64,000 nucleotides of DNA. It comes from a virus. Positions 1 through 64,000 of this stretch are shown here, one piece after another. The stretch lies in the UHGV virus genome UHGV-0073881, one strand, 5' to 3'. How positions within the stretch are numbered: position 1 is the stretch's first letter; each line of letters begins with the position of its first letter. The notes beneath the pieces were generated by a model. It saw only the letters and a program-made list of their open reading frames with translations, was not told the DNA's origin and ran no database searches. A program made the translations under genes and the position numbers.

Positions 1-148
1 CCATCCCCTCTTACTCCCCTTCCTCCCAAAAGTCAAGAGAAAAATTTGTAGAGAACTGAAAAATAATTCTTGACTAGTTTTCTGTTTTCTGTTAGTTGCG
101 TACACGCGTTTCATTCACAACTTTCCAAAAATATTTTTAAAAATTTTC

Positions 149-177
149 TTGACTCTATGAATCCAGTTTTGTAGTAT
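149..177 (+). promoter_or_regulatory. sigma70-like promoter, TTGACT-N17-TAGTAT
   Basis: -35 TTGACT 149-154, 17-nt spacer, -10 TAGTAT 172-177; upstream of first early ORF. Confidence 0.45.
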
Positions 178-230
178 TTGCATCAACGGGGCAAGCAAGC
201 CCCAACAATCCTAAACTGGAGAATCTAAAA

Positions 231-614
231 ATGAAAAAATACTACATGCCTAAATTCATCAAGAAAGAAAACTTTCGTAATGCTCTGGAAAAATCTATGG
301 GCGAACAATTCAAAGGAAAAATAATTGTTGTTCACGCTTACAATTTTAAGTATGATGTGAATGGAAACAAGATAAACCATTATACCGCTACAATGTTAGA
401 TGGTACACTATCAGGAGAAAAAGCCGTCATAAATGCACTTGCTGGACGTGGAAAAACTCTCATCCGTTGCGATAAACGCCGCTATCAGGGTAGTGCTTAT
501 GGTTATGAAGATGCAATCTATCATCTTGATAACATGGGTTACAATGTCGAAAAAGCTGGCGTATCTCAAATGATTGGCAGTGATGGCTATGTAACAATCT
601 TTGAAATTAACTAA
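231..614 (+). CDS. hypothetical early protein (127 aa)
   Basis: ORF track; ATG preceded by conserved leader CCTAAACTGGAGAATCTAAAA with GGAG RBS. Confidence 0.6.
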   Translation: MKKYYMPKFIKKENFRNALEKSMGEQFKGKIIVVHAYNFKYDVNGNKINHYTATMLDGTLSGEKAVINALAGRGKTLIRCDKRRYQGSAYGYEDAIYHLDNMGYNVEKAGVSQMIGSDGYVTIFEIN

Positions 615-616
615 TA

Positions 617-680
617 AAGTACTTTACATGGGGTTTATAGTTCGATAGGATAAGCCCCAGATAAAGAACTTTATCACTAA
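617..680 (+). repeat. conserved intergenic cassette type A (G4/C4 hairpin, promoter-like TTTACA-N17-TAGGAT)
   Basis: ACTTTACATGGGGTTTAT...ATAAGCCCCAGATAAAG; one of 7 near-identical copies. Confidence 0.6.
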
Positions 681-700
681 CCTAAACTGGAGTTTTAAAA

Positions 701-958
701 ATGGCTACCATTAAAAACATCGTAATTACTGCAAAATCCCGTGATGACGCTCGCGCAACTGCTAAAAAATTAAATGGTAAAGTAGTTGACAACGGAAAAA
801 GTTCTGCTGTAAGATGGGGCGTAAAGACAGACAAGGAATTAACCTTGAAACATAGCTCTAAAAACCTGTTTAAAGGTGTACAGACTATCGGTAAAACAAA
901 TGTATTTACAAAACAAGGTTATAAAATGCACTTGGCATTAACTGACAATTTAATCTAA
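701..958 (+). CDS. hypothetical early protein (85 aa)
   Basis: ORF track; conserved leader and RBS. Confidence 0.6.
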   Translation: MATIKNIVITAKSRDDARATAKKLNGKVVDNGKSSAVRWGVKTDKELTLKHSSKNLFKGVQTIGKTNVFTKQGYKMHLALTDNLI

Positions 959-1025
959 AAAGTACTTTACATGGGGTTTATAAATTGCTAGTATAAGCCC
1001 CAGATAAAGAGCTTTACCACTAAAC
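958..1025 (+). repeat. conserved intergenic cassette type A (hairpin, TTTACA-N17-TAGTAT)
   Basis: same cassette as 617-680; stem GGGGTTTATA/TATAAGCCCC. Confidence 0.6.
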
Positions 1026-1049
1026 AATCCTAAACTGGAGAATCTAAAA

Positions 1050-1562
1050 ATGAAATTTGTTGAAAGTACCTTTGAAGTTCAAAAAGAAAAATTCACCATT
1101 ATCTATGAGGCAATGAATATTTGTGAGCCTTCCCATTGTGTGGATAACTGGCAATTTACTGATGAGCATAAAGGCGGGGTTACAATCAAAGTTAAGAATG
1201 CAGAACGTAACAGCTACAAATATGCAATTCCCACACATTACCCGCTTTCACAACTTACCAGTGACTACGCAAAACAGGGAAGGGATAACCCGTCATTGGA
1301 AGCTTACAAGAGCTTACAGGATGAGCTAGAAAGGGATTTACAGGCTAATAACTACATCTTGTATGCCTCAGTAGTTGACGCTGAAGGCAACACGGTTTTA
1401 AATAGTTTTTCCCTTGCGTATGGTTTCGATTGGTGCTATCTTGACGGGGAAGATTTAGATTCACGCTTAAAAGAGGAAGTCAGTAATTCAGGTGCTGAAG
1501 AGGAAGTTTTAGAGCGTTTGGAAGATTTAAAAGACAGTGTGATGAATATCTTTAACATTTAA
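1050..1562 (+). CDS. hypothetical early protein (170 aa)
   Basis: ORF track; conserved leader and RBS. Confidence 0.6.
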   Translation: MKFVESTFEVQKEKFTIIYEAMNICEPSHCVDNWQFTDEHKGGVTIKVKNAERNSYKYAIPTHYPLSQLTSDYAKQGRDNPSLEAYKSLQDELERDLQANNYILYASVVDAEGNTVLNSFSLAYGFDWCYLDGEDLDSRLKEEVSNSGAEEEVLERLEDLKDSVMNIFNI

Positions 1563-1625
1563 AAGTACTTTACATGGGGTTATCAGGCTGATAAGATAGC
1601 CCCAGATAAAGAGCTTTACCCAATA
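1562..1625 (+). repeat. conserved intergenic cassette type A (hairpin, TTTACA-N17-TAAGAT)
   Basis: same cassette; stem GGGGTTATC/GATAGCCCC. Confidence 0.6.
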
Positions 1626-1646
1626 ACCTAAACTGGAGATTCTAAA

Positions 1647-1943
1647 ATGTTTATCGCTGCAAATGTACGTTCCAAATTGAGCAAGCTTTTACAAGATATC
1701 AAATTTGTAGAATCTATGCGCCGCACTCATGAAGTAACGGAGTGGTATCATGGGAAAATAAATGGTAAAGAAGTTGTTATTTGTATTTGGAATTTTTGTA
1801 AAGAATACAAAAAGCCGTTGCTTCAGGTGGATATCTATGATAATGCAAATAAAAATTCTGTTAAGTCTACAAGGGATATGATAGATTCTTTTGAGATTAG
1901 CCACACTGGCAGACTATTTCACAAAGGAAAATCATCATGCTAA
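1647..1943 (+). CDS. hypothetical early protein (98 aa)
   Basis: ORF track; conserved leader. Confidence 0.55.
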   Translation: MFIAANVRSKLSKLLQDIKFVESMRRTHEVTEWYHGKINGKEVVICIWNFCKEYKKPLLQVDIYDNANKNSVKSTRDMIDSFEISHTGRLFHKGKSSC

Positions 1944-2260
1944 TTTCTGGAGTTGCCTTACTCATTGCTATTTTAGCACTGTATAAATCATGTAAAGCAC
2001 ATCATGCGGCAAGTGATGCAATCACAAGACAAATCAATAATAAACTTGTGACGTCCTTTCTAGAGCGTTTAAACGTGGAACAACTGAAGCGCTTAGAGAT
2101 GGGCTTCAGATTCAAGGCTGATACGTATCAGGTTAGCGACATTCTAAGCGGTGATTTTCAATTGATTGATGATTATAACGCTTTATTAAATGCTTTAAAT
2201 ATCAGTGACTTGAAAGATTATCATGCTGTTATTGTTCACGAAATAAGCAAACGAAAATAA
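1937..2260 (+). CDS. hypothetical protein with N-terminal hydrophobic helix (107 aa)
   Basis: ORF track; ATG 1937 overlaps upstream stop; N-terminus LISGVALLIAILALY. Confidence 0.55.
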   Translation: MLISGVALLIAILALYKSCKAHHAASDAITRQINNKLVTSFLERLNVEQLKRLEMGFRFKADTYQVSDILSGDFQLIDDYNALLNALNISDLKDYHAVIVHEISKRK

Positions 2261-2353
2261 ATTACTAAAAAGGGCTTGCAACTGATAGCAAAAACAAGTA
2301 AATTACTAATCAGACGGGCAAACAAGCCCACTTCCTAAACTGGAGAATCTAAA

Positions 2354-2626
2354 ATGTATACTACCAACAATAGCCGAACTTTAAATGTAACTTTAAAGCA
2401 CTATGTAGAGGGTGTATTAAACTTTGAAGACTTGCAAGCAGAACAGCACTTGTTAGGTTGGCAAGTAGCAGGATTACAAAAAACTGCCACCGGATATGGG
2501 AAGAAAATCCCTACATCGTGGAAAGTGCGCTATTTAGGCAAGTTACGTAGAATTTATCAAGATGTTTATAGCAATAGTGGTGTAAGTTACATTATTGTTA
2601 ACGGTAAGAAGTTGTATTTAATCTAA
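2354..2626 (+). CDS. hypothetical early protein (90 aa)
   Basis: ORF track; conserved leader. Confidence 0.55.
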   Translation: MYTTNNSRTLNVTLKHYVEGVLNFEDLQAEQHLLGWQVAGLQKTATGYGKKIPTSWKVRYLGKLRRIYQDVYSNSGVSYIIVNGKKLYLI

Positions 2627-2629
2627 TAA

Positions 2630-2693
2630 ATTGCTTTACATGGGGTTATCAGGCTGATAAGATAGCCCCAGATAAAGAGATTTACCCAATAAC
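2630..2693 (+). repeat. conserved intergenic cassette type A
   Basis: near-identical to 1562-1625. Confidence 0.6.
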
Positions 2694-2712
2694 CTAAACT
2701 GGAGATTCTAAA

Positions 2713-3114
2713 ATGACTGCTAATCGTGATATCGCTATTCTGAAAGCACGATTGACTGTAAATCGTATTAATTCTATCACATCCACAGCACCCGATGAGA
2801 CATTGCATAACATTATCGGTAAAATTCAAGGTGTAATTTTAGACGTAGAAAACATCAAAAATTCACTTGCAAACGTTGCAAATGGTGCTACACTTGACGG
2901 CGCACAATATGAAATGGCTGATATGTTAGCCAAATCAAAAGTAATGAATAAAGAACTTGATTTGAAAATGTTTCGATTTGCTGTTAAAGTGTGGCTAGCT
3001 ATTGAGTTCGATGCTAATTTTGCAATTGCTGATTTCTTTGCTACATGGTTACAACGTAACCTGTCAAAACAAGACTTTGAAGATATCTGCGACACAATTT
3101 ACGCAGAACTTTAA
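2713..3114 (+). CDS. hypothetical early protein (133 aa)
   Basis: ORF track; conserved leader. Confidence 0.6.
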   Translation: MTANRDIAILKARLTVNRINSITSTAPDETLHNIIGKIQGVILDVENIKNSLANVANGATLDGAQYEMADMLAKSKVMNKELDLKMFRFAVKVWLAIEFDANFAIADFFATWLQRNLSKQDFEDICDTIYAEL

Positions 3115-3217
3115 AAAACGTTTGACACTAATTTTTAGATAGATTAAAGTACTAATCAGACGGGTATGCAATAACCTCCCCAGTAAGTGAAGTCCTTAAA
3201 CTAGGAGATTCTAAAAA

Positions 3218-3421
3218 ATGGCTATTATTAACGGCTTAACCATCGAAAAAACACACATCAAAGACATTAAAGTTGGGGATACAGTTCTTTTTCACGGCGT
3301 AGAAAAAACTGTCACCGCAAAAGATATCAAAGAAGATTCTTTCATGGGTGTGACTCTATTCGGCGACTCTTATCGCTTAGGATACCTTGCAGTTTTAAAA
3401 GTTATCAAAAATAACCGATAA
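3218..3421 (+). CDS. hypothetical early protein (67 aa)
   Basis: ORF track; leader variant CTTAAACTAGGAGATTCTAAAAAATG. Confidence 0.55.
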   Translation: MAIINGLTIEKTHIKDIKVGDTVLFHGVEKTVTAKDIKEDSFMGVTLFGDSYRLGYLAVLKVIKNNR

Positions 3422-3487
3422 AGTACTTTACAGGGGGCTTAAAAGTTGATACCTTAAGCCCCAGATAAAGAGCTTTACCAAATCAAT
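3421..3487 (+). repeat. conserved intergenic cassette type A (hairpin GGGGCTTAA/TTAAGCCCC)
   Basis: same flanking arms AGTACTTTACA ... CCCCAGATAAAGAGCTTTACC. Confidence 0.55.
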
Positions 3488-3507
3488 CCTAAACTGGAGA
3501 TTCTAAA

Positions 3508-4065
3508 ATGAAATGCTTTCACGGTACTACTCAAGAAAACTTTTTAAACCTCATCAATGGCGGCGAAAAACCTACAGGTGCTTGGAATTGCTCTGATATG
3601 GATGGTTATTTTTACGTATACCCTGTCAGTAAGTTCTGCGACGTAGAAGAGATGGACGAAGAACAAATCACAAATGAAGGGTTGCGCAATGCTCTTGATA
3701 GTGCTACAATCACAGCAGCTATCCAAATGAAAACTCAAAATATTGTTATCTTAGAACTTGAAATTCCAGAAGATGAGTTACAAGATGATTGGTCTTGTGA
3801 GAATATGAGTGACATCGCAAGCTTTACAGAGCACTTTGATAAAGATTGGGTTAAAAAGGTTTATACAACTGAATTCAATGCAATGTATTCACCGTTTTTT
3901 GTTCCTAACTTACAAAATCGTAATTTGGGATATATTGATGAAAAGCTTGAAGAGGTTGCAACATTCATCCAAAATGCCGATGATAGCTCAATCATCTATT
4001 GCAATATGCTGGACGCAATGCAAGAAAGCTTAACAGAAAGCGTTTTAAGCGACGTTTTAGCGTAA
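3508..4065 (+). CDS. hypothetical acidic early protein (185 aa)
   Basis: ORF track; conserved leader. Confidence 0.6.
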   Translation: MKCFHGTTQENFLNLINGGEKPTGAWNCSDMDGYFYVYPVSKFCDVEEMDEEQITNEGLRNALDSATITAAIQMKTQNIVILELEIPEDELQDDWSCENMSDIASFTEHFDKDWVKKVYTTEFNAMYSPFFVPNLQNRNLGYIDEKLEEVATFIQNADDSSIIYCNMLDAMQESLTESVLSDVLA

Positions 4066-4128
4066 ACCATACAATCACACTAACGACATTCAAAAGCCCC
4101 GCATAGGGGCTTACAAGGGGATTAAATC

Positions 4129-4365
4129 ATGTTAACAACAATCTATCTCATGCTTGCCGTTTGCTCTGGTGCAAATAATTGTCATTATGGCATTATGGAA
4201 TCTTTCGAAGGCACTAAACAAAATGCAGTAGAGGCTTGCAATATTGCTAGACAGGACTACCCGAAATCGTCTATAATGGACTGTTATGTCTCACAAGGTG
4301 AAGACGAAAGCACAGAATACTACGAAAACGTTAATGAAGATGAATTTTTAGAGATTTACAAATAA
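4129..4365 (+). CDS. hypothetical small protein with N-terminal signal-like segment (78 aa)
   Basis: ORF track; N-terminus MLTTIYLMLAVCSG; RBS AAGGGGA. Confidence 0.5.
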   Translation: MLTTIYLMLAVCSGANNCHYGIMESFEGTKQNAVEACNIARQDYPKSSIMDCYVSQGEDESTEYYENVNEDEFLEIYK

Positions 4366-4423
4366 AGTACTTTACATGGGGCTTAAAAGCTTGATACCAT
4401 AAGCCCCAGATAAAGAGCTTTCC
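4366..4423 (+). repeat. conserved intergenic cassette type A
   Basis: AGTACTTTACATGGGGCTTAAAAGCTTGATACCATAAGCCCCAGATAAAGAGC. Confidence 0.55.
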
Positions 4424-4441
4424 TAAACTGGAGTTTTCACA

Positions 4442-4588
4442 ATGTCAAATATAGTTGAAATGGTTTTTAATAATCCGGTATTCTCAGAGATGATTTTCTC
4501 GTTTATCATGATGTTACTTGTTAAAACCATGAAAAAAGCCGAAAAATTACACTCAAAGAAAAAAGCTATTGCAAACCGTTTTAAGTAA
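4442..4588 (+). CDS. hypothetical small membrane protein (about 49 aa)
   Basis: ATG 4442 behind leader CCTAAACTGGAGTTTTCACA; hydrophobic translation; not in ORF track. Confidence 0.35.
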   Translation: MSNIVEMVFNNPVFSEMIFSFIMMLLVKTMKKAEKLHSKKKAIANRFK

Positions 4589-4635
4589 AGATATAGTATC
4601 AATCAAGCCCACTTCCTAAACTGGAGAATCTAAAA

Positions 4636-4977
4636 ATGGCATACGTAACAATTATCACTGATAAAGAAAACTCTTCTTGGTCCACACAAGTAAGCGATAA
4701 AATGTCGCCTATGCAATGCCTCAAATACTTTGAGCAATGGAACAGGGGGGAAGATGTAAGCCCTTTCCAAGTAATGCAGGTTGTACATGTTGACAATGAC
4801 GGCAACAAAACTACCCTTAACACTGAATACTATGCTACACGTTTTGAGACTCGCAAAGAAGCTATGCGGGAACTAAGAGAAAAGGGCTATAGTCACATTG
4901 CCGCTTTGATTTGGTCTGATTTGCTTAAAAAACAAGCATTAACCTACGTCAAGCCTGAAAAAATCTTTATAAACTAA
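4636..4977 (+). CDS. hypothetical early protein (113 aa)
   Basis: ORF track; conserved leader. Confidence 0.6.
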   Translation: MAYVTIITDKENSSWSTQVSDKMSPMQCLKYFEQWNRGEDVSPFQVMQVVHVDNDGNKTTLNTEYYATRFETRKEAMRELREKGYSHIAALIWSDLLKKQALTYVKPEKIFIN

Positions 4978-5199
4978 TCAACAACTTACAAAATTCTTTG
5001 AAAAAACTGTTGACATTGCCCCTTGACAATAGTACATTTGTTCGAGGGGGTTTATCTAAAGGGATTCACTTAAAAGATTCTTTATAGATAAGCGAAAAAG
5101 TACTTGCAATCAGATTTCAAAACAAGTAAATTACTAAGCAACGGGGAGGGGATGACCTTCCCCACTAAGTAAAGTCCTTAAACTAGGAGATTCTAAAAA

Positions 5200-5448
5200 A
5201 TGTATACTAAAACACAACTCAAAAGCATGGTAAACAGTGGTTTAATGAATGATGTTTATAAGGATTGCAGACGTTACGGGGAAATAAGAGAGATAATTGA
5301 TTATGAGTATACTCACACAATAAATTTCAAAACTAATGAAAAACGGACTGACTTTATAACTGTAGTGATTATTGAATACAAAAATTTATTGTGGACTTTT
5401 GAGCTGGTGAAAGGTGAGTGTATAGAAATCGAATACAAGGCCGCTTAA
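5200..5448 (+). CDS. hypothetical early protein (82 aa)
   Basis: ORF track; leader variant with AGGAG. Confidence 0.55.
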   Translation: MYTKTQLKSMVNSGLMNDVYKDCRRYGEIREIIDYEYTHTINFKTNEKRTDFITVVIIEYKNLLWTFELVKGECIEIEYKAA

Positions 5449-5500
5449 AAGTACTTTATAGGGGGATTAAAAGCTGACACCTTAAGCCCCCAAACACCTT
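5448..5500 (+). repeat. conserved intergenic cassette type A (degenerate copy)
   Basis: AAGTACTTTATAGGGGGATTAAAAGCTGACACCTTAAGCCCCC. Confidence 0.45.
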
Positions 5501-5504
5501 TACA

Positions 5505-5537
5505 GCCCCTTTTGTCTCTCTCATAGGGGCTTTTTTT
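5505..5537 (+). terminator. rho-independent terminator ending the early block
   Basis: stem GCCCCT/AGGGGC, 14-nt loop, then TTTTTTT. Confidence 0.6.
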
Positions 5538-7100
5538 ACGTCTATGTAATAGCCCCTCTCAAATGCTTATATAAACCCTTCCCCTGTCCTTTCCAGAATC
5601 TTACAAGACCTTAAAAAGCAATAACTCTATAGCTTACTCTATAACCTCTTATCAAATCAACTTAAATATAAGCCCATAACCCGAAAGGGAAGGGCAATCC
5701 CTTAAACGCTCTATAACGCTCTATAACGGCTTATCAACTCAACTTAACCAATCATATTAACCCACTCTTAAAAGCCCTCTATAGAGCTTCATAGACCCTT
5801 AAAAGAATCTTATAAGGGGTGTAAGCTTTATCATCTCGTTAGTATCTTGTGAATAGTTAAACAGGGGGCTTGTTATTAGCTTAAAAGTATGTTATAGGGG
5901 CTTAAAAGTAGCTATAAAGTTACGTAAAAGTATCGTAAATGCTAGCCCCCTTAACATTTCTTTAACAATTTCTTAACAATCCCTACATAGTTATGCTTAT
6001 TAGAGACTTGTTAGCACCTTGTTAAATCTCTGTTAAGACTATGTTACAACCTTGTTAGATTCTTTGGAGTCCCTATATAAGCCCCTGTAAAGGGCTATAA
6101 AGAGCTATACAGTCAGTTGGGCTATAGTTACTATGGAGAACCTTAGAAATGGCTGTATAGAGCTATACAGGGCTTTTAAGAGGGCTTTTAAGAGAATCAC
6201 TGAGAAAGATAGGGAACTATAGACCAAGAGATAGTGACATGTTAACAGCTTGTTAAAAAGGTTAAACACTTGTTAGGAACTTGTTAATAATCTTAACAAA
6301 ATAACTCTTAACATTTAACTACTCAACTCTTGTTAGCAATCTGTTAAGACTCTGTAAAGACTATGCAACAACTGTTAAGCACTTGTTACAATCTTGTTAG
6401 CTCTGTTAAGGGTCTATTAAGAACTCTGAAGAGATGTTAAGAGGATGTAGTAACTGTTAAGAAATTGTTAATGATATTTTAAGATTTTGCAAAGGGTATG
6501 TTACAGGGATGTTAAGGGCTACCAAGCAGATATACACCCTAGACAGATATTTTTCAGTTCCTTCAAAGAACCTAAATAAAACACTTGACAGTCTATTTTA
6601 TAAAAATTTTATAGAACTGAATAACTATCTATACACTATCTAGTATAAAACAGGTAATAACAGGCTTATAAGATACCTTGTTAGTACCGTGTTAGACCTT
6701 GTAGGATAAGCCTTAGAAGGGAATACCTGTTTAGTGCTATATAACAGTCTATATAGAGGCTTAGTAAACCCTAGTGAACCATCTATAGAGAGTCACATAG
6801 TTAACATAGAGATTAAGATGGGTATAGGAGCTTCTAAGGGGTTGTTAAGATGTTAGGAAGGGGGTTGTATAGGTGGTTAAGAAGGCTTGTTAGAGAGCTT
6901 GTTAGAGGGCTATTTAGAAGGGGCTATACAGTTCACTATATCGAATCACTAGAAAGAGACTAAGAGGCTATATAGATACTATATAATACTATATAGAGAG
7001 TATGCTTAGATAGGTTGTTTAGAAGGGCTAGATATTTTATCACATATCATGGTGACCCAAGATGAACGTAGTGAATCCAAATTTTATAAAATTATAAATT
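5538..7100. repeat. ORF-free repeat-dense region (short TTGTTA / CTGTTAAG / CTTGTTAG and CTATACAG / CTATATAG repeats)
   Basis: no ORF of 60 aa or more on either strand; dozens of short direct and palindromic repeats, densest 5930-6480 and 6650-7000. Confidence 0.6.
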
Positions 7101-7114
7101 TCGTAAATTTTACT

Positions 7115-7165
7115 CAATAAAAAGCCCCTATGAGATAGATTCTATCGAATCCATATTAAGGGGCT
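7115..7165 (-). terminator. terminator-like hairpin ending the leftward block
   Basis: minus strand: stem AGCCCCT...AGGGGCT followed by TTTTATT; long loop. Confidence 0.4.
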
Positions 7166-7417
7166 GTAAAGTTCTTAGCAAAGGTTATCTATGATAGCCT
7201 GAATAGCTGGAATAGTTGTGTGATAAAAATGAGTGTTTCCATTATGAGCTTCTCTCTCTTGTAACATGATAGAGTGACCCTTTACAGGGAAGCATTGAAT
7301 GTGATAACGATTCCCGTTAAATATTGCTCCACCACCTGAACAGAAACCTTCCAAGACTGACTTAGCAAGGAACTCATTTTCGCTACCTCTAAAGAGGGGC
7401 TGTTACACCCCTTTAAA

Positions 7418-7654
7418 TCACTCTTCAGTCTTCTTCTCATCAGACTTTTTAGTTTTCTTATCAACTTTCTTAGGCTTCTCTTCAACCTTAGCTTCTGGTT
7501 CATTTTGAGTTGCCTGAATAGCAATGTCCAGAAGTTTTGCCAAGTCTGATTTAATCACCGTAACAGGTTGCTCATTGTAGTAGCTCTTGTCAAGGTGCTC
7601 TTTCAGTTCATTAAGAGAGCTAAAGCCGAATGGCTGGATAGGTGTCTTAATCAT
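7418..7654 (-). CDS. hypothetical protein with K/E-rich C-terminus (78 aa)
   Basis: ORF track; preferred over overlapping 7282-7524. Confidence 0.5.
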   Translation of the reverse strand: MIKTPIQPFGFSSLNELKEHLDKSYYNEQPVTVIKSDLAKLLDIAIQATQNEPEAKVEEKPKKVDKKTKKSDEKKTEE

Positions 7655-7728
7655 TCATTACTCCTTATAAGCATCTTCCAAAATGTGTTTATTAATCATC
7701 TCTGCAATTGCATAACGAATACAGATAA

Positions 7729-8235
7729 CTAGAATTTTAGGTTGCATTCTTTACTCACTTCTTCAAATTTCTGTTCATGTTCCAAGGCTTTCTTCCTGTG
7801 GAACCTCATTCTTAAGTAGGCTGCAATCATACCACCTACAGGAAGCACATACAAGAACCAAATTTCTTCGATTTTGTTTATTGACTGCTTAATAGTCATT
7901 TCTTGACCGTAAAAAGCTGTTATAGCCACTGCACAGACCATGATAAAGAACATTGCCAAGAATACAATCATTCCTGCATAGGCTCTTACGTGCTGTTCTG
8001 ATAAAGTCTGCTTGTTCTTTGCATCAATCAGTCCGTTGTAGTCATTTGAAAAGTCCCTGTAGAAAGCTTTCAAGTATTCTCGGCTATAACCTTCAAAACA
8101 ACCTGTGCCAAACCAATCATCCCCTCCAAAGTGGGAAATTACACCCGTTTCACCGTTTGCTTTAACAATCTTGATAGAAACATGGTGCTTAGATTTTGTA
8201 TGGGAAATCTGGTCTCTTTCTTCTAACATAATCAT
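7729..8235 (-). CDS. hypothetical membrane protein (168 aa)
   Basis: ORF track; ATG start; two hydrophobic segments in C-terminal half. Confidence 0.6.
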   Translation of the reverse strand: MIMLEERDQISHTKSKHHVSIKIVKANGETGVISHFGGDDWFGTGCFEGYSREYLKAFYRDFSNDYNGLIDAKNKQTLSEQHVRAYAGMIVFLAMFFIMVCAVAITAFYGQEMTIKQSINKIEEIWFLYVLPVGGMIAAYLRMRFHRKKALEHEQKFEEVSKECNLKF

Positions 8236-8453
8236 TGTTTAATCCTCTCTAAACGTGCATTCCACTCAATGTCAATCATTTTCTTAAAAGTTTTTCCCCT
8301 TGGGGTTACATTTGGAATGCCTTCATCTGCTGTGCAATAGAGAATATCCCCTCTTGCTGCTTTACCGTAGCACTGTTTGATTTTCTTGGCTCTCCTGTAT
8401 GACTCTGCTGCTGCAATCATCCAGTACTCACCTAAAGTTGTAAACTTTTTCAT
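8232..8453 (-). CDS. hypothetical protein (73 aa)
   Basis: ORF track; overlapping start-stop with neighbours. Confidence 0.5.
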   Translation of the reverse strand: MKKFTTLGEYWMIAAAESYRRAKKIKQCYGKAARGDILYCTADEGIPNVTPRGKTFKKMIDIEWNARLERIKQ

Positions 8454-9151
8454 TCGTTCACCATTGCGTTGTAAAACTGTCTTTGAATTTCTTCAGCAAT
8501 TTGATGAGGTGTCAAACCAGCTTTCAGCATCATTCTCACGGTGTATTCAATATTTCCGTGGTTTACTACTCTGTCAGCGATAAAGGCAGCCTCTTTAAAC
8601 TCTTCAGCTTTCTTCTTAGCGTCTTCACATGCCCCTGTCAAGAGGGAAGAAAACTTTTTATGTGGTGGTAACCAATGATGGTGTGGATTGTTGGAAGTAA
8701 ATGCTTTGAAGAACTCTCCAACATGGTCAACAACTCTTGAATCTCCACCTTTTACATTCAGTTCTGTGGTGTAACGGTTTTCATGCTTTGGTAAATCTTC
8801 AATCTGAAGAATCTTATGAGTAGGCTCAATAGTCACGTCTACAGAACGAATCTTTGGAGTTGTCTGAGATTCTTCGTGACGAATGAACAGAATGTCTTTA
8901 AACTGCCCTGTGAACTGACCACTTGAGTACTCATCAGTAGAGTAGATGATACCTGCGTGTAACACTCCGAGAGTACCTTGTGGGTTATGTCGATAATCTT
9001 TAAACATCAGTTTCTTAAGTGGTCTGAAAAAGATACGCCCAGATTCTGCTACGTGCGTAATCTCAGCCTGAGTAGAATCTTGACCATTGTAACGGTTTCC
9101 TAAAGAAACCTGAATAGTAATCTTGTCACCAGCTTTTGGTTTAGTGTTCAT
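8450..9151 (-). CDS. hypothetical protein (about 233 aa)
   Basis: ORF track 8450-9166; start moved to ATG with GAGGA RBS (MNTKPK). Confidence 0.6.
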   Translation of the reverse strand: MNTKPKAGDKITIQVSLGNRYNGQDSTQAEITHVAESGRIFFRPLKKLMFKDYRHNPQGTLGVLHAGIIYSTDEYSSGQFTGQFKDILFIRHEESQTTPKIRSVDVTIEPTHKILQIEDLPKHENRYTTELNVKGGDSRVVDHVGEFFKAFTSNNPHHHWLPPHKKFSSLLTGACEDAKKKAEEFKEAAFIADRVVNHGNIEYTVRMMLKAGLTPHQIAEEIQRQFYNAMVNE

Positions 9152-9224
9152 TTTCTTTCCTCGCATATGAAAAAGGGAACTACCTTTCGATAGTTCCCAT
9201 GTTATACGTTTTTATGTATCACTG

Positions 9225-9827
9225 TCAAGTGTGTTTTTTAGGCAGTAATGCACTTCTTTTATCCCTGACATTATCAAGAATACCAATAAAGGTATCTTTA
9301 GCACCTTTCCAAGGGCTGAAGTCTGGGATGTACTCTCGAATTCCTTCGATAACAACCTTCAAAGCATTGTTCTTCATCCACCAATCAGGACTTGAAGCAG
9401 ACATGACATAGAACTGTTTATCGTCTGTCAAAATAGGTTCTTCAGTCATCGGTGAGATGTAAGTTGTAACAACTGCACCACTATTCATGTAGTAAGTACG
9501 TTTTGTAACCTTACTCAATGTTTTGTGCAGGTCTGCAAACAGTGTCACAACATCTTTGTGGTCAATGTCTTTTTCAAGGTCGATACGATACTTCAATAGA
9601 GCCTCATCAACCTCTTTATCAGTAAACTTGAAGTACTGCACCTCATCAATAAGGCAAACAGACACGTTGTTTACGTTAAAGGTTTGTTTAACAACCTTTG
9701 CAGGTGACGTTATAGTTGGCTGAAAAGCTGCAATCAGACCTTCAATGTTTCCGTAGAAACTTACAAGCTGAACTTGAGGCTGTTGAATGTACTCATCAGG
9801 GGCATTTTTATTTTCTATTTCTGACAT
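9225..9827 (-). CDS. hypothetical protein (200 aa)
   Basis: ORF track; ATG start. Confidence 0.6.
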   Translation of the reverse strand: MSEIENKNAPDEYIQQPQVQLVSFYGNIEGLIAAFQPTITSPAKVVKQTFNVNNVSVCLIDEVQYFKFTDKEVDEALLKYRIDLEKDIDHKDVVTLFADLHKTLSKVTKRTYYMNSGAVVTTYISPMTEEPILTDDKQFYVMSASSPDWWMKNNALKVVIEGIREYIPDFSPWKGAKDTFIGILDNVRDKRSALLPKKHT

Positions 9828-9828
9828 G

Positions 9829-10173
9829 TTACAATTTCCTTACAAGATATTTCTTAAGTGGGGTGTTAGGCTTTTCGAAGACCTCCAGAGAATCTATCTT
9901 AATATGTTCACCTCTCATACCTGTGGCTTGATAGATGTAATATTCAAGCATACCAACCTGTTTAGCTGGTAAGTCATGTTTTACAAACACAACAACTTTA
10001 TCTCTGGATTTATAGATGATTGTACCATCTTTGAAACTTAGTTTCTTAGGTCTCTCATAATCACCTAGTTCACACATAATGAAGAGTTTTGACAGATAGT
10101 TGTCAATTTGTGAAGTCAAAGCTTCTGGGATATCTGCAAAACTCTTGTAAACGACCACATGCAACTTAATCAT
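9829..10173 (-). CDS. hypothetical protein
   Basis: ORF track 9829-10218; start moved to internal Met (MIKLHVV) to reduce overlap. Confidence 0.45.
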   Translation of the reverse strand: MIKLHVVVYKSFADIPEALTSQIDNYLSKLFIMCELGDYERPKKLSFKDGTIIYKSRDKVVVFVKHDLPAKQVGMLEYYIYQATGMRGEHIKIDSLEVFEKPNTPLKKYLVRKL

Positions 10174-10459
10174 CGCGGTATTCCCTGACGAAGAAGTAGT
10201 TAACCTTGTTGCCACCAACTAAAAGGTTAAAGCAGGTGTTTTCAAACTTGACGTTTGCTGCATCGTATGTGTTATACGGGTCTGCAACCTGCTCTGTTGA
10301 GACTTTCTTATTTTGGGGATTCAAGAGGCCACCATAAAGTTTCTTGATAGCCTCTGAAACAACTTCCCAAATCACCTCATCAGTAATTTCTTCGAACAGG
10401 TCAAATTCACGTTCAAGACGAAAGTCACAAATCGGGAATACAACCTGTATCTTACTCAT
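10166..10459 (-). CDS. hypothetical acidic protein (97 aa)
   Basis: ORF track. Confidence 0.5.
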   Translation of the reverse strand: MSKIQVVFPICDFRLEREFDLFEEITDEVIWEVVSEAIKKLYGGLLNPQNKKVSTEQVADPYNTYDAANVKFENTCFNLLVGGNKVNYFFVREYRDD

Positions 10460-10839
10460 TAGCGGATTACCTGAGATACCTGAATAGCTTCTGTTACAGA
10501 AATGTCACCGACCTTTTCTTCAGTGATAAAAGTGAAGGTAACAAGAGATTCTTCAACTTTTTCTTCTTCAAGTGGTACTCCGTTAAGCTCATCAAAGATT
10601 GCTTGTGTAGTCCAATCTTCCTGACCATCTGGGTAATGAATGGCATACAGTGGGAATCCTGTAGCATACCAACCAAATACTGGACAGCCATCTTCATCGT
10701 CACGGAATCTACGTAGAGTTGAACCTGAGCCTGTGAAACGAAGACTTAGATTACCATTGCATTGGAAAATTGTTGCCTCAGCAAGACCTGCGTTGTCATG
10801 AGCATATGTATCAACTTTTACATGAATCTCTTTATTCAT
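10459..10839 (-). CDS. hypothetical protein (about 126 aa)
   Basis: ORF track 10459-10938; start moved to internal ATG (MNKEIHV) next to upstream stop. Confidence 0.5.
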   Translation of the reverse strand: MNKEIHVKVDTYAHDNAGLAEATIFQCNGNLSLRFTGSGSTLRRFRDDEDGCPVFGWYATGFPLYAIHYPDGQEDWTTQAIFDELNGVPLEEEKVEESLVTFTFITEEKVGDISVTEAIQVSQVIR

Positions 10840-11230
10840 AATAACCTCTCTCAGCTTTCTCAATTTTATCCAGAAGTTTGATGCACTGGTTGTTGTGATA
10901 AGTTGCCTCACGGTTGTGCATTGCTTTCTGTCTCTCAAGTAGAGCTTTATAGTAACCTGCTAACTGCTCTCTTGTCAAGGGTTGCTCTGAAATAATATCT
11001 AAAGAACTTTCTCCAAGTGAGCAAAACATACCGTCATCGTTGACTTCATAGAGTTCATTTGTAAAGAAACCCTTGTTAGCCATCGTGATAGGTGAACGAT
11101 TGATAACCTCAATGATAAACTTGGTAACAACCTCCTCACCATAAGTGATTAGCTTGCTTCCATAGATACGTACCTTCATACCACTTCTCGTGTACTTGAA
11201 AGTCCCAACATCACTAGCCCAAATCTTCAT
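10832..11230 (-). CDS. hypothetical protein (132 aa)
   Basis: ORF track; RBS before ATG. Confidence 0.55.
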   Translation of the reverse strand: MKIWASDVGTFKYTRSGMKVRIYGSKLITYGEEVVTKFIIEVINRSPITMANKGFFTNELYEVNDDGMFCSLGESSLDIISEQPLTREQLAGYYKALLERQKAMHNREATYHNNQCIKLLDKIEKAERGYYE

Positions 11231-11281
11231 AACTTTTCTCCATAGAAATAAAAAAGGCTCCCGAAGGAGCCTCTGAATATA

Positions 11282-11746
11282 TTACTTTGGGTATACAGCG
11301 TCAAGATAAATTTTTGCTTCCATTCTACGTCTGTTTTTCAGACCCTTAGAAGGTACTTTCTTACCTTTGACTGTAATCTTGTTCCACCATTGCATAGCTT
11401 CTGCGCATCCAACTTTATCTCCAGCATTATGACGCTTGATAAATGTCGAGGCTTGCATAGCTGCAATACCAATGTTATAAGTCTCAATGACAAGAGCATC
11501 AAACTCATTCTGTGTAGTAGGAACTTTAATCGCTCTTGCTACAGCACCAATGTAGTTTTCAACATCTGCCAGAAGATACTGTTCAGCTTGTTCAGCAGTA
11601 ATCTTCATACCCATAGTTACTGGTTTTCCGTGGATACGGATTGTACCGTATCCAATTGTAGGAATTCCAGCAGAGTCTGGATATGCTTCTAGCTCAAGCC
11701 CTTCAAAGAACTTGATAGCATCAAGACCTTTCTGTGAGAGCCTCAT
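11282..11746 (-). CDS. endolysin, GH24 lysozyme family (T4 e / lambda R-like muramidase)
   Basis: N-terminal FEGLELEAYPDSAGIPTIGYG matches the GH24 lysozyme catalytic motif (Glu ... TIGYG); 154 aa. Confidence 0.85.
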   Translation of the reverse strand: MRLSQKGLDAIKFFEGLELEAYPDSAGIPTIGYGTIRIHGKPVTMGMKITAEQAEQYLLADVENYIGAVARAIKVPTTQNEFDALVIETYNIGIAAMQASTFIKRHNAGDKVGCAEAMQWWNKITVKGKKVPSKGLKNRRRMEAKIYLDAVYPK

Positions 11747-12381
11747 TATTCACCTCCAACTGCATTAACGACAACTGTTGCGGTATTTGAAGTAACACTT
11801 CCACCAGCACCAGTTACAACACATGTGTAAGCTCCTGCATCATCAGCAGTTGTTGCATTTTCTTTAGTATACGTTGCAGATGTAGCAGAAGGGATGTTCA
11901 CATTGTCTTTCTTCCACTGATAGCCAGTAGCATTTGAGGCAACAACCTGTAGAGTCAGAGTATCACCTTCATTAACCGTCTGGTCAGTTGGTTGTGTAGT
12001 AATTGTTGGAGGAACTACAGCATCTTTCAACTTAGCATTCAGCATCGAGAAAGGTTTAACTCTTGCAAGCCATTCATAGTAAATGGTGTCAACATCTTTA
12101 CCATTGATAATTGCATATTGCAAATCCATGAAGAAGTCAGCAGTCCTCATCTGTGAGCCAATTGCATATAGCAACTCTTCATTAAATGGAACGTCATAGT
12201 CTGGAACGTATGTGAAGTTTGTCACTTCAGCAATATCAGCTTCAGGCCAAGGTGAACTGTATGTGAGTGGCAATACAGCAGCTTGGTAAGTTCTGAAGTC
12301 ATATCTTTTACCAGCTTTAACATTCGCAATAAAACCTTTCACGAATTCTTTAAAGTCTGGATATGTTTTTGCTTTAATCAT
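11746..12381 (-). CDS. hypothetical protein with C-terminal Ig-like domain; paralog of the next gene
   Basis: C-terminus TITTQPTDQTVNEGDTLTLQV...YTCVVTGAGGSVTSNTATVVV is Ig/I-set-like; N-terminal 120 aa resembles 12378-12746. Confidence 0.6.
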   Translation of the reverse strand: MIKAKTYPDFKEFVKGFIANVKAGKRYDFRTYQAAVLPLTYSSPWPEADIAEVTNFTYVPDYDVPFNEELLYAIGSQMRTADFFMDLQYAIINGKDVDTIYYEWLARVKPFSMLNAKLKDAVVPPTITTQPTDQTVNEGDTLTLQVVASNATGYQWKKDNVNIPSATSATYTKENATTADDAGAYTCVVTGAGGSVTSNTATVVVNAVGGE

Positions 12382-12746
12382 TTATTAGCCTCTAATCTAG
12401 CATTTAATCTAAAATAACCTCTGTGGTGAGGGGAAACATCACCAACCACAATACCACCAATCTTATAACCTTTCCCCATGACGTATTGAATATCCATTAA
12501 GAAAGTCCCAAGACCAACAATGTGAAACATTGGGTAAAGTAATTCTTCAGAATCTGGTAAGTCAATTACAGGGGTATAATTAAAGGTGTTTAGAGTGGGG
12601 TTGATATCTTCTTCAGGCCATTGGCTATCACGCCATGTTAAGGGTGTTGGAAGTACATCATCAAGATTATACCTTTCACCTTTTTGAACACTTTGAACAT
12701 AAGATTGTAGGAAGCAGTAAAAGTCCTTTCCACTCTTTGCTTTCAT
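12378..12746 (-). CDS. hypothetical protein, tandem paralog of 11746-12381 N-terminal domain
   Basis: shared pattern MxKAKxxxDF...KGxRYxxxxxxxxPLTxxxSxWPExDI...FxYxPxxDxPxxEELLY. Confidence 0.55.
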   Translation of the reverse strand: MKAKSGKDFYCFLQSYVQSVQKGERYNLDDVLPTPLTWRDSQWPEEDINPTLNTFNYTPVIDLPDSEELLYPMFHIVGLGTFLMDIQYVMGKGYKIGGIVVGDVSPHHRGYFRLNARLEANK

Positions 12747-12789
12747 TATCTTTCCTTAACAAAGAAAAGGGGCTTTCGCCCCAAATCAC

Positions 12790-13380
12790 TTAAGCCATAG
12801 TCTTAAGCATGTTTTTAAGTTTTTTGAGATTCATAGCCTCATCTAACTTAAATCCAAATCCATTGACATACTCAATGAAATCAGATTTCTTACTCAGAGA
12901 GAGTGCATAACTCATATCAAAGTCATTACTAGGAGTTGACTCTGGAGAAGTGTTCACATCGAAAGAAATCTCAGTGGCTGTTGACTCTTCCTCTCTCATG
13001 TTATCAATTACAACACACGTATAGTTGGCTGGAGAGAAGTTTGTTGAACCTTCCACATAGATATACTTTTCGTTGTGAATAAGGTTTGAGAATACCTTGA
13101 AGAAAGTTTCAGAATCGTGGCAGACGAGTTTAAATTCACTCTTTCCACCAAGAGCCATAAGTGAATATGGGTTTTCACCATCAATGTTGTAAGCAGGGTT
13201 CATACACTGAACTGTCACACGCATGAGGTTGTTTGCAATAGTCTTCTGTTTAAAAGAATTAGGAACGTAGTGCATACCTCTTGCACACTGATTAACTAAT
13301 TCCTTTAGAAGGTCATCGGAGTATGGCGAAGTGATAGATACAGACCCATCACCATTATAATTAAAACTTACATTTAACAT
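12790..13380 (-). CDS. hypothetical protein (196 aa)
   Basis: ORF track; ATG start. Confidence 0.55.
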   Translation of the reverse strand: MLNVSFNYNGDGSVSITSPYSDDLLKELVNQCARGMHYVPNSFKQKTIANNLMRVTVQCMNPAYNIDGENPYSLMALGGKSEFKLVCHDSETFFKVFSNLIHNEKYIYVEGSTNFSPANYTCVVIDNMREEESTATEISFDVNTSPESTPSNDFDMSYALSLSKKSDFIEYVNGFGFKLDEAMNLKKLKNMLKTMA

Positions 13381-13607
13381 TTGTTAGTTCTCCTACGATT
13401 AATAATTTTGCTGCAATAGAGAAATGAAGCAAATTCACTGGAAGAAACCATTAAAACTTGTTCACTAGATTGAGCTACAGCCCTGAAGTAAATTGCTGTC
13501 AAAGCATCATAGTGTTTATTCTTTCCTACTGAAGTGAAATATCCATGACTCTTTGCAGTTTGATACAAATCTATAATATCTGTGATTTCTAATTGGGAGC
13601 TACACAT
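13374..13607 (-). CDS. hypothetical protein (77 aa)
   Basis: ORF track; ATG start. Confidence 0.4.
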   Translation of the reverse strand: MCSSQLEITDIIDLYQTAKSHGYFTSVGKNKHYDALTAIYFRAVAQSSEQVLMVSSSEFASFLYCSKIINRRRTNKC

Positions 13608-13999
13608 AATAAATCCTCTTGTCTTCTATAATTCTGGAAGTACAGGTACAAACCAATTTCAGAGGACGAATAGTGGATTGCTTCCACACGTTTTGATTCC
13701 TTACAGTGATTGGTATTATTACCTTTCTTCTTTTTGGTAGTTTTTCTCATTAAGTCTCCTTTGTAGAAAGGCAGACCTACAGCTTTAGTAAGATGGTACA
13801 GCAATCCATACAACAAGTCAAGAAAAATTACAATATCAAAATTTTACTTGACAAGCCTCTTGACAAGGTGTAAGTTAATAAAACACTTAGAAGATAACTT
13901 AAAAGACTCTTCTAAAAAGGCTATTTAAACAGATATCTTTCTGGATATCTATCTCTTATCTTAAAAGCCTTTTAAGAAGTCTTCATAGTAGGAGTCCCA

Positions 14000-14374
14000 A
14001 TGACCAAAAGAACAAACAAAGGCCAATTCAAAAAAGGCCAATCTGGTAACCCATCAGGGAGACCAAAAGGTTCCCGTAACAAGAGTTCTCTTGTAAAAGC
14101 CCAATTAACCATTGACAACTCAGCAGAGTTTGCTGCAAAGTTGTTTGAAGCAATCGTCACCAGAGACCCTGTAAAACTTGCAGAGTTTGGTCTTTCACCA
14201 AATGATGTTCAGTTAAAATCTATGATGGAGGCTGGTAAGGTCATCATGACCCACTCAGCAGGTGAGATGAAAGCTATTGCGGTTGATAACAAGAAGAACC
14301 CTGATAACATCGGTGGTAATACTCCACAGGAGAATAAACCAACGTTCTCTCCAGTGGCAGCGATTAAAAGATAA
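14000..14374 (+). CDS. hypothetical basic protein with GNPSGRPKGS motif (124 aa)
   Basis: ORF track; RBS TAGGAG 7 nt before ATG. Confidence 0.6.
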   Translation: MTKRTNKGQFKKGQSGNPSGRPKGSRNKSSLVKAQLTIDNSAEFAAKLFEAIVTRDPVKLAEFGLSPNDVQLKSMMEAGKVIMTHSAGEMKAIAVDNKKNPDNIGGNTPQENKPTFSPVAAIKR

Positions 14375-14454
14375 TTTAAAAAGGTGTTGACAGACTTTAT
14401 TGGTTACTTTAGAGTCTGTCACATCAAACAACAAATGAGAGAAGAGAGATAAAC

Positions 14455-15870
14455 ATGAGCGAATTATTTGACCACTCAAACCTTCATCAAGGTCGTACTG
14501 AAAATGGTGCTGTAAACCACACCTCTTCAATGTCAGCCTCGGTAGACTTCTACAAAGCTGCTGGCTCTAGCCGCAACTACGTAGAGAAACTTCCAAATCT
14601 TTTCTACAAAGCTTTACGGGAAGATATTGATGTTGCTGTACGAATCCTGCTTCATATGCGAGATGCACGAGAAGGTATGGGTGAGCGTAAAGCGTTCAGA
14701 ACTGTTTTGACTGAATCCATCAAAAGCAACATCCTAGACTCTTTCCAAGTTCTACGTATCATGGAAAAGATTTCTGAACTAGGCCGTTATGATGACTTTA
14801 AAATCTTCGTAGGTACTCGATACGAAACAGATGCTTTCAAACAACTTGAAGCAGCACTGTTAGACCCTAACACTGCACAGTTAGCTGCAAAGTGGTTGCC
14901 AAGGGTTAAGCGTCGTCATATGAACTTTGTAAACCGCTTCTGTAAGTTTGCAAAGCTAAGTCAGAAAGAGTACCGACTGTTACTGTCAGCCTTGTCTGAT
15001 ACGGTTGAGCAGAAGATTTCTGCAAATGCTTTTGGAGAGATTGATTACAGTAAAATCCCTTCACTGGCTGCTGCACGTTACCAGAAGCTTTTCGGTCGTA
15101 AAGATGGTGAGCGTTACAAAGCATACATTGAAGCTCTTACTAAAGGTGAGACCAAGATTAATGCTGGTGCAGTTTACCCATACGATGTGATTAAGTCAGT
15201 AAATTACGGAAACGCTACAGTTGCCAATGAACAATGGAAAGCTTTATCAAACTGGATGGCAGATGGTGAAAACATTCTCTGCATGACAGACGTATCAAGC
15301 TCTATGACTTGGGAAAGACACGGTGCAGTTACTGCTTTAGATATTGGTATGTCTCTTGCATTATACGTCGCAGAACGCAACACAGGTTGTTTTAAAGATG
15401 AGTTAATGGTTTACTCCAGCAGACCTCACTTTATTACACTGAGTGGAGATTTAGCACAACGTAAGCGTCAGGTAATGTCTCATGTTGAGTATGGTTCAAC
15501 TAACCTTCAAGCAGCATTTGACAGAATTCTTGAAATTGGTGTTAAAAATGGCTTGACACAAGAAGCTATGCCAAGTAAGCTTATTATCTTCTCTGATATG
15601 GAATTCAATCAGGTTGATGGTGCAAATGGTCTTACTAACTTTGAAGCAATTCAGAGTAAGTACAAAAAAGCTGGATATGAGATGCCACAACTGGTATTCT
15701 GGTACTTAGCTGACCGTAACGGTAATTGCGAAGTATCTGTAAAGGATAACGGAGTAGCAATGGTTTCAGGTTTCTCTCCAGCCACCTTAAAAGCTTTGCT
15801 TGGTGGTGAGAAGTTTGACCCTATCAGCGTAATGCTCAAAGCAGTAATGATTGAACGCTACGATTGGTAA
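14455..15870 (+). CDS. vWA-domain protein with Ro60/TROVE-like architecture (471 aa)
   Basis: C-terminal vWA with MIDAS motif DVSSSM, GSTN and IIFSDMEF segments; order and spacing resemble the Ro60 C-terminal half; N-terminal 270 aa helical domain unassigned. Confidence 0.7.
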   Translation: MSELFDHSNLHQGRTENGAVNHTSSMSASVDFYKAAGSSRNYVEKLPNLFYKALREDIDVAVRILLHMRDAREGMGERKAFRTVLTESIKSNILDSFQVLRIMEKISELGRYDDFKIFVGTRYETDAFKQLEAALLDPNTAQLAAKWLPRVKRRHMNFVNRFCKFAKLSQKEYRLLLSALSDTVEQKISANAFGEIDYSKIPSLAAARYQKLFGRKDGERYKAYIEALTKGETKINAGAVYPYDVIKSVNYGNATVANEQWKALSNWMADGENILCMTDVSSSMTWERHGAVTALDIGMSLALYVAERNTGCFKDELMVYSSRPHFITLSGDLAQRKRQVMSHVEYGSTNLQAAFDRILEIGVKNGLTQEAMPSKLIIFSDMEFNQVDGANGLTNFEAIQSKYKKAGYEMPQLVFWYLADRNGNCEVSVKDNGVAMVSGFSPATLKALLGGEKFDPISVMLKAVMIERYDW

Positions 15871-15888
15871 AAAGTTTTAAAAAGGGTA

Positions 15889-15917
15889 TTGACAAAGTGT
15901 TTAATACCCTTTAATAT
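15889..15917 (+). promoter_or_regulatory. sigma70-like promoter upstream of tRNA array (TTGACA-N17-TAATAT)
   Basis: -35 TTGACA 15889-15894, 17-nt spacer, -10 TAATAT 15912-15917; inside a hairpin AGGGTATT/AATACCCT. Confidence 0.5.
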
Positions 15918-15978
15918 GTTCTACATAGAAACGAAAAAGAAGTTTTCTGAAATAAATCAAATTATTTTAAAAAACCTC

Positions 15979-16008
15979 TTGACAAACACTAAAAAATAGT
16001 GTTATAGT
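15979..16008 (+). promoter_or_regulatory. sigma70-like promoter upstream of tRNA array (TTGACA-N17-TTATAG)
   Basis: -35 TTGACA 15979-15984, -10 TTATAGT at 16002-16008, about 28 nt before first tRNA. Confidence 0.5.
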
Positions 16009-16035
16009 TGTTACATAGGTTGTTAAAAAGATTAT

Positions 16036-16112
16036 CTCTGTTTAGCTCAGTTTGGTAGAGCGTTCCGTTTGGGGCGGTAAGGCCAGAGGTTCAAGTCCTC
16101 TAACAGAGACCA
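16036..16112 (+). tRNA. tRNA-Pro (anticodon TGG), isotype tentative
   Basis: acceptor CTCTGTT/AACAGAG, D-stem GCTC/GAGC, T-arm AGAGG-TTCAAGT-CCTCT, anticodon loop TTTGGGG, CCA encoded. Confidence 0.7.
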
Positions 16113-16119
16113 AATTAAT

Positions 16120-16194
16120 GTCGTAGAAGGCAAATGGTTAGCCACCTGACCTTCAATCAGTTGCTCGCGGGTTCGAATCCCGTCTACGACTCCA
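16120..16194 (+). tRNA. tRNA, anticodon TTC (Glu?), isotype uncertain
   Basis: acceptor GTCGTAG/CTACGAC, T-arm GCGGG-TTCGAAT-CCCGT, CCA encoded; anticodon loop CCTTCAA has C at position 33. Confidence 0.6.
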
Positions 16195-16200
16195 AATTTG

Positions 16201-16269
16201 ACAGAAGACCAAATACAGCAAACAACTTTTACTTTTCGCGCATAGAAAACATAAAAAGCTTGGTCTGGT
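16201..16269 (+). repeat. tRNA-array spacer module A (ACAGAAGACC ... ACAGCAA ... GGTCTGGT)
   Basis: conserved 5-prime ACAGAAGACC and 3-prime GGTCTGGT ends with AT-rich core; 4 copies in array. Confidence 0.6.
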
Positions 16270-16279
16270 CATTAAGAAT

Positions 16280-16356
16280 TGCGGGTATAGAGAAAGGGCG
16301 TCTCACATGTCTCATTAGCATGGTATCGGTAGGTTCGACTCCTGCACCCGCCTCCA
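16280..16356 (+). tRNA. tRNA-Met-like (anticodon CAT)
   Basis: acceptor TGCGGGT/ACCCGCC (1:72 mismatch), T-arm GTAGG-TTCGACT-CCTGC, loop CTCATTA, CCA encoded; weak D-stem. Confidence 0.6.
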
Positions 16357-16361
16357 AATTT

Positions 16362-16425
16362 ACAGAAGACCGTTTACAGCAATTCAAACAATTTTATCGG
16401 AAAATTAAAATGAATACGGTCTGGT
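16362..16425 (+). repeat. tRNA-array spacer module B
   Basis: ACAGAAGACCGTTTACAGCAA ... ACGGTCTGGT. Confidence 0.6.
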
Positions 16426-16437
16426 AATGTTAAACAT

Positions 16438-16514
16438 GGTTAGGAAGCACATAAGGCATGTGCGGTCGGCTGTTAACCGAATGGCACAGGGTTCGAATCC
16501 CTGACTAACCGCCA
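16438..16514 (+). tRNA. tRNA-Asn (anticodon GTT)
   Basis: acceptor GGTTAGG/ACTAACC, D-stem GCAC/GTGC, T-arm CAGGG-TTCGAAT-CCCTG, loop CTGTTAA, CCA encoded. Confidence 0.75.
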
Positions 16515-16524
16515 AAATTTAAAT

Positions 16525-16612
16525 GCGTCGTTATCCCGTAGATGGAAGCGGTGGTGACTGTAAATCACTTGTCATTACGACTCGGTAGGTTCGACTCCTT
16601 CACGGCGCACCA
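16525..16612 (+). tRNA. tRNA-Tyr (anticodon GTA), class II with long variable arm
   Basis: 88 nt; acceptor GCGTCGT/ACGGCGC, anticodon stem GGTGA/TCACT loop CTGTAAA, T-loop TTCGACT, CCA encoded. Confidence 0.7.
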
Positions 16613-16618
16613 AATAAA

Positions 16619-16696
16619 GGTTATGTAGTTTAATCTGGTTAAAATACCTCCCTGTCACGGAGGAAGATGTGGGTTCGAATCCCATCGTAACCGCCA
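16619..16696 (+). tRNA. tRNA-Asp (anticodon GTC)
   Basis: acceptor GGTTATG/CGTAACC, anticodon stem CCTCC/GGAGG loop CTGTCAC, T-arm GTGGG-TTCGAAT-CCCAT, CCA encoded. Confidence 0.75.
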
Positions 16697-16754
16697 ATTT
16701 TGAGAAGGGCTTTTTAGCCCCTCCCTTAAAGAGTTCTTGCGAGTATTCTTTAAA

Positions 16755-16835
16755 GGAGCAGAAGACCAAATTCAGCAAGCAACAAAAATATTTCAAGCCA
16801 ATTAATTTGAAAAATTTAAAACTTGGTCTGGTTCC
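16755..16835 (+). repeat. tRNA-array spacer module C
   Basis: GCAGAAGACCAAATTCAGCAA ... CTTGGTCTGGT. Confidence 0.55.
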
Positions 16836-16844
16836 AACAAATTT

Positions 16845-16969
16845 ACAGAAGACCGTTTACAGCAAGTTAAACAATCTAATTCTCTATGAAAGAAAGGGCG
16901 AAGGTTCGATTCCTTCACACGTTACGGCGTGTTGGTGTAATGGCAGCACTTAAGATGATACGGTCTGGT
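16845..16969 (+). repeat. tRNA-array spacer module D, carrying a tRNA-like T-arm and acceptor-like hairpin
   Basis: ACAGAAGACCGTTTACAGCAA ... GAAGG-TTCGATT-CCTTC (16900-16916), ACACG-TTACGG-CGTGT hairpin (16917-16932) ... ACGGTCTGGT; no full cloverleaf. Confidence 0.55.
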
Positions 16970-17118
16970 AATCCTCTTTGCAGTGACTTATGGAGCTAAT
17001 ATATCGTCCCATGAGTGCCGATGAATCTCTTGAGCATGATTCTAGATTAGCTTACTAAGAGATGACTCTACAAACCCTTTAGCAAGGTTTGCGTAGGTTA
17101 CTGCAAAGATGATTTAAT

Positions 17119-17194
17119 GGAAGTGTAGCAGAATGGTGATGCGGCAGACTTTTAATCTGACAGGCGATGGGTTCGAATCCCTCCACTTCTACCA
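17119..17194 (+). tRNA. tRNA-Lys (anticodon TTT)
   Basis: acceptor GGAAGTG/CACTTCT, anticodon loop CTTTTAA, T-loop TTCGAAT, CCA encoded. Confidence 0.7.
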
Positions 17195-17279
17195 AATTCG
17201 CCCTTAATTGAAGAATACCTACTTCGCGGCTGGAAACACCCACGAAAAATCAATTCTTCTCCAAAGGGCAACTTATTAC

Positions 17280-17356
17280 GGTTCAGTCGCAGATAAGGTA
17301 ATGCAAGGGTTTCATAAGCCCTATGAATGTGGGTTCGACTCCCATCTGAACCTCCA
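17280..17356 (+). tRNA. tRNA with anticodon CAT (Met or Ile2)
   Basis: acceptor GGTTCAG/CTGAACC, anticodon stem AGGGT/GCCCT loop TTCATAA, T-arm GTGGG-TTCGACT-CCCAT, CCA encoded. Confidence 0.75.
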
Positions 17357-17358
17357 AT

Positions 17359-17433
17359 TGTGGGTTAGCATAAATGGTAATGCAAACGGCTGATAACCGT
17401 TAGAAGAGGGTTCGATACCCTCACCTACAACCA
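17359..17433 (+). tRNA. tRNA-Ile (anticodon GAT)
   Basis: acceptor TGTGGGT/ACCTACA, D-stem GCA/TGC, anticodon stem AACGG/CCGTT loop CTGATAA, T-arm GAGGG-TTCGATA-CCCTC, CCA encoded. Confidence 0.75.
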
Positions 17434-17448
17434 ATTCCAATAAAGTTG

Positions 17449-17477
17449 TTGACATTAACATGTGACCACTTTATAGT
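17449..17477 (+). promoter_or_regulatory. strong sigma70-like promoter inside tRNA array (TTGACA-N17-TATAGT)
   Basis: -35 TTGACA 17449-17454, 17-nt spacer, -10 TATAGT 17472-17477; followed by about 320 nt with no ORF and no canonical tRNA. Confidence 0.55.
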
Positions 17478-17801
17478 AACTAAAATACTTCATAATATGT
17501 ATAATTCAAACACCAATACATGAGCGTTAGACGTAACACAATGTGGGGAAATTTGTTGTACATATTCTGAATAGTTTTCGTTAGTGTAGCGTCTATTTTG
17601 CAAACTTAAAAATAAATGCAAACGATAATGTTTTTCTGGCAGTAGCTTAATAGGCTAAACACCAGTGAGGTCTTCCAATCCCTCATCAAAGAATTTGGCG
17701 TACTAGCCCACGGTATGATTAATAAAGTGGGCGACATTCTAAAGGGTATCCCTTATGGGGCTTGGCTTAAATGCAATGAGTACCCTTTAAAATGTTAATT
17801 A

Positions 17802-17883
17802 CGGGGCGTATCTCAGCGGTCTTCTAAACCGCCGTTAACCGAGTAAGTGGAGTATGCGGGTTCGAGTCCTGCCGCCTCGACCA
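17802..17883 (+). tRNA. atypical tRNA-like gene (Arg TCT-like anticodon arm), possible pseudogene
   Basis: acceptor CGGGGCG/CGCCTCG, T-arm GCGGG-TTCGAGT-CCTGC, CCA encoded; stem GCGGT/ACCGC with loop CTTCTAA but no canonical D-arm and a 23-nt segment before the T-arm. Confidence 0.4.
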
Positions 17884-17898
17884 ATTTTGGATGAAATC

Positions 17899-18246
17899 AT
17901 GAAGACTTGTATTAGGTGCAAACTTAGCAAGGATGAAAATGATTTCTACATGAAAGATGGTAGGAGAACTCATTCATACTGTAAAAAGTGTGTTAATGAG
18001 CAAACCATAGAAAGACAAAGAGCACTTAAACTTTCAGCTGTTGAGTACAAAGGTGGGGTTTGTCATGATTGTGGTAAAAGGTATCATCCAGCAGTGTATG
18101 ACTTCCATCATTTGAATCCTTCAGAGAAAGATTTTAACATTGGTCATAGAAAAAGTCTTAAGTTCTCTCAGGAGCTAAAGAACGAACTTGACAAATGTGT
18201 TTTGCTATGTTCAAATTGCCATAGGGTAAGACATGCAAAGTATTAG
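17899..18246 (+). CDS. HNH endonuclease (zinc-finger plus HNH) embedded in tRNA array
   Basis: CxxC...CxxC and FHHLNPSEKD...LLCSNCHRVRH motifs; ORF track 17854 start lies inside the tRNA, so start moved to ATG 17899. Confidence 0.8.
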   Translation: MKTCIRCKLSKDENDFYMKDGRRTHSYCKKCVNEQTIERQRALKLSAVEYKGGVCHDCGKRYHPAVYDFHHLNPSEKDFNIGHRKSLKFSQELKNELDKCVLLCSNCHRVRHAKY

Positions 18247-18383
18247 TTAGCAGATTGCTTAGACGACCTTAACGGGTCTCCTGTAAGGAGGTGGTCTGTA
18301 TCTCATGTTTCCAGAGCATGTAAAAATATTCTGAGAAGGGGCTTTACAGTGTTGTGATAATACGGTAAGCTTCGAATTATAAT

Positions 18384-18466
18384 ATGGGACGATGTTAAGA
18401 CTCTAAGGCATGAGCAACGGCTTCCAACACCGTTTCAAAGGGGTTCAACTCCTCCGTCCCATGCCA
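18384..18466 (+). tRNA. tRNA, possibly Trp (anticodon CCA); atypical
   Basis: acceptor ATGGGAC/GTCCCAT, T-loop TTCAACT, CCA encoded; stem AACGG/CCGTT around TTCCAAC; extra nucleotides between acceptor and D region. Confidence 0.45.
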
Positions 18467-18478
18467 AAGTCTTATTAG

Positions 18479-18567
18479 GGGTAGGTAGCGGCTAATGGTA
18501 GCCAAACTGTCTTGAAAACAGTTGCCACTGTAGAGATACGGTGAGGGTTCGACTCCTTTACTTACCG
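18479..18567 (+). tRNA. tRNA-Ser (anticodon TGA), class II
   Basis: acceptor GGTAGGT/ACTTACC, D-stem GGC/GCC, anticodon stem ACTGT/ACAGT loop CTTGAAA, long variable arm, T-loop TTCGACT; CCA not encoded. Confidence 0.7.
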
Positions 18568-18817
18568 CCTAATAAGATTTAAAGCCGCGCTTCGTTCGGA
18601 TGTTGCGTTAGGTTTCACTTCGTGTATTGTCGTACACGATGTTGAGAAAGCACCTAGTAGGTGTCACGGAGAAGAGATAGCATCAAGCTCTCCAAAGGTT
18701 CTAGTCACCGGATTAAACAAGACTATGCAAAGACTGATTAGGTCTTTTTAGATAACTTCTGAGGCAAACTATACCATTGTTGCTTTGGGTCTTGGAAGTT
18801 CTCTACAAAGATTTAAT

Positions 18818-18894
18818 GCACCTATAGCCCAATTGGAAGAGGCAGCAGACTTAGAATCTGTTCAGTGTGAGTTCGACTCTCTCTAGGTGTACCA
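18818..18894 (+). tRNA. tRNA with anticodon TAG (Leu-type anticodon, class I length)
   Basis: acceptor GCACCTA/TAGGTGT, D-arm CCCAATTGGAAGAGG, anticodon stem GCAGA/TCTGT loop CTTAGAA, T-loop TTCGACT, CCA encoded. Confidence 0.6.
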
Positions 18895-18901
18895 AATTAA
18901 T

Positions 18902-18977
18902 GCAGGTGTAGCAAAATGGTTATGCGGCTGACTCTTAATCAGTAAGACGATGGGTTCAATTCCCTCCACCTGTACCA
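18902..18977 (+). tRNA. tRNA with anticodon CTT (Lys?)
   Basis: acceptor GCAGGTG/CACCTGT, anticodon stem GCTGA/TCAGT loop CTCTTAA, T-loop TTCAATT, CCA encoded. Confidence 0.6.
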
Positions 18978-18983
18978 AACATT

Positions 18984-19059
18984 GGGGATGTAGTTTACAT
19001 GGTTAAAACATAAGTTTTGCAAACTTAAGTACAGGGTTCAATTCCATGCTTCTCCACCA
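18984..19059 (+). tRNA. tRNA-Ala (anticodon TGC)
   Basis: acceptor GGGGATG/CTTCTCC with G3:U70 identity pair, anticodon stem TAAGT/ACTTA loop TTTGCAA, T-loop TTCAATT, CCA encoded. Confidence 0.75.
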
Positions 19060-19065
19060 ATTAGT

Positions 19066-19140
19066 GCATCCATAGTTTAAACGGGAAAATTACAGTCTTC
19101 CAAACTGAGGTTGAGGGTTCGATTCCCTCTGGATGCTCCA
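19066..19140 (+). tRNA. tRNA-Gly (anticodon TCC)
   Basis: acceptor GCATCCA/TGGATGC, T-arm GAGGG-TTCGATT-CCCTC, anticodon loop CTTCCAA, CCA encoded. Confidence 0.75.
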
Positions 19141-19146
19141 ATTCAT

Positions 19147-19222
19147 GCTCCTATCGTATAACTGGCTATTACGGTTGTCTTGTAAGCAACTTATCAGGGT
19201 TCGAATCCTTGTGGGAGCACCA
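19147..19222 (+). tRNA. tRNA-Thr (anticodon TGT)
   Basis: acceptor GCTCCTA/TGGGAGC, D-stem CGTA/TACG, anticodon stem GTTGT/GCAAC loop CTTGTAA, T-arm CAGGG-TTCGAAT-CCTTG, CCA encoded. Confidence 0.7.
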
Positions 19223-19316
19223 ATTTGAGGTCAAGTGAAAGACCGCTTGAGTCAACTGAAGACCGTAACAAATTCCACGGAGTTGAGTTAGCGGCACAAC
19301 TTCAGACCTCTTTAAA

Positions 19317-19391
19317 GCTCGCTTAGTTTATATGGTAAAGCCCCATCCTTACAAGTTGGTGAAGAAGGTTCAAGTCCTTCAGCGAGTACCA
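19317..19391 (+). tRNA. tRNA-Val (anticodon TAC)
   Basis: acceptor GCTCGCT/AGCGAGT, T-arm GAAGG-TTCAAGT-CCTTC, anticodon loop CTTACAA, CCA encoded. Confidence 0.7.
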
Positions 19392-19392
19392 A

Positions 19393-19470
19393 GTTCCAGT
19401 ATCCCAATTGGCAGAGGATGCAAGCTCAAACCTTGTATTAGTGACGGTTCGAATCCGTCTTGGAACACCA
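19393..19470 (+). tRNA. tRNA with anticodon CAA (Leu-type anticodon, class I length)
   Basis: acceptor GTTCCAG/TTGGAAC, D-stem ATCC/GGAT with loop CAATTGGCAGA, anticodon stem GCAAG/CTTGT loop CTCAAAC, T-arm GACGG-TTCGAAT-CCGTC, CCA encoded. Confidence 0.65.
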
Positions 19471-19487
19471 AATTTTAGGAGATTCCT

Positions 19488-19700
19488 ATGAAGCCTTATG
19501 GTAGACACGGTAAAGTTGAAATTGCAAGTTGTGGTTGCTGTGCTTCTCACGATGGTGAAGAAGATTACTACAAGTGGCGTACAGACCATCGTAGACGCTT
19601 TCTCAGAAGAGATAAGAAGAAAGCTAGACAGGAATCTCGAAAAGATATTGCAGAATTAGTTCAAATGGATAGAGCAGCAACCTACGAAGTTGTTAGTTAG
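19488..19700 (+). CDS. hypothetical small basic protein (70 aa); 3-prime end overlaps tRNA-Arg
   Basis: ORF track; RBS AGGAG 7 nt before ATG; last 50 nt overlap the tRNA at 19650. Confidence 0.35.
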   Translation: MKPYGRHGKVEIASCGCCASHDGEEDYYKWRTDHRRRFLRRDKKKARQESRKDIAELVQMDRAATYEVVS

Positions 19701-19723
19701 GGGTTCGAATCCCTTATTCTGCA
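19650..19723 (+). tRNA. tRNA-Arg (anticodon ACG)
   Basis: acceptor GCAGAAT/ATTCTGC, D-stem GTTC/GAGC, anticodon stem GCAAC/GTTGT loop CTACGAA, T-arm AGGGG-TTCGAAT-CCCTT; CCA not encoded. Confidence 0.75.
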
Positions 19724-19744
19724 CAAATTTTAGAAGGTAATTAT

Positions 19745-19972
19745 ATGCGTAAACTCATTATTGAAAGGCATAAAGATGCTGACAAGATTGAAACAACACA
19801 AGTTGGGGACACTGACTTCATTCTTGTAGGTTGGAAATGTGACCCAATAGCAGCTATGAAGGTTGTTCATGGTTTTGCAGGAATTGAATTTAATCAAATC
19901 ATATTTGAAACGCTATTACCAGAAAATCAGGATACGTGTAATAACGCATATATCCTGACAAGAGTTCGTTAG
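19745..19972 (+). CDS. hypothetical protein (75 aa) between tRNA genes
   Basis: ORF track; ATG start; stop abuts tRNA-Gln. Confidence 0.4.
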   Translation: MRKLIIERHKDADKIETTQVGDTDFILVGWKCDPIAAMKVVHGFAGIEFNQIIFETLLPENQDTCNNAYILTRVR

Positions 19973-20046
19973 GGGATTAGTTTACAAGGTTAAAACCTCG
20001 GTCTTTGAAATCGAAGAAGTTGGTTCAATTCCAACATCCCCCGCCA
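19971..20046 (+). tRNA. tRNA-Gln (anticodon TTG)
   Basis: acceptor AGGGGAT/ATCCCCC (1:72 mismatch), anticodon stem TCGGT/ATCGA loop CTTTGAA, T-arm GTTGG-TTCAATT-CCAAC, CCA encoded. Confidence 0.7.
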
Positions 20047-20048
20047 AT

Positions 20049-20127
20049 GCTCCATTACTCCAATTGGCAGAGAGGCCAGACTTAAAATCTGTGTTATGTA
20101 TCGGTTCGAATCCGATATGGAGTACCA
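20049..20127 (+). tRNA. tRNA with anticodon TAA (Leu-type anticodon, class I length)
   Basis: acceptor GCTCCAT/ATGGAGT, D-arm CCAATTGGCAGAG, anticodon loop CTTAAAA, T-arm ATCGG-TTCGAAT-CCGAT, CCA encoded. Confidence 0.65.
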
Positions 20128-20133
20128 AATATT

Positions 20134-20209
20134 AGCAGTGTAGCATAACTGGCAATGCTCCAGCCTCTGAAGCTGAAAGATTAAGGTTCAAATCCTTACA
20201 CTGCTGCCA
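20134..20209 (+). tRNA. tRNA with anticodon CTG (Gln)
   Basis: acceptor AGCAGTG/CACTGCT, D-stem GCAT/ATGC, anticodon loop CTCTGAA, T-arm TTAAG-GTTCAAAT-CCTTA, CCA encoded. Confidence 0.65.
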
Positions 20210-20240
20210 CTTCTAAGGGTTCTTACGAGAGTCCTTAAAT

Positions 20241-20317
20241 GTGGCCTTATCATAAATGGATAATGACCCATGCTGTGAACATGGTCTATACGGGTTCGAT
20301 TCCCGTAGGTCACCCCA
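20241..20317 (+). tRNA. tRNA-His (anticodon GTG)
   Basis: acceptor GTGGCCT/AGGTCAC with C73, D-stem TCAT/ATGA, anticodon stem CCATG/CATGG loop CTGTGAA, T-arm ACGGG-TTCGATT-CCCGT, CCA encoded. Confidence 0.75.
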
Positions 20318-20324
20318 ATTTTAA

Positions 20325-20401
20325 TAGCTCAATTAGCTTATATGGTTAAAGCGCGTGTCTGAAAAACATGAGAACAGGGTTCAAATCCCGATGGGCTACC
20401 A
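20325..20401 (+). tRNA. tRNA-Phe (anticodon GAA), irregular acceptor/D junction
   Basis: anticodon stem CGTGT/ACATG loop CTGAAAA, D-stem GCTT/AAGC, acceptor TAGCTCA/TGGGCTA, T-loop TTCAAAT, CCA at 20399-20401. Confidence 0.6.
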
Positions 20402-20417
20402 ACTTTATAGGTGCATA

Positions 20418-21152
20418 ATGAAAGAGATGACAGGACAAGGTAAAGAGATTTTCAATCTCCTTAAATCCGGTAACGGGTTCTCTAACCCTCTTATTACTGG
20501 TGCAGCAGTTCTTGGTGGTACAGTTGCTGCTTCTCAGTCATTAATCACTTCAATTAGTTCTGTATCAGACCCAGCTACCCAGCAAATCCTTATTGCTGCT
20601 GGCTTGACAACTGCCTTACTAAGCAGCTTTACAACAAGCCTTGGTAGCACCACTTCAACGACAACTACTTTAACTGACTATGGACAGAAGTCTGTAGATG
20701 AGTTTTCACAGCGTATGCAGGTAGCCAAAGGATACTCTAATGTTATGGGAGCAGCGGGTGAACAAGTTGGATGTACACCGTTTAGTGGAATCATGGGAGT
20801 TGCTACTGAATACGGTAACAAGGCTATGGATTTGATTAACACCTCCATAGATGCCGTAAACAGCGTTCTAAGCGACTTACAGGATGCAATTGATAAAGGA
20901 CTAGCAACCATCTCTGACCTCGCTACACAAGCTGTTACAGCGATTAATGAAGGTATGGCAAAGATTACTGCCTACGCTAATGAAGTGGCTCAGATGATTG
21001 CAGACGAAGCAGCAATGATTGCAGAGTATCTAAAAACCAATATTAATGGTTTCCTTGCAAATGTTTTACCAGATTGGTTTAACGATGATTGTAAGACGGG
21101 TGTAATTGATACAATTGCAACTCCAGAGATGAAAGAAGCTCTAAACAAATAA
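20418..21152 (+). CDS. hypothetical Ala/Ser/Thr-rich protein embedded in tRNA operon (about 244 aa)
   Basis: ORF track 20355-21152; start moved to first ATG after tRNA-Phe (MKEMTGQ) with AGGTG RBS. Confidence 0.6.
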   Translation: MKEMTGQGKEIFNLLKSGNGFSNPLITGAAVLGGTVAASQSLITSISSVSDPATQQILIAAGLTTALLSSFTTSLGSTTSTTTTLTDYGQKSVDEFSQRMQVAKGYSNVMGAAGEQVGCTPFSGIMGVATEYGNKAMDLINTSIDAVNSVLSDLQDAIDKGLATISDLATQAVTAINEGMAKITAYANEVAQMIADEAAMIAEYLKTNINGFLANVLPDWFNDDCKTGVIDTIATPEMKEALNK

Positions 21153-21155
21153 TTT

Positions 21156-21248
21156 GGAAGATTAACCCTAAAAGGTAAGGGAGCAGTTTGCTAAACTGCC
21201 AGTAGCTGAGAAATTGGTGTACCAGTTCAAGTCTGGTATCTTCCTCCA
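21156..21248 (+). tRNA. tRNA-Ser (anticodon GCT), class II
   Basis: 93 nt; acceptor GGAAGAT/ATCTTCC, D-stem CCC/GGG, anticodon stem GCAGT/ACTGC loop TTGCTAA, long variable arm, T-arm ACCAG-TTCAAGT-CTGGT, CCA encoded. Confidence 0.75.
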
Positions 21249-21254
21249 AATTTT

Positions 21255-21330
21255 GCATTGGTGTCAGAAATGGATATGTACCTGTCTGCAAAACAGGTTT
21301 ATGAGGGTTCGAGTCCCTTCCAATGCTCCA
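21255..21330 (+). tRNA. tRNA-Cys (anticodon GCA)
   Basis: acceptor GCATTGG/CCAATGC, anticodon stem CCTGT/ACAGG loop CTGCAAA, T-arm GAGGG-TTCGAGT-CCCTT, CCA encoded. Confidence 0.8.
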
Positions 21331-21364
21331 ATTTACTTTAATATCTCTCTCTCAAAGTATATAT

Positions 21365-21426
21365 GCCCTGCTATGAGTATTCTCCCTTTCGCTACCGGAG
21401 AGTATTTTTAGACAGGGCTTTTTTAT
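21365..21426 (+). terminator. terminator-like nested hairpin after tRNA array
   Basis: outer stem GCCCTG...CAGGGC followed by TTTTTTAT; inner CTCC/GGAG hairpin; large loop. Confidence 0.4.
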
Positions 21427-21490
21427 AGAGTTATACTTTATAGGAAAGACCTATACAGTATGTCTCTGACATACATTGTGGTTTCTCCTT

Positions 21491-21515
21491 GACGGTCTCT
21501 GCGCCGTCTTTTTTC
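21491..21515 (+). terminator. rho-independent terminator
   Basis: stem GACGG/CCGTC, loop TCTCTGCG, then TTTTTTC. Confidence 0.6.
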
Positions 21516-21552
21516 AGGGGAACCATTAACTTATTATCTTTGGAGAAATACA

Positions 21553-21753
21553 ATGAACGAGACTAACATTTATAAAGATTTTTACGAAGCACAGCAGCAA
21601 GTTAATCTGCTGAAAAATACTATCATGTCTATTGCTGAACGTCTAATTACGGCTACCGGTATTAAACCAGAAGAAGCAACAATGGACAGTCTTCTTGATG
21701 CTGTAGATGCCAAGTTTGGTGTATGTAAAGAAGAAGAAGCTAAACCTGAATAA
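21553..21753 (+). CDS. hypothetical small protein upstream of terminase (66 aa)
   Basis: ORF track; RBS GGAGAAATACA before ATG. Confidence 0.5.
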   Translation: MNETNIYKDFYEAQQQVNLLKNTIMSIAERLITATGIKPEEATMDSLLDAVDAKFGVCKEEEAKPE

Positions 21754-21774
21754 TTCTATTTGCAGAGGTGCTTA

Positions 21775-23376
21775 ATGGATTTAAATGCTATTAAGCAGAA
21801 GCGAGTGGAAGATGTAAGGAAAGTCCTAGCTGGAGAGTTGGGGCTTTCTGAAGAAGTAAAAGAAATTATCAAATCATTTGGTAAAGACCCGTCTAAATTC
21901 CTTCCTACTCAGATTCTGACTTTATTAAGATATTCACCAGACCAAGTAAGACTCATCTTTAAATTGATGACTGACAAGAACTACGTAGCTCCACAGCCTG
22001 GGTCTCAGGAAGTATTCTTGAACACTAATGCTGACTTGGTGCTATATGGTGGTGCTGCTGGTGCTGGTAAAACGGCTGCCCTTTTAATGGACTCATTACG
22101 ATTCATTGAAGACCCTAACTATAATGCTGTATATTTCCGTCGAAATACTACGCAGCTACAAGGGGGTTTATGGCCTGCTGCTAAAAAGCTATTTGGTAAG
22201 TTTGGTGGTACTCCACACGAACAGAAAATGACTATTACATTCCCTTCAGGAGCTACTATTAAGTTTACTTACTTGGAACTTGAAAAACACTCAGAAGGTC
22301 ACCAAGGGATTGAATACTCTGCTATCTACTTTGACGAAGGTACACACTTCTCAGCTTCACAGATTTCATATCTGCAAACACGTTTACGTTCTGGTGCTGA
22401 AGGTGACTCATACATGAAGATTTCTATGAACCCTGATAGAGACCACTTCATCTATGATTGGGTAGAACCTTTCCTTGATGAAGACGGTTATCCAGACCCT
22501 GACAAGTGCGGTAGAATTCGTTGGTATGTTATGAATGATGGTGTGATGGTTTCTGATTGGGACAGAGATAAGATTCTCGAAATGTTTCCTCTTGAGATTC
22601 CTCAAACATATACCTTCATTTCTGGTACAATTGATGATAACCCAATCCTTGACTTCTTGGAGCCTAAGTATCGTGGTAAGCTTGAAAACAACACTCCAGT
22701 TAACGTAGCAAGACTTCGTTTTGGTAACTGGAAAGCTCGTGCTGAAGGTTCTAACTATTGGCAAAGGCAATGGTGTGAGATTGTTGACAGTGTTCCACCA
22801 GATATCTTTGATGTTCGAGCATGGGACTTAGCGGCTACTTTACCATCTGAAGTCAACCCTAACCCTGACTGGACAGCGGGTGTCAGAATGGCTAAATCTA
22901 AAAAAGATGGTTGCTATTATGTCATGAACGTAGTAAGATTTAGGGATAGACCTTCTGGAGTCGAGACACAAATTAACTTGACTGCTGAAAGCGACGGTAA
23001 GCGCACAGGTATTTTTATCCCTCAAGACCCCGGCGCTGCTGGTAAATCCTACGCAACATCCCTTATCAGAAAGCTTGCTGAGAAAGGCTACAGAGCAAGA
23101 GCAAAACCAACAAACAAAGATAAAGTCACCCGTTTTGCGGGTTTCTCTGCTGCTTCTGAAGCAGGATTGGTTAAGATTGTCAGAGGTAGCTGGAACGAAG
23201 CTTACTTCCAAGAACTAGAAGGTTTTTGTGGAGATGGTAAGACCAAGGATGACCAAGTGGATGCTACAAGTGATGCTTTCAACAGTCTCAATGAGGTAAA
23301 ACTGTTTAAGCCACCTTCAATGGGAACTCACACAGATTTAGTGAGAAATAACCCTTATGAGGGACTTAGACGCTAA
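21775..23376 (+). CDS. terminase large subunit
   Basis: Walker A LYGGAAGAGKTAAL and Walker B-like IYFDEGTHF; start moved from TTG 21760 to ATG 21775 with GAGGTG RBS; heads the morphogenesis module. Confidence 0.85.
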   Translation: MDLNAIKQKRVEDVRKVLAGELGLSEEVKEIIKSFGKDPSKFLPTQILTLLRYSPDQVRLIFKLMTDKNYVAPQPGSQEVFLNTNADLVLYGGAAGAGKTAALLMDSLRFIEDPNYNAVYFRRNTTQLQGGLWPAAKKLFGKFGGTPHEQKMTITFPSGATIKFTYLELEKHSEGHQGIEYSAIYFDEGTHFSASQISYLQTRLRSGAEGDSYMKISMNPDRDHFIYDWVEPFLDEDGYPDPDKCGRIRWYVMNDGVMVSDWDRDKILEMFPLEIPQTYTFISGTIDDNPILDFLEPKYRGKLENNTPVNVARLRFGNWKARAEGSNYWQRQWCEIVDSVPPDIFDVRAWDLAATLPSEVNPNPDWTAGVRMAKSKKDGCYYVMNVVRFRDRPSGVETQINLTAESDGKRTGIFIPQDPGAAGKSYATSLIRKLAEKGYRARAKPTNKDKVTRFAGFSAASEAGLVKIVRGSWNEAYFQELEGFCGDGKTKDDQVDATSDAFNSLNEVKLFKPPSMGTHTDLVRNNPYEGLRR

Positions 23377-23392
23377 TGAAGCGGTGAGATGA

Positions 23393-24859
23393 ATGACAGA
23401 TATTACAGAAACACAAGAAAGCCTACCACCATTTAGAATGGGTGAGGTTGGGAGTCTTGGTATCAAAGTTCGTAATGGAAGAATCTATGAAGAACCTAGA
23501 CAAGCCTTAAGATTCCCAGAAAGTATCAAGACTTTCCAACTTATGATGCGTGACCCTGCTGTAGCAGCATCTGTAAACATTATTAAGATGTTTGTTAGAA
23601 AAGTCAACTGGAGATTTGTTCCACCGAAAGGTAAAGAGCAAGACCAGAAGATGATTGAGCGAGCAGACTTCTTTAACTCTCTGATGGATGACATGGAGCA
23701 TGATTGGGCTGACTTTATTAACTCTGTAATGTCATTCTGTACTTACGGATTCTGCGTGAATGAGAAAGTTTACAAGAAGCGTCAGGGTAATAAAGGGAAA
23801 TATCCTTCAAGATATAATGACGGATTAATTGGTTGGGCTAAACTCCCAATTAGAAATCAGTCAACTCTTGATAAGTGGTATTTTGACGAAGACTACAGAA
23901 AAGTAATTGGTGTTAGACAGAACCTTAGAAATGTTTCACATATTGCTGGAGCAATTAATCTTGGAGAAAGACCTCTGACAAGGAAACTTCCAAGAAGTAA
24001 ATTTATGCTGTTCAAATATGACGACGAATATGGAAACCCAGAGGGACGTTCACCATTACTTAATGCTTATGTACCTTGGAAATATAAAGTTCAGATTGAA
24101 GAGTACGAAGCTGTAGGTGTTTCCAGAGACTTAGTAGGTATGCCAAAGATTGGTTTACCACCTGATTATCTGGATGAGAATGCAGAACCTGAAAAGAAAG
24201 CTTTCGTAGAATACTGCAAAGCTGTAGTAAATGATATGATTGCAAATGACCGAGCAGGTTTAATCTGGCCTAGATTTATCGACCCAGAAACTAAAGAGGA
24301 TATTTTCGAGTTCTCCCTAGTTTCTAGACAGGGTGCTAAAGCATACGACACAGGGGCTATCATTGACCGTTATTCAAAACAGATTATGATGGCGTTTATG
24401 TCCGATGTACTTGCAATGGGACAATCAAAGTACGGTTCATTCTCTTTGGCAGATTCTAAGACAAGCTTACTGGCAATGTCTGTAGATATTCTTCTGAAAC
24501 AAATTAAGAACGTTATTAATCGTGACCTAGTAGCACAGACTTATGCTCTTAATATGTGGGATGATGAAGAACACGTCGAAATTGTCTATGACGATATTGA
24601 AACCCCAGACCTAGAAGCTATCGGTGCTTATATTCAGAAGACCGTTGCAGTTGGTGCTATGGAAGTTGACAAGCAATTGTCAGATAAGCTTAGAGAGAAT
24701 ATTGGCTTGCCACCTGCTGATGAATCTAAACCTGTGTCTGAAGCTTTATCTCCAAATACTCAGAGTCGTTCTGGTGATGGTTATAAGACTGCTGGAGAGG
24801 GAACTGCTAAGACTCCTTCAGCAAAAGACCCAAGTACAGCTAATAAGGCAAACAAATAA
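23393..24859 (+). CDS. portal protein (putative)
   Basis: 488 aa ORF immediately after large terminase; position and size; no motif verified. Confidence 0.7.
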   Translation: MTDITETQESLPPFRMGEVGSLGIKVRNGRIYEEPRQALRFPESIKTFQLMMRDPAVAASVNIIKMFVRKVNWRFVPPKGKEQDQKMIERADFFNSLMDDMEHDWADFINSVMSFCTYGFCVNEKVYKKRQGNKGKYPSRYNDGLIGWAKLPIRNQSTLDKWYFDEDYRKVIGVRQNLRNVSHIAGAINLGERPLTRKLPRSKFMLFKYDDEYGNPEGRSPLLNAYVPWKYKVQIEEYEAVGVSRDLVGMPKIGLPPDYLDENAEPEKKAFVEYCKAVVNDMIANDRAGLIWPRFIDPETKEDIFEFSLVSRQGAKAYDTGAIIDRYSKQIMMAFMSDVLAMGQSKYGSFSLADSKTSLLAMSVDILLKQIKNVINRDLVAQTYALNMWDDEEHVEIVYDDIETPDLEAIGAYIQKTVAVGAMEVDKQLSDKLRENIGLPPADESKPVSEALSPNTQSRSGDGYKTAGEGTAKTPSAKDPSTANKANK

Positions 24860-25359
24860 TGGCAGAAGTTATCTCTATTTCCAATGCTACGAGAGTGCAT
24901 TCTTATAGAGGTGTCTTAGTCATTACTGACAATTTAACTGTGGAGGCTGGCTCAAGGGTCAGCCTTACAGGGTTTGTTAGTGATGGTGGAACCTCGAATG
25001 TTTTCACAATTTGCAGGTTACTTGATGCTCTAATGAGCGGAAAATCGTTTATTTCACAAAATTGTTACGAAATTGTTAAAATTCCATTTGACAGTTCATG
25101 CCTTTTGGGTGTAAAGTTATATAACTGTGAGAATAAACGTATTAACGTTAACAGCGTTGAAGCTGCTTTCATTACCATTGACACAGCATTTCAATCCCCT
25201 ATGACAGTAAACAAAGAGACTAACAGACTTGAATACATTTTTTCACAAAATGATTACAAAGTACTTGTCAAAGGTAAAGTTTATGATATGATTGTAAATG
25301 TGGTGGATGAATCTGGTAACCATTCAACAGCCCTTAAACAGAAAGTAAGGTTTAATTAA
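24859..25359 (+). CDS. hypothetical head-module protein (166 aa)
   Basis: ORF track; ATGA start-stop overlap with portal. Confidence 0.55.
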   Translation: MAEVISISNATRVHSYRGVLVITDNLTVEAGSRVSLTGFVSDGGTSNVFTICRLLDALMSGKSFISQNCYEIVKIPFDSSCLLGVKLYNCENKRINVNSVEAAFITIDTAFQSPMTVNKETNRLEYIFSQNDYKVLVKGKVYDMIVNVVDESGNHSTALKQKVRFN

Positions 25360-25691
25360 TGGGAACATTAACTATTGATGGTAAGAATAAAATCCTAGCC
25401 ACACTAACCCCGACGACAATTGTTTTACACAATGTAGACCCAACGGCAGACCCTACAGCAAACAAGGTTACTCAGCCAGTGGCTATTCTATTTTCAGAAC
25501 CTAACAACGGGCTAATTGCCTCAGAAGATGCAGTTAATATTACTGTACCAGCTTCTGCTACGGTTTCTCATTATAGCCTGTGGGATGACAATAACAAGTG
25601 CATGGCAACGGGTGCTTTAAGTAGTCCTCAATTCTTTGCTGAAGAAGGTATTTATGTTATCTCTTCAGTATCTGTGGATTTAAACAAATAG
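25359..25691 (+). CDS. hypothetical head-module protein (110 aa)
   Basis: ORF track; coupled to upstream ORF. Confidence 0.55.
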   Translation: MGTLTIDGKNKILATLTPTTIVLHNVDPTADPTANKVTQPVAILFSEPNNGLIASEDAVNITVPASATVSHYSLWDDNNKCMATGALSSPQFFAEEGIYVISSVSVDLNK

Positions 25692-25702
25692 GGTGAAAAA
25701 GA

Positions 25703-27040
25703 ATGAGTTCGAATATCTTCAGACTTGCTGATAGATTATTCAACCAGCCTTTACTAGCCACAGAATCACTAGCTCACTCAGCAGCGACTTATGTTAATAA
25801 CCGTCTGTTAGGTGAAGTTCAAGCAGCAGTAAACTTTGACAAACCTAAAGGTGAAGCAAGAAGTCTTTTAAAAGTAAAAGATGACATTGCTATTATCCCT
25901 ATTATGGGTGGCCTTACACATCGTATGACCTTTATGGATGCTATGTGTACTGGTGGTCTAAGTTCTTATGAAGGTTTACGCAGAGGCTTCGACGAAGCTT
26001 TAGCAGATGAATCTATCAATACTATCTTGCTGCATATTGATTCAGGTGGTGGTGAAGCGTCAGGTTGTTTTGAGTTGGCACGTCATATCATGGCCTCAAG
26101 AGGCAAAAAGAAAATTATTGCTTATGTAGATGAGTTCGCATGTTCCGCTGCATATGCTCTTGCATCTTCTGCTGACGAAGTTATTGCTTCTCCAGATGCT
26201 GATGTTGGTTCAATTGGTGTAATTATGGTTCACCAAGAATTAACTAAGGCATTTGAAAAGAATGGCGTAACAATTAACGTTATTAAAGCTGGAGAATTTA
26301 AAGGTATGGGTTCCCCATTCCAAACTCTCTCAGAAGAAAGTAAAGCAAGACTTCAGAAACGTATTGACGACACCTACTCAACCTTTACAGGTTTTGTTGC
26401 AGAATCTCGTAATATCTCTGAAGAAGCTGTAAAGAATACTGAGGCGAATGTTTATTCTGCTCAGGAAGCTCTTGAACTTGGTTTAATTAATTCAATCATG
26501 TCTCAAGATGATTTCTTAAATTACTTACAAGGTTCTGAAGAAGCTCCTGTAAGTTTAAACGTTAACAATTCAGGTGAAGAAATGACTGAACAAGAAAAGC
26601 AAGAACTAGAAGCTTTGCGTCTTCAGGTTGCTCAAATGAAAGCTAAAGAACAAGAAGCTGCTCTGTCAGATTTAACTGGCAAGATTTCTGCTTCTGCCGA
26701 AGCTTTTGGGTTTGATGCAAAAGAAGCTGCAACAGCTATTTTAGGTGCTGGTCTTGATAACCCTCTGAGTGTTCTGTTTATGAATGCTATGGAAGGTGCT
26801 AACCAGAAACTTAATGAAACTATCGCGTCCCATGCTTCTGCCATGTCTGAGAAGGACACAGAAATCACTAAGCTGAAAGAAACTGCTGGTGCTGTTCTGG
26901 AACACTCAAACGCAATGGAAGAACTTGGCAATGACGGTGAAGCAGAACTTGAAGTTGAAAAACCAGCTTCCGAAGCAAATGCTGAACCTGACCAACGCAA
27001 ACTGGCTCTCCAGAATGCTTTGAAATCTCTTATCAAATAA
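25703..27040 (+). CDS. prohead protease (S49/ClpP-like) fused to scaffold-like C-terminal domain
   Basis: N-terminal half has ClpP/SppA-like segments (LLHIDSGGGEASG, AYALASSADE); C-terminal 150 aa Ala/Glu-rich coiled-coil-like. Confidence 0.7.
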   Translation: MSSNIFRLADRLFNQPLLATESLAHSAATYVNNRLLGEVQAAVNFDKPKGEARSLLKVKDDIAIIPIMGGLTHRMTFMDAMCTGGLSSYEGLRRGFDEALADESINTILLHIDSGGGEASGCFELARHIMASRGKKKIIAYVDEFACSAAYALASSADEVIASPDADVGSIGVIMVHQELTKAFEKNGVTINVIKAGEFKGMGSPFQTLSEESKARLQKRIDDTYSTFTGFVAESRNISEEAVKNTEANVYSAQEALELGLINSIMSQDDFLNYLQGSEEAPVSLNVNNSGEEMTEQEKQELEALRLQVAQMKAKEQEAALSDLTGKISASAEAFGFDAKEAATAILGAGLDNPLSVLFMNAMEGANQKLNETIASHASAMSEKDTEITKLKETAGAVLEHSNAMEELGNDGEAELEVEKPASEANAEPDQRKLALQNALKSLIK

Positions 27041-27052
27041 GGAACACAAATA

Positions 27053-27430
27053 ATGGCATATCAAGGTTTTACACACTTGGGTAACAGAGAACCTCTGAAT
27101 GATATCATCCTATGGGAACAGATTACTCCAACTGGTCACTCTCGTAAAGAGTATGCTCCTGTAGCGAGCACAGAATACCGTGTAGGTGAAGTTCTGAAAG
27201 CTGACGGCTCTAAAGTAGCTGCTGGTCAAGAAGCTCAGGCTGATTCTATCTGTATCGTAAACTTCTACGCAGACCTACAACTGTCTTATCATGGTCAGTT
27301 GAAAGTTGTTGGTATCTACCGTGACGCCGAACTGAAGGACATGCTGACACTTGAAGATGGTGTTGACGCTGCTGCTGTTAAAGCTGCCCTGAAAGCGAAA
27401 GGCATTGATTTTGTACCAACTGGCCTGTAA
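27053..27430 (+). CDS. head decoration protein (putative)
   Basis: 125 aa ORF between protease/scaffold and capsid gene, the position of decoration genes in lambda-type head modules. Confidence 0.45.
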   Translation: MAYQGFTHLGNREPLNDIILWEQITPTGHSRKEYAPVASTEYRVGEVLKADGSKVAAGQEAQADSICIVNFYADLQLSYHGQLKVVGIYRDAELKDMLTLEDGVDAAAVKAALKAKGIDFVPTGL

Positions 27431-27461
27431 TTAATTATAAGACATTCTGGAGAATTTTATA

Positions 27462-28571
27462 ATGGCATTAACTAATTCTGAAAAAAGCAGATTTTTCCTT
27501 GCTGACCTGACTGGCGAAGTTCAGTCTATCCCAAATACTTACGGTTATATTTCCGGTTTGGGTCTTTTCCGTTCTGCTCCACAGACTCAGACAACTTTCC
27601 TGATGGACTTGACTGATTGGGACATTAGCTTGCTTGACGCTGTAGACCGTACCAGCCGTAAGGCTGAAACAAGCTCTCCAGAGAGAGTTAAGCAGATTAG
27701 CTTCCCAATGATGTATTTCAAGGAAGTTGAAAGCATTACTCCTGATGAGATTCAGGGTGTACGTCAGCCAGGCACTGCAAACGAACTGACTACTGAAGCT
27801 ATCGTTCGTGCTAAGAAGCTGATGAAGATTCGTACCAAGTTCGATATTACTCGTGAGTTCTTGTTCATGCAAGCTCTGAAGGGTAAAGTAATCGACGCTA
27901 ACGGTGTTCTGTACGCTGACCTGTACAAGCAGTTCGATGTTACTAAGAAGACTATCTACTTCGACCTTGACAACCCTAACTCTGATATCGATGCGCACAT
28001 TGAAGACCTGCGTATGCACATGGAAGACGAAGCTAAGACAGGTACTGTAATCAACGGTGAAGAAATTCATATCGTTGTTGACAGAACTTTCTTCAGTAAG
28101 CTTATCAAGCATCCGAAGATTCGTGATGCGTATCTGGCTCAACAGACTCCTCTGGCATGGCAACAGATTACTGGCTCTCTGAGAACTGGTGGTGCTGATG
28201 GTGTTCAGGCTCATATGAACACGTTCTACTATGGTGGTGTTAAGTTTGTCCAGTACAACGGTAAGTTCAAAGATAAGCGTAACAAGACCCACACTCTGGT
28301 GAGCATTGATGGTGTTGCTCAGGATGGAACTGTAGGTGTAGGTCACGCATTCCCTAACGTAGCAATGTTGGGTGAAGCTAACAACATCTTTGAAGTGGCT
28401 TACGCTCCATGTCCTAAGATGGGTTATGCAAATACTCTTGGTCAGGAACTGTACGTATTTGAATACGAAAAAGACCGTGACGAAGGTATTGATTTCGAAG
28501 CTCACTCTTACATGCTGCCATACTGCACACGCCCTCAGTTACTGGTAGACGTTCGTTCTGACGCTGCTTAA
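27462..28571 (+). CDS. major capsid protein (putative)
   Basis: 369 aa ORF after protease/scaffold and decoration genes; strong RBS CTGGAG; call by position and size. Confidence 0.75.
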   Translation: MALTNSEKSRFFLADLTGEVQSIPNTYGYISGLGLFRSAPQTQTTFLMDLTDWDISLLDAVDRTSRKAETSSPERVKQISFPMMYFKEVESITPDEIQGVRQPGTANELTTEAIVRAKKLMKIRTKFDITREFLFMQALKGKVIDANGVLYADLYKQFDVTKKTIYFDLDNPNSDIDAHIEDLRMHMEDEAKTGTVINGEEIHIVVDRTFFSKLIKHPKIRDAYLAQQTPLAWQQITGSLRTGGADGVQAHMNTFYYGGVKFVQYNGKFKDKRNKTHTLVSIDGVAQDGTVGVGHAFPNVAMLGEANNIFEVAYAPCPKMGYANTLGQELYVFEYEKDRDEGIDFEAHSYMLPYCTRPQLLVDVRSDAA

Positions 28572-28591
28572 GACTTGAAAGGAGGGTTATA

Positions 28592-29041
28592 ATGTGTTAT
28601 ACAGGCGACCCCGCCAATAACCCTCTTGATAGAGTTAGAATTCTCTGCACCGACACTAATAATGATGAAATTCTTATTGAGCAATCGGTGCTAGAGTGGT
28701 TCTACCAAGAATCTGGAAAGGATGAAAAGAAAGCAGCCATCAAAGCTCTTAAATATTTACTCTTTCAAGTAGCCAAGATGGGAGATGAGAAAGTTGGTGG
28801 TGTTTATTTACGTAACTCTTCCAGATTCAAATCTCTGAAAGCTGTTTATGACGACCTTATTAAAAGCTCTGTTTCAGGACTACCCTATGTAGGTGGTATT
28901 AATCAGTGTGATATTAATATGCGTAGTCAAAATCCTTGCTCTGTCAAGAAATATACTGAATATGGCGATGCTGCAAGATACGAGGGTAGAGATTACTGCA
29001 ATCGTGTTAATGGCGTATTTGTAATTGAGCGAGATGAATAA
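28592..29041 (+). CDS. hypothetical head-tail joining module protein (149 aa)
   Basis: ORF track; RBS GGAGGG. Confidence 0.55.
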   Translation: MCYTGDPANNPLDRVRILCTDTNNDEILIEQSVLEWFYQESGKDEKKAAIKALKYLLFQVAKMGDEKVGGVYLRNSSRFKSLKAVYDDLIKSSVSGLPYVGGINQCDINMRSQNPCSVKKYTEYGDAARYEGRDYCNRVNGVFVIERDE

Positions 29042-29523
29042 TGGTAAAAAGGGTTATTCACCCCGCTAGAGCTAAATTAGTCGGGGCTATGAAGAACTTG
29101 CAAACGGCTAATGCTCAAGTTGGGTATTTTCAAGAACAAGGTCAACATAGCTCTGGTTTTTCTTATCCTGCTTTAATGTACTTACACGAAGTTATAGGGG
29201 TTCCCTCAGCTTCTGGTAAGGTTTATCGTAGGCTGTTTGAAATCACTATGATGCTACACAAACAGACCTTGTTAGAGCAGACTAAGAAGAATCTCTATAA
29301 GCAACTAAACAGTCTTACTGTAGACCCTTCAAATACCTTGGAAGCATTCGCAAAGAGTGCTCAAGGGGCAATTAAAAGAGGTTTTGGTAATACTGCTATC
29401 CTTCCTCCTAACGCACCTTCCACAGTAGCTAAAAAAGGTTTTAACGCTCCACTTGTGGAAACAGGTGACTTAAGAGAAAACCTTGCTTATAAAATTTCTA
29501 CTAAAAAGGGCATTAAGAAATGA
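29041..29523 (+). CDS. hypothetical head completion/neck protein (160 aa)
   Basis: ORF track; overlapping start-stop. Confidence 0.5.
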   Translation: MVKRVIHPARAKLVGAMKNLQTANAQVGYFQEQGQHSSGFSYPALMYLHEVIGVPSASGKVYRRLFEITMMLHKQTLLEQTKKNLYKQLNSLTVDPSNTLEAFAKSAQGAIKRGFGNTAILPPNAPSTVAKKGFNAPLVETGDLRENLAYKISTKKGIKK

Positions 29524-29921
29524 GACTCTTAAACAGACACAGCTTTGTAGTTAAACGCAAAGTATCTGAAGACGGCTATTACAATAACGATGGTGATTGG
29601 ATTGCTTCTCAAGATATTGTTGAGGTAAACTGCAAAGGTAATATTCAACCTTATATTAAGGGTTCTGTAAAGAATGGTACACAGATTGTTTTACCTGAAG
29701 GTATCAGACTGACAGATACAAGAATCCTTTTCACTGTAGCTGAGTTAAGAACGTCAGATGACGTTGATTGGACTGAGGCTGATATTGTTATGATTAAAGG
29801 ACACGAATACGAAGTCTTTATGACAATGGATTGGTCAGAACAGTTAGCTCACACATCCCATTATGAATATATCATCATTAGAAGGGATAAGATGAATGCA
29901 GTTAGAAACAGCAGAACTTGA
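29520..29921 (+). CDS. hypothetical neck/tail completion protein (133 aa)
   Basis: ORF track; 4-nt overlap. Confidence 0.5.
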   Translation: MRLLNRHSFVVKRKVSEDGYYNNDGDWIASQDIVEVNCKGNIQPYIKGSVKNGTQIVLPEGIRLTDTRILFTVAELRTSDDVDWTEADIVMIKGHEYEVFMTMDWSEQLAHTSHYEYIIIRRDKMNAVRNSRT

Positions 29922-30495
29922 GAAAGGGATTGTCAGAACTTTGGTTGATGTTATTGGTCACCGTCTAGCACGAGATAAGAATAACAGACCAAACGTTATC
30001 AGGGCATACCCATCTGACAACTCAAATGATAAAGGTCTAAAACCTGACCAGCCATTTATTACAGTTTACTGTCAAGATGCTACAACGCCTTATGGGTGGG
30101 TACTTGATAAATTCGTGGAAGATGATGTAGTTTGTTATAGAATTGCTTTTCAGATTCCAGTGTTAATTACTGTGAATGGTAAAGGTGCTCATAGTATTAT
30201 GCTAGAGCTAAAACAGAGATTAGAGATGAGTTCCACAAGGGATTTATTAGCTGAGGAAACAGGAGCATCTGTTCTTGATACCGGAGCTATCCCAAATGAT
30301 TACACTTATCTTAATACAGACTTTGAAAATTCTGCACCTCTTGTTGTAACACTCGTAAAAAATTCAGTATTAAAAGATGAACGTGGAAGTATTATTGAAC
30401 GTGTCATTGTTGATGGTGAGTTAGTTTATGAGGAAGGACAGGAGCCACCAGAATATACTATCCATCTAGATGTAGACTCCAAAGGGGTAAAATAA
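29896..30495 (+). CDS. hypothetical neck/tail completion protein (199 aa)
   Basis: ORF track. Confidence 0.5.
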   Translation: MQLETAELEKGIVRTLVDVIGHRLARDKNNRPNVIRAYPSDNSNDKGLKPDQPFITVYCQDATTPYGWVLDKFVEDDVVCYRIAFQIPVLITVNGKGAHSIMLELKQRLEMSSTRDLLAEETGASVLDTGAIPNDYTYLNTDFENSAPLVVTLVKNSVLKDERGSIIERVIVDGELVYEEGQEPPEYTIHLDVDSKGVK

Positions 30496-31848
30496 ATGTG
30501 GAATCCAATTGTTAATGTAGATATTACATTGAACACAGCAGGGACTACGAGAGAAGGTTTTGGACTGCCATTATTCTTAGCTTCAACAGATAACTTTGAA
30601 GAAAGAATTCGTGGTTATACTTCACTAACTGAAGTTGCCGAAGACTTTGATGAAAGTTCTGCTGCATACAAAGCTGCAAAACAGCTATGGAGTCAGACTC
30701 CAAAAGTAACTCAACTTTATATTGGTAGACGTTCTATGCAGTATACCGTTGCTGTTCCTGATGCCGTTGCTGAGAGCACAGAATACTCTCTTACAGTTGC
30801 TGTAGGTGGTGGTGTATCTCAGCCATTCCAGTACACAGCTAAGGCCGATGATACAGCCCTGATTGTTCTGAATGAATTTAAAACTCAGATTGAAGCAAGC
30901 CCTGCTGTTAAAGATGATGTTCAGGTTAATGTAACAGGTGCTGGTGACTCAGCTACAATGATTATCTCCAAAGCAGGTGATAATGATTTCGTAAAAGTTA
31001 CCACAACTGGTAAGACTCTTTCAATCTCTTCTACGACTGCTGACAGTGCATCAACTGCTCTCTCTGCAATTGAAACGTACTCAACAGATTGGTACTTCAT
31101 TGCAACAGAAGACAGAACTTCACAGTTTGTCTTGGCAATGGCATCTGAAATTCAGGCTCGTAAGAAGATTTTCTTCACAGCTAACTCTGATGTGAAAGCT
31201 CTACAGGGAACCGACCTAGCTTCTGCTACAGACGTACCAGCACAGCTTGCTAAATCCAAGTACACTCGTACAGTTTGCTTGTGGCATCACACTGCAAGAT
31301 ACGACTACCCAGAAATGGCTTACATTGCTTACGGTGCTCCATATGACGCAGGTTCCATTGCTTGGGGTAACGCTCAGTTGACGGGTGTTGAAACATCTTA
31401 TCAGCCAGCTAACAAGAGACCTCTGACAAGCATTCAGAAATCTGCACTAGATGCACGTAGCTGTAACTTCATTGACCTTGATGGTGGTGTTCCGGTTGTG
31501 CGTAGAGGTATCACTTCAGGTGGGGAATGGATTGATATCGTTCGTGGTGTCGATTGGCTGACTTCTGACTTGAAAACTTCTCTGAGAGACTTGCTAATTA
31601 ATCAGAAGGGTGGTAAGATTACTTATGATGATACTGGTATTACTCGTATTCGTCAAGTCATTGAAACATCTCTTCAGAGAGCGGTTAACAGAAACTTTTT
31701 ATCATCTTACACCGTTAATGTACCTAAAGCTTCTCAGGTTTCTTTAGCAGACAAGAAAGCACGTATCCTGAAAGATATTACCTTCCACGGTATTATCGCA
31801 GGTGCTATCTTGGATGTTGACCTGAAAGGTACAGTGGCTTACGAATAA
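30496..31848 (+). CDS. tail sheath protein (putative)
   Basis: 450 aa ORF followed by a 148 aa ORF, two chaperone-sized ORFs and a tape measure gene, the usual contractile-tail order. Confidence 0.55.
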   Translation: MWNPIVNVDITLNTAGTTREGFGLPLFLASTDNFEERIRGYTSLTEVAEDFDESSAAYKAAKQLWSQTPKVTQLYIGRRSMQYTVAVPDAVAESTEYSLTVAVGGGVSQPFQYTAKADDTALIVLNEFKTQIEASPAVKDDVQVNVTGAGDSATMIISKAGDNDFVKVTTTGKTLSISSTTADSASTALSAIETYSTDWYFIATEDRTSQFVLAMASEIQARKKIFFTANSDVKALQGTDLASATDVPAQLAKSKYTRTVCLWHHTARYDYPEMAYIAYGAPYDAGSIAWGNAQLTGVETSYQPANKRPLTSIQKSALDARSCNFIDLDGGVPVVRRGITSGGEWIDIVRGVDWLTSDLKTSLRDLLINQKGGKITYDDTGITRIRQVIETSLQRAVNRNFLSSYTVNVPKASQVSLADKKARILKDITFHGIIAGAILDVDLKGTVAYE

Positions 31849-31863
31849 TAGGAGTACTTTGGA

Positions 31864-32310
31864 ATGGCTATGTATCAGCAATATTCCCCTAAAGACGTAG
31901 TTTGTAGCTGGAATGGTATTGCCATCGAAGGCTTTGCTCCAGACTCTTTCCTACGCCTACAGAGAACATCACCACTTGTTACACCAGTTGTTGGTGCAGG
32001 TGGTCAGGTAGCTCTGACAAGAAACGCAGATAAGACAGGCACTATTGAGATTGAGCTAATGCAGACCTCTCTATCTAACCAGATTCTTTCTGCGATTCAA
32101 GCTAAACAGGACGATATGGAACTTGAAGAAGATATCTCTTCTAACTTCGTAATCTATGACCCTTCGGGGTCTGTAATGGCAACTGGTATTAATGCTTGGT
32201 TGCAAGAACTTCCACAGGTTGAGTTAGGTCGTGACCAGAACTCTAAGACGTGGATTTTCGGATGCGAACGTTTAGACTATACTTCTACAGTACCAGCGTC
32301 AAGCGTTTAA
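31864..32310 (+). CDS. tail tube protein (putative)
   Basis: 148 aa ORF directly after putative sheath; RBS TAGGAG. Confidence 0.5.
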   Translation: MAMYQQYSPKDVVCSWNGIAIEGFAPDSFLRLQRTSPLVTPVVGAGGQVALTRNADKTGTIEIELMQTSLSNQILSAIQAKQDDMELEEDISSNFVIYDPSGSVMATGINAWLQELPQVELGRDQNSKTWIFGCERLDYTSTVPASSV

Positions 32311-32388
32311 TAAATCCTAATAAGGGGGAGACTGTAAAAGGTCTTCCCCTTTTGTGTTTTTGTACACCAATAATTTTAAGGAATCACA

Positions 32389-32796
32389 ATGAAGACTCAA
32401 ACCAAACACATTAATGGAAAGAAAGTAACTATTATTCTTTTAGGTGCAAGAGAAGGTATTAAAATGTCTATGAAGCTCGGTAAAGTAGTTGTACCGACAT
32501 TTGCACAGATGCTTTCTAGTTTAACTGGAAATAAAGAAGCTGAAGAAGCTCCGAAGGTTCCATTTAAAGAACTTGTAGAAGCTTGCTTTGACAGAATTGA
32601 TGAGTTGGATATTGACTCAATGGCAGAATTACTATTTCAGGGGGCAACAGTTGATGACTTCCCACTGAAAGTTGACTCTTACTTCCAAGGAAACTACGGA
32701 GAATTTATTGACTTCTTAGCATTTGCTCTGGAGGCTAATTTCGGAAGTTTTTTCGAGGCAAGCATTTTCAAAAGCCTAACTTCTCAGGAAGCTTAA
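32389..32796 (+). CDS. tail assembly chaperone (putative)
   Basis: 135 aa acidic ORF immediately upstream of tape measure region. Confidence 0.5.
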   Translation: MKTQTKHINGKKVTIILLGAREGIKMSMKLGKVVVPTFAQMLSSLTGNKEAEEAPKVPFKELVEACFDRIDELDIDSMAELLFQGATVDDFPLKVDSYFQGNYGEFIDFLAFALEANFGSFFEASIFKSLTSQEA

Positions 32797-32804
32797 GATA
32801 TGCT

Positions 32805-33032
32805 ATGCAGACCCCACTGACTGATGGGGCTGTAGAAGCAACTTATGAAGAAGCAGATGAGATGAAATTTGTGCTTGCTATTTACGGTATGGAAGGGTGC
32901 AAAGAAACACTTGACCAACTTTTCTCTATGTCCTTCACTGACCTACTATCATTACGTCAGTATCTGGAAATCCAGAGGTCATACAAAGAGGAAATTGCTT
33001 ACAACGAACTTAGAAAGGCAGGTAAAATTTAA
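32805..33032 (+). CDS. second tail assembly chaperone ORF (putative)
   Basis: 75 aa ORF in a different frame between chaperone and tape measure gene. Confidence 0.4.
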   Translation: MQTPLTDGAVEATYEEADEMKFVLAIYGMEGCKETLDQLFSMSFTDLLSLRQYLEIQRSYKEEIAYNELRKAGKI

Positions 33033-35239
33033 TGGCACAATATACAGTTGATAGTTTTATTGTTGAGTTGGGCTTTAGTGAAAAGGTTGTGAAGGGTTTA
33101 CAAAGAGTTGAAAAGATGGCTATGCAATCTGCACAACGAATTGAAAGAAACCTGAATAAAGCCTTTGCTGTGAAGCCAAATAAAAACTCTCAAGAAGCTT
33201 TAAACAGACTTGTTAAAAACGCTCAGACTGCTTCGGGCAGAATCAATAAAGCCCTGAACAACTCCCTTAACTTAGACTCCCAAGGTGCAAAGTCTCTGAA
33301 GAAATTAGAGACACAAGGTAAGAAGACTGCCAAAGAAATTAATAAGGCTCTAAGACAGGCTATGAATGTTGATGGTAAAGTCAAGATTCGTGGTGTTGGT
33401 AGAGGCCGTGGTAATTCTAATCCTCCAATTGGTGGAGGTTCACCAAGAGTTAGACCTGATATTGCTCAGAGACAAATGGAAAGAATGTTTAATAACAATT
33501 TCTACTCTGGCCTTACTCGTCGTCTTGAAACTATTGGTGGACAGGGTAACCAAATGGCTGCTTCTTTCAGAGGCAACTTGCAAGGAATCTATAACAAGTA
33601 TAAAGGGAGTGGTAAGGTTGGTGAATATGAGATGGAAGTTAAAAAACTCATTGACACAACCAAAAGATGGGTAATTGCAGAAAATGCTAGACTTAAGGCA
33701 GTCAAAGAATCAGCATGGCTACAGGATAGAGCAAACTCTTCACTAAGACAACTAGTAGGTGGTTTTGTTTCTGCATACGCTATGTTAGAATTGGCTCAGA
33801 AGACTATTGATGCAGGTGTTAAAAGACAATCTGCACAGTTAGCTTCTACGGCAATCTTTGGAGCAGATACACAGCAAGCTAGAATGTTCGCTGCATCGTT
33901 CGCTCACCAGATTGGACAGAACTACACAGACACTATGAAGCAGTATTCAAACTTTGCTGCTGGTGCTCAACCAACACTTGGTTTCCAAGGTACTCAAGAG
34001 TTCTATAAGAATGCTGCTATGTTTGCCCGTATTAGAGGGGCATCTGACGAAGACCTGAAAGGTATCATGGTTGCTTTCCAACAGATGGCTTCTAAGGGTA
34101 AGATTCAGGCTGAAGAACTTCGTGGACAGTTAGGTGACCGTTTAGCTGGTGCTGTACAACTGTTTGCTGACGCGATTGGTAAGACCCCACAGGAACTGGA
34201 TAAACTGATGAAGGATGGTAAACTTCTTGCTAAAGACGTTCTTCCTCAAGTTTCTGAGAAGATGAGAGAGTTAGTAGAAGCAGCAGGTGGTATGAATGCC
34301 GTGTCTAAGCAGACAGCTACTTCTATGGGTCAAGCAAAAGCTATGTGGGACAATACCCTCGTAGCACTGTTTAACAACTCTAGTGAAGGTATTTCACAGT
34401 TGTCTAACTCAATTTCAATGTTCTTACAAGGTTCCCTTGGTACTGCTGAAGCTTTAGGTACTGGTATTGGATACCTGTTAAAAGGTGCTGGAAACTTACT
34501 TGATTTCATTACAGACATTATGTATAGAATCTCTGGGCTGTACTACCTATCTATGGGTTATTACAACGAATTAGATGCTAGTCAACAGAAACTTGTAAAA
34601 GAAGCTTCTGAGTTCCTTGCAACAGTTATTGCTATTGGTGCTGCTGTAGCAACGGTCGCTAAAGTGGCGAAGCTTATCACTGGATTCTTTGATACAGCAA
34701 TTGTACGAAAGATTCTTCAGAGATTTGGCATTGAGGTGGCTGAGAAAGTTGCACCAAGAGCAGCTCCATTTTTAATGCCACCTCAAGTAAAGGTGGCCTT
34801 GGCAACAATTGCACTATCTAGGTCTTCTGACCCTAATGCTGGAAAGAGATACAATGAGGTCACTCTTCCAAAACCTTTTGAAGATGCTGTATCAAGTGTT
34901 ACCAACGCTAAACGCCCAATGTTCTTTGACCAGAATGGACAGTTGCAGTTTGCACAATATACGACTGACACTGATGGTAACATCCAAAGAGTTGATAATG
35001 GTATGTCAAATTGGGATATCATTATGAACAACTTGTCAGAGTCTTTAAACAACTTTGCAAACAAGTTCAATCAGACCCCTATGATGATGACACCTTCTGG
35101 ATTACCTATGCAAACTAAGCAGACTCTTAATGTCACGTTTAACCTTGATGGTAACCAGATTGCTACTAAGATGGTCGATATTACTAACAAGAACCAAGAA
35201 GATATTTTGTTAAACTCAGCTTACCCAGAGGATAATTAA
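33032..35239 (+). CDS. tail tape measure protein
   Basis: 735 aa, long low-complexity helical protein with Gly-rich segments, after chaperone ORFs. Confidence 0.8.
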
Positions 35240-36050
35240 TGTTATGGGATAACAACATGCAAATCAAGTACTCTGGAAAGGATGGTATTTATTTCCATCT
35301 TAGAGATAATGTAGACGCATTCTTGACATTATCTGCAACAGAGCAAATGGAGTATGATTCACCTATGTTGGTGACTACTCAAGCAATGCAAAGTGGTCAG
35401 ACTATTACTGACAACGTGCAACGTTCCCCTAAGACAATTTCTATTTCTGGTGTTGTGGTAGTTGGCTACGAAGGTAGCCTTCTACGTACTCGTCAAGGCC
35501 AATTAGTAGAAAACTTTATTTCAACTGTAGAGACTTGGAGAGACCAGAAGCAAATTATTTCAATCGTCTGTAAAGATGGTATTAAGATTGACGACGCTGT
35601 AATTACCCAATTTAAAGCTTCTAAAGAACACACAATTTCTAATGGTCTTCGTATTCAGATGACCTTCCAAGAAATTAACTTTAAAGCCGTTGTAGGGACT
35701 ACAGATGTTAGTGCAGCAACTGGTAAAACATCCACAACTAAAGATGACGGTGTAACTTCTAAAAAGAACACTGGTAATACTACAACATCTCTTGGAAGTG
35801 GTAAATTGAATTGTCAATTGCTTTATGATATCCAAGCAAGTGGTGTGAGGATTCTTTCTAGTGCAGAGCAAAAAGCACTAGGTAACTGTGGTTTATCTGC
35901 AAACACTAATAAAGGTGTAACCACATTTAGTGACAAAGCTAATGCTGGAGCAGCTAATGCAATCAGACAAACCTCAGCCAACCAATCAGCAGGTAAAGGG
36001 AATGCTTTACAGACTCATTCAGTAAATCCTAACAAGAAAGGAAATTATTA

Positions 36051-36051
<1 letters not shown>
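35239..36051 (+). CDS. baseplate/tail hub module protein (270 aa)
   Basis: ORF track; ATGA overlap with tape measure stop. Confidence 0.5.
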
Positions 36052-37368
<1,317 letters not shown>

Positions 37369-37369
<1 letters not shown>

Positions 37370-38010
37370 TGAAATCCCCTGTAACAAGAATGTCAGGGTA
37401 CGTTACTGAGTGTTTGGATGAATTTAAAAAGGAACTCTACACTGGTTTACCAGCTATTATTGTTTCCTATGATGCTAAAACACAATCTGCAACGGTAAGG
37501 CCATTATATTCTATTGATGGTCTTCCAATGCCAGAGATTACAGGTGTTCCAGTTCAGTTCCCTAGTGGTGGTGGAGCATCTTTAACGTTCCCTGTAAAGA
37601 CAAATGACAGATGCTGGTTAGCATTCTCTATGCTTCCACTTGATGACTATGTAGTTAATGACAAGAACGTACAGATGGAAACAAATCTAAGAAGAACACA
37701 TGATATGACTGACTGTGTAGCTTTTGTAGGTATCTGTACAAGAACTCAGAACTTTAATCCTGACCCAACAGCAGTCAGATTACACTACGGAGATTCAGTA
37801 TTAAGAATCACTGATGATGGTAATTTTTGGTTCACTGGTGATGTTCATATTTCTAAGAATCTTTACGTTGAAGAAGATGTAATTGCCAAAGGTGAAGTTC
37901 ATGGTTCAGATTTTGTCAGTGATACTACAGGTGTTAGTTTCAATGAGCATAACCACCATTATTACTGGACTGACGGTGGCGGTGAAGCTGATACAACAGA
38001 GGCACAATAA
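37369..38010 (+). CDS. baseplate spike/assembly protein V-like (putative)
   Basis: 213 aa; size and position. Confidence 0.4.
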
Positions 38011-38426
38011 TGAAGACAGATTTTGCAATTAACCTTGGTGGAGACTACGTAGCTAAAATGGGTTCAGACTCTGTTTACGTAGCCCACGGAGACTTAAAAA
38101 TTATTGGTAACCAAATTAGAATTATCCCTGAAGATGATAAAGCTACACAGGTTGCACAAAGATTACATATTAGATGTTTACTAAGGGCTGGAGAAGTATT
38201 CTTTAATACGTCTGCTGGATTCCCTTATTTGCAACTTGCTAAGTTCAAACAGAGAACATCAATTTTTGACAACTATATGAAAGGCTATCTTGTTGAAACG
38301 AGAGATGTGACAAACATCTACAATTATTCTTCAACAATCGATAGTGCCATGAGAAAAGTTTCAGTTAGCTTTAGTGCAACTACAACTGCTGATACTGTAG
38401 AAATTAATGAAGAGGTAAACATTTAA
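38010..38426 (+). CDS. baseplate wedge protein W/gp25-like (putative)
   Basis: 138 aa ORF between V-like and J-like ORFs. Confidence 0.4.
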
Positions 38427-39895
38427 TGGCTGGATTAACTACAACTGGTTTGCAGACAAAAAGATATCAAGAAATCTTAGATGATATTAAAGAAAGACTA
38501 TACAGAGATATTTCACCTAACCTTGACGTATCTGAAGATAGCCAGCTTGGACTCTTCTTAGCTTCTGTTTGTAGAGCCTTGGCAGATGCACATGAAATCT
38601 TGTCAGAAATCTATGACGGTGGCACTATTGACAAAGCTGAGGGATTTAGCCTTGATGATGTAACAGCACTGAATGCTGTATACAGATATGTTGCACAAGC
38701 TACGAGAGGTCAGGCTGAGTTTACTGGTGCATCCGGTTCTCCAGTTCCATCTACAACAAGGCTGAGAAGTACAGCAGGTAATATTTTCTACCCTGTATCA
38801 ACATTTACGCTAACTCCGTCTTACTGCGTTGAAGCAAATTTGGAAGTTAACTCTTTACGTACTGACTCAAACTATGTTATTATTATTGATAACGTTGAAT
38901 ACTCATATCAACCAACAAGCTCAGATACTGTTACAACACTTTTACAGCACTTAGCAGACTCTATCAATGGTGGTCTCGTTGCTAAAGCGGAAGTTGTTAA
39001 TGATGGTTCTGTGTTGAAAATCTATAAAGACACTGGAGATATTGTTGCCAGAACAAACCCTATGGTTGTAACTGCAACAACCTTCTTGACATTCACAAAG
39101 ATTACTACAATTAATGATGTAGTGGCTGAACAGACAGGTGCTTTACCAACTCTGGCAGGAACACTTATTGAGATTGAAACAACTGTAGATGGTCTTGACG
39201 GTGTATTTAACAGGTATGACCTAGTAACTGGACGTGATGAAGAGTCTGATACAGAACTACGTCAGCGTTACCTAGAATCTTTAGCAGTTACTGGTGTGGG
39301 TACTTTAGATGCTATCGTTGCTGCTGTCAAGAGAGTTCAAGGTGTATCTGATGCTTCTGGTGTAGAAAATGACACAGAGACTACTTCTTCTGATGAGTTA
39401 CCTCCAAAGTCTTTCAAGATTGTCGTTGTAGGTGGTCAGAACGACAACGTAGCACAGGCTATCTGGGATGCTAAACCTGCTGGTATTAGAGCATACGGCT
39501 CTATCTTTGGAACAGCTTATGACTTAGGTGACTTACCACATAATGTCTACTTTAGCAGACCAATGCCTAAGTATGTTTTTGTCAAGGTAAAATACTCAAT
39601 GTACGATGAAGAATCTTTGAACATCCCTGAACAGGATATCCATGACAGAATTGTGCAGGGTATTAACGCTTATGGTAGAACCTTGAAAGTTGGTAATGAC
39701 GTTATCCCTAACAGAATCTATGGATATGTTTATGACGTTATCCAAGGTATTGAGATTAATGAAATCAAAGTAGCCTTGGCAAATAACCAATCAGTTCCTC
39801 CAGCAGATGACCAGTACACAACTGCAAGAATCACAGTTGATGGTGACCAGTATACCGTATGGGAAAGCAGTCAGTATACCATTACTAAGGAATAA
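38426..39895 (+). CDS. baseplate J-like protein (putative)
   Basis: 489 aa; position in coupled baseplate operon. Confidence 0.45.
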   Translation: MAGLTTTGLQTKRYQEILDDIKERLYRDISPNLDVSEDSQLGLFLASVCRALADAHEILSEIYDGGTIDKAEGFSLDDVTALNAVYRYVAQATRGQAEFTGASGSPVPSTTRLRSTAGNIFYPVSTFTLTPSYCVEANLEVNSLRTDSNYVIIIDNVEYSYQPTSSDTVTTLLQHLADSINGGLVAKAEVVNDGSVLKIYKDTGDIVARTNPMVVTATTFLTFTKITTINDVVAEQTGALPTLAGTLIEIETTVDGLDGVFNRYDLVTGRDEESDTELRQRYLESLAVTGVGTLDAIVAAVKRVQGVSDASGVENDTETTSSDELPPKSFKIVVVGGQNDNVAQAIWDAKPAGIRAYGSIFGTAYDLGDLPHNVYFSRPMPKYVFVKVKYSMYDEESLNIPEQDIHDRIVQGINAYGRTLKVGNDVIPNRIYGYVYDVIQGIEINEIKVALANNQSVPPADDQYTTARITVDGDQYTVWESSQYTITKE

Positions 39896-39898
39896 TTA

Positions 39899-40756
39899 AT
39901 GTTACAAAAAATTGACAACATCTATGAAAAGACGTTGGACGAGAGAACTGTAACACAATTCAAAGACAAGTTTATTTACACAAGTCTATTGAAATCTATC
40001 ACAGATGAGTTACAATTGATTGAGGATATTAGTTTTCAGTTATACACTGAACGTAATATTCGTACAGGTGTAGGCCAGCAATTAGATAACATTGGGGCTT
40101 TGATTAAAGTCCCTAGACCTATTGGTGCTACAGATGAAGCTTACAGAGCTATCCTATATATCCAAATCTTTCTAAGACGTTCTGACACAACTCCAACGTT
40201 TCTTCAAAGAGCTATTATGACTCTTTACAATGCTACGTTCAGTCAAATCTTTGAGCATATTACTCCTATGACTGGCGGTATTGTTATAAGAGTTAATACC
40301 AGAAACAACGTTGTAGATACAGCATACACACTTTCAAAGATTGCTGCAACAACTATTGGTTCAGCAGTTATCTTGAGAGATGTGACTTTGAATGGTACTG
40401 CATGGACACCTGTAGAGGTTGCTGACTCAGCTTTAGCAATCACTGATGACAAGAATAGCTGGTTCGTTACAGATAACAACAAAGGTCTTGTAACAAACAA
40501 CACAGGTGGCTCTCTTGAGGCAAACTTACTAGGAAGTTTAGCAGATGCTGGTGTAAAGGATGGCTACATGAGGGTTGATAAAACTGGTGGGAGTACCAGT
40601 AAAGACTACTTCAAAGTCTCTAAGACAGCAAACGGTAATGACTATTTCATTGCTGGTAAAGAAACAGTCGCAGGTGGTGATTACGGTGTAATGGCTGAGG
40701 TTGCACAAATCATCAAAGGCAGAAAAGATAAATCCCAACAAGAAGGAAGTTCATAA
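39899..40756 (+). CDS. baseplate/tail fiber attachment protein (putative)
   Basis: 285 aa; precedes tail fiber genes. Confidence 0.4.
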
Positions 40757-41058
40757 TGGCAGATTTAAATTGGGCTACAGGCTCAGTAGATGCTGATGGT
40801 AACCAGCTTAAAGTATTACCACCACCAGAAGTTCAAGCAACTGGCCTTTTAAGGGGTGAACCTATGGGCCGTCAGTGGTTTAACTATATCTTAAACTACC
40901 TTCTGGTAAAAGTAAACGGGACGGTAGGTGAAGTCAAATCTTTTGCCACTGAACAACCTGATTTAGTTGAAAGTGGTTGGACGCTTATTAAAACAGAAAC
41001 AGGTACTGCAACAACATCGACAACAAACCTATACACATATGAATATGTAGGGAGCTAA
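40756..41058 (+). CDS. hypothetical protein (100 aa), possibly fiber-associated
   Basis: ORF track; coupled. Confidence 0.45.
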
Positions 41059-41060
41059 TA

Positions 41061-42269
41061 ATGGCAGTTGGTGAAATTCAAATTAGTGCATTACCTCAAG
41101 CCTCTCTACCAATCGGGCTTAGTGATATTTTTCACTTGAAGCAGGGTATTGAGGATAAAAGGTGTACACTAGAGCAATTACTTGCTCCACACGCATCTTT
41201 AAAGAATAACCCACACGAAGTTACAAAAAATCAGGTTGGTTTGAGTAGTGTTATTAACGCACTCCAATTAGTTGCTGCTAATAACTTGTCAGATGTTGTT
41301 AATGTTCAGGAAGCAAGAGCAAACTTAGGAATCCTTTCAAGTGACCAAGTTAATGCTCTTATTCAGACTCACATTGATGACAAGAATAACCCTCACAATA
41401 CTACGAAGGGTCAAGTTGGATTAGGTAACCTCCAGAACTGGACATACTCCAATTCATACTCTGAAGATGCTGACAAATATGCTACAGCAAGGGCTGTAAA
41501 CGCACTGTACAGGGCTATTCAGAATAGTTACCCGATTGGTTCTATTCACCTGACTGTGAACCCTGCAAACCCCACTACGTACCTTCTTTGTGGGGGTACT
41601 TGGGAACTTGTCTCTAAAGGTAGAGCACTTGTAGGTTATGATACAGATTCCAGACCAGTTGATTCAACATTTGGTAGTCAGAATGTGACATTGAACAGTA
41701 ACCACTTACCTGCTCACAGCCACTCAATTTACCTAACTGGTGGTACTCACAAGCATGGTAATAGTGTTTCTGTATCAAGCTTTGACTACGGAACAAGAAC
41801 TACAAGTGGTTTTGACTATGGCACAAAGGCTACTAGTGGTTTTGACTATGGAAGCAAATCAACGACTCCATTTGATTATGGAAACAAATCTACGGATTAT
41901 AGTGGCGACCATACCCATACGATTCCAGATTTTCCTGCTTATGAATGGAAAAATGCCACCGACAATGGTCGTTACAGAATGGGGATTAACACTAGAGATG
42001 GGGTAACAGGCTCATCCGGGAATCACGCGCATACAGTCTATATTGGTGCTCATAGCCATTCTGTGTATATCGGTGCTCACAACCACACACTTGATATCGG
42101 TGCTCACAACCATACTTTGGCAATTGGTGCTCACACACATACAGTAACTGTAGACATTGAAGATGCTGACCATACACACTCTGGTACAACTGGTAACACT
42201 GGTAGTGGACAAGCTTTTAGTGTGGAGCAACCTTCCTATGTAGTTTACATCTGGAAGAGAGTAGCTTAA
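41061..42269 (+). CDS. tail fiber protein with tandem FDYG repeats and His-x-His C-terminal repeats
   Basis: four tandem (S/G)FDYG(T/S)K repeats; C-terminal GAHSHSVYIGAHNHTLDIGAHNHTLAIGAHTHTV resembles metal-binding HxH motifs of T4-type fiber tips. Confidence 0.7.
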   Translation: MAVGEIQISALPQASLPIGLSDIFHLKQGIEDKRCTLEQLLAPHASLKNNPHEVTKNQVGLSSVINALQLVAANNLSDVVNVQEARANLGILSSDQVNALIQTHIDDKNNPHNTTKGQVGLGNLQNWTYSNSYSEDADKYATARAVNALYRAIQNSYPIGSIHLTVNPANPTTYLLCGGTWELVSKGRALVGYDTDSRPVDSTFGSQNVTLNSNHLPAHSHSIYLTGGTHKHGNSVSVSSFDYGTRTTSGFDYGTKATSGFDYGSKSTTPFDYGNKSTDYSGDHTHTIPDFPAYEWKNATDNGRYRMGINTRDGVTGSSGNHAHTVYIGAHSHSVYIGAHNHTLDIGAHNHTLAIGAHTHTVTVDIEDADHTHSGTTGNTGSGQAFSVEQPSYVVYIWKRVA

Positions 42270-42315
42270 TTATTTTTAAGGGGGCTGTAAAGCCCTCTAT
42301 TAAGAGGATTGATAA

Positions 42316-44664
42316 ATGGCTGAATACAAACTAAGTGAACTAAACAGTATTGATACAGTTCGCTCAGACGACCTATTACATTTGAGAGTTATTAAAAGAC
42401 CTGAAATGTTAGGTGACGAAGACCGTAAAATTACTTACGCAAATTTTCTAGCCTCATTTAGACTTGAAAGATTCCTGCAATTATCTGGTGGAACTATGAC
42501 AGGTAATTTGGGAATTGTGAAGTTAACTTACGGTGGAAAAGATTTATTTGACCCTACAAATTCTTCTGAAATTTCTATTGGGGATACTGCAAAGACTTTT
42601 AAAGTTAATGCAAATGGTCTTGCTTTAAAAGTTGCCGATGCAACAAGAACTGCATTTGTTTATCACACTCTGAATAAACCAAGCCCAGCAGATTTGGGTA
42701 TGAGAACAAATGCTGAAAATGATGCAAGATATGCTATTAAGAATGCAGATAACACCTTTGCAGCTAGGCAGATTGTTAATATCAACGGTGCTGGTATTAC
42801 CCTGAAAAGTATCTTCCCAGATGCTGGAGCATATTTTGAAGCAAGAGACTCTAACAATGCTTTGAGATTTACTGTAGGTAACTTGGATGCAAGTTCAGAT
42901 GTTACTTTAGTAAATAGCAAGGGTGCTAAGTTGACTCTTGGGACAAACGCTGTTAGTGTTGATAAGGATTTTGCAATTACTGGTCAAGTATTACCAAGTG
43001 ATTTGTCTAACTTCGATGCAAGATACTACACTCAGAATGCTGCTGACCAGAGATTTGCAAGACTGACTGCAAATAACACCTTCTCAGGTACTAACAATTT
43101 CACAAACTATCAGACAATCACTTCTGATGGGGCTTTGCTGAGATTGAAGCCAGCTACAGCAAATGGTGCAGTGTTTGTTCAAGCTTATGCAGGTTCTGGC
43201 TCAGAGTCTTGGTATCTTGGTCAACCTGACGGGACTAAGCAGGATGTTAACTTGTTTAACCAGATGACAGGTGCAACTATGAGACTCTCTACAGAGTTCT
43301 TCTTCAGTAAAGCACTAAACGTTACTGGACAGGTTAAGCCAAGTGACTACAACAACTTTGACTCAAGATACCTGCCAGCTTCTTTAGGTAGCACACTTGC
43401 TAGGACTAACTCTGCAAATACTTTTAATGGTATTCAGACTATCCTATCTGATGAAACTCCGCTTCTACTGAAGAATAATACACTTAATGCACCATTGTAT
43501 ATTTCAGGGATTAATGCAAACAACATTAGAAGATGGTATCTTGGTAATGGAGACCGTTACAATCCAGAATCCCTATTTTTGTCTAATGACACAACAGGTG
43601 CAGCGATTGTATTAAGTAACACCATTAATATGACTAAGACCATTAATGTTACTGGTCAGGTTCAACCAAGTGATTTGTCTAACTTTGATGCAAGATACTT
43701 CTTAAAAGGTTATTTCATTGGTCAATCAGTTATGACAAGAACGGTCAATGCTCTTGACAAACCAAACACTTTTGACATTAACTACGCAGGGTTTGTGAGA
43801 GCAAATGGTATGATTGATGGGTTAGGCTCTTTAGCTATTCATGTTCCACACTCTGCTGGTTGTGAGCATGGTAGAGGCATTAGTTTTGACTATGGAAGTG
43901 TGGGTTCGGGTCTTGGTCTAGGCACATATGCCTATGATGCAAGTGGTAATTACCGTGGTTCAGCAGAAATCTACACAACTGCCAGAAAACCAACAACTGC
44001 GGAGTTAGGTGTGTACAGTAAAGCAGAAACTGACCAGAGAATTGCAACAGCTATCACAAACTCAACAGACCTAAACAAGATTTACCCTGTAGGTATGGTT
44101 ACACTGTTTGCTTCTAATGTCAACCCTAACGTAGCCTTTGCAGGAACTACTTGGGCTTACTTGGCAAATGGACAGTTTAGAACTATCCGTATTGCATCGT
44201 CAACTGGTGAAGATGTTGGTTCGGTTGGTGGTTCAGATACTAAGAGTATTGCCGTTGGGCATCTTCCAAACCACACGCACAGTTTCTCAGGTACTGTATC
44301 GACATTTGACCACGGAACAATTGGTACTTCACTAAACGGTTGGCATGGTCACTCTGTGAGTGGCTCTACTGCTGCTGCTGGTGCTCACAACCACACATCA
44401 TTTGCACTTGGTTGGCAGAAGGGATGGGGTTTCCCAGCCGGTAACCAGAACATGGGTGAGTATGCAAAACCAACGTCAACTAATGGTGAACACGCTCACT
44501 CATTCTCCGGCACTGCTGCTGGCGATGGTAACCACACTCACACTGTTCCAGTTGGTGCTCACAACCATACTTTCAGTGGTAACACTGGTGGTACGGGTTC
44601 TGGTTCAGCATTTGACGTTACTAACGCATTCATTAAATTGATGGCATGGGTTAGAACTGCGTAA
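42316..44664 (+). CDS. long tail fiber protein with His-x-His C-terminal repeats
   Basis: 782 aa; repeated PSDxxNFDxRY motif three times; C-terminal HTHSFSG...GAHNHT...GEHAHSFSG...GNHTHTVPVGAHNHT. Confidence 0.75.
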   Translation: MAEYKLSELNSIDTVRSDDLLHLRVIKRPEMLGDEDRKITYANFLASFRLERFLQLSGGTMTGNLGIVKLTYGGKDLFDPTNSSEISIGDTAKTFKVNANGLALKVADATRTAFVYHTLNKPSPADLGMRTNAENDARYAIKNADNTFAARQIVNINGAGITLKSIFPDAGAYFEARDSNNALRFTVGNLDASSDVTLVNSKGAKLTLGTNAVSVDKDFAITGQVLPSDLSNFDARYYTQNAADQRFARLTANNTFSGTNNFTNYQTITSDGALLRLKPATANGAVFVQAYAGSGSESWYLGQPDGTKQDVNLFNQMTGATMRLSTEFFFSKALNVTGQVKPSDYNNFDSRYLPASLGSTLARTNSANTFNGIQTILSDETPLLLKNNTLNAPLYISGINANNIRRWYLGNGDRYNPESLFLSNDTTGAAIVLSNTINMTKTINVTGQVQPSDLSNFDARYFLKGYFIGQSVMTRTVNALDKPNTFDINYAGFVRANGMIDGLGSLAIHVPHSAGCEHGRGISFDYGSVGSGLGLGTYAYDASGNYRGSAEIYTTARKPTTAELGVYSKAETDQRIATAITNSTDLNKIYPVGMVTLFASNVNPNVAFAGTTWAYLANGQFRTIRIASSTGEDVGSVGGSDTKSIAVGHLPNHTHSFSGTVSTFDHGTIGTSLNGWHGHSVSGSTAAAGAHNHTSFALGWQKGWGFPAGNQNMGEYAKPTSTNGEHAHSFSGTAAGDGNHTHTVPVGAHNHTFSGNTGGTGSGSAFDVTNAFIKLMAWVRTA

Positions 44665-44750
44665 TCAACTTATTGACTAATTGTTAAGATGGTGTTAATA
44701 TTTCTTAGTAGGTATTCTCACCATCTTGGCTTAAGAAGTAAGGTGATTAA

Positions 44751-44945
44751 ATGCCAACTATCCTAGCAATCCTCTTAAAAAACCTTGGGGCATTCTTCTG
44801 GAAGCTTGCACTTTCTCTTCTAAGTGAATACATGATTGAAAAAGCATTCTTCAGACTTGCAAGATACCTTGCGAGTAAGACTGATACGCCTATCGACGAT
44901 GAATTTGTAGATAACTTGGAAAAAGCTTTTAAAGGTGAGAAATAA
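44751..44945 (+). CDS. hypothetical small protein (64 aa), possible membrane protein
   Basis: ORF track; hydrophobic N-terminal half. Confidence 0.45.
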   Translation: MPTILAILLKNLGAFFWKLALSLLSEYMIEKAFFRLARYLASKTDTPIDDEFVDNLEKAFKGEK

Positions 44946-45319
44946 TGAAGTGGTTAGAAGATGCTTTCAAGAATAATATCGGTGCAATTGTTGTAGGTAT
45001 TTTCAGTGTAATTGGGATGTACACTACAATGCAGGTCTCTGACGGAAAGCAAGAAGTTTCTATCAACACAAAGTTACAACAGTTGGATAGTTACTCAAAA
45101 GGTAACTATTCATCTATTCGTGATTTGCAGTCTGATATGAGACTTCTTCAGTTAGGTATGGAGAACCAGAAGGTACAGCTAGAGAACGTTAAGGGGGAAA
45201 ACGCTAAGTTGACCAAAACCCTTGATAAATTCTCAGATAGTGTGAACAACTTAGCACAGTCTGTATCAGCTTTACAAGCAATTACCGAACAAAATACACA
45301 AAGCACTAAGAAAAAATAA
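44945..45319 (+). CDS. hypothetical protein with N-terminal transmembrane helix and coiled-coil C-terminus (124 aa)
   Basis: IGAIVVGIFSVIGMYTTM hydrophobic segment, then Q/L-rich heptad-like region. Confidence 0.5.
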   Translation: MKWLEDAFKNNIGAIVVGIFSVIGMYTTMQVSDGKQEVSINTKLQQLDSYSKGNYSSIRDLQSDMRLLQLGMENQKVQLENVKGENAKLTKTLDKFSDSVNNLAQSVSALQAITEQNTQSTKKK

Positions 45320-45323
45320 TGTT

Positions 45324-45352
45324 AAGGCTCCCGTAAAAAGGAGCCTTTTTCT
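45324..45352. terminator. bidirectional rho-independent terminator between convergent blocks
   Basis: stem AAGGCTCC/GGAGCCTT, loop CGTAAAA, flanked by A-run and T-run. Confidence 0.6.
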
Positions 45353-45355
45353 TAT

Positions 45356-46255
45356 CTACTTACCAACTGACAAGGGAGCTTCAATCTTCCCTGCATGACG
45401 GTAATCTTTCAAGCCACCTATGAAGTCACTTGCAGTTTTATGTTTAATGTCTTCAAGGCATTTCAAGTCTTGAACAATCTCAAATTTAGGTGCTGGAAAC
45501 TCTTCATTACCTAGCAACTGGAAAACCTGAGACATATGGTTTTGATAAATTTGAGTATCCCCAAAAGTGCCTACCAAGTATCTTGGAGTGTACCCTGTCA
45601 TCTTACACAGAACATGCAAAATAAAACCATATGATGCAATATTAAATGGTAAACCTAAGAAGGTGTCACATGACCTTTGATACCATTTCAAATCCATCTC
45701 TCCAGTATTCGAAACATAAATCTGGAAAAGAACATGACAAGGTGCTAATGCCATAGAACCACTTGCAATATCTGCTGCATTCCAAGCATTAACCAGCATG
45801 TAACGGTCTGTAGGAGACTTTTTAACCTTATCAATAAGAATGTCTAACTGGTCAACTACAACGCCACCATGACCTTCTGAAGCCCTCCACTGGACACCAT
45901 AGATTCGTCCACCTGCATCTTCCAGCCAATCCTTCTCAGTCGCATAAGAAGTCTTCAACCAACGCTTGAAGTCATCTGTCCAGATAGTCCAACGTTCTCC
46001 GTCATTCTCTCCCCAAGTTCTGTATCGAAGAGTTCCAAGGGTGTTTTCACCATTTAAGAACCAAAGTGCTTCCCCAATTACCTGACGCATGAAGGTTTGC
46101 TTTGAAGTGATTAATGGGAATCCAGAACGCATATCAAAGCGAAACTCTGGTGGAGCAAAGGTGGTAACAACTTTACCAGTTCGTGTATCACGCTGCTCAC
46201 CGACTGTTAAAACATGGTTCAAAATATTCTTGTAACTTACATCTGCTTGTGACAT
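45356..46255 (-). CDS. thyA: thymidylate synthase (ThyA type)
   Basis: RDTRTGKVVTTFAPPEFRFDMRSGFPLITSK, active-site MALAPCH and YQRSCDTFLGLPFNIASY motifs. Confidence 0.9.
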   Translation of the reverse strand: MSQADVSYKNILNHVLTVGEQRDTRTGKVVTTFAPPEFRFDMRSGFPLITSKQTFMRQVIGEALWFLNGENTLGTLRYRTWGENDGERWTIWTDDFKRWLKTSYATEKDWLEDAGGRIYGVQWRASEGHGGVVVDQLDILIDKVKKSPTDRYMLVNAWNAADIASGSMALAPCHVLFQIYVSNTGEMDLKWYQRSCDTFLGLPFNIASYGFILHVLCKMTGYTPRYLVGTFGDTQIYQNHMSQVFQLLGNEEFPAPKFEIVQDLKCLEDIKHKTASDFIGGLKDYRHAGKIEAPLSVGK

Positions 46256-46256
46256 A

Positions 46257-46802
46257 TCAGAAACGTCCTCTTACTTGTGGAACATAAATGTTGAATACAA
46301 CGCTGTCATCCTTCGATGGTTTTGACTGTATTCTAGCAAAAGTTGACTCATCATACAAGTACTCAAAGAAACCCTTGTAAGGAAGCTTCACAGTTGCTTC
46401 TTCAGTCACTTCACGAATATATGTTTGACAAACTGCATCTGCATATGGTAAAGCTTGGATTAGAATGCTTGCCCCGCCAATTATACAAACATCTTGCTCG
46501 ATACTATTATCAAGATGTTTTAAGAATGCCCCAAAAGCGTCTGAATGAACCTTAGCAAACATTACATCTTCTCTACCAAAATCTATACCTTCATACGGTA
46601 ATGAGTTTGTCAGAACAATATTATCACGGTCTGGTAAAGGTTTGCTTCCAAGACTCTTGAAAGTGTCATTACCCATAACTACCAATTGACCTGTGGTAAT
46701 CTTTTTGAACTCTTGCATGTCTTGCTTATTACGAGGCCAAGGCATACCAGAAGGACAACCAAACTCCCCGTTAAGACCATTTGCAAAAACTAATTTAATC
46801 AT
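46257..46802 (-). CDS. folA: dihydrofolate reductase
   Basis: MPW ... VVMGNDTFKSLGSKPLPDRDNIVLTN pattern of DHFR; adjacent to thyA. Confidence 0.85.
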   Translation of the reverse strand: MIKLVFANGLNGEFGCPSGMPWPRNKQDMQEFKKITTGQLVVMGNDTFKSLGSKPLPDRDNIVLTNSLPYEGIDFGREDVMFAKVHSDAFGAFLKHLDNSIEQDVCIIGGASILIQALPYADAVCQTYIREVTEEATVKLPYKGFFEYLYDESTFARIQSKPSKDDSVVFNIYVPQVRGRF

Positions 46803-47071
46803 TGTGTGAACCCCTTTACAATAAACCAGTTAGCAATATTTTTAACAAATTTAACTGGGTGAAATACTAAATGTGGTTGTGGTTCATAACCACCATAAGC
46901 CCAGAAAGAGATAATGTTATTACAATCCGTGCAACGTGTATACTCTTCGGCTACATTACCTGCGACAATCTCTGTAATCTCACCTTGGAAATTTGTACCT
47001 CCACAATGTGGGCATTTTAAAGGTTCGCCGTCTTGACTGTAACAGTGTTCAAACTTCTCAAACAGTTTCAT
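46799..47071 (-). CDS. hypothetical zinc-ribbon protein (90 aa)
   Basis: CPHCGG ... CTDCNN cysteine pairs. Confidence 0.5.
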   Translation of the reverse strand: MKLFEKFEHCYSQDGEPLKCPHCGGTNFQGEITEIVAGNVAEEYTRCTDCNNIISFWAYGGYEPQPHLVFHPVKFVKNIANWFIVKGFTQ

Positions 47072-47589
47072 TTTTTGTTTACCTTAAAAGTTTGCTGGAT
47101 ATCAACTACGAAGTCTAAATCATCACACTCACTTGATAGGAAATCTTCAAAGTGTTTTGGTATAAAACTTAGGAAATCCATAGAACCCAAATCACCTACT
47201 AAGCGAATGTAATAATCGTTCTCGCAAGTTGCATTAACTAAATGCCGTCCTATGTATGGCTTCACAATATCTCTTATATCATCTACGAAGATATTCAAAA
47301 GAGCTTTGAAGGATTTAGGGTACTGAGTTCCTCCATACAAGTCAATGCTTGCTTCAGTCTTTACAGAGATTGATTTAGCATCTCTGAACTCAGTTGAGAA
47401 AAGATGAGCAGGGAGAATACAAAGTGAATCTCCAGTATCTTCATCAACCAACTCAATAGTTCCTGCATCATAGTTTGTTTCAATCAGTATTTCACCCTCT
47501 TGTATCTTTCTTGCTTCAAGGTGAGTTGTGATAATACCTCTCAGTATTGATGCTTCAGGGAGAAATAAGTTGATTCCTATTTTCTGCAT
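47068..47589 (-). CDS. hypothetical protein (173 aa)
   Basis: ORF track; coupled. Confidence 0.5.
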   Translation of the reverse strand: MQKIGINLFLPEASILRGIITTHLEARKIQEGEILIETNYDAGTIELVDEDTGDSLCILPAHLFSTEFRDAKSISVKTEASIDLYGGTQYPKSFKALLNIFVDDIRDIVKPYIGRHLVNATCENDYYIRLVGDLGSMDFLSFIPKHFEDFLSSECDDLDFVVDIQQTFKVNKK

Positions 47590-47590
47590 A

Positions 47591-48094
47591 TCAAACCTCT
47601 ACAAATGTTTGCTTCATGTTATCGTATGAATAGAATTTTATACACTTTTGAGTATTCCAGTCAACCTTTTCTTTGTAAGAAAGACCTTTTGAGATTCGCT
47701 TACCAAGAGTCTGATAGACGATATCTCGAAGCTTTCTGTACTCAGGTGCATCATCTAAAGCTTTTGCATCTGTAGTTGCCTTGTAACCGTCTATAGAACG
47801 TTGATTCCAATCCTGCTGAGTTGGTGACATTGGCTTGTAAAGCTGTGGCAGATGATTGTAAAGCATGTTACCTTCTTCTAAAGCAAGCTTCAGTTGGTGA
47901 AGGTACTCATTCAAACGACCATCCTCTTCAAGCCACTCATACAGAGACTGTAAAGCCCCTAGATTGTTGTTGTAATGGGCAGCACGTTTTACAGAACCCT
48001 TGTCAGTACGATAAGGTGACTTTGGAAGACTCAGTATCTGACCTTTCAAAACGTTGAATCCAAAGACCAAATCTATTTTCATGGGAAGAGACAT
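47591..48094 (-). CDS. hypothetical protein (167 aa)
   Basis: ORF track. Confidence 0.5.
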   Translation of the reverse strand: MSLPMKIDLVFGFNVLKGQILSLPKSPYRTDKGSVKRAAHYNNNLGALQSLYEWLEEDGRLNEYLHQLKLALEEGNMLYNHLPQLYKPMSPTQQDWNQRSIDGYKATTDAKALDDAPEYRKLRDIVYQTLGKRISKGLSYKEKVDWNTQKCIKFYSYDNMKQTFVEV

Positions 48095-48438
48095 TTGATA
48101 TCCTCATTTTTAAAAGTGAATGTTGTGTAGATAGTACCTTCAACATCTAACCAGATAGCAGTGGCATCCACACCATCAAGGTTATTGAAAAGTTCTTTGA
48201 TGAACGAGTTACGAATATCCTTTGCACAGGTTGTCTCAAGTTTAATGTTTGAGATTGCTGAACCAATTGCCATATAGCCTTTGACACGATTCTTCTCAGA
48301 ATGCTTGATATCACCTTTCTGTAGTTTAGCAATCATCTCTACAAGAATCTCATGCCCCCATACCTTCTCAGCCTCTGTAGGCTTACTATAAAAACCAATT
48401 GCAAAGTTACCTTTAAAGATTGCATTTTCACGTTTCAT
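48079..48438 (-). CDS. hypothetical protein (119 aa)
   Basis: ORF track. Confidence 0.5.
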   Translation of the reverse strand: MKRENAIFKGNFAIGFYSKPTEAEKVWGHEILVEMIAKLQKGDIKHSEKNRVKGYMAIGSAISNIKLETTCAKDIRNSFIKELFNNLDGVDATAIWLDVEGTIYTTFTFKNEDIKCLFP

Positions 48439-48439
48439 A

Positions 48440-48739
48440 CTAATCTACCTTACTTAAGTTGAAGTTTAAGCCAAGTTTATCACAAACACTAATCATGTAG
48501 TCAAGAGATACTTTCCCACTACCATTCAGGATGTTTGAGACTCTGGCTTGAGATATTTCACAAATCTTTGCTACCTGAATCTGTGAAAGGTTGTTTCTTT
48601 TCATGTGTATGTTTAACTTTTTAGAGATGTAAAACTTCATCTCATCAACATCCATTCCTGCTATATAAGCTTCCATTTCGGCCTCTCTATCTGCCTCCCA
48701 ATCATCTTGAGGTGCATAAGGGTCAAAGATACTATTCAT
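48440..48739 (-). CDS. helix-turn-helix (XRE-like) DNA-binding protein
   Basis: LSQIQVAKICEISQARVSNILNG is a typical HTH_XRE segment. Confidence 0.65.
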   Translation of the reverse strand: MNSIFDPYAPQDDWEADREAEMEAYIAGMDVDEMKFYISKKLNIHMKRNNLSQIQVAKICEISQARVSNILNGSGKVSLDYMISVCDKLGLNFNLSKVD

Positions 48740-48935
48740 CTTTCTTTCTCCGTTTACGAGAAGTGTCGATTAACGAATCAAGGTTAGTAGCTCTAACTTG
48801 TTCACGAGTACCATTGATGTAGTTATCAAGGGACTCTACAACAGTGTTGAAGTCTTTAGCCCAAACTCTGTAAATAACTACGCCGTCATCGTCAATAACT
48901 TCACCATAGTCTACTCTACAGATATTCTTCTTCAT
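48732..48935 (-). CDS. hypothetical protein (67 aa)
   Basis: ORF track. Confidence 0.45.
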   Translation of the reverse strand: MKKNICRVDYGEVIDDDGVVIYRVWAKDFNTVVESLDNYINGTREQVRATNLDSLIDTSRKRRKKDE

Positions 48936-49312
48936 TGTGGAAGACCCATGCAGTGACGGTTAATGATAAAGTGTTCAACACCGTCTAAAGCACCCTGAGA
49001 AACGTGCTCTTTCACAACTTCAATTTCAGTAATCTGCTCAGGGTTAAGAACGTCAATGTTTTCTGTAACCATCATATCAGAAACATCAAGGTAGTACTGC
49101 CCCATTGTGTGGTAATTGAAATCAATTATCTTGTCAGTTAATTCAGAAACAGTGTCTTGAGAAATCGGCTTTGTCAATTCTCCAGCTTTAGAAACAACCT
49201 TTTGAGCAACCTGACAAGCTTCTACTCTGACGTTGTTGTAATCAATCTTTGGCATATCTGCATAAGCATTGAAGCTTAGTGCGGCAAAGATACATAGTAC
49301 AATCTTTTTCAT
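48932..49312 (-). CDS. hypothetical secreted protein with signal peptide (126 aa)
   Basis: N-terminus MKKIVLCIFAALSFNAYA. Confidence 0.55.
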   Translation of the reverse strand: MKKIVLCIFAALSFNAYADMPKIDYNNVRVEACQVAQKVVSKAGELTKPISQDTVSELTDKIIDFNYHTMGQYYLDVSDMMVTENIDVLNPEQITEIEVVKEHVSQGALDGVEHFIINRHCMGLPQ

Positions 49313-49486
49313 AACTTACTCCTATATAATATTTTGTATACCTACGAGTATAAAAATAAGCTATAACACCTGACTTGTCAACAGATTTTATAGCTTATTT
49401 GGCAGATTTTTTATAAAGCTACTGCCATCCTTCCATACCTTACCACACAAGACCAAACCATGCCGTACTCCACTTCACAGGACCAA

Positions 49487-49527
49487 GCATCACTTAAAAA
49501 TCCTCTTAGAAGACTCTTAAGTGATGC
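49487..49527. promoter_or_regulatory. 41-bp palindrome GCATCACTTAA-N19-TTAAGTGATGC (candidate operator or terminator)
   Basis: perfect 11-bp inverted arms; near-identical copy at 51022-51062. Confidence 0.45.
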
Positions 49528-49685
49528 AATCGAATTTTAATGTAGCTCCGATTAACTACCCATACCTGACCGAACCTTACCGAGCCTTACCAGACACTAC
49601 AGAACAGGACCGCACCGCACCTCATTAAAAGACCCTCTTTAAAGACCTTTTAATAAGGAGCCTCCGAAGAGGCTACCTAGTCAAC

Positions 49686-50126
49686 TTAGAAGGGTTTTCT
49701 ACGTTGCTTGTTAATATTAGCTTTCATAGCAGCTAAGTGGTTTTGCTGTTCAATCAGTCGTGAACGTTCTTGATGGCTAAGTGTCATAGTGTTCACATTC
49801 TCAATTGCTTGAGTGGCTTGTTTTAAAGCACGACCAATCTTACCAGACATTTTACGTTTTGCAATAGTTGCTTGATGTTTTGGCTCAACTACTCGATAAC
49901 CGACACCCATTGAAGCAACCAGATAAATCTTCTCTTCTTTAAGAAGCTTCTCAATAAACTTCTCAAGTCGATTTAGGCGTGTAAGTGCGTAAGCCTTCAT
50001 TTCATCTTCGTACTTAACAATGTCACCTTGATAAGTTGGCTTCACAATACCTAAGAAGGTGTCCATCTCAGAATGTGATACGGTGTCACCGTAACTAAAC
50101 TTTGCTGCTAATGCTTTTGTATTCAT
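49686..50126 (-). CDS. hypothetical protein (146 aa)
   Basis: ORF track; flanked by paralogous intergenic regions. Confidence 0.55.
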   Translation of the reverse strand: MNTKALAAKFSYGDTVSHSEMDTFLGIVKPTYQGDIVKYEDEMKAYALTRLNRLEKFIEKLLKEEKIYLVASMGVGYRVVEPKHQATIAKRKMSGKIGRALKQATQAIENVNTMTLSHQERSRLIEQQNHLAAMKANINKQRRKPF

Positions 50127-50128
50127 AA

Positions 50129-50734
<606 letters not shown>

Positions 50735-51021
50735 TTAGTTGATTGTTAAGTTGTTTGTAAAGAACCCTCAACAGAAGACTCTTTAGAAACTTGGTAGATT
50801 TTTAACGTGGCTACTACCATCCACCCATATCATACCAAACCTGACCAAATCTTACCGCACCCAACATCGCCTAACCTTACCACACCTCATTAAAAGACCC
50901 TGTTTAAAGACCTTTTAAAAAGGTAAGTCTCATTTTAATGTAGCTGAGACTAACTACCCATACTAAACCTCACCGCACCTCACCGAGCCGCGCATTACCA
51001 AACCAGACCAAACCTTGCCTC

Positions 51022-51062
51022 ACATCACTTAAAAATCCTCTTAGAAGACTCTTAAGTGATGC
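51022..51062. promoter_or_regulatory. second copy of palindrome (ACATCACTTAA-N19-TTAAGTGATGC)
   Basis: 10 of 11 arm positions paired; same loop as 49487-49527. Confidence 0.45.
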
Positions 51063-51125
51063 TGGTGAGTACCCGTTGGTTTATGCTGCTTAGTATACTC
51101 ACCAAATTTTCTAGGTCAACAACTT

Positions 51126-52229
51126 TTATTCATAGTCTCGAATAACTAACCCAACAGGGAACTGTAAAGACCCCTTGCGAGTCATCTTCTGGAACTGAAC
51201 CGTTAAAGGTTTCCCGATAAACTCTTCAGGGTGTTCAGCAAGATACTGTTTCTTCTCATGGGTAGTTTTCCATGAAACATCTACAAAGACATTTGGAAGT
51301 GTCTCTACAACAAACTTACCATGACCCCGCTTATCGGTCTTCACACCAGTAATTTTAAACTCCTCTGTGTGCATCTTCTTATGTTTAATCAGGAAGTATG
51401 AACGGTGACCACACTCATAGAAGGACTCTGGAGAGATTGAGCGGTACATTGCACCTTCAAACTTAGCTTCAACCCACTTATCATGAGCTTCATCAAACTC
51501 TTCCCAAGAATTTACACGACGAGATTTAACAGGGACAACTCTACAGCCATCTCTAAAGTCATTCAATGGTGAAGTCTCAATAATACTTCTACGCTCAGGC
51601 CATGTCTTAGTGCTGTCACAGATATCATACCAGTAAAACTTGAGTAAATGTCGGTCAGGATTGTCTTCATTTTTAATCATGGAGACAATATCTTCTAAGT
51701 CCAACCCATGAGCATAGATTTCACCATCAAATTCATCAACGTCTTTATGGAGCCTCAACATTGCCATAATGTCAGGTATTAGCTCAGTAGGAATTTTATA
51801 AATAGTGTTCTCACGAGAATATGCTGTAAATACACTGCCAATACTTAAGTGTCTTGAAATCCTACAACGTACACCATCCAGTTTTGGTTGAGCATCAGCA
51901 GGAAATTTCAGATACTTTGCATGACTAACCTTTGCAGCATCATGAGCAAGCTGTACACCTACCTTCTCAGTATTCTGTGCAGACTCTTTTGTGTAAGCGT
52001 AACCTTTACGGTCTACTTGTTTCTTGTACTTAGCAGAAACTTCAAAGAGAGCTTGCTGTTCAGCATTACGCTCATTCTTTTTACCGATGTTCTTAGGCTC
52101 TGCTGTGTACTCTTCAAACATCATCTTGCCATTTTCTTTACCGTAGGTTGTAACCACCTTATCACCTACAGCAACACACGACCAAACGTTAAAAGAGCCA
52201 TCTTTATTTTGTTTGTACAGAATTGTCAT
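51126..52229 (-). CDS. ATP-dependent DNA ligase (putative)
   Basis: nucleotidyltransferase motif I KLDGVR (QPKLDGVRCRI); 367 aa, similar in size to T7-type ligases. Confidence 0.7.
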   Translation of the reverse strand: MTILYKQNKDGSFNVWSCVAVGDKVVTTYGKENGKMMFEEYTAEPKNIGKKNERNAEQQALFEVSAKYKKQVDRKGYAYTKESAQNTEKVGVQLAHDAAKVSHAKYLKFPADAQPKLDGVRCRISRHLSIGSVFTAYSRENTIYKIPTELIPDIMAMLRLHKDVDEFDGEIYAHGLDLEDIVSMIKNEDNPDRHLLKFYWYDICDSTKTWPERRSIIETSPLNDFRDGCRVVPVKSRRVNSWEEFDEAHDKWVEAKFEGAMYRSISPESFYECGHRSYFLIKHKKMHTEEFKITGVKTDKRGHGKFVVETLPNVFVDVSWKTTHEKKQYLAEHPEEFIGKPLTVQFQKMTRKGSLQFPVGLVIRDYE

Positions 52230-52483
52230 TTTCTCTTACCACCAATCTCTACGTCGATAACTTGAGTGTCTCCACAAACATCAAACTTGTGAATGACATT
52301 TTCTACAGTGTAAGTCCAACCATCAATCCTTACCCACTCACCTTCTCGTGGTACGATAGGGTTACGTTGGGCAACTGTAGTAGTTGAGTGTATAACGTCA
52401 TATAGGTGAATAAAGTTTACCAGTACTTGCATCTTAATATCCTTCGTCAATAACGGTGATGTGTTGAGTGCTTGACTTACCAT
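52226..52483 (-). CDS. hypothetical protein (85 aa)
   Basis: ORF track. Confidence 0.45.
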   Translation of the reverse strand: MVSQALNTSPLLTKDIKMQVLVNFIHLYDVIHSTTTVAQRNPIVPREGEWVRIDGWTYTVENVIHKFDVCGDTQVIDVEIGGKRK

Positions 52484-52679
52484 ACCTGTAAGAAGTTGTT
52501 GTCTGTGAATTTGGGCAACGGACTACTATTAAGTCATATTTAAATGTTGACCAATTAAGTTTGTATATTGAACAATCTCTCATCTCTGGAGGTAACTCAT
52601 AGCTACTGTCTTGTTTGTCATAACTTGGGTTACAGCCAGTTAGAAAAAGCACTCCAAGTGCAATGATTGTTTTCCACAT
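52434..52679 (-). CDS. putative lipoprotein (81 aa)
   Basis: N-terminus MWKTIIALGVLFLTGCNP with lipobox LTGC. Confidence 0.5.
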   Translation of the reverse strand: MWKTIIALGVLFLTGCNPSYDKQDSSYELPPEMRDCSIYKLNWSTFKYDLIVVRCPNSQTTTSYRYGKSSTQHITVIDEGY

Positions 52680-52900
52680 AGTTGATTTCCTTTTTCACAG
52701 TTTTCTTCGTAACCTTCTTGGACGGTCTTGTAAAGTTCCTTGAAAGTTTCTTCTTTCACTGGCTCTACAGACTTTGTTTTACACAAGTCCAAGTACCATT
52801 GATAGTCTAACCCACGACACCATGCTTCAGACACAAAAGAAATCTGAGGGTTTATGTTTCGGATTATTGCTAAACCAGCTTCTTCTTTACTGCTCATCAA
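52640..52900 (-). CDS. hypothetical protein (86 aa)
   Basis: ORF track; overlaps lipoprotein ORF start region. Confidence 0.4.
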   Translation of the reverse strand: MMSSKEEAGLAIIRNINPQISFVSEAWCRGLDYQWYLDLCKTKSVEPVKEETFKELYKTVQEGYEENCEKGNQLCGKQSLHLECFF

Positions 52901-53026
52901 ACTTAACCTCTCTAAAAGTTCTTAAGTAATATAGTTTGTAGTAAACTATTTCGCAACTACGAACGTTTGTTTTCAAAAGGTTCCAATCAAAACCTTCACC
53001 CATACTTCCCCAGATGCTGTAGAGCT

Positions 53027-53230
53027 TCACTGTAAAATGCTCCATCCAGTTTTCTGCCAATCACACCCACGATACCATGTAGCCATTGGGTAACCCATTT
53101 CACAGACAATCTTCCCATCTTTCATTTCGAAGAACTCATCAGATGTGAAATTTTCATTACGTACTTTGTGACCACTCTTCATGGCTTCAATAGCTTCTTC
53201 ATAAGTCATTTTGATTTCTCCAATACTCAA
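53027..53230 (-). CDS. hypothetical protein (67 aa)
   Basis: ORF track. Confidence 0.45.
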   Translation of the reverse strand: MSIGEIKMTYEEAIEAMKSGHKVRNENFTSDEFFEMKDGKIVCEMGYPMATWYRGCDWQKTGWSILQ

Positions 53231-53439
53231 AAGTTAATGTCAATGCGTTCACCCTTAAGGACTCCAGTGTGGTCTTTTGCAATCTTACCATCAACAATAA
53301 GGATATGTGCAAACCTTAAAGAGTCACGATTAAAACCTTTTACGAACTTACTAGGCATCACTACAATAAGCATCTCCTGAATCAACTCTGGAGTATAGCA
53401 ATTGTCGTGAAGTTGTTGGATAACGTCTGAAAGTGTCAT
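53227..53439 (-). CDS. hypothetical protein (70 aa)
   Basis: ORF track. Confidence 0.45.
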   Translation of the reverse strand: MTLSDVIQQLHDNCYTPELIQEMLIVVMPSKFVKGFNRDSLRFAHILIVDGKIAKDHTGVLKGERIDINF

Positions 53440-53490
53440 AAATCCTCCTATACAAGATATAGTATAAGGTACTCTTCCATGAGCACCTTG

Positions 53491-54003
53491 TCAACTTAGT
53501 TTTGCAAACTCTCCGTGGAGTTTCATAGCAGCTTCACAGTAAGCTTCATGGGCTTCTTCAGGGGTGTCATACATCCCAAGATGATAATTCTTACCTTGTA
53601 AACGAATCATTGCCCTAAACCTTTTCCCTATCTTCTGTACACCTTTTGGTAAACCTGATATGGACTTTCTAGACCGATTGCAAGAGTTTTGTGAAGCCGT
53701 ACAAACCCTCAAATTCAAATACCTATTATCCCAACCATCACAATTCTTGTGGTCAACCTGTAAGGTTTTATCAGGTAGGTATCCATCCATATACAAGATA
53801 ACTAAACGATTTGCTTGGTAACTCCTTCCATCAATCAGCAATTGGACAGACTTGTGACCATCAGTGTTTGTTCTGTAGTTTCCAGCCCTCTTACCTCCAA
53901 ATCTAGAGTTAAAGTTTGCATTACCTTCTCTAAATTTCCAAGTAAAGACCCCTGTATCGGGGTCGTACTCTAAAAGCTCCTTTAAACGAATTTCTGTAAT
54001 CAT
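53491..54003 (-). CDS. HNH homing endonuclease (NUMOD4-like N-terminus, HNH, AP2-like C-terminus)
   Basis: LKELLEYDPDTGVFTW, VDHKNCDGWDNRYLNLRVCTASQN, GVQKIGKRFRAMIRLQGKNYHLGMYDTPEEAHEAY; start moved from TTG 54042 to ATG 54003. Confidence 0.85.
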   Translation of the reverse strand: MITEIRLKELLEYDPDTGVFTWKFREGNANFNSRFGGKRAGNYRTNTDGHKSVQLLIDGRSYQANRLVILYMDGYLPDKTLQVDHKNCDGWDNRYLNLRVCTASQNSCNRSRKSISGLPKGVQKIGKRFRAMIRLQGKNYHLGMYDTPEEAHEAYCEAAMKLHGEFAKLS

Positions 54004-54013
54004 TTCAACACCA

Positions 54014-56713
54014 TCAATGTACTTCCAACCAGCTCTTACCAACCTTACCAGTACCTGTAACCATAGTTTCTTTTCTTAGACCAAGGTTTTTAGAAGCCTG
54101 CCCGTACATCCAGTCAGTGATAGCTTTAACCTCTTGAGTCATACTTTCTGGACATTCCCAACTATTTTCATCGTGATATGCCAGAAGAAGTCTAGCTCCA
54201 ATAGCTGGCTTACGTCCATTCAGCTTCATCAACCCTTCATCATAGGCTCTACGACATGCAAGGTTAATTGCTTCATTCTGTACTTGACTTTCTGAACCCA
54301 TCAAAAGGTAATTTAACAGCTTGTGTGGAGACTTACACCATAACCAAGCTCCAGCAACCTTTACAAAACCCCCTTTAGAGATTGCAGCAGTCTTACCAAA
54401 GACCTCTTCAAGAGCCTTCTTAGTCGCTTTAAAGTCAGCTTCTAAGTTATCAATCAGTTTCTTAATCTTCGGCAAACGAACGAAGTAAGTCTGTTTAGTC
54501 AATGCACCCTCCTGAGTAGTTGCTGCTTTAATGGTCTTAGCAAACTTCTCATCCCCTGCACCAAACAGCAGTGCATAGATGCCATTCTTAGCTTTCTTAC
54601 GACCTTTACTGATTTCGTGAAGAAGATTTTCATCCTGAGTCATACGACAAGTCAAGATATCCTGCTCATCATTCAAGCTGAAGTAGATACTGTTCAGTGT
54701 GTGAGCATCAGTGCCTGAGTAAACTACGTACAAGTCGTTTTCAGAGTCATAACGCAGATACTTGTCAACCTCTGGATTCAGGTATTCGTCAAAGTGTTTG
54801 CAGTAGTAGCGACCATCTTCTTGACGAACAAATTCAATCTCTTCTTTACCTTCGGTTACCGCTTTGGTGAACTCTTTATCACCCATAAAGTTACACAGTA
54901 AAACAAGCTGTGCAGAGTTCATATCCACAGAGACTACGTTGGTTCCCTTCTCACAAATCCAAACTGCCCTCATTGGTTCACCATAAACAGCAGCACCGGA
55001 AGGTACGTTTACAATACCATACTGTGTCATACGTCCAGTGGATGTACCAAACACCATTGCACCAGCACTTAAACGACCATCTGGACGAATCTGATTCAAC
55101 CAACCTTTCTCATCATCCTTTGAGTTCTCAATAGTTCTGCGTCGGTGCATCAAAGTATAGTACTTCGCAATCTTCTGCCCAAGTTCACCTTCGATAGTGT
55201 CATAAGAAGATTCAGTCAGTTTTGGTGAAGTACGAATCAAGCAAGGTTCAAGAACATCTGTGTATTTCTTCACAGACCAATTATGCTCGATGTACTGTAC
55301 CCCTTCATGCTCAACGTAGTTTAAACCACAACGTTCAACCATTTCATCCCACTTAGGATGTTTACGAATCATCTTCTTATTATCTTTGAAGCGACAAACC
55401 TTAACAGGACGACCATCTGAGTCTTTCTTGTAGTTCCAATCATCAGGAATCCAACCAACAGATTTCAGATACTCTTTAACTACTGCAACCTGAGTCATGC
55501 GTGAAACTTCAAACTCAATCGGTGTATATGGTGCATCAATCAAACCCGTGTAACGACTTGACTCAAGTTCAAAGTGATTAACAACATGATTGTTGTAGTA
55601 CTTGACAATCTTAACAGTTTTAACTGGCTTCCAATCTTTGCACTTCTTGTCAACCTTCGCATTTAGCTCATTACATACTGCACGAGCATCTTTCATTGCC
55701 ACGAAACCTTCTTTGTACTCTTCTCCGGTTACCGTGTTAGTTGGTGTGTAGCAGTTACGTTTCTCTACGCTGAAAATCTTGGTAGTTGGTTTACCAAATG
55801 GCTTAATAGGATAACTTTGCATTTCCCCATTACGAACCTGCTGACGATACTTTGTCTTAGGATACTTGGTAATACGTTTCAAACCATCTGCTTCACCAAA
55901 AGTTTCAACATACTCATTCCAAGCTTTTGCAAATTCTTCACCAGTAACTTTCCCTTTTGTCTTGATAGTTGGTGGTAAGAATGGCTCAACCTCTGAAGCA
56001 AGGTCAGCAGTCATCTTATCAAGTTCTTTAACACAACTCTTCATCATGTTAATGTCAGCTTTCCAACCATTGATAGCTTGCTGGCTCATCCAGAAAGATG
56101 TTTCTTTAGCTCGCATGTAGGTTTCGTAGGTATCCACACCACACTTCTTCAGCTTCACATACTCATTATCAAGAGCACGTTTAGTTTTGGCGTTGATTCG
56201 AATATCTTCAACAACACGAGTTAAGATTTCAGCGTTCCAAACTCCCCACTCTTCAATCTCAGGCTTACGGACACCAACACGAGCACCCCATGCAGCCAAA
56301 CCATGAGAACCCTTGTAACCTTTCGGTGTAGGTCTATCCATCCACTGAACACGAGATTGGATAAGTGAATCTTGGAAGAAATTACTCCAAGGCTTACATT
56401 TAGGGTTATCAAAGTTCCACAGGTCAGGTGCAATGTGGTTGAACACCCACCAGTCATAACCAAGACCGTTGTGAATGCAAAGACGTTTCGCCTTTAAAGC
56501 AAACTCAACACCCTCTCTTAAGCCACCCTTGATATACTTGGTGTACTTGTGACCAAGAATAGGCTCATCAGTGAATACCCACACAGGTGGTTCATCACTG
56601 TCATCTTTGTAATCTGCAAAAGCCATTACGTGAGCTTTAGTGAACTCAAGCAGCAATCCGTCAGTTTCTGTATCGCCTACCAGATGCAAATTTTTAAAGT
56701 CTACGTTTTCCAT
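54014..56713 (-). CDS. DNA polymerase, family A with 3-5 exonuclease domain
   Basis: exo motif HLVGDTETDGL, polymerase motif B-like KNGIYALLFGAGDEKF and motif C YHDE; start at ATG 56713 (MENVDF) with GAGGGAG RBS. Confidence 0.9.
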   Translation of the reverse strand: MENVDFKNLHLVGDTETDGLLLEFTKAHVMAFADYKDDSDEPPVWVFTDEPILGHKYTKYIKGGLREGVEFALKAKRLCIHNGLGYDWWVFNHIAPDLWNFDNPKCKPWSNFFQDSLIQSRVQWMDRPTPKGYKGSHGLAAWGARVGVRKPEIEEWGVWNAEILTRVVEDIRINAKTKRALDNEYVKLKKCGVDTYETYMRAKETSFWMSQQAINGWKADINMMKSCVKELDKMTADLASEVEPFLPPTIKTKGKVTGEEFAKAWNEYVETFGEADGLKRITKYPKTKYRQQVRNGEMQSYPIKPFGKPTTKIFSVEKRNCYTPTNTVTGEEYKEGFVAMKDARAVCNELNAKVDKKCKDWKPVKTVKIVKYYNNHVVNHFELESSRYTGLIDAPYTPIEFEVSRMTQVAVVKEYLKSVGWIPDDWNYKKDSDGRPVKVCRFKDNKKMIRKHPKWDEMVERCGLNYVEHEGVQYIEHNWSVKKYTDVLEPCLIRTSPKLTESSYDTIEGELGQKIAKYYTLMHRRRTIENSKDDEKGWLNQIRPDGRLSAGAMVFGTSTGRMTQYGIVNVPSGAAVYGEPMRAVWICEKGTNVVSVDMNSAQLVLLCNFMGDKEFTKAVTEGKEEIEFVRQEDGRYYCKHFDEYLNPEVDKYLRYDSENDLYVVYSGTDAHTLNSIYFSLNDEQDILTCRMTQDENLLHEISKGRKKAKNGIYALLFGAGDEKFAKTIKAATTQEGALTKQTYFVRLPKIKKLIDNLEADFKATKKALEEVFGKTAAISKGGFVKVAGAWLWCKSPHKLLNYLLMGSESQVQNEAINLACRRAYDEGLMKLNGRKPAIGARLLLAYHDENSWECPESMTQEVKAITDWMYGQASKNLGLRKETMVTGTGKVGKSWLEVH

Positions 56714-56969
56714 TTTCACTCCCTCTCAAACATATGACTCCATACCTTACTGCAAAACGACACAAAAAGCAAGTTGACAAATAACTTGACAGGGTGTTAG
56801 TCTTGTATGCAGTGGGTTTTAACTTAAAAGACTCCCTTTACAGATTAACTATACAGATTCTTTAAAACCCTTAAAAGATTTTAATAGCTTTTAAAAAGCT
56901 TTAAAGTATTACGTATAGAATACGTAAAGAAAGAGATTAAGACTTAATAGAAACTATAAAGAGGCTGCC

Positions 56970-57392
56970 ATGCAGAGAATGTTTGTTCACCCTGACGTAG
57001 CAAATTTCCTAAAAGCTTTGGAGAAGTTAGAAGAACTTGACATAGCTGCTCAGAAGGAATATGCTTACCATCATCGTCGAATGGTTGATGTTCAACACGA
57101 AATAGAACTTTCAGAAGGTTACGACGAAGATTTGAAATGCTCTGTTTTCGAGCATATGAAAGAGATTGCTTCTGATAGGCGTAAAGCAAAAGATACATGT
57201 TTTTTGATAGATGCCTTAAAAAAGAAGTTGCAAAGTGGAACAGACTTGTGTAGTCTAGCAACACTTCTTCAGGATGTTGAGAGTTCTTGGGACAGACATT
57301 ACTTCCCAAGGTCTGAAAAGACACTTGACTTCTCTTCACCGGAAGGATTAAAATTATCACGACTTACATTAAACAAAATGAGAGAGAAATAA
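56970..57392 (+). CDS. hypothetical protein (140 aa)
   Basis: ORF track; RBS AAGAGG. Confidence 0.55.
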   Translation: MQRMFVHPDVANFLKALEKLEELDIAAQKEYAYHHRRMVDVQHEIELSEGYDEDLKCSVFEHMKEIASDRRKAKDTCFLIDALKKKLQSGTDLCSLATLLQDVESSWDRHYFPRSEKTLDFSSPEGLKLSRLTLNKMREK

Positions 57393-57393
57393 T

Positions 57394-58194
57394 ATGAAAA
57401 CTGTAAATGAAATGCTGGCAGAAAAGAACATCAACGAACAATTCCTGTTAACTACTGTGGAAAGCCTTGCTGTAATTTTCCGTAGCAATACGTTCACTCG
57501 TGGCTTTATGCCAGAATCACTTCAAGTTACAGATATTGACAGTGACGAATCTTTCCGCTCAACTGTAGAGTTACTTACCAGCAATCGTAAAATTGCTCTG
57601 ACCTCTATCGTTGTTGGTGTTGACTCTCTGGCTAAATTCCTGTTTGAGAACATGCAGAGTGGTGATTACTCTAGCATGGATGAGCAAAGCATTAATATGC
57701 TGCTTAATGAGATGACTGAACAGCAAATGGTCATGGGTATTGTTGGTGGAGTATCAAGTGTCATGGCTATGCTGGAAAAGCGTATGGAAGATAAATCTTC
57801 ACGCTATGACAAACTTGATTGGGGTTTCAATGTAATCTCTGAACGTGCTAAAGCGCTGGCTATTGAAACTTACCAGAAACTGGAAGACTTGACTAAACAG
57901 GACGCAGATATTAAGCTTGACGACATTCAGGTTATGGTTACTGCTCTGACACCTGCAATCATGACTATCATGAATATTCACGCAATTCTTGAAGTTGCAG
58001 ATTTGCTGAAGTCTCCACCTTCTTTCATTGAAGAAATCAGTGGTGGTGCAAGTGCATCTGCTTTGCAAGATGTTCTTATGCAGACCAACGTAGCAATTGT
58101 ACGTGAGAAGATTGCCATTAACTTTGGCGATGAATTTTTGCAGCAGATTGAAGCAATGGCTGAAAAGAACGGTGAAGATATTACAATTCACTAA
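57394..58194 (+). CDS. hypothetical protein (266 aa)
   Basis: ORF track; coupled to upstream ORF. Confidence 0.6.
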   Translation: MKTVNEMLAEKNINEQFLLTTVESLAVIFRSNTFTRGFMPESLQVTDIDSDESFRSTVELLTSNRKIALTSIVVGVDSLAKFLFENMQSGDYSSMDEQSINMLLNEMTEQQMVMGIVGGVSSVMAMLEKRMEDKSSRYDKLDWGFNVISERAKALAIETYQKLEDLTKQDADIKLDDIQVMVTALTPAIMTIMNIHAILEVADLLKSPPSFIEEISGGASASALQDVLMQTNVAIVREKIAINFGDEFLQQIEAMAEKNGEDITIH

Positions 58195-58209
58195 TTGTTA
58201 ATACCCAAA

Positions 58210-58238
58210 TAGCCTCCTTAATTGGGGGCTTTTTATTA
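58210..58238 (+). terminator. rho-independent terminator-like hairpin
   Basis: stem AGCCTCC/GGGGGCT, loop TTAATT, then TTTTATT. Confidence 0.5.
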
Positions 58239-58252
58239 TGGAGAGGTTGAGT

Positions 58253-58993
58253 ATGAAAAGTATTATTGCATTCACTGGTAAGGCTCGTTCTGGAAAAGAC
58301 ACTTCCTGTACTCTGGTAAGAAATGCCTTGACTGAGAAAGGTTACAAAGTTAAAGTTTTTGCGTTTGCAGATAACCTTAAAAACACTGCTGGAGATATCT
58401 TCAACCTGACTTGGGAAGATTTGTATGGAGACACAAAAGAAACTCCACAGGTCTTCACACTGACTCATTCAGCATTATCTTCACAGGTTATTTGGGCTTT
58501 TTACAGACACATGCAAGATAAGGATATCCACAAGGATTTAAAGCTGTGTGGTGAATTAACCGACAAACTAATCAAAGAATTGAAAAAGGTTGGTAAACCG
58601 ACATTACTCACCAGACTCGGCTTGCGTAATGAATATAAAATCTCTTCACGTCAAATCCAACAAGTTTGGGGAAGTGAAGTTGTCCGTAAAATCTTGGGTG
58701 AAAGGTTCTGGATTATTGACTTAGCAGAACGCATGGAGAAGTTCTTTGGTGAATGCCATACAGAAGACCATGAAGGTATTGCACTAATCTGTGATTTAAG
58801 ATTTGACATTGAGGCTGAGTTTCTTCAAAGTTATGACAGTAAAATCATTGAGGTGAAGAGGGACAATACTACACAAGTTGCTTCACATCATTCTGAGAAA
58901 GGTATTTCAACCTTGTTTGAGCGTGACATTATTCAAAACAATGGCACAATGGATGAGCTTGAAAGTAAACTAAAAGCTATCATTGGAATTTAA
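58253..58993 (+). CDS. deoxynucleoside monophosphate kinase (T4 gp1-like, putative)
   Basis: P-loop FTGKARSGKDT resembles the T4 dNMP kinase N-terminus; start taken at ATG 58253. Confidence 0.65.
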   Translation: MKSIIAFTGKARSGKDTSCTLVRNALTEKGYKVKVFAFADNLKNTAGDIFNLTWEDLYGDTKETPQVFTLTHSALSSQVIWAFYRHMQDKDIHKDLKLCGELTDKLIKELKKVGKPTLLTRLGLRNEYKISSRQIQQVWGSEVVRKILGERFWIIDLAERMEKFFGECHTEDHEGIALICDLRFDIEAEFLQSYDSKIIEVKRDNTTQVASHHSEKGISTLFERDIIQNNGTMDELESKLKAIIGI

Positions 58994-59201
58994 AAAGAGA
59001 GATATTAAGATGAGAGTAGATAATTTAAAAGTAATTGACCACCGTTCTGTAGAACTCTCATCTCTTTCTAAGGAAGTAATGATGGAGCGACTTGAAAGGG
59101 TCACTTCACGAAGGAAAGAGATTGCTGAAGAAATTCATGAACTAGACAAGATTGAAAATGGTTTAAAAGCTGAACTGCAACGTAGAGGTGCTAATGTCTA
59201 A
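58983..59201 (+). CDS. hypothetical protein (72 aa)
   Basis: ORF track. Confidence 0.45.
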   Translation: MEFKKRDIKMRVDNLKVIDHRSVELSSLSKEVMMERLERVTSRRKEIAEEIHELDKIENGLKAELQRRGANV

Positions 59202-61179
59202 AGGTCGTAAATTGAAAGAGGCTGGTCAGTTTGTTGGTCACTGTGCATGTCCTAAGTGTGGTTCATCAGATGCAGGGTCTATCTATCATCATGACGATGA
59301 TTCTTATTCGATGACTTGCTTTAGCTGTAACAAAGGGTTTCCAGAGTGGGATTTTGATAAGGGTCAGATTGTGAGCACATATTCTACAGGTTCTGATAAT
59401 AATAGCCGTACTTTCCGTGGTATGGATTTAGATGAAGTAAAAGAGAACCTTGAAGCAATGGATTTAAAAGACAGGAAGATTCCTGCAAAGGTTCTTGAAC
59501 GTCTTGGTATTAAGGTTGACATTGATGAAAACGGTGATATTGACGCTCACTTTTACCCAACTTATAAGAAAGATGAAAATGGGAAGCTGAAGCATGTTGG
59601 TTATCGTGTTCGCCACAAATACCCTGAAGACCATCCTAAAGAGCATCTTCGTGGCAAGTTAAAAGACTTCTCAGGTGGTGTAGGAGATATTAAAGGTGAA
59701 CTGGCTATGTTCGGTTCATGGATTGCTCCAGAAGGTGGTAACCGTCTTTTCATTTGGGAAGGAGAGATGGAATGTGCTACAGCAATCTATATGACTTCTT
59801 TGGCAATCAAAGATAAGTCACGTAGAAAGAATTACTGTCACGTTTCTGTACCATCTGGTGCAAACATTAAGTCTATCAAAGAAAACTATCAGTACATTAC
59901 ATCGTTTGATGAGATTTACCTGTGCTTTGATAATGACGAAGCTGGAGCCAAAGTAACTAAAGAAGCTGCTGGTATTCTGCCTATTGAGAAGGTTCGTTTA
60001 TTCCAGTACCCAGAAGGTGTTAAAGACCTTAGCGAGTGGTGGACTAAATTCTTCAAAGACAAAGATACAGTCCTTGAAGGGTTTAAGCAGAGAATTTACA
60101 ATGCACCTCGTTACTGCCCTGCTGGTATCAAGAACTTCGCAGATGGTTTTGAGGCTATGAAGAATCGTGGTCAGATTCCACTGATTCCCTTCCCAGATTC
60201 CTTCGGAGACCTTAACAGGTTGACTTATGGAGGTTATGGCTTAGGGGAAATTACAACTCTGGCTGCACCATCTTCAGTTGGTAAATCTGCATACACTCGT
60301 GAAATGATTTACACAGCTTGGAAAGAAACTGACTACAATATCGGTGTAATTCCTGTGGAAGACACCTATGAAGAGTTAATGGAAATGCTCTGTGCAATTC
60401 ACCTGAGTAAGCAGATTTCAGAAATTAATTATGATGAACGGGATTGGGATGAAATCAAAGTTGCACATGCTGAGTTGTCTGCTGGTCGTCGTATCCATAT
60501 CGTTGACCACCAAGGGGCAATTGACCAAGACAACCTTCTAGAGTTTGTTGACTATCTGGTTAACAGTCTAGGTTGCAAGATTATTATTCTTGACCCTATT
60601 ACGTTGGCACTGTCACGTTCTGATACAGATGAAGAAGAAGTTCTGTCTGAGTTACTTCGTCGTTGTAAGCGTTATCAATACGCTCAAGTAAACGTCTGTC
60701 ACGTTCGTAAGAGTGCAGGTGGTCAGAAAGCTAACTCTGAAGGTGGAGATATCTCTGAAGAGGATATCAAGGGTTCTGGTGCATACTTCCAGATTTCTAT
60801 GAACAACATTCTGTTAATGCGTAACAAGGTTGACCCAGACCCTGTTAAGAAAAACTTGACTAAAATCAAGTTAACAAAATGTCGTCGTCATGGTAAGTCA
60901 ACTGGTATTGCTGGTCACACTTGGTATAACCCAGATACAGGTCGTCTTATCAAGGCTGCTGGTAGTGGTGTTGATATTGACGGTGCAGCAGAGAATATCC
61001 GTCAGCAATTTGGTATCGGTGAACCGGAAGACCACTATGATGATTCTATGCCACACTATGAAGATGGAGACTTTGACAAAGATACTGGTGAAATCTACAC
61101 TGAAGAACAACGTCAAAGTTCTACCATTCCACCTGTGATTAATGAGGATGATGATGACTGCCCGTTTGAAACTGAATGA
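59194..61179 (+). CDS. primase-helicase (zinc-finger primase fused to DnaB-like helicase, T7 gp4-type)
   Basis: N-terminal CACPKCGSS...CFSCNKGF zinc ribbon; Walker A LAAPSSVGKSAYT; 663 aa; start ATG 59194 with AGAGGTG RBS. Confidence 0.85.
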   Translation: MSKGRKLKEAGQFVGHCACPKCGSSDAGSIYHHDDDSYSMTCFSCNKGFPEWDFDKGQIVSTYSTGSDNNSRTFRGMDLDEVKENLEAMDLKDRKIPAKVLERLGIKVDIDENGDIDAHFYPTYKKDENGKLKHVGYRVRHKYPEDHPKEHLRGKLKDFSGGVGDIKGELAMFGSWIAPEGGNRLFIWEGEMECATAIYMTSLAIKDKSRRKNYCHVSVPSGANIKSIKENYQYITSFDEIYLCFDNDEAGAKVTKEAAGILPIEKVRLFQYPEGVKDLSEWWTKFFKDKDTVLEGFKQRIYNAPRYCPAGIKNFADGFEAMKNRGQIPLIPFPDSFGDLNRLTYGGYGLGEITTLAAPSSVGKSAYTREMIYTAWKETDYNIGVIPVEDTYEELMEMLCAIHLSKQISEINYDERDWDEIKVAHAELSAGRRIHIVDHQGAIDQDNLLEFVDYLVNSLGCKIIILDPITLALSRSDTDEEEVLSELLRRCKRYQYAQVNVCHVRKSAGGQKANSEGGDISEEDIKGSGAYFQISMNNILLMRNKVDPDPVKKNLTKIKLTKCRRHGKSTGIAGHTWYNPDTGRLIKAAGSGVDIDGAAENIRQQFGIGEPEDHYDDSMPHYEDGDFDKDTGEIYTEEQRQSSTIPPVINEDDDDCPFETE

Positions 61180-61432
61180 GTGTTATCTGAAGGAGGGTTT
61201 CACGCCCTTCTATTCAGAAGAGACTACTAAAAAATTCGCAAAAGAGTGCTTGACTAAGATTGAACAGTTCGCTAAAGTACTCATCAACAAGGGGCACGAT
61301 GTTACTTTTGAACATGAAAGCCGTAAAGATAAAGACTTGTTTGCACTGTCAATTGACAAAGCTGATACAATTTATCTTTTCACCTTGACTTTAAAAACAT
61401 TTGAATATGAAATATATCGGAGCACAAAATGA
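61142..61432 (+). CDS. hypothetical protein (96 aa)
   Basis: ORF track; overlaps primase-helicase 3-prime end. Confidence 0.4.
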   Translation: MRMMMTARLKLNECYLKEGFTPFYSEETTKKFAKECLTKIEQFAKVLINKGHDVTFEHESRKDKDLFALSIDKADTIYLFTLTLKTFEYEIYRSTK

Positions 61433-61653
61433 AACACTCTAAAGCATTTGAAGCAGTATTTGGCGATTCCATGAAAGCAACTGCTGGTAAGTCTGCTGCA
61501 CATTATGAAGCGAAGCGTGTACGTACTGGCAAGACTGCTCGCAAAGCTGCTAAGAAAGCTGCTTAAAAAGATTTGACAAAGGAGTATGAAGTCTGTAACA
61601 TTGTACTCCTTCGAGTTTGAGTTAAAAGTTTAATTGAGTAAAGAGGTATTAAA

Positions 61654-62496
61654 ATGTCTAAAGTTGTTAAAATGAAATCTCCGGTAGAAAAGTACAACGG
61701 TCAAGAGCGCGAGACAATGCGTTATCTGCTGAAAGATGTTTGGTTCTACTACCTGAACACTATTCCACGCCCGGGAAAAGGTAAGTCAGTAGATAAGAAA
61801 TTCCCAGGCAAAGATTGCAACTACAGCGTTTCAATTCTTGCAAAGGATGGTAACAAGCTGTTTAAAGAGTTTACCAAGACCAAGAAGAGTCCTGAAGGTT
61901 GGGATAAGGTCACCACTGAAGTTGTTGATGCAGATGACTTTGAAGAAAAATTTGGTTGTGAGCCTCCATTTGAAGCTGACACCTATCACATCTTGAAAGT
62001 TAGTCGTGCTGCTGCTTACAAAGATGGTGCTGTGTGGACAGCTAAACAGTCTTTCCCTGTAAGTCTGATTGAAGAAATTAACGGGAAGCGTGTTGCAGTT
62101 AAGCAGCCTATGAAGAAAATCAAAGCGCTTAAATCTGATAAGCACGAAGATGATAAGAACTATGACGTAGTTCACCCAGACATTGCAGTTGGTAACGGTT
62201 CTTTTGGTAGTGTTATCTTGGCAACTCACTTCTACACATTTGAAGGTGCTGTGTTGACGAAACCAATTCAAGAGCAGTTTATCATTGATACTCTGGTTCC
62301 GTACACTGGTGGTACAGGTAGCAACTCTGATACTGAACTGGATGAAGACGAACTGGCAATGCTTGGTCTGGATGGTGTTGAAGATAATGGTACTATCACT
62401 GAAGAAGAACCTACAGAAAATGATGGTGACGACGACGATGATGACCTTCCAACTCCAGACGACGATGACGACGATGACTTTGATACTGAAGAATAA
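61654..62496 (+). CDS. single-stranded DNA-binding protein-like with acidic C-terminal tail
   Basis: C-terminus DGDDDDDDLPTPDDDDDDDFDTEE resembles acidic tails of phage SSBs; sits between helicase and FEN genes. Confidence 0.55.
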   Translation: MSKVVKMKSPVEKYNGQERETMRYLLKDVWFYYLNTIPRPGKGKSVDKKFPGKDCNYSVSILAKDGNKLFKEFTKTKKSPEGWDKVTTEVVDADDFEEKFGCEPPFEADTYHILKVSRAAAYKDGAVWTAKQSFPVSLIEEINGKRVAVKQPMKKIKALKSDKHEDDKNYDVVHPDIAVGNGSFGSVILATHFYTFEGAVLTKPIQEQFIIDTLVPYTGGTGSNSDTELDEDELAMLGLDGVEDNGTITEEEPTENDGDDDDDDLPTPDDDDDDDFDTEE

Positions 62497-62511
62497 TCGT
62501 TAAAACTAATA

Positions 62512-62542
62512 CTAAGCCCTGTACTATGTATGGGGCTTTTTC
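62512..62542 (+). terminator. terminator-like hairpin
   Basis: stem AGCCC/GGGCT with 15-nt loop (CTGTACTATGTATGG), then TTTTT. Confidence 0.45.
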
Positions 62543-62556
62543 GTATGGAGATTAAA

Positions 62557-63603
62557 ATGGAAAAGTATACACTTACAAAACTCCCAGATACTGTGACACA
62601 CGTCTTTATTGACTCTGATAGCATTGCCTATAAAGGTGCTTGTGTAGTTGAGAAAGCAAAGTACAAGTATGTGAACAAAATCACTGCTGAAGAGTCTGAA
62701 GGGTTTGACAGTGCAAAGCTTGCTAATCAATGGTTGTCAGACCAGAGAACTTTGACAGAAGAACTTGGCCTCAGCTTTGATGAAGATGAATGGGAAAGAC
62801 AAACTTGGAAAGAAGCTAAGAGTGAAAAAGAAGCTATTATGGCAACTCAACAAGTTCTTCAAGAATGGTTGAAGGTTGTCGGAAAAGAAAGACATTGGGA
62901 AGGTTACCTCACAGAGAAAGGTGTTCACAAACACAAAGACATTAAAGGTCTTGAACATCAATACCAAGGTAACAGGAAAGATGCTGTAACACCAACGCAC
63001 CTAGTTGCTTGTCGTGAGTATCTTCTGTCACGACCAGAGTTTAAGCTTTTAAAGGGAGGCTTTGAAGCTGACTCTATTGTAATTGCCAAAGCTGAGAAGA
63101 TGGGTAAAAAAGCTGCATTGATGAGTATTGATAAAGACCTTCGTCAAGCTGAAGGCACATACTGCATCGATATGACTTATGAGAAAGCCCCATTAATCTT
63201 TATCGCTGATGGTAATGTGGGAGAGATTTGGGATTGTCCTATCAAATCTAAACCAAAAGCTAAGAAGACGGTTGGAGTAGGCTTCAAATTCCTCTGCTAT
63301 CAAGCTGTAGCAGGTGATAATGCCGATAACTACTTTGGCCTTAAGGGTGCTGGTAAAGTTGCTGTAATGAACGCTCTGGAAGGTAAAACAACCTATAAAG
63401 AGTGTCTTGATGCAATCTATGAACTGTATGCTAAGAAAGACTCTTACACATACGTATCGTGGGACGGTGAAACAATTACAAGAACACCTCTTGAGTTGAT
63501 GGAACAACATTTCTTCTTAGCATACCAAGAGCGAAACAAATCAGATGACTTCTCATTTGAAAAGTATGGTTGGACTCCAAATGTTGACTCAGCAGACACT
63601 TAA
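62557..63603 (+). CDS. 5-3 exonuclease / flap endonuclease (FEN family)
   Basis: VFIDSDSIAYKGA, MSIDKDLRQ and AGDNADNYFGLKGAGKVAV resemble FEN/Pol I 5-prime nuclease motifs; start taken at ATG 62557. Confidence 0.8.
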   Translation: MEKYTLTKLPDTVTHVFIDSDSIAYKGACVVEKAKYKYVNKITAEESEGFDSAKLANQWLSDQRTLTEELGLSFDEDEWERQTWKEAKSEKEAIMATQQVLQEWLKVVGKERHWEGYLTEKGVHKHKDIKGLEHQYQGNRKDAVTPTHLVACREYLLSRPEFKLLKGGFEADSIVIAKAEKMGKKAALMSIDKDLRQAEGTYCIDMTYEKAPLIFIADGNVGEIWDCPIKSKPKAKKTVGVGFKFLCYQAVAGDNADNYFGLKGAGKVAVMNALEGKTTYKECLDAIYELYAKKDSYTYVSWDGETITRTPLELMEQHFFLAYQERNKSDDFSFEKYGWTPNVDSADT

Positions 63604-64000
63604 AGAGTATCTTCATTATGACCCCGAAACAGGGGTCTTTACTTGGTTGAAGAAATCGGCTAATAGGACAGTCATTGGTTCAGTTGCTGGAACACCCCAT
63701 AAAAGGGGCTATATCAGGATTACCATAAAGAGAAAATCATACATGGCTCATGATTTAGCCATTCTTTACACAGAGGGATTCTTACCAGACCGTGTAGACC
63801 ATCGTAACGGAATTACTAATGACAACCGAAGAATGAACTTGAGAGTTTGCACTCAAGCTGAAAATTGTTGGAATAGAAAAATACACTCCAACAATACATC
63901 TGGCGTAAAAGGTGTATCATTCAACAAAGCTTCACAGAGGTGGAGAGCAAGGATTATGGTTCACGGTGTAACACATTTCCTTGGTCTGTTTGACAATGTT
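63581..64000 (+). CDS. HNH homing endonuclease (partial, runs off window end)
   Basis: frame 2 from ATG 63581: LHYDPETGVFTW, VDHRNGITNDNRRMNLRVCTQAEN, GVKGVSFNKASQRWRARIMVHGVTHFLGLF; paralog of 53491-54003. Confidence 0.75.
   Translation, partial: MLTQQTLKEYLHYDPETGVFTWLKKSANRTVIGSVAGTPHKRGYIRITIKRKSYMAHDLAILYTEGFLPDRVDHRNGITNDNRRMNLRVCTQAENCWNRKIHSNNTSGVKGVSFNKASQRWRARIMVHGVTHFLGLFDNV

Follow-up and report, generated by a model that had tools for sequence, protein, structure and literature searches.

The closest described counterparts of the repeats treated here are the promoter-early stem-loops (PeSLs) of the T4-like phages RB49/phi1, T4/PST and KVP40/nt-1 (Arbiol et al. 2010, PMC2839356; Comeau et al. 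2014, PMC4122927). An insulating role has been proposed for the PeSLs of RB49/phi1, and the stem-loop of PeSL211/210 has terminator activity in vivo (PMC2839356). Like the PeSLs, the repeats in our window, a 64 kb stretch of DNA from a Felix O1-like phage (Ounavirinae), are cassettes that measure about 80-100 bp and lie between the genes of an array of small ORFs of unknown function; they end in a Shine-Dalgarno (SD) sequence and an ATG, and they mark the points at which close relatives differ by indels, replacements and displacements, the crossovers falling between the -10 box and the ATG. They differ in belonging to Ounavirinae and not Straboviridae, with unrelated sequences, in having a second architecture with a 5'UTR hairpin at +3/+4, in a sharply bounded and ultra-conserved leader core of 12-14 nt that can pair with the SD, and in hairpins without a U-tract or any sign of termination; their functions are inferred from the sequence. 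Another comparable system is the morons of lambdoid phages, autonomously transcribed accessory genes that lie between other genes, are horizontally exchanged and have their own terminator and no shared repeated linker. The present units are likewise inserted and exchanged accessory genes, apparently with their own transcription, but they have near-identical cassettes and one common terminator. PeSL-like cassettes had not been described for the Ounavirinae, where such repeats were previously just listed as direct repeats. With a probability of roughly 0.8, we consider them to be modular expression cassettes for small accessory early genes, doubling as sites of gene gain, loss and relocation. 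Each consists of an A/T-rich tract, a putative sigma-70 promoter, a hairpin of a G-run and a C-run, and a 5'UTR with the leader just before the ATG.

All features of the block lie on the plus strand. Its eleven leader-bearing early ORFs are co-directional and start at 231, 701, 1050, 1647, 2354, 2713, 3218, 3508, 4442, 4636 and 5200, and the intergenic regions with cassettes measure about 76-103 nt each. The original prediction, that one leader precedes all eleven, holds: nine have an exact CCTAAACTGGAG (210-221, 681-692, 1029-1040, 1627-1638, 2334-2345, 2693-2704, 3488-3499, 4422-4433 and 4615-4626) and two, genes 3218 and 5200, the variant CCTTAAACTAGGAG (3194-3207 and 5176-5189), with the ATG 8-10 nt further on in the window, mostly after A-rich sequence, and 7-10 nt across relatives. 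Two block ORFs are without a cassette, the one at 1937, which overlaps with the end of the gene before it, and the one at 4129, which has a hairpin alone in front. The block ends in an intrinsic terminator at 5504-5537 (stem AGCCCCU...AGGGGCU, then U7; -12.3 kcal/mol), the sole plus-strand terminator-like site that a terminator scan found in 1-7000, and the counterpart of terminator t23 of Felix O1 (PMC3185647). The label "early" is documented only in part, as RT-PCR in Felix O1 gives mixed timing, the orthologous ORFs 16, 20, 21 and 22 peaking at 5 min and ORFs 17, 19 and 23 at 25 min (PMC3185647). Felix O1 does not encode its own RNA polymerase (PMC3185647), and in the literature searched we found no mapped transcript 5' or 3' ends for any Ounavirinae phage.

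The cassettes are of two types. In type A, the 60-nt cassette, the -10 box is placed inside the hairpin. Seven copies had been counted, and six of them are complete, at about 618-675, 961-1018, 1564-1620, 2630-2686, 3422-3479 and 4366-4424, in the regions leading up to genes 701 (618-700), 1050 (961-1049), 1647 (1564-1646), 2713 (2630-2712), 3508 (3422-3507) and 4442 (4366-4441). The seventh, after the last gene (5443-5492), is decayed: it has TTTATA, has lost the -10 box, and is without the 3' box and the leader, but retains a hairpin at 5461-5491 (-10.7 kcal/mol, z -1.32). The motif AGTACTTTACATGGGG has 8 matches against 0.61 expected and CCCCAGATAAAGAGCTTTACC has 6 against 0.00. Each complete copy has the -35 box TTTACA (623-628, 966-971, 1569-1574, 2635-2640, 3427-3432 and 4371-4376) and a -10 box, which in order reads TAGGAT (646-651), TAGTAT (989-994), TAAGAT (1592-1597 and again 2658-2663), and the weak TACCTT (3450-3455) and TACCAT (4395-4400), the last after an 18-nt spacer; a TGn precedes the box at genes 1050, 1647, 3508 and 4442. 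The hairpins span 629-659 (-13.0 kcal/mol, z -4.24), 972-1002 (-13.9, z -3.30), 1575-1604 (a second stem register; -15.2, z -3.62), 2641-2670 (identical to the preceding one, the two cassettes forming a 99-nt repeat that is 92% identical), 3434-3462 (-14.4, z -2.77) and 4377-4408 (-13.4, z -2.98). The 3' box (CCCCAGATAAAGAACTTTATC at 655-675) recurs at 998-1018, 1600-1620, 2666-2686 and 3459-3479, and before gene 4442 it is shortened and fused to the leader.

The hairpin loop had been described as variable, but within it lies a sigma-70 -10 hexamer that is conserved and keeps a constant spacing of 17 nt from the -35 box. Among 41 distinct type A cores from relatives the spacer between TTTACA and TAnnnT is 17 nt in 40 and 18 nt in one; positions 1, 2 and 6 of the hexamer do not change at all, while positions 3-5 vary freely (0.16-0.49 bit). 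At -15 and -14 there is a T in 29 and a G in 34 of 42 cores. Against a promoter speak that some -10 boxes are weak (TACCTT, TACCAT) and that the T at -7 is also a base of the stem, so that this position is doubly constrained. By its pattern of conservation, the type A cassette is a putative host-type sigma-70 promoter with its -10 box within the supposedly variable loop.

In type B the hairpin follows the promoter. This second type is present at all four places where it had been reported, although one hairpin is lost and one decayed, and the first promoter region of the block (149-209), which had not been counted, is a fifth member. TTGnnn, 17 nt and TAnnnT are found in nearly all of 88 distinct copies, and in 67 of the about 80 that fold the hairpin starts exactly 10 nt past the -10 box. 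In the predicted RNA the hairpin would begin at about +3/+4. The cassette of gene 231 (149-230) has an UP-like A/T tract, a -35 box TTGACT (149-154), a 17-nt spacer, a -10 box TAGTAT (172-177), a predicted start at about 184, the hairpin GGGGCAAGCAAGCCCC at 188-203 (-10.9 kcal/mol, z -3.15), and the spacer AATCTAAAA after the leader. At gene 2354 (2276-2353), TTGCAA (2276-2281) and TAAATT (2299-2304, chosen as homologous to relatives, there being a duplicate TAAATT upstream) are followed by ACTAATCAGAC and the hairpin GGGCAAACAAGCCC at 2316-2329 (-7.6 kcal/mol, z -4.50). Gene 3218 (3122-3217) has TTGACA (3122-3127), TAAAGT (3145-3150) and a decayed hairpin at 3160-3181 that is no better than shuffles (z +0.67), while gene 4636 (4569-4635) has TTGCAA (4569-4574) within the end of the upstream ORF, TATAGT (4592-4597) and only the hairpin remnant CAAGCCCACT at 4604-4613. 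The cassette of gene 5200 (5104-5199), which also precedes the homologous gene in wV8 at another position, has TTGCAA (5104-5109), TAAATT (5127-5132) followed by ACTAAGCAAC, and the hairpin GGGGAGGGGATGACCTTCCCC at 5143-5163 (-16.6 kcal/mol, z -4.28). A 5'-terminal stem-loop can stabilise an mRNA, as in the ompA 5'UTR, and the type B hairpin would have this placement, starting some 3-4 nt into the predicted RNA; it is also G+C-rich and keeps its pairing while the sequence varies. Unlike the ompA case, two of the type B hairpins in the window are lost or degraded and the type B start is a predicted one.

In the window, each of the 11 leader-bearing genes has a sigma-70-like promoter at a distance of 32-61 nt before its ATG, and the tracts upstream of the promoters are 65-95% A+T. 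A generic promoter scan of the whole region gave no enrichment (26 found, 22.3 expected from shuffles), and the case for promoters rests on position-specific conservation. Of the original prediction, which is partly supported, the "promoter plus hairpin" option is the right one for the cassettes. The promoters, with TTTACA in type A or TTGACA, TTGCAA or TTGACT in type B, a 17-nt spacer, TAnnnT and often TGn, would be used by the host sigma-70 RNA polymerase. Since they all point in the same direction and there is one terminator, nested 3'-coterminal early transcripts are to be expected.

The intact hairpins in the window have energies of -7.6 to -16.6 kcal/mol, mostly -13 to -16.6, and z of -2.77 to -4.50. 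In type A, at least 38 of 41 distinct copies form each of stem pairs 1-9, and pairs 7-9 show changes on both sides. Pairing at the variable pairs 5-9 is 97.6%, a value that none of 1000 shuffles reached; it falls to 12-44% when the register is slid and to 74% when partners are shuffled. As homologues that exchange sequence, however, the copies do not provide independent events for these counts, and the covariation represents a few haplotypes. At pair 5, 20 of 41 copies have T-G, a wobble in sense-strand RNA only. The compensatory changes and sense-strand wobbles indicate that the G4/C4 stem is also under selection, and distant Erwinia phages have the same design with other stems (GGTG/CACC, GGGGTTA/TAACCCC) and the -10 box in the loop. 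The type A hairpin takes in the promoter's spacer and -10 box together with the predicted start, and its RNA form would thus exist only in read-through transcripts from upstream promoters, where it would most likely be a 3' barrier, a processing signal or an attenuator for the upstream message. It is possible, if doubtful, that the hairpins are terminators or attenuators which insulate each cassette from upstream transcription. They are stable, G+C-rich and intergenic, the wobbles point to a function in sense-strand RNA, and the PeSL211/210 stem-loop is a precedent (PMC2839356), but the terminator scan found no U-tract after any type A or B hairpin, the only terminator-like site being the one at the block end, and the terminator role of the one RB49 PeSL stem-loop is for type A not simply transferable. 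In type B, each hairpin comes after the promoter of its own cassette, which termination would defeat.

The leader was originally read as a shared recognition site and not a generic ribosome-binding site, and on this point the evidence speaks for both sides. The 5'UTRs would share the standard end (U)CC(U)UAAACU(A)GGAG, followed by a short A-rich spacer and the ATG. The core of 12-14 nt is nearly invariant with flanks of low information in both cassette types, and 81 of 83 copies picked by the type A motif alone keep the leader with at most one mismatch. In the window, as in the complete genome of Felix O1, cassettes and leaders are confined to this block, and the leader spans one block of 8-18 genes per genome. 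Its frequency against random positions, a question raised from the start, was checked: neither form has an exact copy elsewhere in the 64 kb window, and in the complete genome of Felix O1 neither occurs beyond the homologous block; three further matches in the window have two mismatches, lie on the minus strand and are at chance level. Isolated leaders have as their minimum-energy fold a mini-hairpin, (U)CC(U)-UAAACU-(A)GG(A) (-2.7 and -3.6 kcal/mol), which can cover the GG of the SD; in 11 of 11 predicted UTRs the probability of being unpaired is at most 0.22 for both G1 and G2. The variant equals the common form with one inserted U-A pair and the same loop, with no intermediates seen, the CC..GG pairing is kept in all 32 distinct Kolesnikvirus leaders although their loops differ, and among the 58 other gene starts of the window just 8 have any CC partner.

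These features would also suit a further layer of control, added to the promoter cassettes and not replacing them, in which a dedicated phage or host protein recognises the mini-hairpin or GGAG and represses translation or cuts the early mRNAs jointly, as RegA and RegB do in T4. The T4 targets are likewise a short motif common to many early ribosome-binding sites, and GGAG is the cleavage motif of RegB (database record note), but the present motif is longer, with an upstream CCUAAACU, and a search of the window and of the complete genome of Felix O1 detected no homologue of RegA or RegB (best E at least 0.3). We regard such an operator as rather unlikely: a stem of 2-4 bp is marginal, any conversion tract would carry both insertions of the variant at once, as they are separated by 5 nt, the copies are not independent, and a strong standard ribosome-binding site with homogenisation could yield the same picture. 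The leader is reminiscent of the element "epsilon" just upstream of the SD of T7 gene 10, but epsilon finds a 9-nt target in 16S rRNA, while the complementarity of the leader block is 5-6 nt and no better than that of shuffled 8-mers. Much of the leader identity is also explained by recombination and gene conversion between cassettes, processes absent from the original reasoning; recombination alone leaves the sharp edges of conservation unexplained.

Hairpins between early genes are found in T7 too, as RNase III sites of its early region, and those described here could in principle be sites where RNase III or another RNase cuts a polycistronic early RNA into monocistronic messages. They separate co-directional early genes at regular spacing, no terminators lie between these genes, and there are signs of sense-strand pairing, but RNase III substrates typically have about two helical turns and stems of 8-11 bp are well below this, no Rfam family matched the hairpins, and with a promoter for each gene separate messages need no processing, all of which makes this reading improbable. 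Least of all do we believe that a phage-specific polymerase or sigma factor uses the cassettes as its promoters, for which the hairpin promoters of the phage N4 virion RNA polymerase are a precedent, or selfish mobile repeats without regulatory role, as non-coding repeats of very high identity might suggest, since conservation falls on precisely the positions that define a sigma-70 promoter, at 17-nt spacing, Felix O1 lacks a polymerase gene, and all copies have one orientation and a fixed distance to the ATG, where selfish repeats would scatter.

Being near-identical, the repeats serve as crossover points, and a gene is gained, lost, replaced or moved together with its cassette as one unit, with junctions in the leader. 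In gene-order maps of 10 genomes all differences are such whole units, and the indel junctions between phages fall in the leader. Gene I switches from a type A to a type B cassette where H or U is absent, and gene M has moved with its own cassette, the order being I-J-M-L in wV8 and I-J-K-L-M in the window. The cassettes are also homogenised within genomes: identical hairpins are found in 17 of 125 pairs from the same genome but different genes, against 12 of 175 pairs from the same gene in different genomes, and one genome-private variant occupies four positions of one genome. In all, the cassettes are spread over 1,519 places in 288 phage records.

The most likely reading of the repeated elements of the early-gene block, which comes from sequence comparison, is that they correspond in Ounavirinae to the promoter-early stem-loop (PeSL) cassettes of T4-like phages. 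That the repeats are real is confirmed. According to the original prediction one translation-initiation leader precedes nearly every early ORF, and CCTAAACTGGAG is found exactly at nine sites and its variant CCTTAAACTAGGAG at two, each of the 11 copies lying 8-10 nt upstream of an ATG that had been listed as a start; a search of the whole 64 kb gave no further exact copy. Six of the seven 60-nt cassettes described at that time, here called type A (a TTTACA promoter with a G4/C4 hairpin), are complete, but the seventh (5443-5492) is decayed. The two halves of this cassette match the window 8 times against 0.61 expected and 6 times against 0.00. The four sites named for a second cassette, type B, all hold, but a fifth member, the first promoter region (149-209), had been missed; one type B copy in the window is without a hairpin and one has a decayed hairpin. 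The ORFs at 1937 and 4129 in the block have no cassette.

In a megablast search, nucleotides 1-6000 of the window matched 259 phage records, Felix O1-like without exception, the best being Shigella phage ESh22 and Citrobacter phage KMM4 at about 85% identity. None of the phage records searched exceeded 85% across most of the block, and the closest ones belong to the Ounavirinae genera Mooglevirus, Felixounavirus and Kolesnikvirus. The block, which corresponds to ORF15-23 of Felix O1, consists of 13 plus-strand ORFs of 48-185 aa within 231-5448; a Pfam search of these gave no match above threshold, and their PHROGs matches were to unknown-function families only. The cassettes are thus intergenic elements in a co-directional array of small early ORFs, mostly of unknown function, which is the setting of a hyperplastic region, and the gene-order maps show that relatives differ in the gene content of the block. 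Felix O1 has no RNA polymerase gene, and its RT-PCR maxima fall at 5 min for ORFs 16, 20, 21 and 22 and at 25 min for ORFs 17, 19 and 23 (PMC3185647).

A generic promoter scan of the window flags TTTACA-17-TAxxxT at 623, 966, 1569, 2635 and 4371. For a larger type A sample we used the homologous regions of allfine, ESh22, Silverhawkium, UAB_Phi87 and Felix O1 together with Felix-like contigs from a 14-mer scan of viral contigs, in which most hits were chance single matches and from which just the loci with several hits, on contigs of about 82-90 kb, were kept; the 83 copies yielded 41 usable distinct promoter cores. In these the distance from TTTACA to the downstream hexamer is 17 nt, once 18 nt, and the hexamer is TAnnnT throughout, with positions 1, 2 and 6 invariant and positions 3-5 carrying just 0.16-0.49 bit, a profile that matches a sigma-70 -10 element, located inside what had been taken for the variable loop of the cassette. 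T and G are frequent at -15/-14, and the tracts upstream of the cassette promoters are 65-95% A+T, so that a predicted sigma-70-like promoter is joined to an upstream A/T-rich tract.

The type A hairpin extends over the spacer, the -10 box and the predicted +1. In the window its folding energy is -13 to -15 kcal/mol (z -2.8 to -4.2), and pairs 1-9 of the stem are paired in at least 38 of the 41 distinct hairpins, pairing collapsing past pair 9. Two-sided changes occur at pairs 7-9, and the variable pairs 5-9 are paired in 97.6% of cases against 12-44% in slid registers and 74% with shuffled partners, a level that 0 of 1000 shuffles matched. There are two stem registers, GGGGCTTA/TAAGCCCC and GGGGTTATC/GATAGCCCC, and the 17-nt spacer is kept in both. 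At pair 5, half of the distinct copies show T-G, a wobble in the sense-strand RNA only and a mismatch on the opposite strand, and this points to a role of the hairpin in read-through transcripts from upstream. Transcription is predicted to start at the A following CCCC, at the stem's 3' foot, and a transcript made from the cassette itself would therefore be without the hairpin. In the cassettes of relatives the hairpin is sometimes found in the spacer only or in the loop only. One viral contig (IMGVR_UViG_2974556886_000001, 7388-7560) has two tandem type A cassettes with no intervening gene, the leader and ATG of the first being joined directly to GCTTTACA of the next, and the pair looks like an emptied module. 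The promoter-hairpin pattern TTKACA..GGGG..CCCC is also seen at 2298 in Felix O1, upstream of rIIB and outside the region homologous to the block, as the sole further site of this kind in that complete genome.

In type B, nearly all of the 88 distinct copies show TTGnnn and TAnnnT separated by 17 nt. The -10 box is followed by the 10 nt ACTMATCAAC and then by a hairpin, which starts exactly 10 nt past the box in 67 copies; its sequence varies (GGGGAGGGAATGACCTTCCCC, GGGGCAAGCAAGCCCC, GGGAGGTAATAACCTCCC, GGGAACAACTCCC and others) with the pairing retained. If transcription starts some 7-8 nt after the -10 box, the stem-loop would be placed 3-4 nt from the predicted 5' end, and the type B hairpin would then share the geometry of known 5' hairpins that stabilise mRNA. 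Relatives also conserve positions 1-148, upstream of the first promoter of the block: this stretch begins pyrimidine-rich (CCATCCCCTCTTACTCCCCTTCCTCCC), has another TTGACT at 70-75, and contains an A/T tract under strong conservation (AAAAATATTTTTAAAAATTTT) that resembles an UP element for that promoter.

Gene-order maps of ten genomes differ solely by whole units of cassette plus gene, the genes being designated here by letters. Gene N, at the front of the block, is present in some of the ten and absent in others, A and B are missing from two, K is found in two, the interval between G and I holds H, U or nothing, and the gene sets beyond L vary. The conserved gene I is preceded by a type A cassette where it follows H or U and by a type B cassette without them, so the cassette before a conserved gene depends on its neighbour; in ESh22, the type B cassette that precedes H or U elsewhere is fused at the leader directly to gene I. 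The window drives gene A from the same promoter and hairpin that one phage has for gene N, and gene M is located together with its own cassette between J and L in phage wV8 and after L in the window. Between relatives there are thus insertions, deletions, replacements and displacements at the cassettes, as described for PeSLs. The cassettes also homogenise within genomes: the hairpins are identical in 17 of 125 pairs from the same genome against 12 of 175 pairs from the same position, a variant private to one genome occupies four of its positions, and the stem class before gene G differs between phages. Gene M itself (5200-5448), with an 82-aa product, has homologues in just 23 phage records, including phages labelled Hafnia, Serratia, Enterobacter and Listeria, and its position in the block varies within Ounavirinae; it behaves as a mobile accessory gene.

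In T4-like phages a PeSL combines a sigma-70 early promoter with an A/T-rich tract and a stem-loop, often of poly-G and poly-C; PeSLs separate ORFans in hyperplastic regions and are sites of crossover, which was mapped between the -10 box and the ATG (PMC2839356; PMC4122927). For PeSLs, a terminator or attenuator role of the stem-loop and mini-circles formed when adjacent cassettes recombine are part of the description as well. Every feature of PeSLs that can be seen at the sequence level, which is the level at which the present cassettes are known, also occurs in the Ounavirinae, including a Shine-Dalgarno (SD) sequence and start codon as the 3' end of the repeat. The placement of the type A hairpin over spacer, -10 box and +1, with its covariation, fits that of the PeSL stem-loop, whereas type B departs from it with a hairpin downstream of the -10 box. 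PeSLs were defined in T4-like myoviruses, and the difference is one of taxonomic scope and not of mechanism, but unlike PeSLs the Ounavirinae cassettes have a second architecture with a hairpin in the 5'UTR, and also a bounded leader core. The family is found across the subfamily, at 1,519 places in 288 records, and Erwinia phages have the same cassette design with other stem sequences. The Felix O1 paper listed 57-bp and 39-bp direct repeats and called no promoters in the region (PMC3185647), and the wV8 record contains nine unexplained direct-repeat families, DR_1 to DR_9. In the searchable literature we found no published transcript mapping or prior interpretation for Felix O1-like phages; the elements are on record there just as direct repeats without interpretation, and the term PeSL is used in three papers, none of them about Ounavirinae.

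Seen as PeSL counterparts, the cassettes answer the question that the Felix O1 genome paper left open when it merely listed the repeats without promoters, and extend beyond the T4-like phages the principle of standard promoter/hairpin/RBS linkers that both express and shuffle accessory genes. Such linkers in another subfamily of virulent myoviruses, unrelated to the first, point to a general means by which lytic phages keep an exchangeable early toolbox for host takeover or anti-defence. Felix O1-like phages are used in typing, biocontrol and therapy of Salmonella and E. coli, and the cassettes, predicted to be transcriptionally self-sufficient, could offer natural insertion points and ready parts for engineered early expression. 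Their predicted transcript starts are coordinates open to direct testing.

The leader is shared by both architectures. Among 171 copies CCTAAACTGGAG occurs 97 times, CCTTAAACTAGGAG 56 times and CCTAAATTGGAG 16 times, the two main forms are found with type A as well as type B cassettes, and the distance from the leader with its GGAG to the ATG is 7-10 nt in all 171, including the 11 of the window. In the sample ascertained by the type A motif alone, 81 of 83 copies have the leader with at most one mismatch, and the core is sharply bounded, with little information in the linker next to it or between SD and ATG. In the complete Felix O1 genome the leader occurs 8 times, always within 8401-12035, so there, as in the window, it is restricted to the block.

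A competing explanation of the leader is that it is an operator. Isolated, the nine-copy form folds at minimum energy into (U)CC-UAAACU-GG(A) at -2.7 kcal/mol and the two-copy form at -3.6; this mini-hairpin is found in all 11 predicted UTRs, with an unpaired probability of at most 0.22 for the first two G's of the SD. The two-copy form (3194-3207 and 5176-5189) carries two extra bases that the nine others lack, each a single insertion and the two coupled (CCT[T]AAACT[A]GGAG); they add one U-A pair to the possible CC..GG stem and leave the loop unchanged, and no intermediate with a single insertion was found across the loci searched. In three Kolesnikvirus phages, whose leaders mostly have AGGAA in place of GGAG, 32 of 32 distinct leaders keep CC(U)(U)..(A)(A)GG around loops such as UAAAC, AUA, ACA and AAA, and among the window's 58 remaining gene starts just 8 have any CC partner. 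The modelled fold hints at an operator or at an element that weakly sequesters the SD. A full version would have a mini stem-loop, (U)CC(U)-loop-(A)GG(A), conserved across Ounavirinae genera with differing loops, as the common operator of a putative post-transcriptional regulator, unrelated in sequence to T4 RegA/RegB, that switches 8-18 early accessory genes jointly off (or on); we consider it unlikely, and did not make the operator the main reading since the stems are short and the copies related.

A phage-encoded regulator of the RegB/RegA kind is not supported by homology, in a search that would miss remote or analogous proteins: searching the window and the complete Felix O1 genome with T4 RegB and RegA (tblastn and phmmer --max) revealed no homologue, the best E being at least 0.3. 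GGAG does stand 8-10 nt upstream of the ATG in all 11 window leaders, the arrangement of the T4 RegB/RegA regulon. Two genes flanking the block region in Felix O1, ORF3 (3582-4130) and ORF13 (7130-7915), are homologues of T4 vs.1 and tk.4, which adjoin regB in T4; regB itself has no homologue there. Pairing of the leader with 16S rRNA in the manner of an epsilon element is rejected, as CCUAAACU and CCUUAAACUA have just 5-6 nt complementary to E. coli rrsH, no more than shuffled 8-mers, while the T7 epsilon used as positive control finds its 9-nt site at 458.

To return to the cassettes as PeSL-like linkers, their promoters are all co-oriented. A terminator scan of the window found no U-tract after any cassette hairpin, and simple termination at these hairpins is therefore disfavoured and their role as intrinsic terminators unsupported. 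A G+C-rich hairpin with a U-tract is found only at the site that closes the block (5504-5537, stem and U7), the counterpart of t23 of Felix O1 and the only terminator-like site on the plus strand in 1-7000, flagged by the scan at 5514-5537. With one promoter direction, no U-tracts in the cassettes and a single terminator at the end, nested 3'-coterminal transcripts would be expected. The covariance models of Rfam 15 run against both strands of 1-8000 gave 0 matches at E up to 1.

Three further sites in and next to the block deserve mention. Before gene J (4129), which has no cassette, there is a hairpin GCCCCGCATAGGGGC with an AAGGGG SD at 4093-4128, and the wV8 record has a Rho-independent terminator annotated at the homologous site, which may mean that some relatives have the array divided into two transcription units. 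Between gene L and the type B cassette before gene M (5104-5199), a 126-nt spacer (4978-5103) conserved in five relatives contains TTGACA-17-TACATT (5010-5038), which makes a good promoter-like site, together with an imperfect inverted repeat formed by TTATCTAAAG...CTTTATAGATAA; the spacer could be a small RNA gene or a regulatory site. Just past the block terminator, at 5540-7700, follow about 2 kb without long ORFs, which are dense in phased repeats of 10-12 bp (CTTGTTA / TGTTAAG, CTCTATAACG; 19 TRF rows) and could represent an origin of replication, a site of packaging or the genome terminus; the counterpart of this region has 'repeat_region' features alone in phage allfine, and Felix O1 has a 1.6 kb gap there.

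Follow-up and report, generated by a model that had tools for sequence, protein, structure and literature searches.

The question raised by this locus is what a virus gains from some 1.7 kb of DNA that encodes no recognizable gene and is instead packed with short repeats. It lies in a window of 64,000 nucleotides (the whole stretch of DNA analysed, from virus genome UHGV-0073881), for which an earlier note, made from the letters alone, had proposed a replication origin, a packaging or injection-control site, or a regulator-binding array.

Coding content and repeat structure of the interval

The earlier note had described 5538-7280 as free of ORFs of 60 aa or more on either strand. An ORF-free span does exist, running from the stop of an 82-aa ORF (5448) to that of the first leftward gene (7175), i.e., 5449-7174, but its right edge had been drawn ~105 nt too far, into real coding sequence whose tblastn matches lie in 252 phage records with up to 93% identity. 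The longest ORF within this span (6105-6269, minus strand) has 54 aa. The possibility that small genes account for the region, named in the note as the finding that would overturn it, was ruled out with 12 mini-ORFs in a 12-genome alignment: 11 of the 12 are broken in most relatives, and the sole one intact in 12/12 (26 aa, 6457-6537, minus strand) straddles the predicted right genome end and has, by eye, no Shine-Dalgarno sequence upstream. Several relatives' records carry 3-5 “hypothetical proteins” annotated under the match to this region. The convergent terminators reported at 5505 and 7115 were corroborated by hairpins followed by U-runs and by the annotation of relatives, since a terminator stands at the place equivalent to the left one in the Moogle and AYO145A records, and at the place equivalent to the right one in the Moogle, wV8 and AYO145A records. 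The right terminator is an inverted copy of the left one (inverted repeats of 95% and 89%), and we propose that transcription of the gene blocks on both sides ends at this pair before reaching the flanks.

The repeats themselves are strongly enriched. The interval 5538-7280 holds 30 copies of TGTTAR, a density of 17.2 per kb, whereas elsewhere in the window the motif is found at 1.75 per kb; 23 of these copies fall in 5945-6523, where 500 dinucleotide shuffles gave 1.6 +/- 1.2 and a maximum of 6. CTATAYAG is present in 10 copies against 0.4 expected, being 119-fold denser than outside the region, and CTNNNNAG in 57 copies against 10.8 expected; in the other 62 kb these motifs are almost absent. 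Base autocorrelation has its peak at a lag of 10-11 (core, z = 6.3-8.9; both flanks, z = 3.5-4.9), and the 11-bp phasing of the terminal repeat described below reaches z = 8.9; no such peak appears in the coding control. Tandem Repeats Finder returned 18 short arrays with a period of 10-12, apart from two exceptions of 15 and 24. Thus, the dense TTGTTA-type repeats noted at 5930-6480 are real in both enrichment and phasing, their position coincides with 5945-6523, and the palindrome that had been mentioned among them, TGTTAACA, was located at 6240-6247, within array B (Table 1).

Table 1. Features of the gene-free interval and its borders, in window coordinates; a slash within a motif or between two positions marks a cut
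Feature	Position	Strand	Basis or content
Intrinsic terminator of rightward gene block	5504-5538 (hairpin 5504-5531, then T/U-run)	plus	fold z ~ -3
Left non-coding flank	5538-5944	none	82% mean column identity, 12 genomes; lag 10-11 z ~4; no conserved ORF
Left end-forming site TGCTA/G	5940-5945	plus	predicted cut 5944/5945 (+/-2 nt)
Predicted direct terminal repeat (DTR), TTGTTA-rich core, 579 bp +/-2 nt	5945-6523	none	aligned to relatives' annotated DTRs and record-end duplications
Left inverted-repeat arm of DTR	5948-5988	minus	three TTAACA (reverse TGTTAA) at 5951, 5962, 5973, spaced 11 bp
Array A	6007-6062	plus	five CTTGTTAR-type units, exact 11-bp spacing: 6009, 6020, 6031, 6042, 6053
Central DTR module	6063-6235	none	CTATAAAG, CTATACAG, GGGCTTTTAAGA units and internal inverted repeat (6071-6102 and 6153-6184)
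Array B	6238-6313	none	TGTTAR at 6240, 6251, 6271, 6282, then reversed copies at 6293, 6308
Array C	6329-6471	plus	~12 TGTWAV units, 11-bp-phased blocks: 6331, 6342, 6353; 6373, 6384, 6395; 6404; 6435; 6455, 6466
Right inverted-repeat arms	6445-6483 and 6499-6518	plus	complementary to 5948-5988 (85% and 85%)
Subfamily-invariant 17-mer TTAAGATTTTGCAAAGG	6479-6495	plus	28 bp inside right end
Right end-forming site, bottom strand TGCTT/G (6528-6523)	6523-6536	minus	predicted cut 6523/6524
Subfamily-invariant 13-mer AAGCAGATATACA	6524-6536		directly after right cut; unique in window
Right non-coding flank	6524-7115	none	77% identity among aligned genomes
Intrinsic terminator of leftward gene block	7118-7165 (hairpin 7165-7123, U-run 7122-7118)	minus	fold z ~ -3
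3' end of first leftward gene, conserved hypothetical protein (outside the element; sets outer limit)	7175-7354	minus	tblastn

Relation to the terminal repeats of Felix O1-like phages

By BLAST, the region is matched by 255 phage records, all but one of them Felix O1-like by name; a first guess, T5 with its injection-stop region, was dropped once BLAST gave Ounavirinae. Two of the relatives' records annotate a terminal repeat that aligns to window 5945-6523, namely Pr103Blw (581 bp, at both ends) and UAB_69 (618 bp). Moreover, exact end duplications are found in five deposited relatives (E9, 580 bp; CRP22, 579 bp; ECP2307, 592 bp; Pr103Blw, 581 bp; and SPARTY, a Kolesnikvirus, 439 bp), whose boundaries match window 5944/5945 and 6523/6524 to the nucleotide, the annotated boundary of UAB_69 being 2 nt further out per side in comparison with PhageTerm-type records. 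In UAB_Phi87, a 608-bp DTR was determined by Bal31 digestion and run-off sequencing, with two discrete Bal31-sensitive fragments (PMC4837284). PhageTerm gave DTR lengths of 581 bp (PMC8303462), 613 bp (PMC6454146) and 439 bp (PMC8928762) in relatives, and relatives were put in its DTR class (PMC8303462, PMC8928762).

Since the relatives' DTR boundaries align here to the nucleotide, and the DTR of UAB_Phi87 was mapped experimentally, this is very probably (probability about 0.8) the genome-terminus region of a myovirus of the Felix O1-like group (Ounavirinae), in other words its concatemer junction. The junction as predicted here is made up of one collapsed DTR copy plus non-coding flanks of ~0.4 and ~0.6 kb; the DTR sequence is present once within the window, which shows a single collapsed copy because the source record was opened elsewhere. 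By orthology, the virion DNA of this phage is expected to start at ~5945 and to end at ~6523 one full genome later, with a short, exact and non-permuted DTR at both ends. The left flank would then be the unique sequence adjoining the right-end DTR copy on its inner side, and the right flank that adjoining the left-end copy. The boundaries of independent relatives' records coincide and lie inside invariant blocks, as befits fixed, sequence-defined ends; they are exact and identical, in contrast to the permuted, variable ends of headful pac packaging, and the same sequence stands at both virion ends of the orthologues, as in T7-type DTRs. Of the functions offered in the earlier note, the packaging or terminus option is the one supported, its core being the relatives' DTR, whilst the origin and the regulator array gained no support; the terminus analysis of virion DNA that the note had suggested has been done in relatives, and the ends fall exactly here. 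This genome-end identity is already known from mapped close relatives and is ordinary in kind. The DTRs of Felix O1-like phages (UAB_Phi87, 608 bp; Ro111lw, 613 bp; Pr103Blw, 581 bp; SPARTY, 439 bp) are orthologous, with ~80-90% identity in Felixounavirus, Mooglevirus and Suspvirus, with identical boundary sequences (GCCCCCTTAACA ... GGGCTACC / AAGCAGATATACA) and with the same convergent gene blocks around them, and the one described here, a collapsed internal copy of 579 bp, shows no essential difference.

Conservation within the region is uneven. The terminal repeats of E9, CRP22, Pr103Blw and ECP2307 all begin with GCCCCCTTAACA, with ATGCTA just before, and an invariant block, TAGCCCCCTT, occupies 5943-5952; on the other side, AAGCAGATATACA directly follows the DTR in all five DTR-bearing records and an invariant block at 6510-6536 spans the right cut, so that both cuts lie in invariant blocks. 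TTAAGATTTTGCAAAGG is identical in the window, SPARTY, phiEa21-4 and SE5 at an overall identity of 53%, and the sole blastn match to Kolesnikvirus includes it. Conservation is 95% at motif positions versus 78% in spacers (Mann-Whitney p = 1e-12, with related genomes and neighbouring columns taken as independent), and the motifs and both boundary blocks are kept across the subfamily's deepest split, at 53% overall identity. For instance, individual TGTTAAGA units keep their position across the Kolesnikvirus split, TGTTAAGA and TGTTACAACC of array A and several units of array C are invariant even in Kolesnikvirus, and SPARTY has TTAACA at the same offsets as the left arm, 17 and 28 nt from the end. 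Array B reaches an identity of 0.93 over 6249-6298, and the central module is the least conserved part of the DTR (0.69-0.80). Indels measure either 1-2 nt or ~11, 22, 32 and 45 nt. The inverted-repeat ends of the DTR were recovered in 6/6 genomes tested, the within-genome arm match exceeding all 200 shuffles, and the DTR panhandle folds with z = -3.7. As for the flanks, the left one carries CTCTATAAC, CTTAAAAG and a 29-nt repeat pair (5637-5665, 5719-5747), and the right one an invariant AT-rich palindromic block, CTATTTTATAAAAATTTTA (6593-6611), TGTTAG pairs at 6679/6690 and 6888/6900, to which the right flank of SPARTY has comparable TGTTAR pairs, 12-bp GCTTGTTAGAGA repeats (6885-6918) and CTATATAG repeats (6737-6758, 6968-6999).

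Candidate determinants of end formation

We infer a role for the region in packaging or end formation, and a scheme for the latter can be outlined. The 11-bp-phased TGTTAR arrays would be candidate binding sites for an end-recognition protein, which might be TerL itself, a small terminase subunit or a terminase accessory protein, and which would assemble along one helix face and position cleavage at both boundaries. The arrays run mostly in one orientation, but at the left boundary it is reversed, and the DTR acquires its inverted-repeat ends in this way. A single nuclease would make one nick at each boundary, in the top strand on the left and in the bottom strand on the right, an arrangement that fits the cut sites, since these are inverted copies of TGCTW/G 579 bp apart; this symmetry is a post hoc observation on 6 nt, and it is weaker in SPARTY (4-5/6 positions). 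Strand-displacement synthesis could then supply a full DTR copy to each daughter end, following the Watson-type model proposed for T7, and a panhandle could form from the displaced DTR strand. For the core recognition site, the strongest candidate would be the series TTAAGATTTTGCAAAGG, 28 nt, the cut and AAGCAGATATACA. Taken as a whole, i.e., a single strand-specific nuclease cutting at the two inverted sites and positioned by a protein that coats the phased arrays and the inverted-repeat ends around this core, the scheme is put forward tentatively, and we consider it more doubtful than probable. The conservation of the motifs would equally fit other DNA-binding functions, such as an origin, end protection or ejection.

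When IMG/VR was scanned for TGCAAAG-N20-40-AAGCAGATATACA, 30 loci proved homologous, all with the family's 29-nt spacing; the other 25 loci, candidates for more distant lineages, were chance matches inside genes. TerL is encoded at 21760-23376 (phrog_979; Terminase_6N, Terminase_6C). The Felix O1-type TerL has been placed in a DTR cluster (Bardina 2016). No TerS was detected by PHROGs or Pfam, in agreement with Whichard 2010. A 66-aa ORF (21553-21753) immediately ahead of TerL and the genes flanking the region were considered as a small terminase or DNA-binding protein and set aside: all their PHROG matches are to families of unknown function, and Pfam gave them no domain that passes the curated cut-off.

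Among characterized systems, the concatemer junction of T7 comes closest; it is also ORF-free (~0.7 kb) with fixed, non-permuted ends, and in it a 160-bp terminal repeat and both flanks carry 20 TAAAG units (a 5-7-bp motif) with 13-bp phasing (z = 9.4) instead of the 11 bp found here. The window shares this architecture, a terminal repeat embedded in phased arrays of a short motif within ORF-free DNA. There is, however, no sequence similarity, and the T7 repeat is 3.6x shorter. Unlike in the DTR described here, essentially all T7 motifs point the same way (20 forward, 3 reverse), inverted-repeat ends being absent, and the T7 cut sites, by inspection, are not mutual inverted copies as the TGCTW/G pair is. 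T7, moreover, is a podovirus that encodes its RNA polymerase, has promoters adjoining the terminal repeat and possesses a known small terminase subunit. In SPP1 pacL/pacR and lambda cosB, a defined cleavage site is bordered by repeated short boxes that bind protein and lie on the same helical face. Those phages have cohesive or headful permuted ends and an identified TerS, whereas here DTRs are exact, no TerS is detectable and the arrays extend over ~1.6 kb.

Alternative functions of the repeats

Some of these features could also belong to a replication origin, with the TGTTAR arrays as initiator iterons and the AT-rich block at 6593-6611 as the unwinding element. The direct repeats are dense, phased and conserved, CTATTTTATAAAAATTTTA lies beside the arrays, the region would be non-transcribed between convergent terminators, and in T7 a secondary origin is located close to the left end. 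Clustered direct repeats adjoining an AT-rich block are likewise common to iteron origins (lambda ori, P1, F, pSC101), and the description “iteron-like” in the earlier note captures the look of the repeats; their unit, however, is 11 bp with a 6-bp core, not the 17-22 bp of iterons. Nor is an initiator encoded nearby, as the flanking genes fall in PHROGs without an assigned function and none of them matches an initiator, and 5538-7115 contains no DnaA, IHF or Fis consensus site. The limits of the arrays are the genome ends, and neither this nor the inverted-repeat symmetry about the DTR is needed by an origin. GC skew, which had been suggested as a check, follows gene orientation, and was rejected as an origin signal because its extremes coincide with gene-strand changes. 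An origin, which could coexist with the DTR, is therefore unlikely. A different use of the same DNA would be that the ~1 kb without genes at the first-entering end binds a host or virion protein, which might make DNA entry pause or drive it forward, or protect the end against exonucleases, by analogy with the T5 injection-stop region, a repeat-rich non-coding stretch tied to the terminal repeat, and with the leading end of T7. Both virion ends would indeed have ~1.0-1.2 kb without genes, the repeats are conserved, and injection control was among the options first raised. Against this, the T5 repeat spans ~10 kb and includes pre-early genes, whereas the DTR here has 579 bp, no genes and no conserved ORF; two-step transfer is unreported for Felix O1-like phages in the literature searched, and we know of no such two-step entry in them. 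In contrast to T7, a conserved promoter pointing inward is also lacking: the TTGACA at 6585 stands 19 nt from the best -10 element, a poor spacing, and is TTGATA in most relatives and absent in Sf13. Thus, we judge ejection control or end protection to be quite improbable.

That the repeats might be functionless satellite DNA, produced by replication slippage free of coding constraint, with only the two cut sites mattering, is suggested by the unit-sized indels, which slippage alone can produce without selection on phase, and by DTR lengths that range among relatives between 439 and 618 bp. Yet the motif cores are far more conserved than the spacers, TGTTAAGA units are fixed in place across the Kolesnikvirus split against a background identity of 53%, and identity in the non-coding region (~0.8) exceeds that of its own terminator edges (0.2-0.6), so that we give this reading very little weight. 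The text on the PhageMaP essentiality screen of the relative Bas63, which might show if insertions are tolerated at this place, reports no intergenic result for that phage. Hardly credible, finally, is a regulatory array of operators or promoters, or a locus for a transcribed structured RNA. The left flank (z = -3.0) and the DTR (z = -3.7) do fold better than shuffles, but these signals are accounted for by DNA inverted repeats, and for the right flank neither strand folds better than its shuffles; Rfam gave no match at E <= 1 over 4500-8500, and ARAGORN found no tRNA here. In favour of promoters, one sigma-70-like element can be cited, the TTGACA at 6585, whereas sigma-70-like matches number 11, against 11.1 expected from shuffles. 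The near absence of the motifs from the other 62 kb shows that they do not serve as promoter elements throughout the genome, and the terminators on either side point inward.

With the concatemer junction as the preferred reading, its practical consequence for annotation is that the physical genome ends should be placed at ~5945 and, one genome later, at ~6523, that the linear map should include a second copy of the 579-bp repeat, and that small ORFs called here by automatic pipelines should be dropped. Felix O1-group phages are widely used in Salmonella typing and biocontrol, and no description of a cis-element for the group was found in the literature searched. The papers on the group searched give the length and existence of the DTR; phased arrays, inverted-repeat ends and symmetric cut sites are undescribed in them, and neither the greater conservation of motifs than of spacers, nor the ~11-bp indel quanta, nor the two invariant right-boundary blocks were found there. 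The phased TGTTAR arrays, the symmetric cut sites and the two invariant right-boundary blocks offer targets for mutagenesis and binding assays, and the same elements would be useful for packageable vectors or for rebooting synthetic genomes. If true, the single-nuclease model would be the first testable account, at the sequence level, of terminal-repeat duplication in a myovirus without a recognizable small terminase.

Terminal redundancy at the junction

The repeat-rich region of this Felix O1-like genome matches 255 phage records, nearly all of them Felix O1-like myoviruses (Ounavirinae: Felixounavirus, Mooglevirus, Suspvirus), mostly at 80-90% identity, and in many of these records the sequence starts or stops inside it, invariably at one of two positions. 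The Pr103Blw record has an annotated "short direct terminal repeat" of 581 bp at both ends, and that of UAB_69 a direct terminal repeat (DTR) of 618 bp (1912-2529); aligned to the window, the annotated DTRs correspond to 5945-6523, or to 5943-6525 for UAB_69. When the ends of five records were checked directly, exact duplications of 580 bp (E9), 579 bp (CRP22), 592 bp (ECP2307) and 581 bp (Pr103Blw) were found, together with one of 439 bp in SPARTY, a member of Kolesnikvirus, another genus of the subfamily. The DTR starts with GCCCCC, preceded by ATGCTA, in the four Felixounavirus records and with GCCAC, preceded by GGTTA, in SPARTY, and it is directly followed by AAGCAGATATACA in all five, exactly as in the window. 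Published determinations include a 608-bp DTR in UAB_Phi87 by Bal31 digestion and run-off sequencing (PMC4837284), and PhageTerm values of 581 bp for Pr103Blw (PMC8303462), 613 bp for Ro111lw (PMC6454146) and 439 bp for SPARTY (PMC8928762), while Whichard et al. opened the Felix O1 map arbitrarily at rIIA and inferred that the genome carries short terminal repeats (PMC3185647). Given these mapped ends in relatives and the single copy of the DTR sequence in the window, the region is a concatemer junction with one collapsed DTR copy. It consists of the DTR and its flanks, with ends that are set by sequence and conserved throughout the subfamily. In Felix O1-like phages this feature has been identified before, and it is explained and ordinary in kind.

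Gene content and borders

The earlier note had described 5538-7280 as free of ORFs, which is correct insofar as the longest ORF between 5448 and 7175 has 54 aa, but its right edge was placed too far out: the gene-free span is limited by the stop of an 82-aa ORF at 5448 and that of the first leftward gene at 7175, and the minus-strand ORF at 7175-7354 is a conserved coding sequence present in 252 phage records. The carefully curated records of Moogle, wV8 and AYO145A also show a region without genes between convergent terminators; automatic annotations of relatives place short "hypothetical proteins" there. Of the window's mini-ORFs, only one of 26 aa, which straddles a genome end, is conserved in a 12-genome alignment. 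This ORF (GTG start) is intact in 12/12 relatives, exists only in concatemeric DNA because it spans the right genome end, shows no upstream Shine-Dalgarno sequence by eye and is probably a side effect of how strongly its block is conserved. Neither an Rfam match nor a tRNA was found in the region. The two convergent terminators proposed as its borders do fold as claimed, each followed by a U-run; the segments that contain them, 5493-5535 and 7119-7176, match in inverted orientation (95% over 21 nt, 89% over 19 nt).

Where relatives have one gene of 183-222 aa beside the junction (ORF24 in Felix O1, gp102 in Moogle), the window carries three ORFs that overlap in different frames, one matching the C-terminus of the conserved protein and another being full-length phrog_4457, a layout that could reflect a different gene arrangement or a frameshift. 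A hairpin module of ~24 bp, ATGAGRTAGATTCTAYCGAATC, whose sole copy in the window is that in the leftward terminator, is inserted directly after AAGCAGATATACATC in Moogle and VpaE1 and also occurs in the left flank of skuden and Moogle; its behaviour is that of a small duplicating hairpin cassette. Elsewhere, a cluster of 23 tRNA genes is preceded by the gene for a 471-aa phrog_850 protein, annotated as "RNA-binding protein", whose equivalent was described as Ro60-like in the paper on the relative Bas63.

Features of the junction and related genes (window coordinates)
Feature	Position	Strand
Rightward terminator	5504-5531	+
Left cut block, TAGCCCCCTT	5943-5952	
Reversed motif copies (TTAACA), left DTR edge	5951, 5962, 5973	
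Forward arrays, exact 11-bp spacing	6009-6053, 6240-6282, 6331-6466	
Central module, less conserved, with CTATAMAG and CTTTTAAG units	6063-6235	
26-aa ORF	6457-6537	-
17-mer TTAAGATTTTGCAAAGG	6479-6495	
Right cut block, TGTTAAGGGCTACCAAGCAGATATACA	6510-6536	
13-mer AAGCAGATATACA	6524-6536	
AT-rich block CTATTTTATAAAAATTTTA	6593-6611	
Hairpin module ATGAGRTAGATTCTAYCGAATC	7130-7152	
Leftward terminator	7165-7123	-
Three overlapping ORFs (7175-7654)		-
ORF matching conserved C-terminus	7175-7354	-
Middle ORF	7282-7524	-
phrog_4457 ORF	7418-7654	-
phrog_850 gene	14455-15870	
tRNA cluster	16036-21330	
66-aa ORF (phrog_4397)	21553-21753	+
Large terminase (TerL)	21760-23376	

Phased repeats and symmetric ends

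The dense packing of short repeats reported earlier is real and far from chance, as judged by motif counts, autocorrelation and Tandem Repeats Finder. The stretch 5538-7280 has 30 copies of TGTTAR, a density of 17.2 per kb compared with 1.75 per kb in the rest of the window, and the 579-bp core has 23, where dinucleotide shuffles give 1.6 +/- 1.2; CTATAYAG (10 observed, 0.4 expected) and the broader CTNNNNAG family (57 observed, 10.8 expected) are likewise enriched. Autocorrelation of the bases has its maximum at lags 10-11 (z up to 8.9 in the core, about 4-5 in each flank), a signal absent from a coding control sequence, and Tandem Repeats Finder returns 18 short arrays with periods mostly of 10-12. 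The motifs hardly occur elsewhere in the 64-kb window and so are not general promoter elements.

Conservation across the 12-genome alignment is 95% at TGTTAR positions and 78% in the rest of the DTR (Mann-Whitney p = 1e-12, with columns that are not fully independent). Kolesnikvirus lies across the subfamily's midpoint root from the window and shares only 53% overall identity with it; the surviving blocks are the left-end TTAACAA, four or five TGTTAAGA units, the 17-mer TTAAGATTTTGCAAAGG and, just outside the right cut, the 13-mer. When 5538-7115 is compared with 11 relatives, 30 indels measure 1-2 nt and others cluster at 11-12, 21-27, 32 and 45-46 nt; apart from these, indels shorter than 20 nt are limited to one each of 4, 6 and 14 nt. 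The DTR length range of 579-618 bp follows from such sizes, and the quantisation fits both unit slippage and preserved helical phase.

The left 40 nt of the DTR recur, imperfectly and in inverted orientation, at 6445-6483 and at 6499-6518 (85% complementary each), so that a panhandle forms when the single strand is folded (z = -3.7). This terminal inverted repeat was present in 6/6 genomes tested, beating every shuffle, and in SPARTY both arms carry the genus-specific AATGTTGCAGAKATGTTAA, an indication that their similarity is maintained. Both cuts fall inside invariant blocks and, if each is viewed on the strand to which it gives a 5' end, lie in the same hexamer, TGCTA/G on the left and TGCTT/G on the right (slash, cut position). 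The boundaries annotated in UAB_69 (TAGCCC...CTACCAA) lie 2 nt further out on each side than the exact duplications in E9, CRP22, ECP2307 and Pr103Blw, retaining the symmetry as TGC/T; this difference could stem from the method used or mean that the ends are not blunt.

Proposed formation of the genome ends

From this arrangement we infer that a protein recognising the ends may assemble on the phased arrays, along one face of the helix, and that the inverted-repeat DTR ends may show it an identical surface at the left and the right boundary. A single nuclease would then nick opposite strands at the two TGCTW/G sites, and the repeat would be duplicated by displacement synthesis. Nicking plus displacement synthesis is the classical T7 model for repeat duplication. 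The T7 junction, as analysed here, is a 736-bp ORF-free stretch containing a 160-bp terminal repeat, with 20 TAAAG units inside it and on both sides at a period of 13 bp (z = 9.4); its architecture is the same as that of the window, whereas sequence, period and symmetry differ. No small terminase was detectable in the window with PHROGs or Pfam, and the absence of a recognisable one has also been noted for Felix O1 (PMC3185647). Directly upstream of the large terminase gene lies a 66-aa ORF assigned to phrog_4397 (unknown function) and devoid of a Pfam domain, by its position a candidate packaging accessory protein.

The repeats might also be read as an iteron-type replication origin, but their unit length is wrong for it, and neither an initiator gene nor host-factor sites accompany them. 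As a secondary role, an origin is kept alive by the AT-rich block 70 bp outside the right DTR boundary. All 12 aligned genomes carry this block unchanged, with its palindromes TTTTATAAAA and AAAATTTT; in Kolesnikvirus it is not conserved. It might serve to bend or unwind the DNA or to bind a protein. Headful pac packaging is ruled out by the exact ends in relatives, and a T5-type injection stop is at odds with a gene-free 579-bp repeat.

Among the papers found, none describes the conserved arrays and their phasing, the quantised indel lengths, the inverted repeats at the DTR ends, the symmetry of the cut sites or the right-boundary blocks that are invariant in the subfamily. With these elements, the fine structure of the DTR gives a testable model of end formation.

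Follow-up and report, generated by a model that had tools for sequence, protein, structure and literature searches.

A divergent Ro60-type protein of a FelixO1-type phage and its likely partner RNAs in the adjacent tRNA array

In a FelixO1-type phage, the open-reading frame at 14455-15870 codes for a divergent protein of Ro60 type, which combines a helical-repeat ring with a vWA/MIDAS domain and belongs to the DUF2828/DUF7788 family, and four non-tRNA elements in the spacers of the downstream tRNA array (16199-16972) are likely its partner RNAs. The window, the whole stretch analyzed here, comprises 64,000 nt of virus genome UHGV-0073881, given as one strand, 5′ to 3′. Taken as a whole, the pairing of this protein with the four spacer RNAs appears reasonably probable to us. 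A sequence-only reading of the window had proposed a Ro60 and Y-type RNA module at this site, and the proposal was supported, being wrong only in detail; its two checks turned out in its favor, one of them with a qualification.

The C-terminal vWA domain of the 471-residue product, noticed in that reading, was confirmed, with MIDAS segments DVSSSM (D279, S281, S283), GSTN (T349), FSDMEF (D381), and VSGFS. The five named residues form a complete MIDAS (DxSxS…T…D) and did not vary among 42 diverse homologs. The protein is a member of the DUF2828/DUF7788 family, scoring above the curated thresholds of both Pfam profiles (DUF7788, PF25043, 147.5 bits against a cut-off of 27.1; DUF2828, PF11443, 95.6 bits against 29), and it matched PHROG 850 over its full length (E = 4e-175). 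The Pfam TROVE profile (PF05731), a match to which the earlier reading had offered as a check, gave none at E ≤ 1, and neither phmmer nor the family profile found a Ro60 chain in the PDB at E ≤ 10, whereas the fold of the whole protein is that of Ro60, with the vWA domain placed after a ring of helical repeats, and all 12 of the best 12 Foldseek matches were Ro60. Homologs in cluster-L mycobacteriophages carry the annotation "Ro-like RNA binding protein". FelixO1, Bas63, and Yersinia phage P778 have the DUF5681 gene and the Ro60-like gene in the same order as the window.

A Ro60/Y RNA idea is not new for this protein, as it has been suggested before for an ortholog, gp130 of Bas63 (Escherichia phage JohannRWettstein, MZ501086), which is of equal length and 84% identical and is flanked, as in the window, by a DUF5681 gene upstream and by tRNA-Pro 165 nt downstream. 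Bas63 gp130 was reported to be structurally Ro60-like, and some of the "tRNA genes" downstream of it were suggested to be Y RNAs; deletion of g130 made the phage sensitive to ppl, complementation rescued it, and gp130 alone, plasmid-borne or inserted into T7, restored growth of T7 on ppl (PhageMaP preprint, bioRxiv 10.1101/2024.10.10.617714). That preprint names no RNA, whereas four specific RNAs, none of them an annotated tRNA, are picked out here.

In each of the four elements the ends pair into a 7-bp stem, AGACCNN/NNGGUCU, after which comes UUA-CAGCAA. Across 17 Felixounavirus loci their ends are invariant and their interiors variable, with compensatory changes. Element 1, for which a fold was computed, fills the entire spacer between tRNA-Glu and tRNA-Met, and element 2 fills that between tRNA-Met and tRNA-Asn; the outer stem of element 2 shows a compensatory change from UUAC:GUAA to UUGC:GCAA in six of the loci, and element 3 is kept in all of them. 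Element 4, closed by AGACCGU/ACGGUCU, contains a permuted tRNA-like core matched by a structural descriptor over 16900-16949, in the order T-arm (16900-16916), closed acceptor hairpin (16917-16932), U8-G9, and D-arm (16935-16949). Its acceptor hairpin covaries among ACACG:CGUGU, ACUCG:CGAGU, and ACCCUUC:GAAGGGU. Features of the region are collected in Table 1.

Table 1 Features of the Ro60-like gene and the tRNA array in the window
Feature	Position	Strand	Basis or remark
DUF5681 gene	14000-14374	+	Pfam DUF5681, E = 9e-13
Promoter-like site 5′ of Ro60-like gene	14387-14415	+	TTGACA-17-TAGAGT, 10/12; consensus match only
Ro60-like protein gene (DUF2828 + DUF7788/vWA), 471 aa	14455-15870	+	Ortholog of FelixO1 ORF42 and Bas63 gp130
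Terminator-like hairpin directly 3′ of stop codon	15881-15912	+	12-bp stem, weak T-run; consensus match only
Sigma-70-like site, first after stop codon	15889-15917		10/12; overlaps the hairpin
Strong promoter-like site for tRNA/ncRNA array	15979-16008	+	TTGACA-18-TATAGT with TG, 11/12
tRNA-Pro	16036-16112	+	ARAGORN and Rfam
tRNA-Glu	about 16120-16194	+	Rfam 53.7 bits; annotated tRNA-Glu in FelixO1
Element 1, Y-like/Class-I-like RNA, short form	16199-16272	+	R1 match 16202-16269, 27.9 bits, E = 1.6e-4
tRNA-Met	16280-16356	+	ARAGORN and Rfam
Element 2, Y-like/Class-I-like RNA, short form	16360-16427	+	R1 match 16363-16425, 35.8 bits, E = 1.8e-6
tRNA-Asn, tRNA-Tyr-like, tRNA-Asp	16438-16696	+	ARAGORN/Rfam
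tRNA-Tyr-like gene, low-scoring	16527-16607	+	FelixO1 counterpart flagged pseudogene; missed by sequence-only reading
Element 3, Y-like/Class-I-like RNA, short form	16755-16835	+	R1 match 16759-16832, 34.5 bits, E = 3.8e-6
Element 4, YrlA-like RNA, long form, 130 nt	16843-16972	+	R2 match 16846-16969, 38.7 bits, E = 1.9e-6
Conserved long hairpin between element 4 and tRNA-Lys	16970-17114	+	21-nt inverted repeat, MFE -50 kcal/mol
tRNA-Lys, tRNA-Met, tRNA-Ile	17119-17433	+	ARAGORN and Rfam
Internal promoter-like site	17449-17477	+	TTGACA-17-TATAGT, 11/12
tmRNA-tag-like reading frame ANDNVFLAVA, two stop codons	17618-17653	+	ARAGORN resume consensus and tag
tRNA-Arg(UCU)-like gene, degenerate D-arm, anticodon arm intact	about 17800-17883	+	Rfam tRNA 31.7 bits (threshold 29)

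The array contains 23 tRNAs found by ARAGORN plus a tRNA-Glu at 16120-16191, found by Rfam alone. Of the two promoters and the tRNA array that had been read from the letters within 170 nt of the gene, the promoters correspond to two sigma-70-like sites, and the first tRNA begins 166 nt past the stop codon. The long hairpin after element 4 has a closing stem of ~ 22 bp with compensatory changes and an interior in two versions, and it may serve in processing or be a further ncRNA. Two small CDSs annotated "hypothetical protein" on the opposite strand, bas63_0137 and bas63_0138, cover element 4 and this hairpin in Bas63.

The earlier reading had named three incomplete tRNA-like elements as candidate mimics. 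The one at 16900-16932 is real, forming the T-arm and closed acceptor hairpin of the larger element 4, while that at 17802-17883 passes the Rfam tRNA threshold and that at 17640-17700 is unconvincing, with only a 13.6-bit tmRNA fragment match just after the conserved tag-like frame. Two of the three are not candidate partner RNAs, and three short RNAs of partner type (elements 1-3) had been overlooked. That the partner Y RNAs are instead the degenerate tRNAs at 17640-17700 and 17802-17883 seems very improbable. The low score and degenerate D-arm of the latter, and the known mimicry of tRNAs by Y RNAs (PMC4201824), would fit such a role, but both lack the terminal stem with CAGCAA and the permuted T/acceptor/D order, neither tRNA nor Y RNA models score significantly at 17640-17700, and ARAGORN calls tRNA-Arg(tct) in relatives at the place of the other. 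An HNH open-reading frame (17854-18246) begins within the 3′ part of this tRNA-Arg(UCU)-like gene. The tag-like frame, where Rfam tmRNA matches are weak, is kept in all Felixounavirus loci, GAT/GAC and TAA/TGA changes leaving the peptide intact, and it lies outside the Ro60/Y-like module.

Two covariance models were built from distant phages only (39-45% protein identity), R1 from 28 elements and R2 from four long elements beside homologs of the gene. In the 64-kb window the best three R1 matches were elements 2, 3, and 1, and element 4 ranked first with R2. The 100% stem pairing in R1 is circular, because its seeds were picked by a descriptor demanding a perfect stem. In the long-form family, 96.5% of cells are paired compared to ~ 40% in slid controls, in an alignment that had been fitted to the model, and 23 of 24 pairs show compensatory changes. 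At least 43 of 65 distant loci contain one or more R1 or R2 matches, and about a third have no match within 5 kb. The long form of mycobacteriophage Rumpelstiltskin reached 49.6 bits with R2, and in Listeria LP-125, Campylobacter F357, and Vibrio ValKK3 the matches directly adjoin the gene.

The protein might be an anti-defense factor by itself, one that, for example, captures the ppl nuclease or a host RNA by binding or sequestration, with the elements being unrelated processing signals or structural spacers that aid maturation of the tRNA precursor. T7, which lacks these RNAs, gains ppl resistance from gp130 alone, and therefore the anti-ppl activity is independent of the phage RNAs; elements 1 and 2 take up precisely the spacers between tRNAs, their outer stems abutting the tRNA ends, and other stable RNAs are known in phage tRNA arrays (T5 annotation). 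However, the stem-CAGCAA module adjoins the gene even where no tRNA lies within 5 kb (e.g., loci L023, L029, and L031) and is always on the gene strand (50 of 50 R1 matches in 690 kb of distant loci, and 36 of 36 R2 matches). It is also missing from the T5 tRNA array, used as a negative control, which gave no R1 match, and the Rfam YrlA model matches long forms beside homologs. We consider this explanation unlikely.

A cis-acting role, in which the stem-CAGCAA elements would not be free RNAs but UTR elements for autoregulation of the mRNA or stabilizers of transcript ends, is a rather poor prospect in our view. It would account for the position of the element in most distant loci, where it either directly follows the stop codon (34 of 48 R1 matches in IMG/VR loci lie within the first 500 nt past it) or shortly precedes the start. 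In the window, by contrast, 330-1100 nt separate the elements from the gene, with the terminator-like hairpin and separate promoters in between (element 4, on the gene's strand, is 970 nt downstream), a placement that also counts against a pairing with the protein, and here and in all Felixounavirus loci they are set apart from the gene by such sites and interleaved with tRNAs. Their occurrence in tandem sets of 2-5, the complete permuted tRNA-like domain in one of them, and the dictyostelid RNAs of the same design, which are abundant free-standing small RNAs (PMC7919456), also argue against it.

Under the preferred reading of a Ro60-type protein with four partner RNAs, the promoter-like site at 15979-16008 would drive transcription of the elements together with the leading portion of the tRNA array, and the steps that process the neighboring tRNAs (RNase P cleavage and 3′ trimming) would set them free. 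We infer that the protein binds them physically; what was measured is the co-localization of gene and RNAs. The binding module would consist of both RNA ends, namely, the 7-bp stem 5′-AGACCNN/NNGGUCU-3′, the unpaired UUA-CAGCAA on the inner 5′ side, and a G after the 3′ strand, replacing the stem-plus-CGAA/GGUCCGA module by which canonical Ro60 recognizes Y RNAs. Three of the RNAs, about 65-75 nt long, have no more than a variable loop and in this resemble YrlB or dictyostelid Class I RNAs, and the fourth, of about 130 nt, bears a tRNA-like domain that is circularly permuted as in YrlA. If they work as in Rsr-YrlA, the RNAs may act as a gate to the ring or as its tether to other factors, and the particle may act during infection on structured or damaged RNAs, with tRNAs as obvious candidates. 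Genetic work on the ortholog ties the protein to evasion of the ppl defense.

Stable non-tRNA RNAs encoded in phage tRNA clusters include species 1/2 of T4. The T5 cluster gives rise to RNAI, RNAIII, RNA1, RNA2, and others, some tRNA-like, which are co-transcribed and processed with phage tRNAs as proposed for the elements here (T5 annotation). The T5 stable RNAs matched neither R1 nor R2, and no DUF2828 gene occurs in the T5 stretch of 30 kb.

The short form matches the dictyostelid Class I RNAs, GUUGRC-CUUACAGCAA...GUCAAC-UG (RF01414; Aspegren 2004; Kjellin 2021, PMC7919456); the elements have a signature in common with these small RNAs, which had been known from social amoebae alone. Both are about 60 nt long and have a 6-7-bp terminal stem conserved as structure and not as sequence, an unpaired (C)CUUACAGCAA directly after its 5′ strand, an invariant G:C pair near the end, a C-U-G 3′ end, a variable remainder, and clustered genes. 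Compared to the published pattern GTTGRCCTTACAGCAA...GTCAACTG (PMC5054030) and the description in PMC7919456, the phage RNAs show the covarying stem, the 11 nt of CCUUACAGCAA that follow its 5′ strand, the G:C pair, and the C-U-G end. Four phage elements were matched by RF01414 with 27.5-31.9 bits, all at sites that R1 matches as well and none reaching the gathering score of 41.5 (element 2, 28.4 bits at 16368-16423; phage relatives, 31.9, 28.2, and 27.5 bits), and its search of the window did not report elements 1 and 3. The Class I RNAs differ in having a eukaryotic host (Dictyostelia) and their own DUSE promoter element, where the phage RNAs have a tRNA operon and sigma-70-like promoters; direct binding to them is proven for the RRM protein Rnp1A/CIBP alone, and no report connects them with a DUF2828 or Ro60-like protein.

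Also among the closest parallels are Ro60/Rsr with YrlA and YrlB in Salmonella and Mycobacterium (Chen et al. 2014, PMC4201824) and the Ro60 of phage phiLo with Yrl1/Yrl2 (PMC12135203). The Rfam Y_RNA and YrlA models, proposed earlier as a check, gave nothing credible over the window, and YrlA (RF02553) reported nothing in 16700-17120 at E ≤ 10, leaving element 4 below the gathering score of 69 bits; it was with R2 that the YrlA-type element was recovered. YrlA did match three long forms beside distant homologs, all three among the elements from which R2 was built (E of 1e-5, 8e-5, and 4e-4), with 41.4, 38.2, and 35.8 bits in distant loci and 21.4 in Rumpelstiltskin. The window protein differs from Ro60/Rsr in lacking a TROVE match and in length (471 residues compared to roughly 500-540), and its RNAs sit inside a tRNA array, whereas the Ro60/Rsr-Yrl RNAs stand alone. 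As the conserved motif of the RNAs, CAGCAA stands in place of GNCGAA/CGAA; the YrlA 5′ motif GNCGAAN0-1G is not conserved, its place being taken by UUA-CAGCAA, and a GGCGAAG at 16896-16902 is not kept in FelixO1 or locus L003. Element 4 nevertheless has the architecture of YrlA, a terminal stem enclosing the permuted T-arm, closed acceptor, U8, and D-arm, near the gene on the same strand. Shared by all three systems are the ring and vWA/MIDAS plan of the protein, the RNAs beside the gene on its strand, the pairing of RNA ends into a stem that adjoins a short conserved unpaired motif, and one RNA with a permuted tRNA-like domain accompanied by shorter RNAs without it.

The ORF downstream of which the tRNA array lies encodes a 471-aa protein that is 99.2% identical to a protein of Escherichia phage pEC-M719-6WT.1 (one record) and is the counterpart of FelixO1 ORF42, variously annotated as 'RNA-binding protein', 'vWFA protein' or 'DUF2828 family protein'. 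Megablast with 14000-18500 matched 301 phage records, all FelixO1-like, with ~85% nucleotide identity to FelixO1, and gp130 of phage Bas63 is 84% identical to the protein, with synteny in common. The protein matched DUF2828 (residues 170-265) and DUF7788 (275-455) in Pfam, as well as PHROG 850 'RNA-binding protein', while NCBIfam and PADLOC searches returned nothing informative. No Pfam match to TROVE was obtained, phmmer and profile searches of the PDB gave no sequence-level link to Ro60, and by sequence the protein is not assignable to Pfam TROVE. An AlphaFold2 model was built from a family alignment of 42 homologs (41-88% identity), with a mean pLDDT of 89.9 and a pTM of 0.89. The 12 best PDB matches of this model in Foldseek were Ro60 structures, each spanning the whole protein (Xenopus Ro60 with TM 0.65-0.67, Thermus phage phiLo Ro60 and Deinococcus Rsr), and generic vWA domains ranked after them, with E above 1e-3. 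The MIDAS residues picked out by the sequence-only reading (D279, S281, S283, T349 and D381) are invariant across the 42 homologs. Given the full-length Ro60 matches and the invariant MIDAS, the protein as modelled is therefore Ro60-like in architecture.

Past the gene come a terminator-like hairpin, two promoter-like sites and then a tRNA-Pro starting 166 nt after the stop codon. Rfam, whose Y RNA and YrlA models the earlier reading had proposed for a check, matched no Y RNA in the window, and the sole YrlA match there (21.5 bits) was rejected because it overlaps the tandem tRNA-His and tRNA-Phe genes, a known type of artefact. Reading the spacers of the array identified a four-fold repeat, 5'-C-AGA-AGACCNN-WUW-CAGCAA ... 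NNGGUCU-G-G-3', whose copies are the candidate partner RNAs designated elements 1-4. All four share one fold, in which an AGA/G internal loop separates a 4-5-bp outer stem from an inner stem of 7 bp and CAGCAA stays unpaired. Among 17 Felixounavirus loci, the ends of the elements are essentially invariant and the interiors differ freely, element 1 having two unrelated interiors. Pairing is kept through stem substitutions in these loci, as in the inner-stem variants CAA:UUG vs CGU:ACG and the outer-stem change from UUAC:GUAA to UUGC:GCAA in six of them, and single stem changes yield G·U pairs. Element 4 additionally holds a T-arm (GAAGG-UUCGAUU-CCUUC), then a hairpin, then U-G and finally a D-arm (GUGU-AAUGGCA-GCAC), the permuted tRNA-like arrangement by which YrlA is defined (PMC4201824), and its hairpin covaries between phages (ACACG:CGUGU, ACUCG:CGAGU, ACCCUUC:GAAGGGU).

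Positions of the gene, the candidate RNA elements and neighbouring features in the window and in related phages
Record	Position	Feature	Remark
Window	13797-13843	Partial match to short-form model	Not accepted
Window	14455-15870 (+)	ORF, 471 aa	
Window	16120-16194	tRNA-Glu(UUC)	
Window	16199-16272	Element 1, short form	Spacer reading
Window	16360-16427	Element 2, short form	Spacer reading
Window	16755-16835	Element 3, short form	Spacer reading
Window	16843-16972	Element 4, long form	Spacer reading
Window	16970-17114	Conserved 145-nt hairpin	After element 4, before tRNA-Lys; ~22-bp closing stem with compensatory changes
Window	17618-17653	tmRNA-tag-like frame	Context 17449-17800
Window	17800-17883	tRNA-Arg(UCU)-like gene	
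Window	17854-18246	ORF, CxxC/HH-rich	
Window	18385-18470	Degenerate tRNA-like sequence	
Window	20263-20387	YrlA match	Rejected
L058	7183-7305	Long form, tRNA-like interior	
Bas63 (L084, MZ501086)	12749-13023	Two small opposite-strand 'hypothetical protein' CDSs	Over non-coding features
Listeria LP-125 (L088)	2429-2980, 3619-3887, 6813-8024	RNA gene neighbourhood	

Scanning IMG/VR with the family alignment gave 80 loci, of which 15 were Felixounavirus-like and 65 encoded proteins only 39-45% identical. A structural descriptor of T-arm, closed hairpin, two nucleotides and D-arm matched on the gene strand only, with clean examples within 50-200 nt of the gene in five contigs (L018, L024, L027, L050 and L054) and the cluster-L mycobacteriophage Rumpelstiltskin. 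Three of the clean examples were matched by the Rfam YrlA model (E 1e-5, 8e-5 and 4e-4), all under the gathering score. The descriptor examples, and many shorter gene-adjacent hairpins, carry the 5' signature of the window elements, a 7-bp terminal stem starting from A/U-G-R followed by 2-4 nt and CAGCAA, with G after the 3' strand. A loose stem-CAGCAA descriptor was discarded as evidence and limited to seed collection because of its high background (183 plus-strand vs 88 minus-strand matches).

Covariance models were built from 28 short elements (R1) and 4 long elements (R2), with every Felixounavirus sequence left out of both. In the 64-kb window, elements 2, 3 and 1 were the three best R1 matches (35.8, 34.5 and 27.9 bits; E 1.8e-6, 3.8e-6 and 1.6e-4), and element 4 was the best R2 match, at full length (38.7 bits, E 1.9e-6), with tandem-tRNA junctions ranking after it at 25.6 bits or less. 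The next R1 match, at E = 0.43, is partial (UACAGCAAUCC) and was not accepted as a fifth element; it lies in a divergent promoter region upstream of a DUF5681 gene, has no convincing terminal stem and is probably due to chance. Over 690 kb of distant loci, all 50 R1 matches were on the gene strand, and among the IMG/VR loci 34 of 48 lay within 500 nt after the stop codon and 5 of 48 within 500 nt before the start. All 36 R2 matches in distant loci were likewise on the gene strand, and R2 matches include Aeromonas phage Aeh1-type contigs, Rumpelstiltskin, FelixO1 and Bas63. R1 also found three tandem elements just upstream of the gene in Listeria LP-125 (best E 1.5e-7), two between tRNA-Met and the gene in Campylobacter F357 (best E 3.8e-5) and one at the gene start in Vibrio ValKK3 (E 0.007). 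Taken together, R1 and R2 gave at least one match in 43 of the 65 distant loci. As a negative control, the tRNA region of T5, which contains 25 tRNAs and 8 annotated stable RNAs and no homolog of the gene, gave no R1 match (best E 6.1) and weak R2 matches at tandem tRNAs only.

Pairing statistics from the seed alignment were set aside as circular because the short-form seeds were chosen for perfect stems; evidence free of this circularity comes from the bias in strand and position, from the matches outside the seed set and in the window, and from the negative control. Among 25 distinct long elements, 96.5% of cells pair, vs ~40% in slid controls, and compensatory changes occur in 23 of 24 pairs, in a model-fitted alignment that leans towards the model. 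The long form in contig L058 has a tRNA-like interior in normal rather than permuted order (D-arm, anticodon-like arm, T-arm), and the interiors of those in L069, L073, L075 and L080 are not tRNA-like, so the variable module is diverse.

The array contains further unusual features. Of the tRNA mimics claimed by the sequence-only reading, 17802-17883 is indeed tRNA-like but is the counterpart of a tRNA-Arg(UCU) in relatives; its D-arm is degenerate and its variable region long, and the acceptor stem, anticodon arm and T-arm are intact. The segment 17640-17700 is not a credible tRNA mimic. The CxxC/HH-rich ORF begins inside the 3' part of this tRNA-Arg(UCU)-like gene and has no Pfam match, and in FelixO1 the corresponding ORF carries an HNH endonuclease annotation. 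The 17640-17700 segment follows a tmRNA-tag-like frame (GCA AAC GAT AAT GTT TTT CTG GCA GTA GCT TAA TAG) that encodes ANDNVFLAVA and two stops and shows a resume-codon consensus; a strong promoter-like site lies ~140 nt upstream of the frame. The E. coli tmRNA tag is ANDENYALAA. ANDNVFLAVA is kept in all Felixounavirus loci despite GAT/GAC and TAA/TGA changes, and no canonical tmRNA tRNA-like domain arrangement was found. ARAGORN calls of a 'permuted tmRNA' (in L004, and in the window at lowered threshold) were rejected as gene models because they are chimeric, borrowing the T-arm of element 4 or tRNA-Ile as acceptor piece. The interior of the conserved hairpin comes in two versions among Felixounaviruses, and the hairpin may represent another ncRNA or a processing site of RNase III type. 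In the degenerate tRNA-like sequence, the acceptor AUGGGACG/CGUCCCAU precedes GCCA, and a T-arm and an anticodon-like loop containing CCA are also present; the sequence received no ARAGORN or Rfam tRNA call in the window, and ARAGORN calls a tRNA-Trp(cca) in the corresponding array part of L007. The tRNA-Glu(UUC) was found by Rfam (53.7 bits) and missed by ARAGORN in the window, and its anticodon loop appears to be CCUUCAA, placing C at position 33.

In Bas63, bas63_0137 overlaps the YrlA-like element and bas63_0138 the conserved hairpin. Both are probably mis-annotations, and knockout data for these genes may thus reflect the RNAs. In Listeria LP-125, the stretch separating the tRNA array from the three tandem Class-I-like elements contains a ROOL RNA (87.4 bits; gathering score 99.1). 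Together with an RtcB-like RNA ligase gene, these features make the neighbourhood dense and RNA-centred. In four distant phage contigs, L073 (1968), L076 (8710), L079 (7760) and L080 (10284), ARAGORN also places a same-strand tmRNA gene no more than 5 kb from the DUF2828 gene.

The short elements resemble a eukaryotic RNA family. RF01414 (Dicty_Class_I_RNA; gathering score 41.5) gave full-length sub-threshold matches exactly on R1 elements, scoring 28.4 bits on element 2 of the window and 31.9, 28.2 and 27.5 bits on L027, L023 and L038, with E-values of 0.03-0.6 when corrected for 4227 families and ~4000-fold smaller as a single-family test. Class I RNAs, reported as unique to Dictyostelia, are 42-65 nt long, with a 6-bp terminal stem kept in structure and not in sequence, an invariant 5' G paired with the C of a 3' CUGU, an 11-nt unpaired motif adjoining the 5' strand, a remainder variable in sequence, and clustered genes (Kjellin et al., PMC7919456). 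The D. discoideum pattern is GTTGRCCTTACAGCAA ... GTCAACTG (PMC5054030), and the commonest phage version, AGGUUCC-UUA-CAGCAA ... GGAACCU-G, includes CCUUACAGCAA verbatim. In the literature searched, no paper links Class I RNAs to Ro60, Y RNAs, phages or DUF2828. Gene lists from eukaryotes (plants) have been reported to include DUF2828 proteins. We tentatively suggest, while considering it somewhat improbable as a whole, that the stem-(C)CUUACAGCAA RNAs are dedicated partners of the DUF2828/DUF7788 branch of Ro60-like proteins, forming a second Ro-Y-type RNP lineage, not recognised before, that would extend over many phage families (Felixounavirus, KVP40-like, P100-like, Campylobacter, Staphylococcus and Enterococcus phages and cluster-L mycobacteriophages) and eukaryotes, where dictyostelid Class I RNAs would be the RNA part. 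If so, an amoebal DUF2828-type protein should bind Class I RNAs, one candidate being DDB_G0281243, an uncharacterised protein among the four from the DdR-21 pull-down, and Class-I-like RNAs might accompany DUF2828 genes anywhere, for example in plants. The match offers a concrete protein-partner hypothesis for RNAs known for 20 years.

At the protein level, the idea is already published for the ortholog. A preprint using PhageMaP described Bas63 gp130 as structurally similar to Ro60 and its gene as directly 5' of tRNA genes, 'some of which are possibly Y RNAs', and reported that deletion of g130 renders Bas63 sensitive to the ppl defence (bioRxiv 10.1101/2024.10.10.617714). The interpretation of a Ro60-type protein with Y-type RNAs is therefore in print, though without any named RNA, and canonical TROVE-type Ro60-Y RNA pairs are known in phages (PMC4201824; PMC12135203). 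What appear to be new are the identified RNAs with their CAGCAA module, the range of phage families over which that module occurs and its match to Class I RNAs. Our results confirm the observation behind the sequence-only reading in part and support its interpretation, turning a published guess into four specific, testable candidate RNAs with a defined recognition module. The protein family occurs in 710 deposited phage genomes, and its conserved RNA companion has escaped all annotation pipelines and Rfam families. The finding offers a handle on RNA management and protection during infection by phages with large tRNA sets and on how gp130-type proteins overcome ppl.

A Ro-Y-type particle is the best-supported reading, and we infer its binding, processing and activity as follows. 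The protein would recognise the terminal stem and the unpaired CAGCAA, and the portion that varies between the RNAs, which in element 4 resembles a tRNA, may serve to gate or tether. Location between tRNAs could let tRNA processing define the RNA ends and couple expression of the elements to that of the phage tRNAs. An obligatory RNA requirement is disfavoured because gp130 alone rescues T7 on ppl (bioRxiv 10.1101/2024.10.10.617714). A role in RNA repair or quality control is hinted at by two contexts, namely tRNA or tmRNA genes that lie no more than 5 kb away in 23 of the 65 distant loci and always share the gene's strand, and the RtcB ligase gene 1.3 kb downstream of the DUF2828 gene in LP-125. 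Canonical Y RNAs present a stem with CGAA/GGUCCGA, whereas here a stem with CAGCAA would stand in that place, and the LP-125 arrangement recalls the Salmonella rsr-yrlBA-rtcBA operon.
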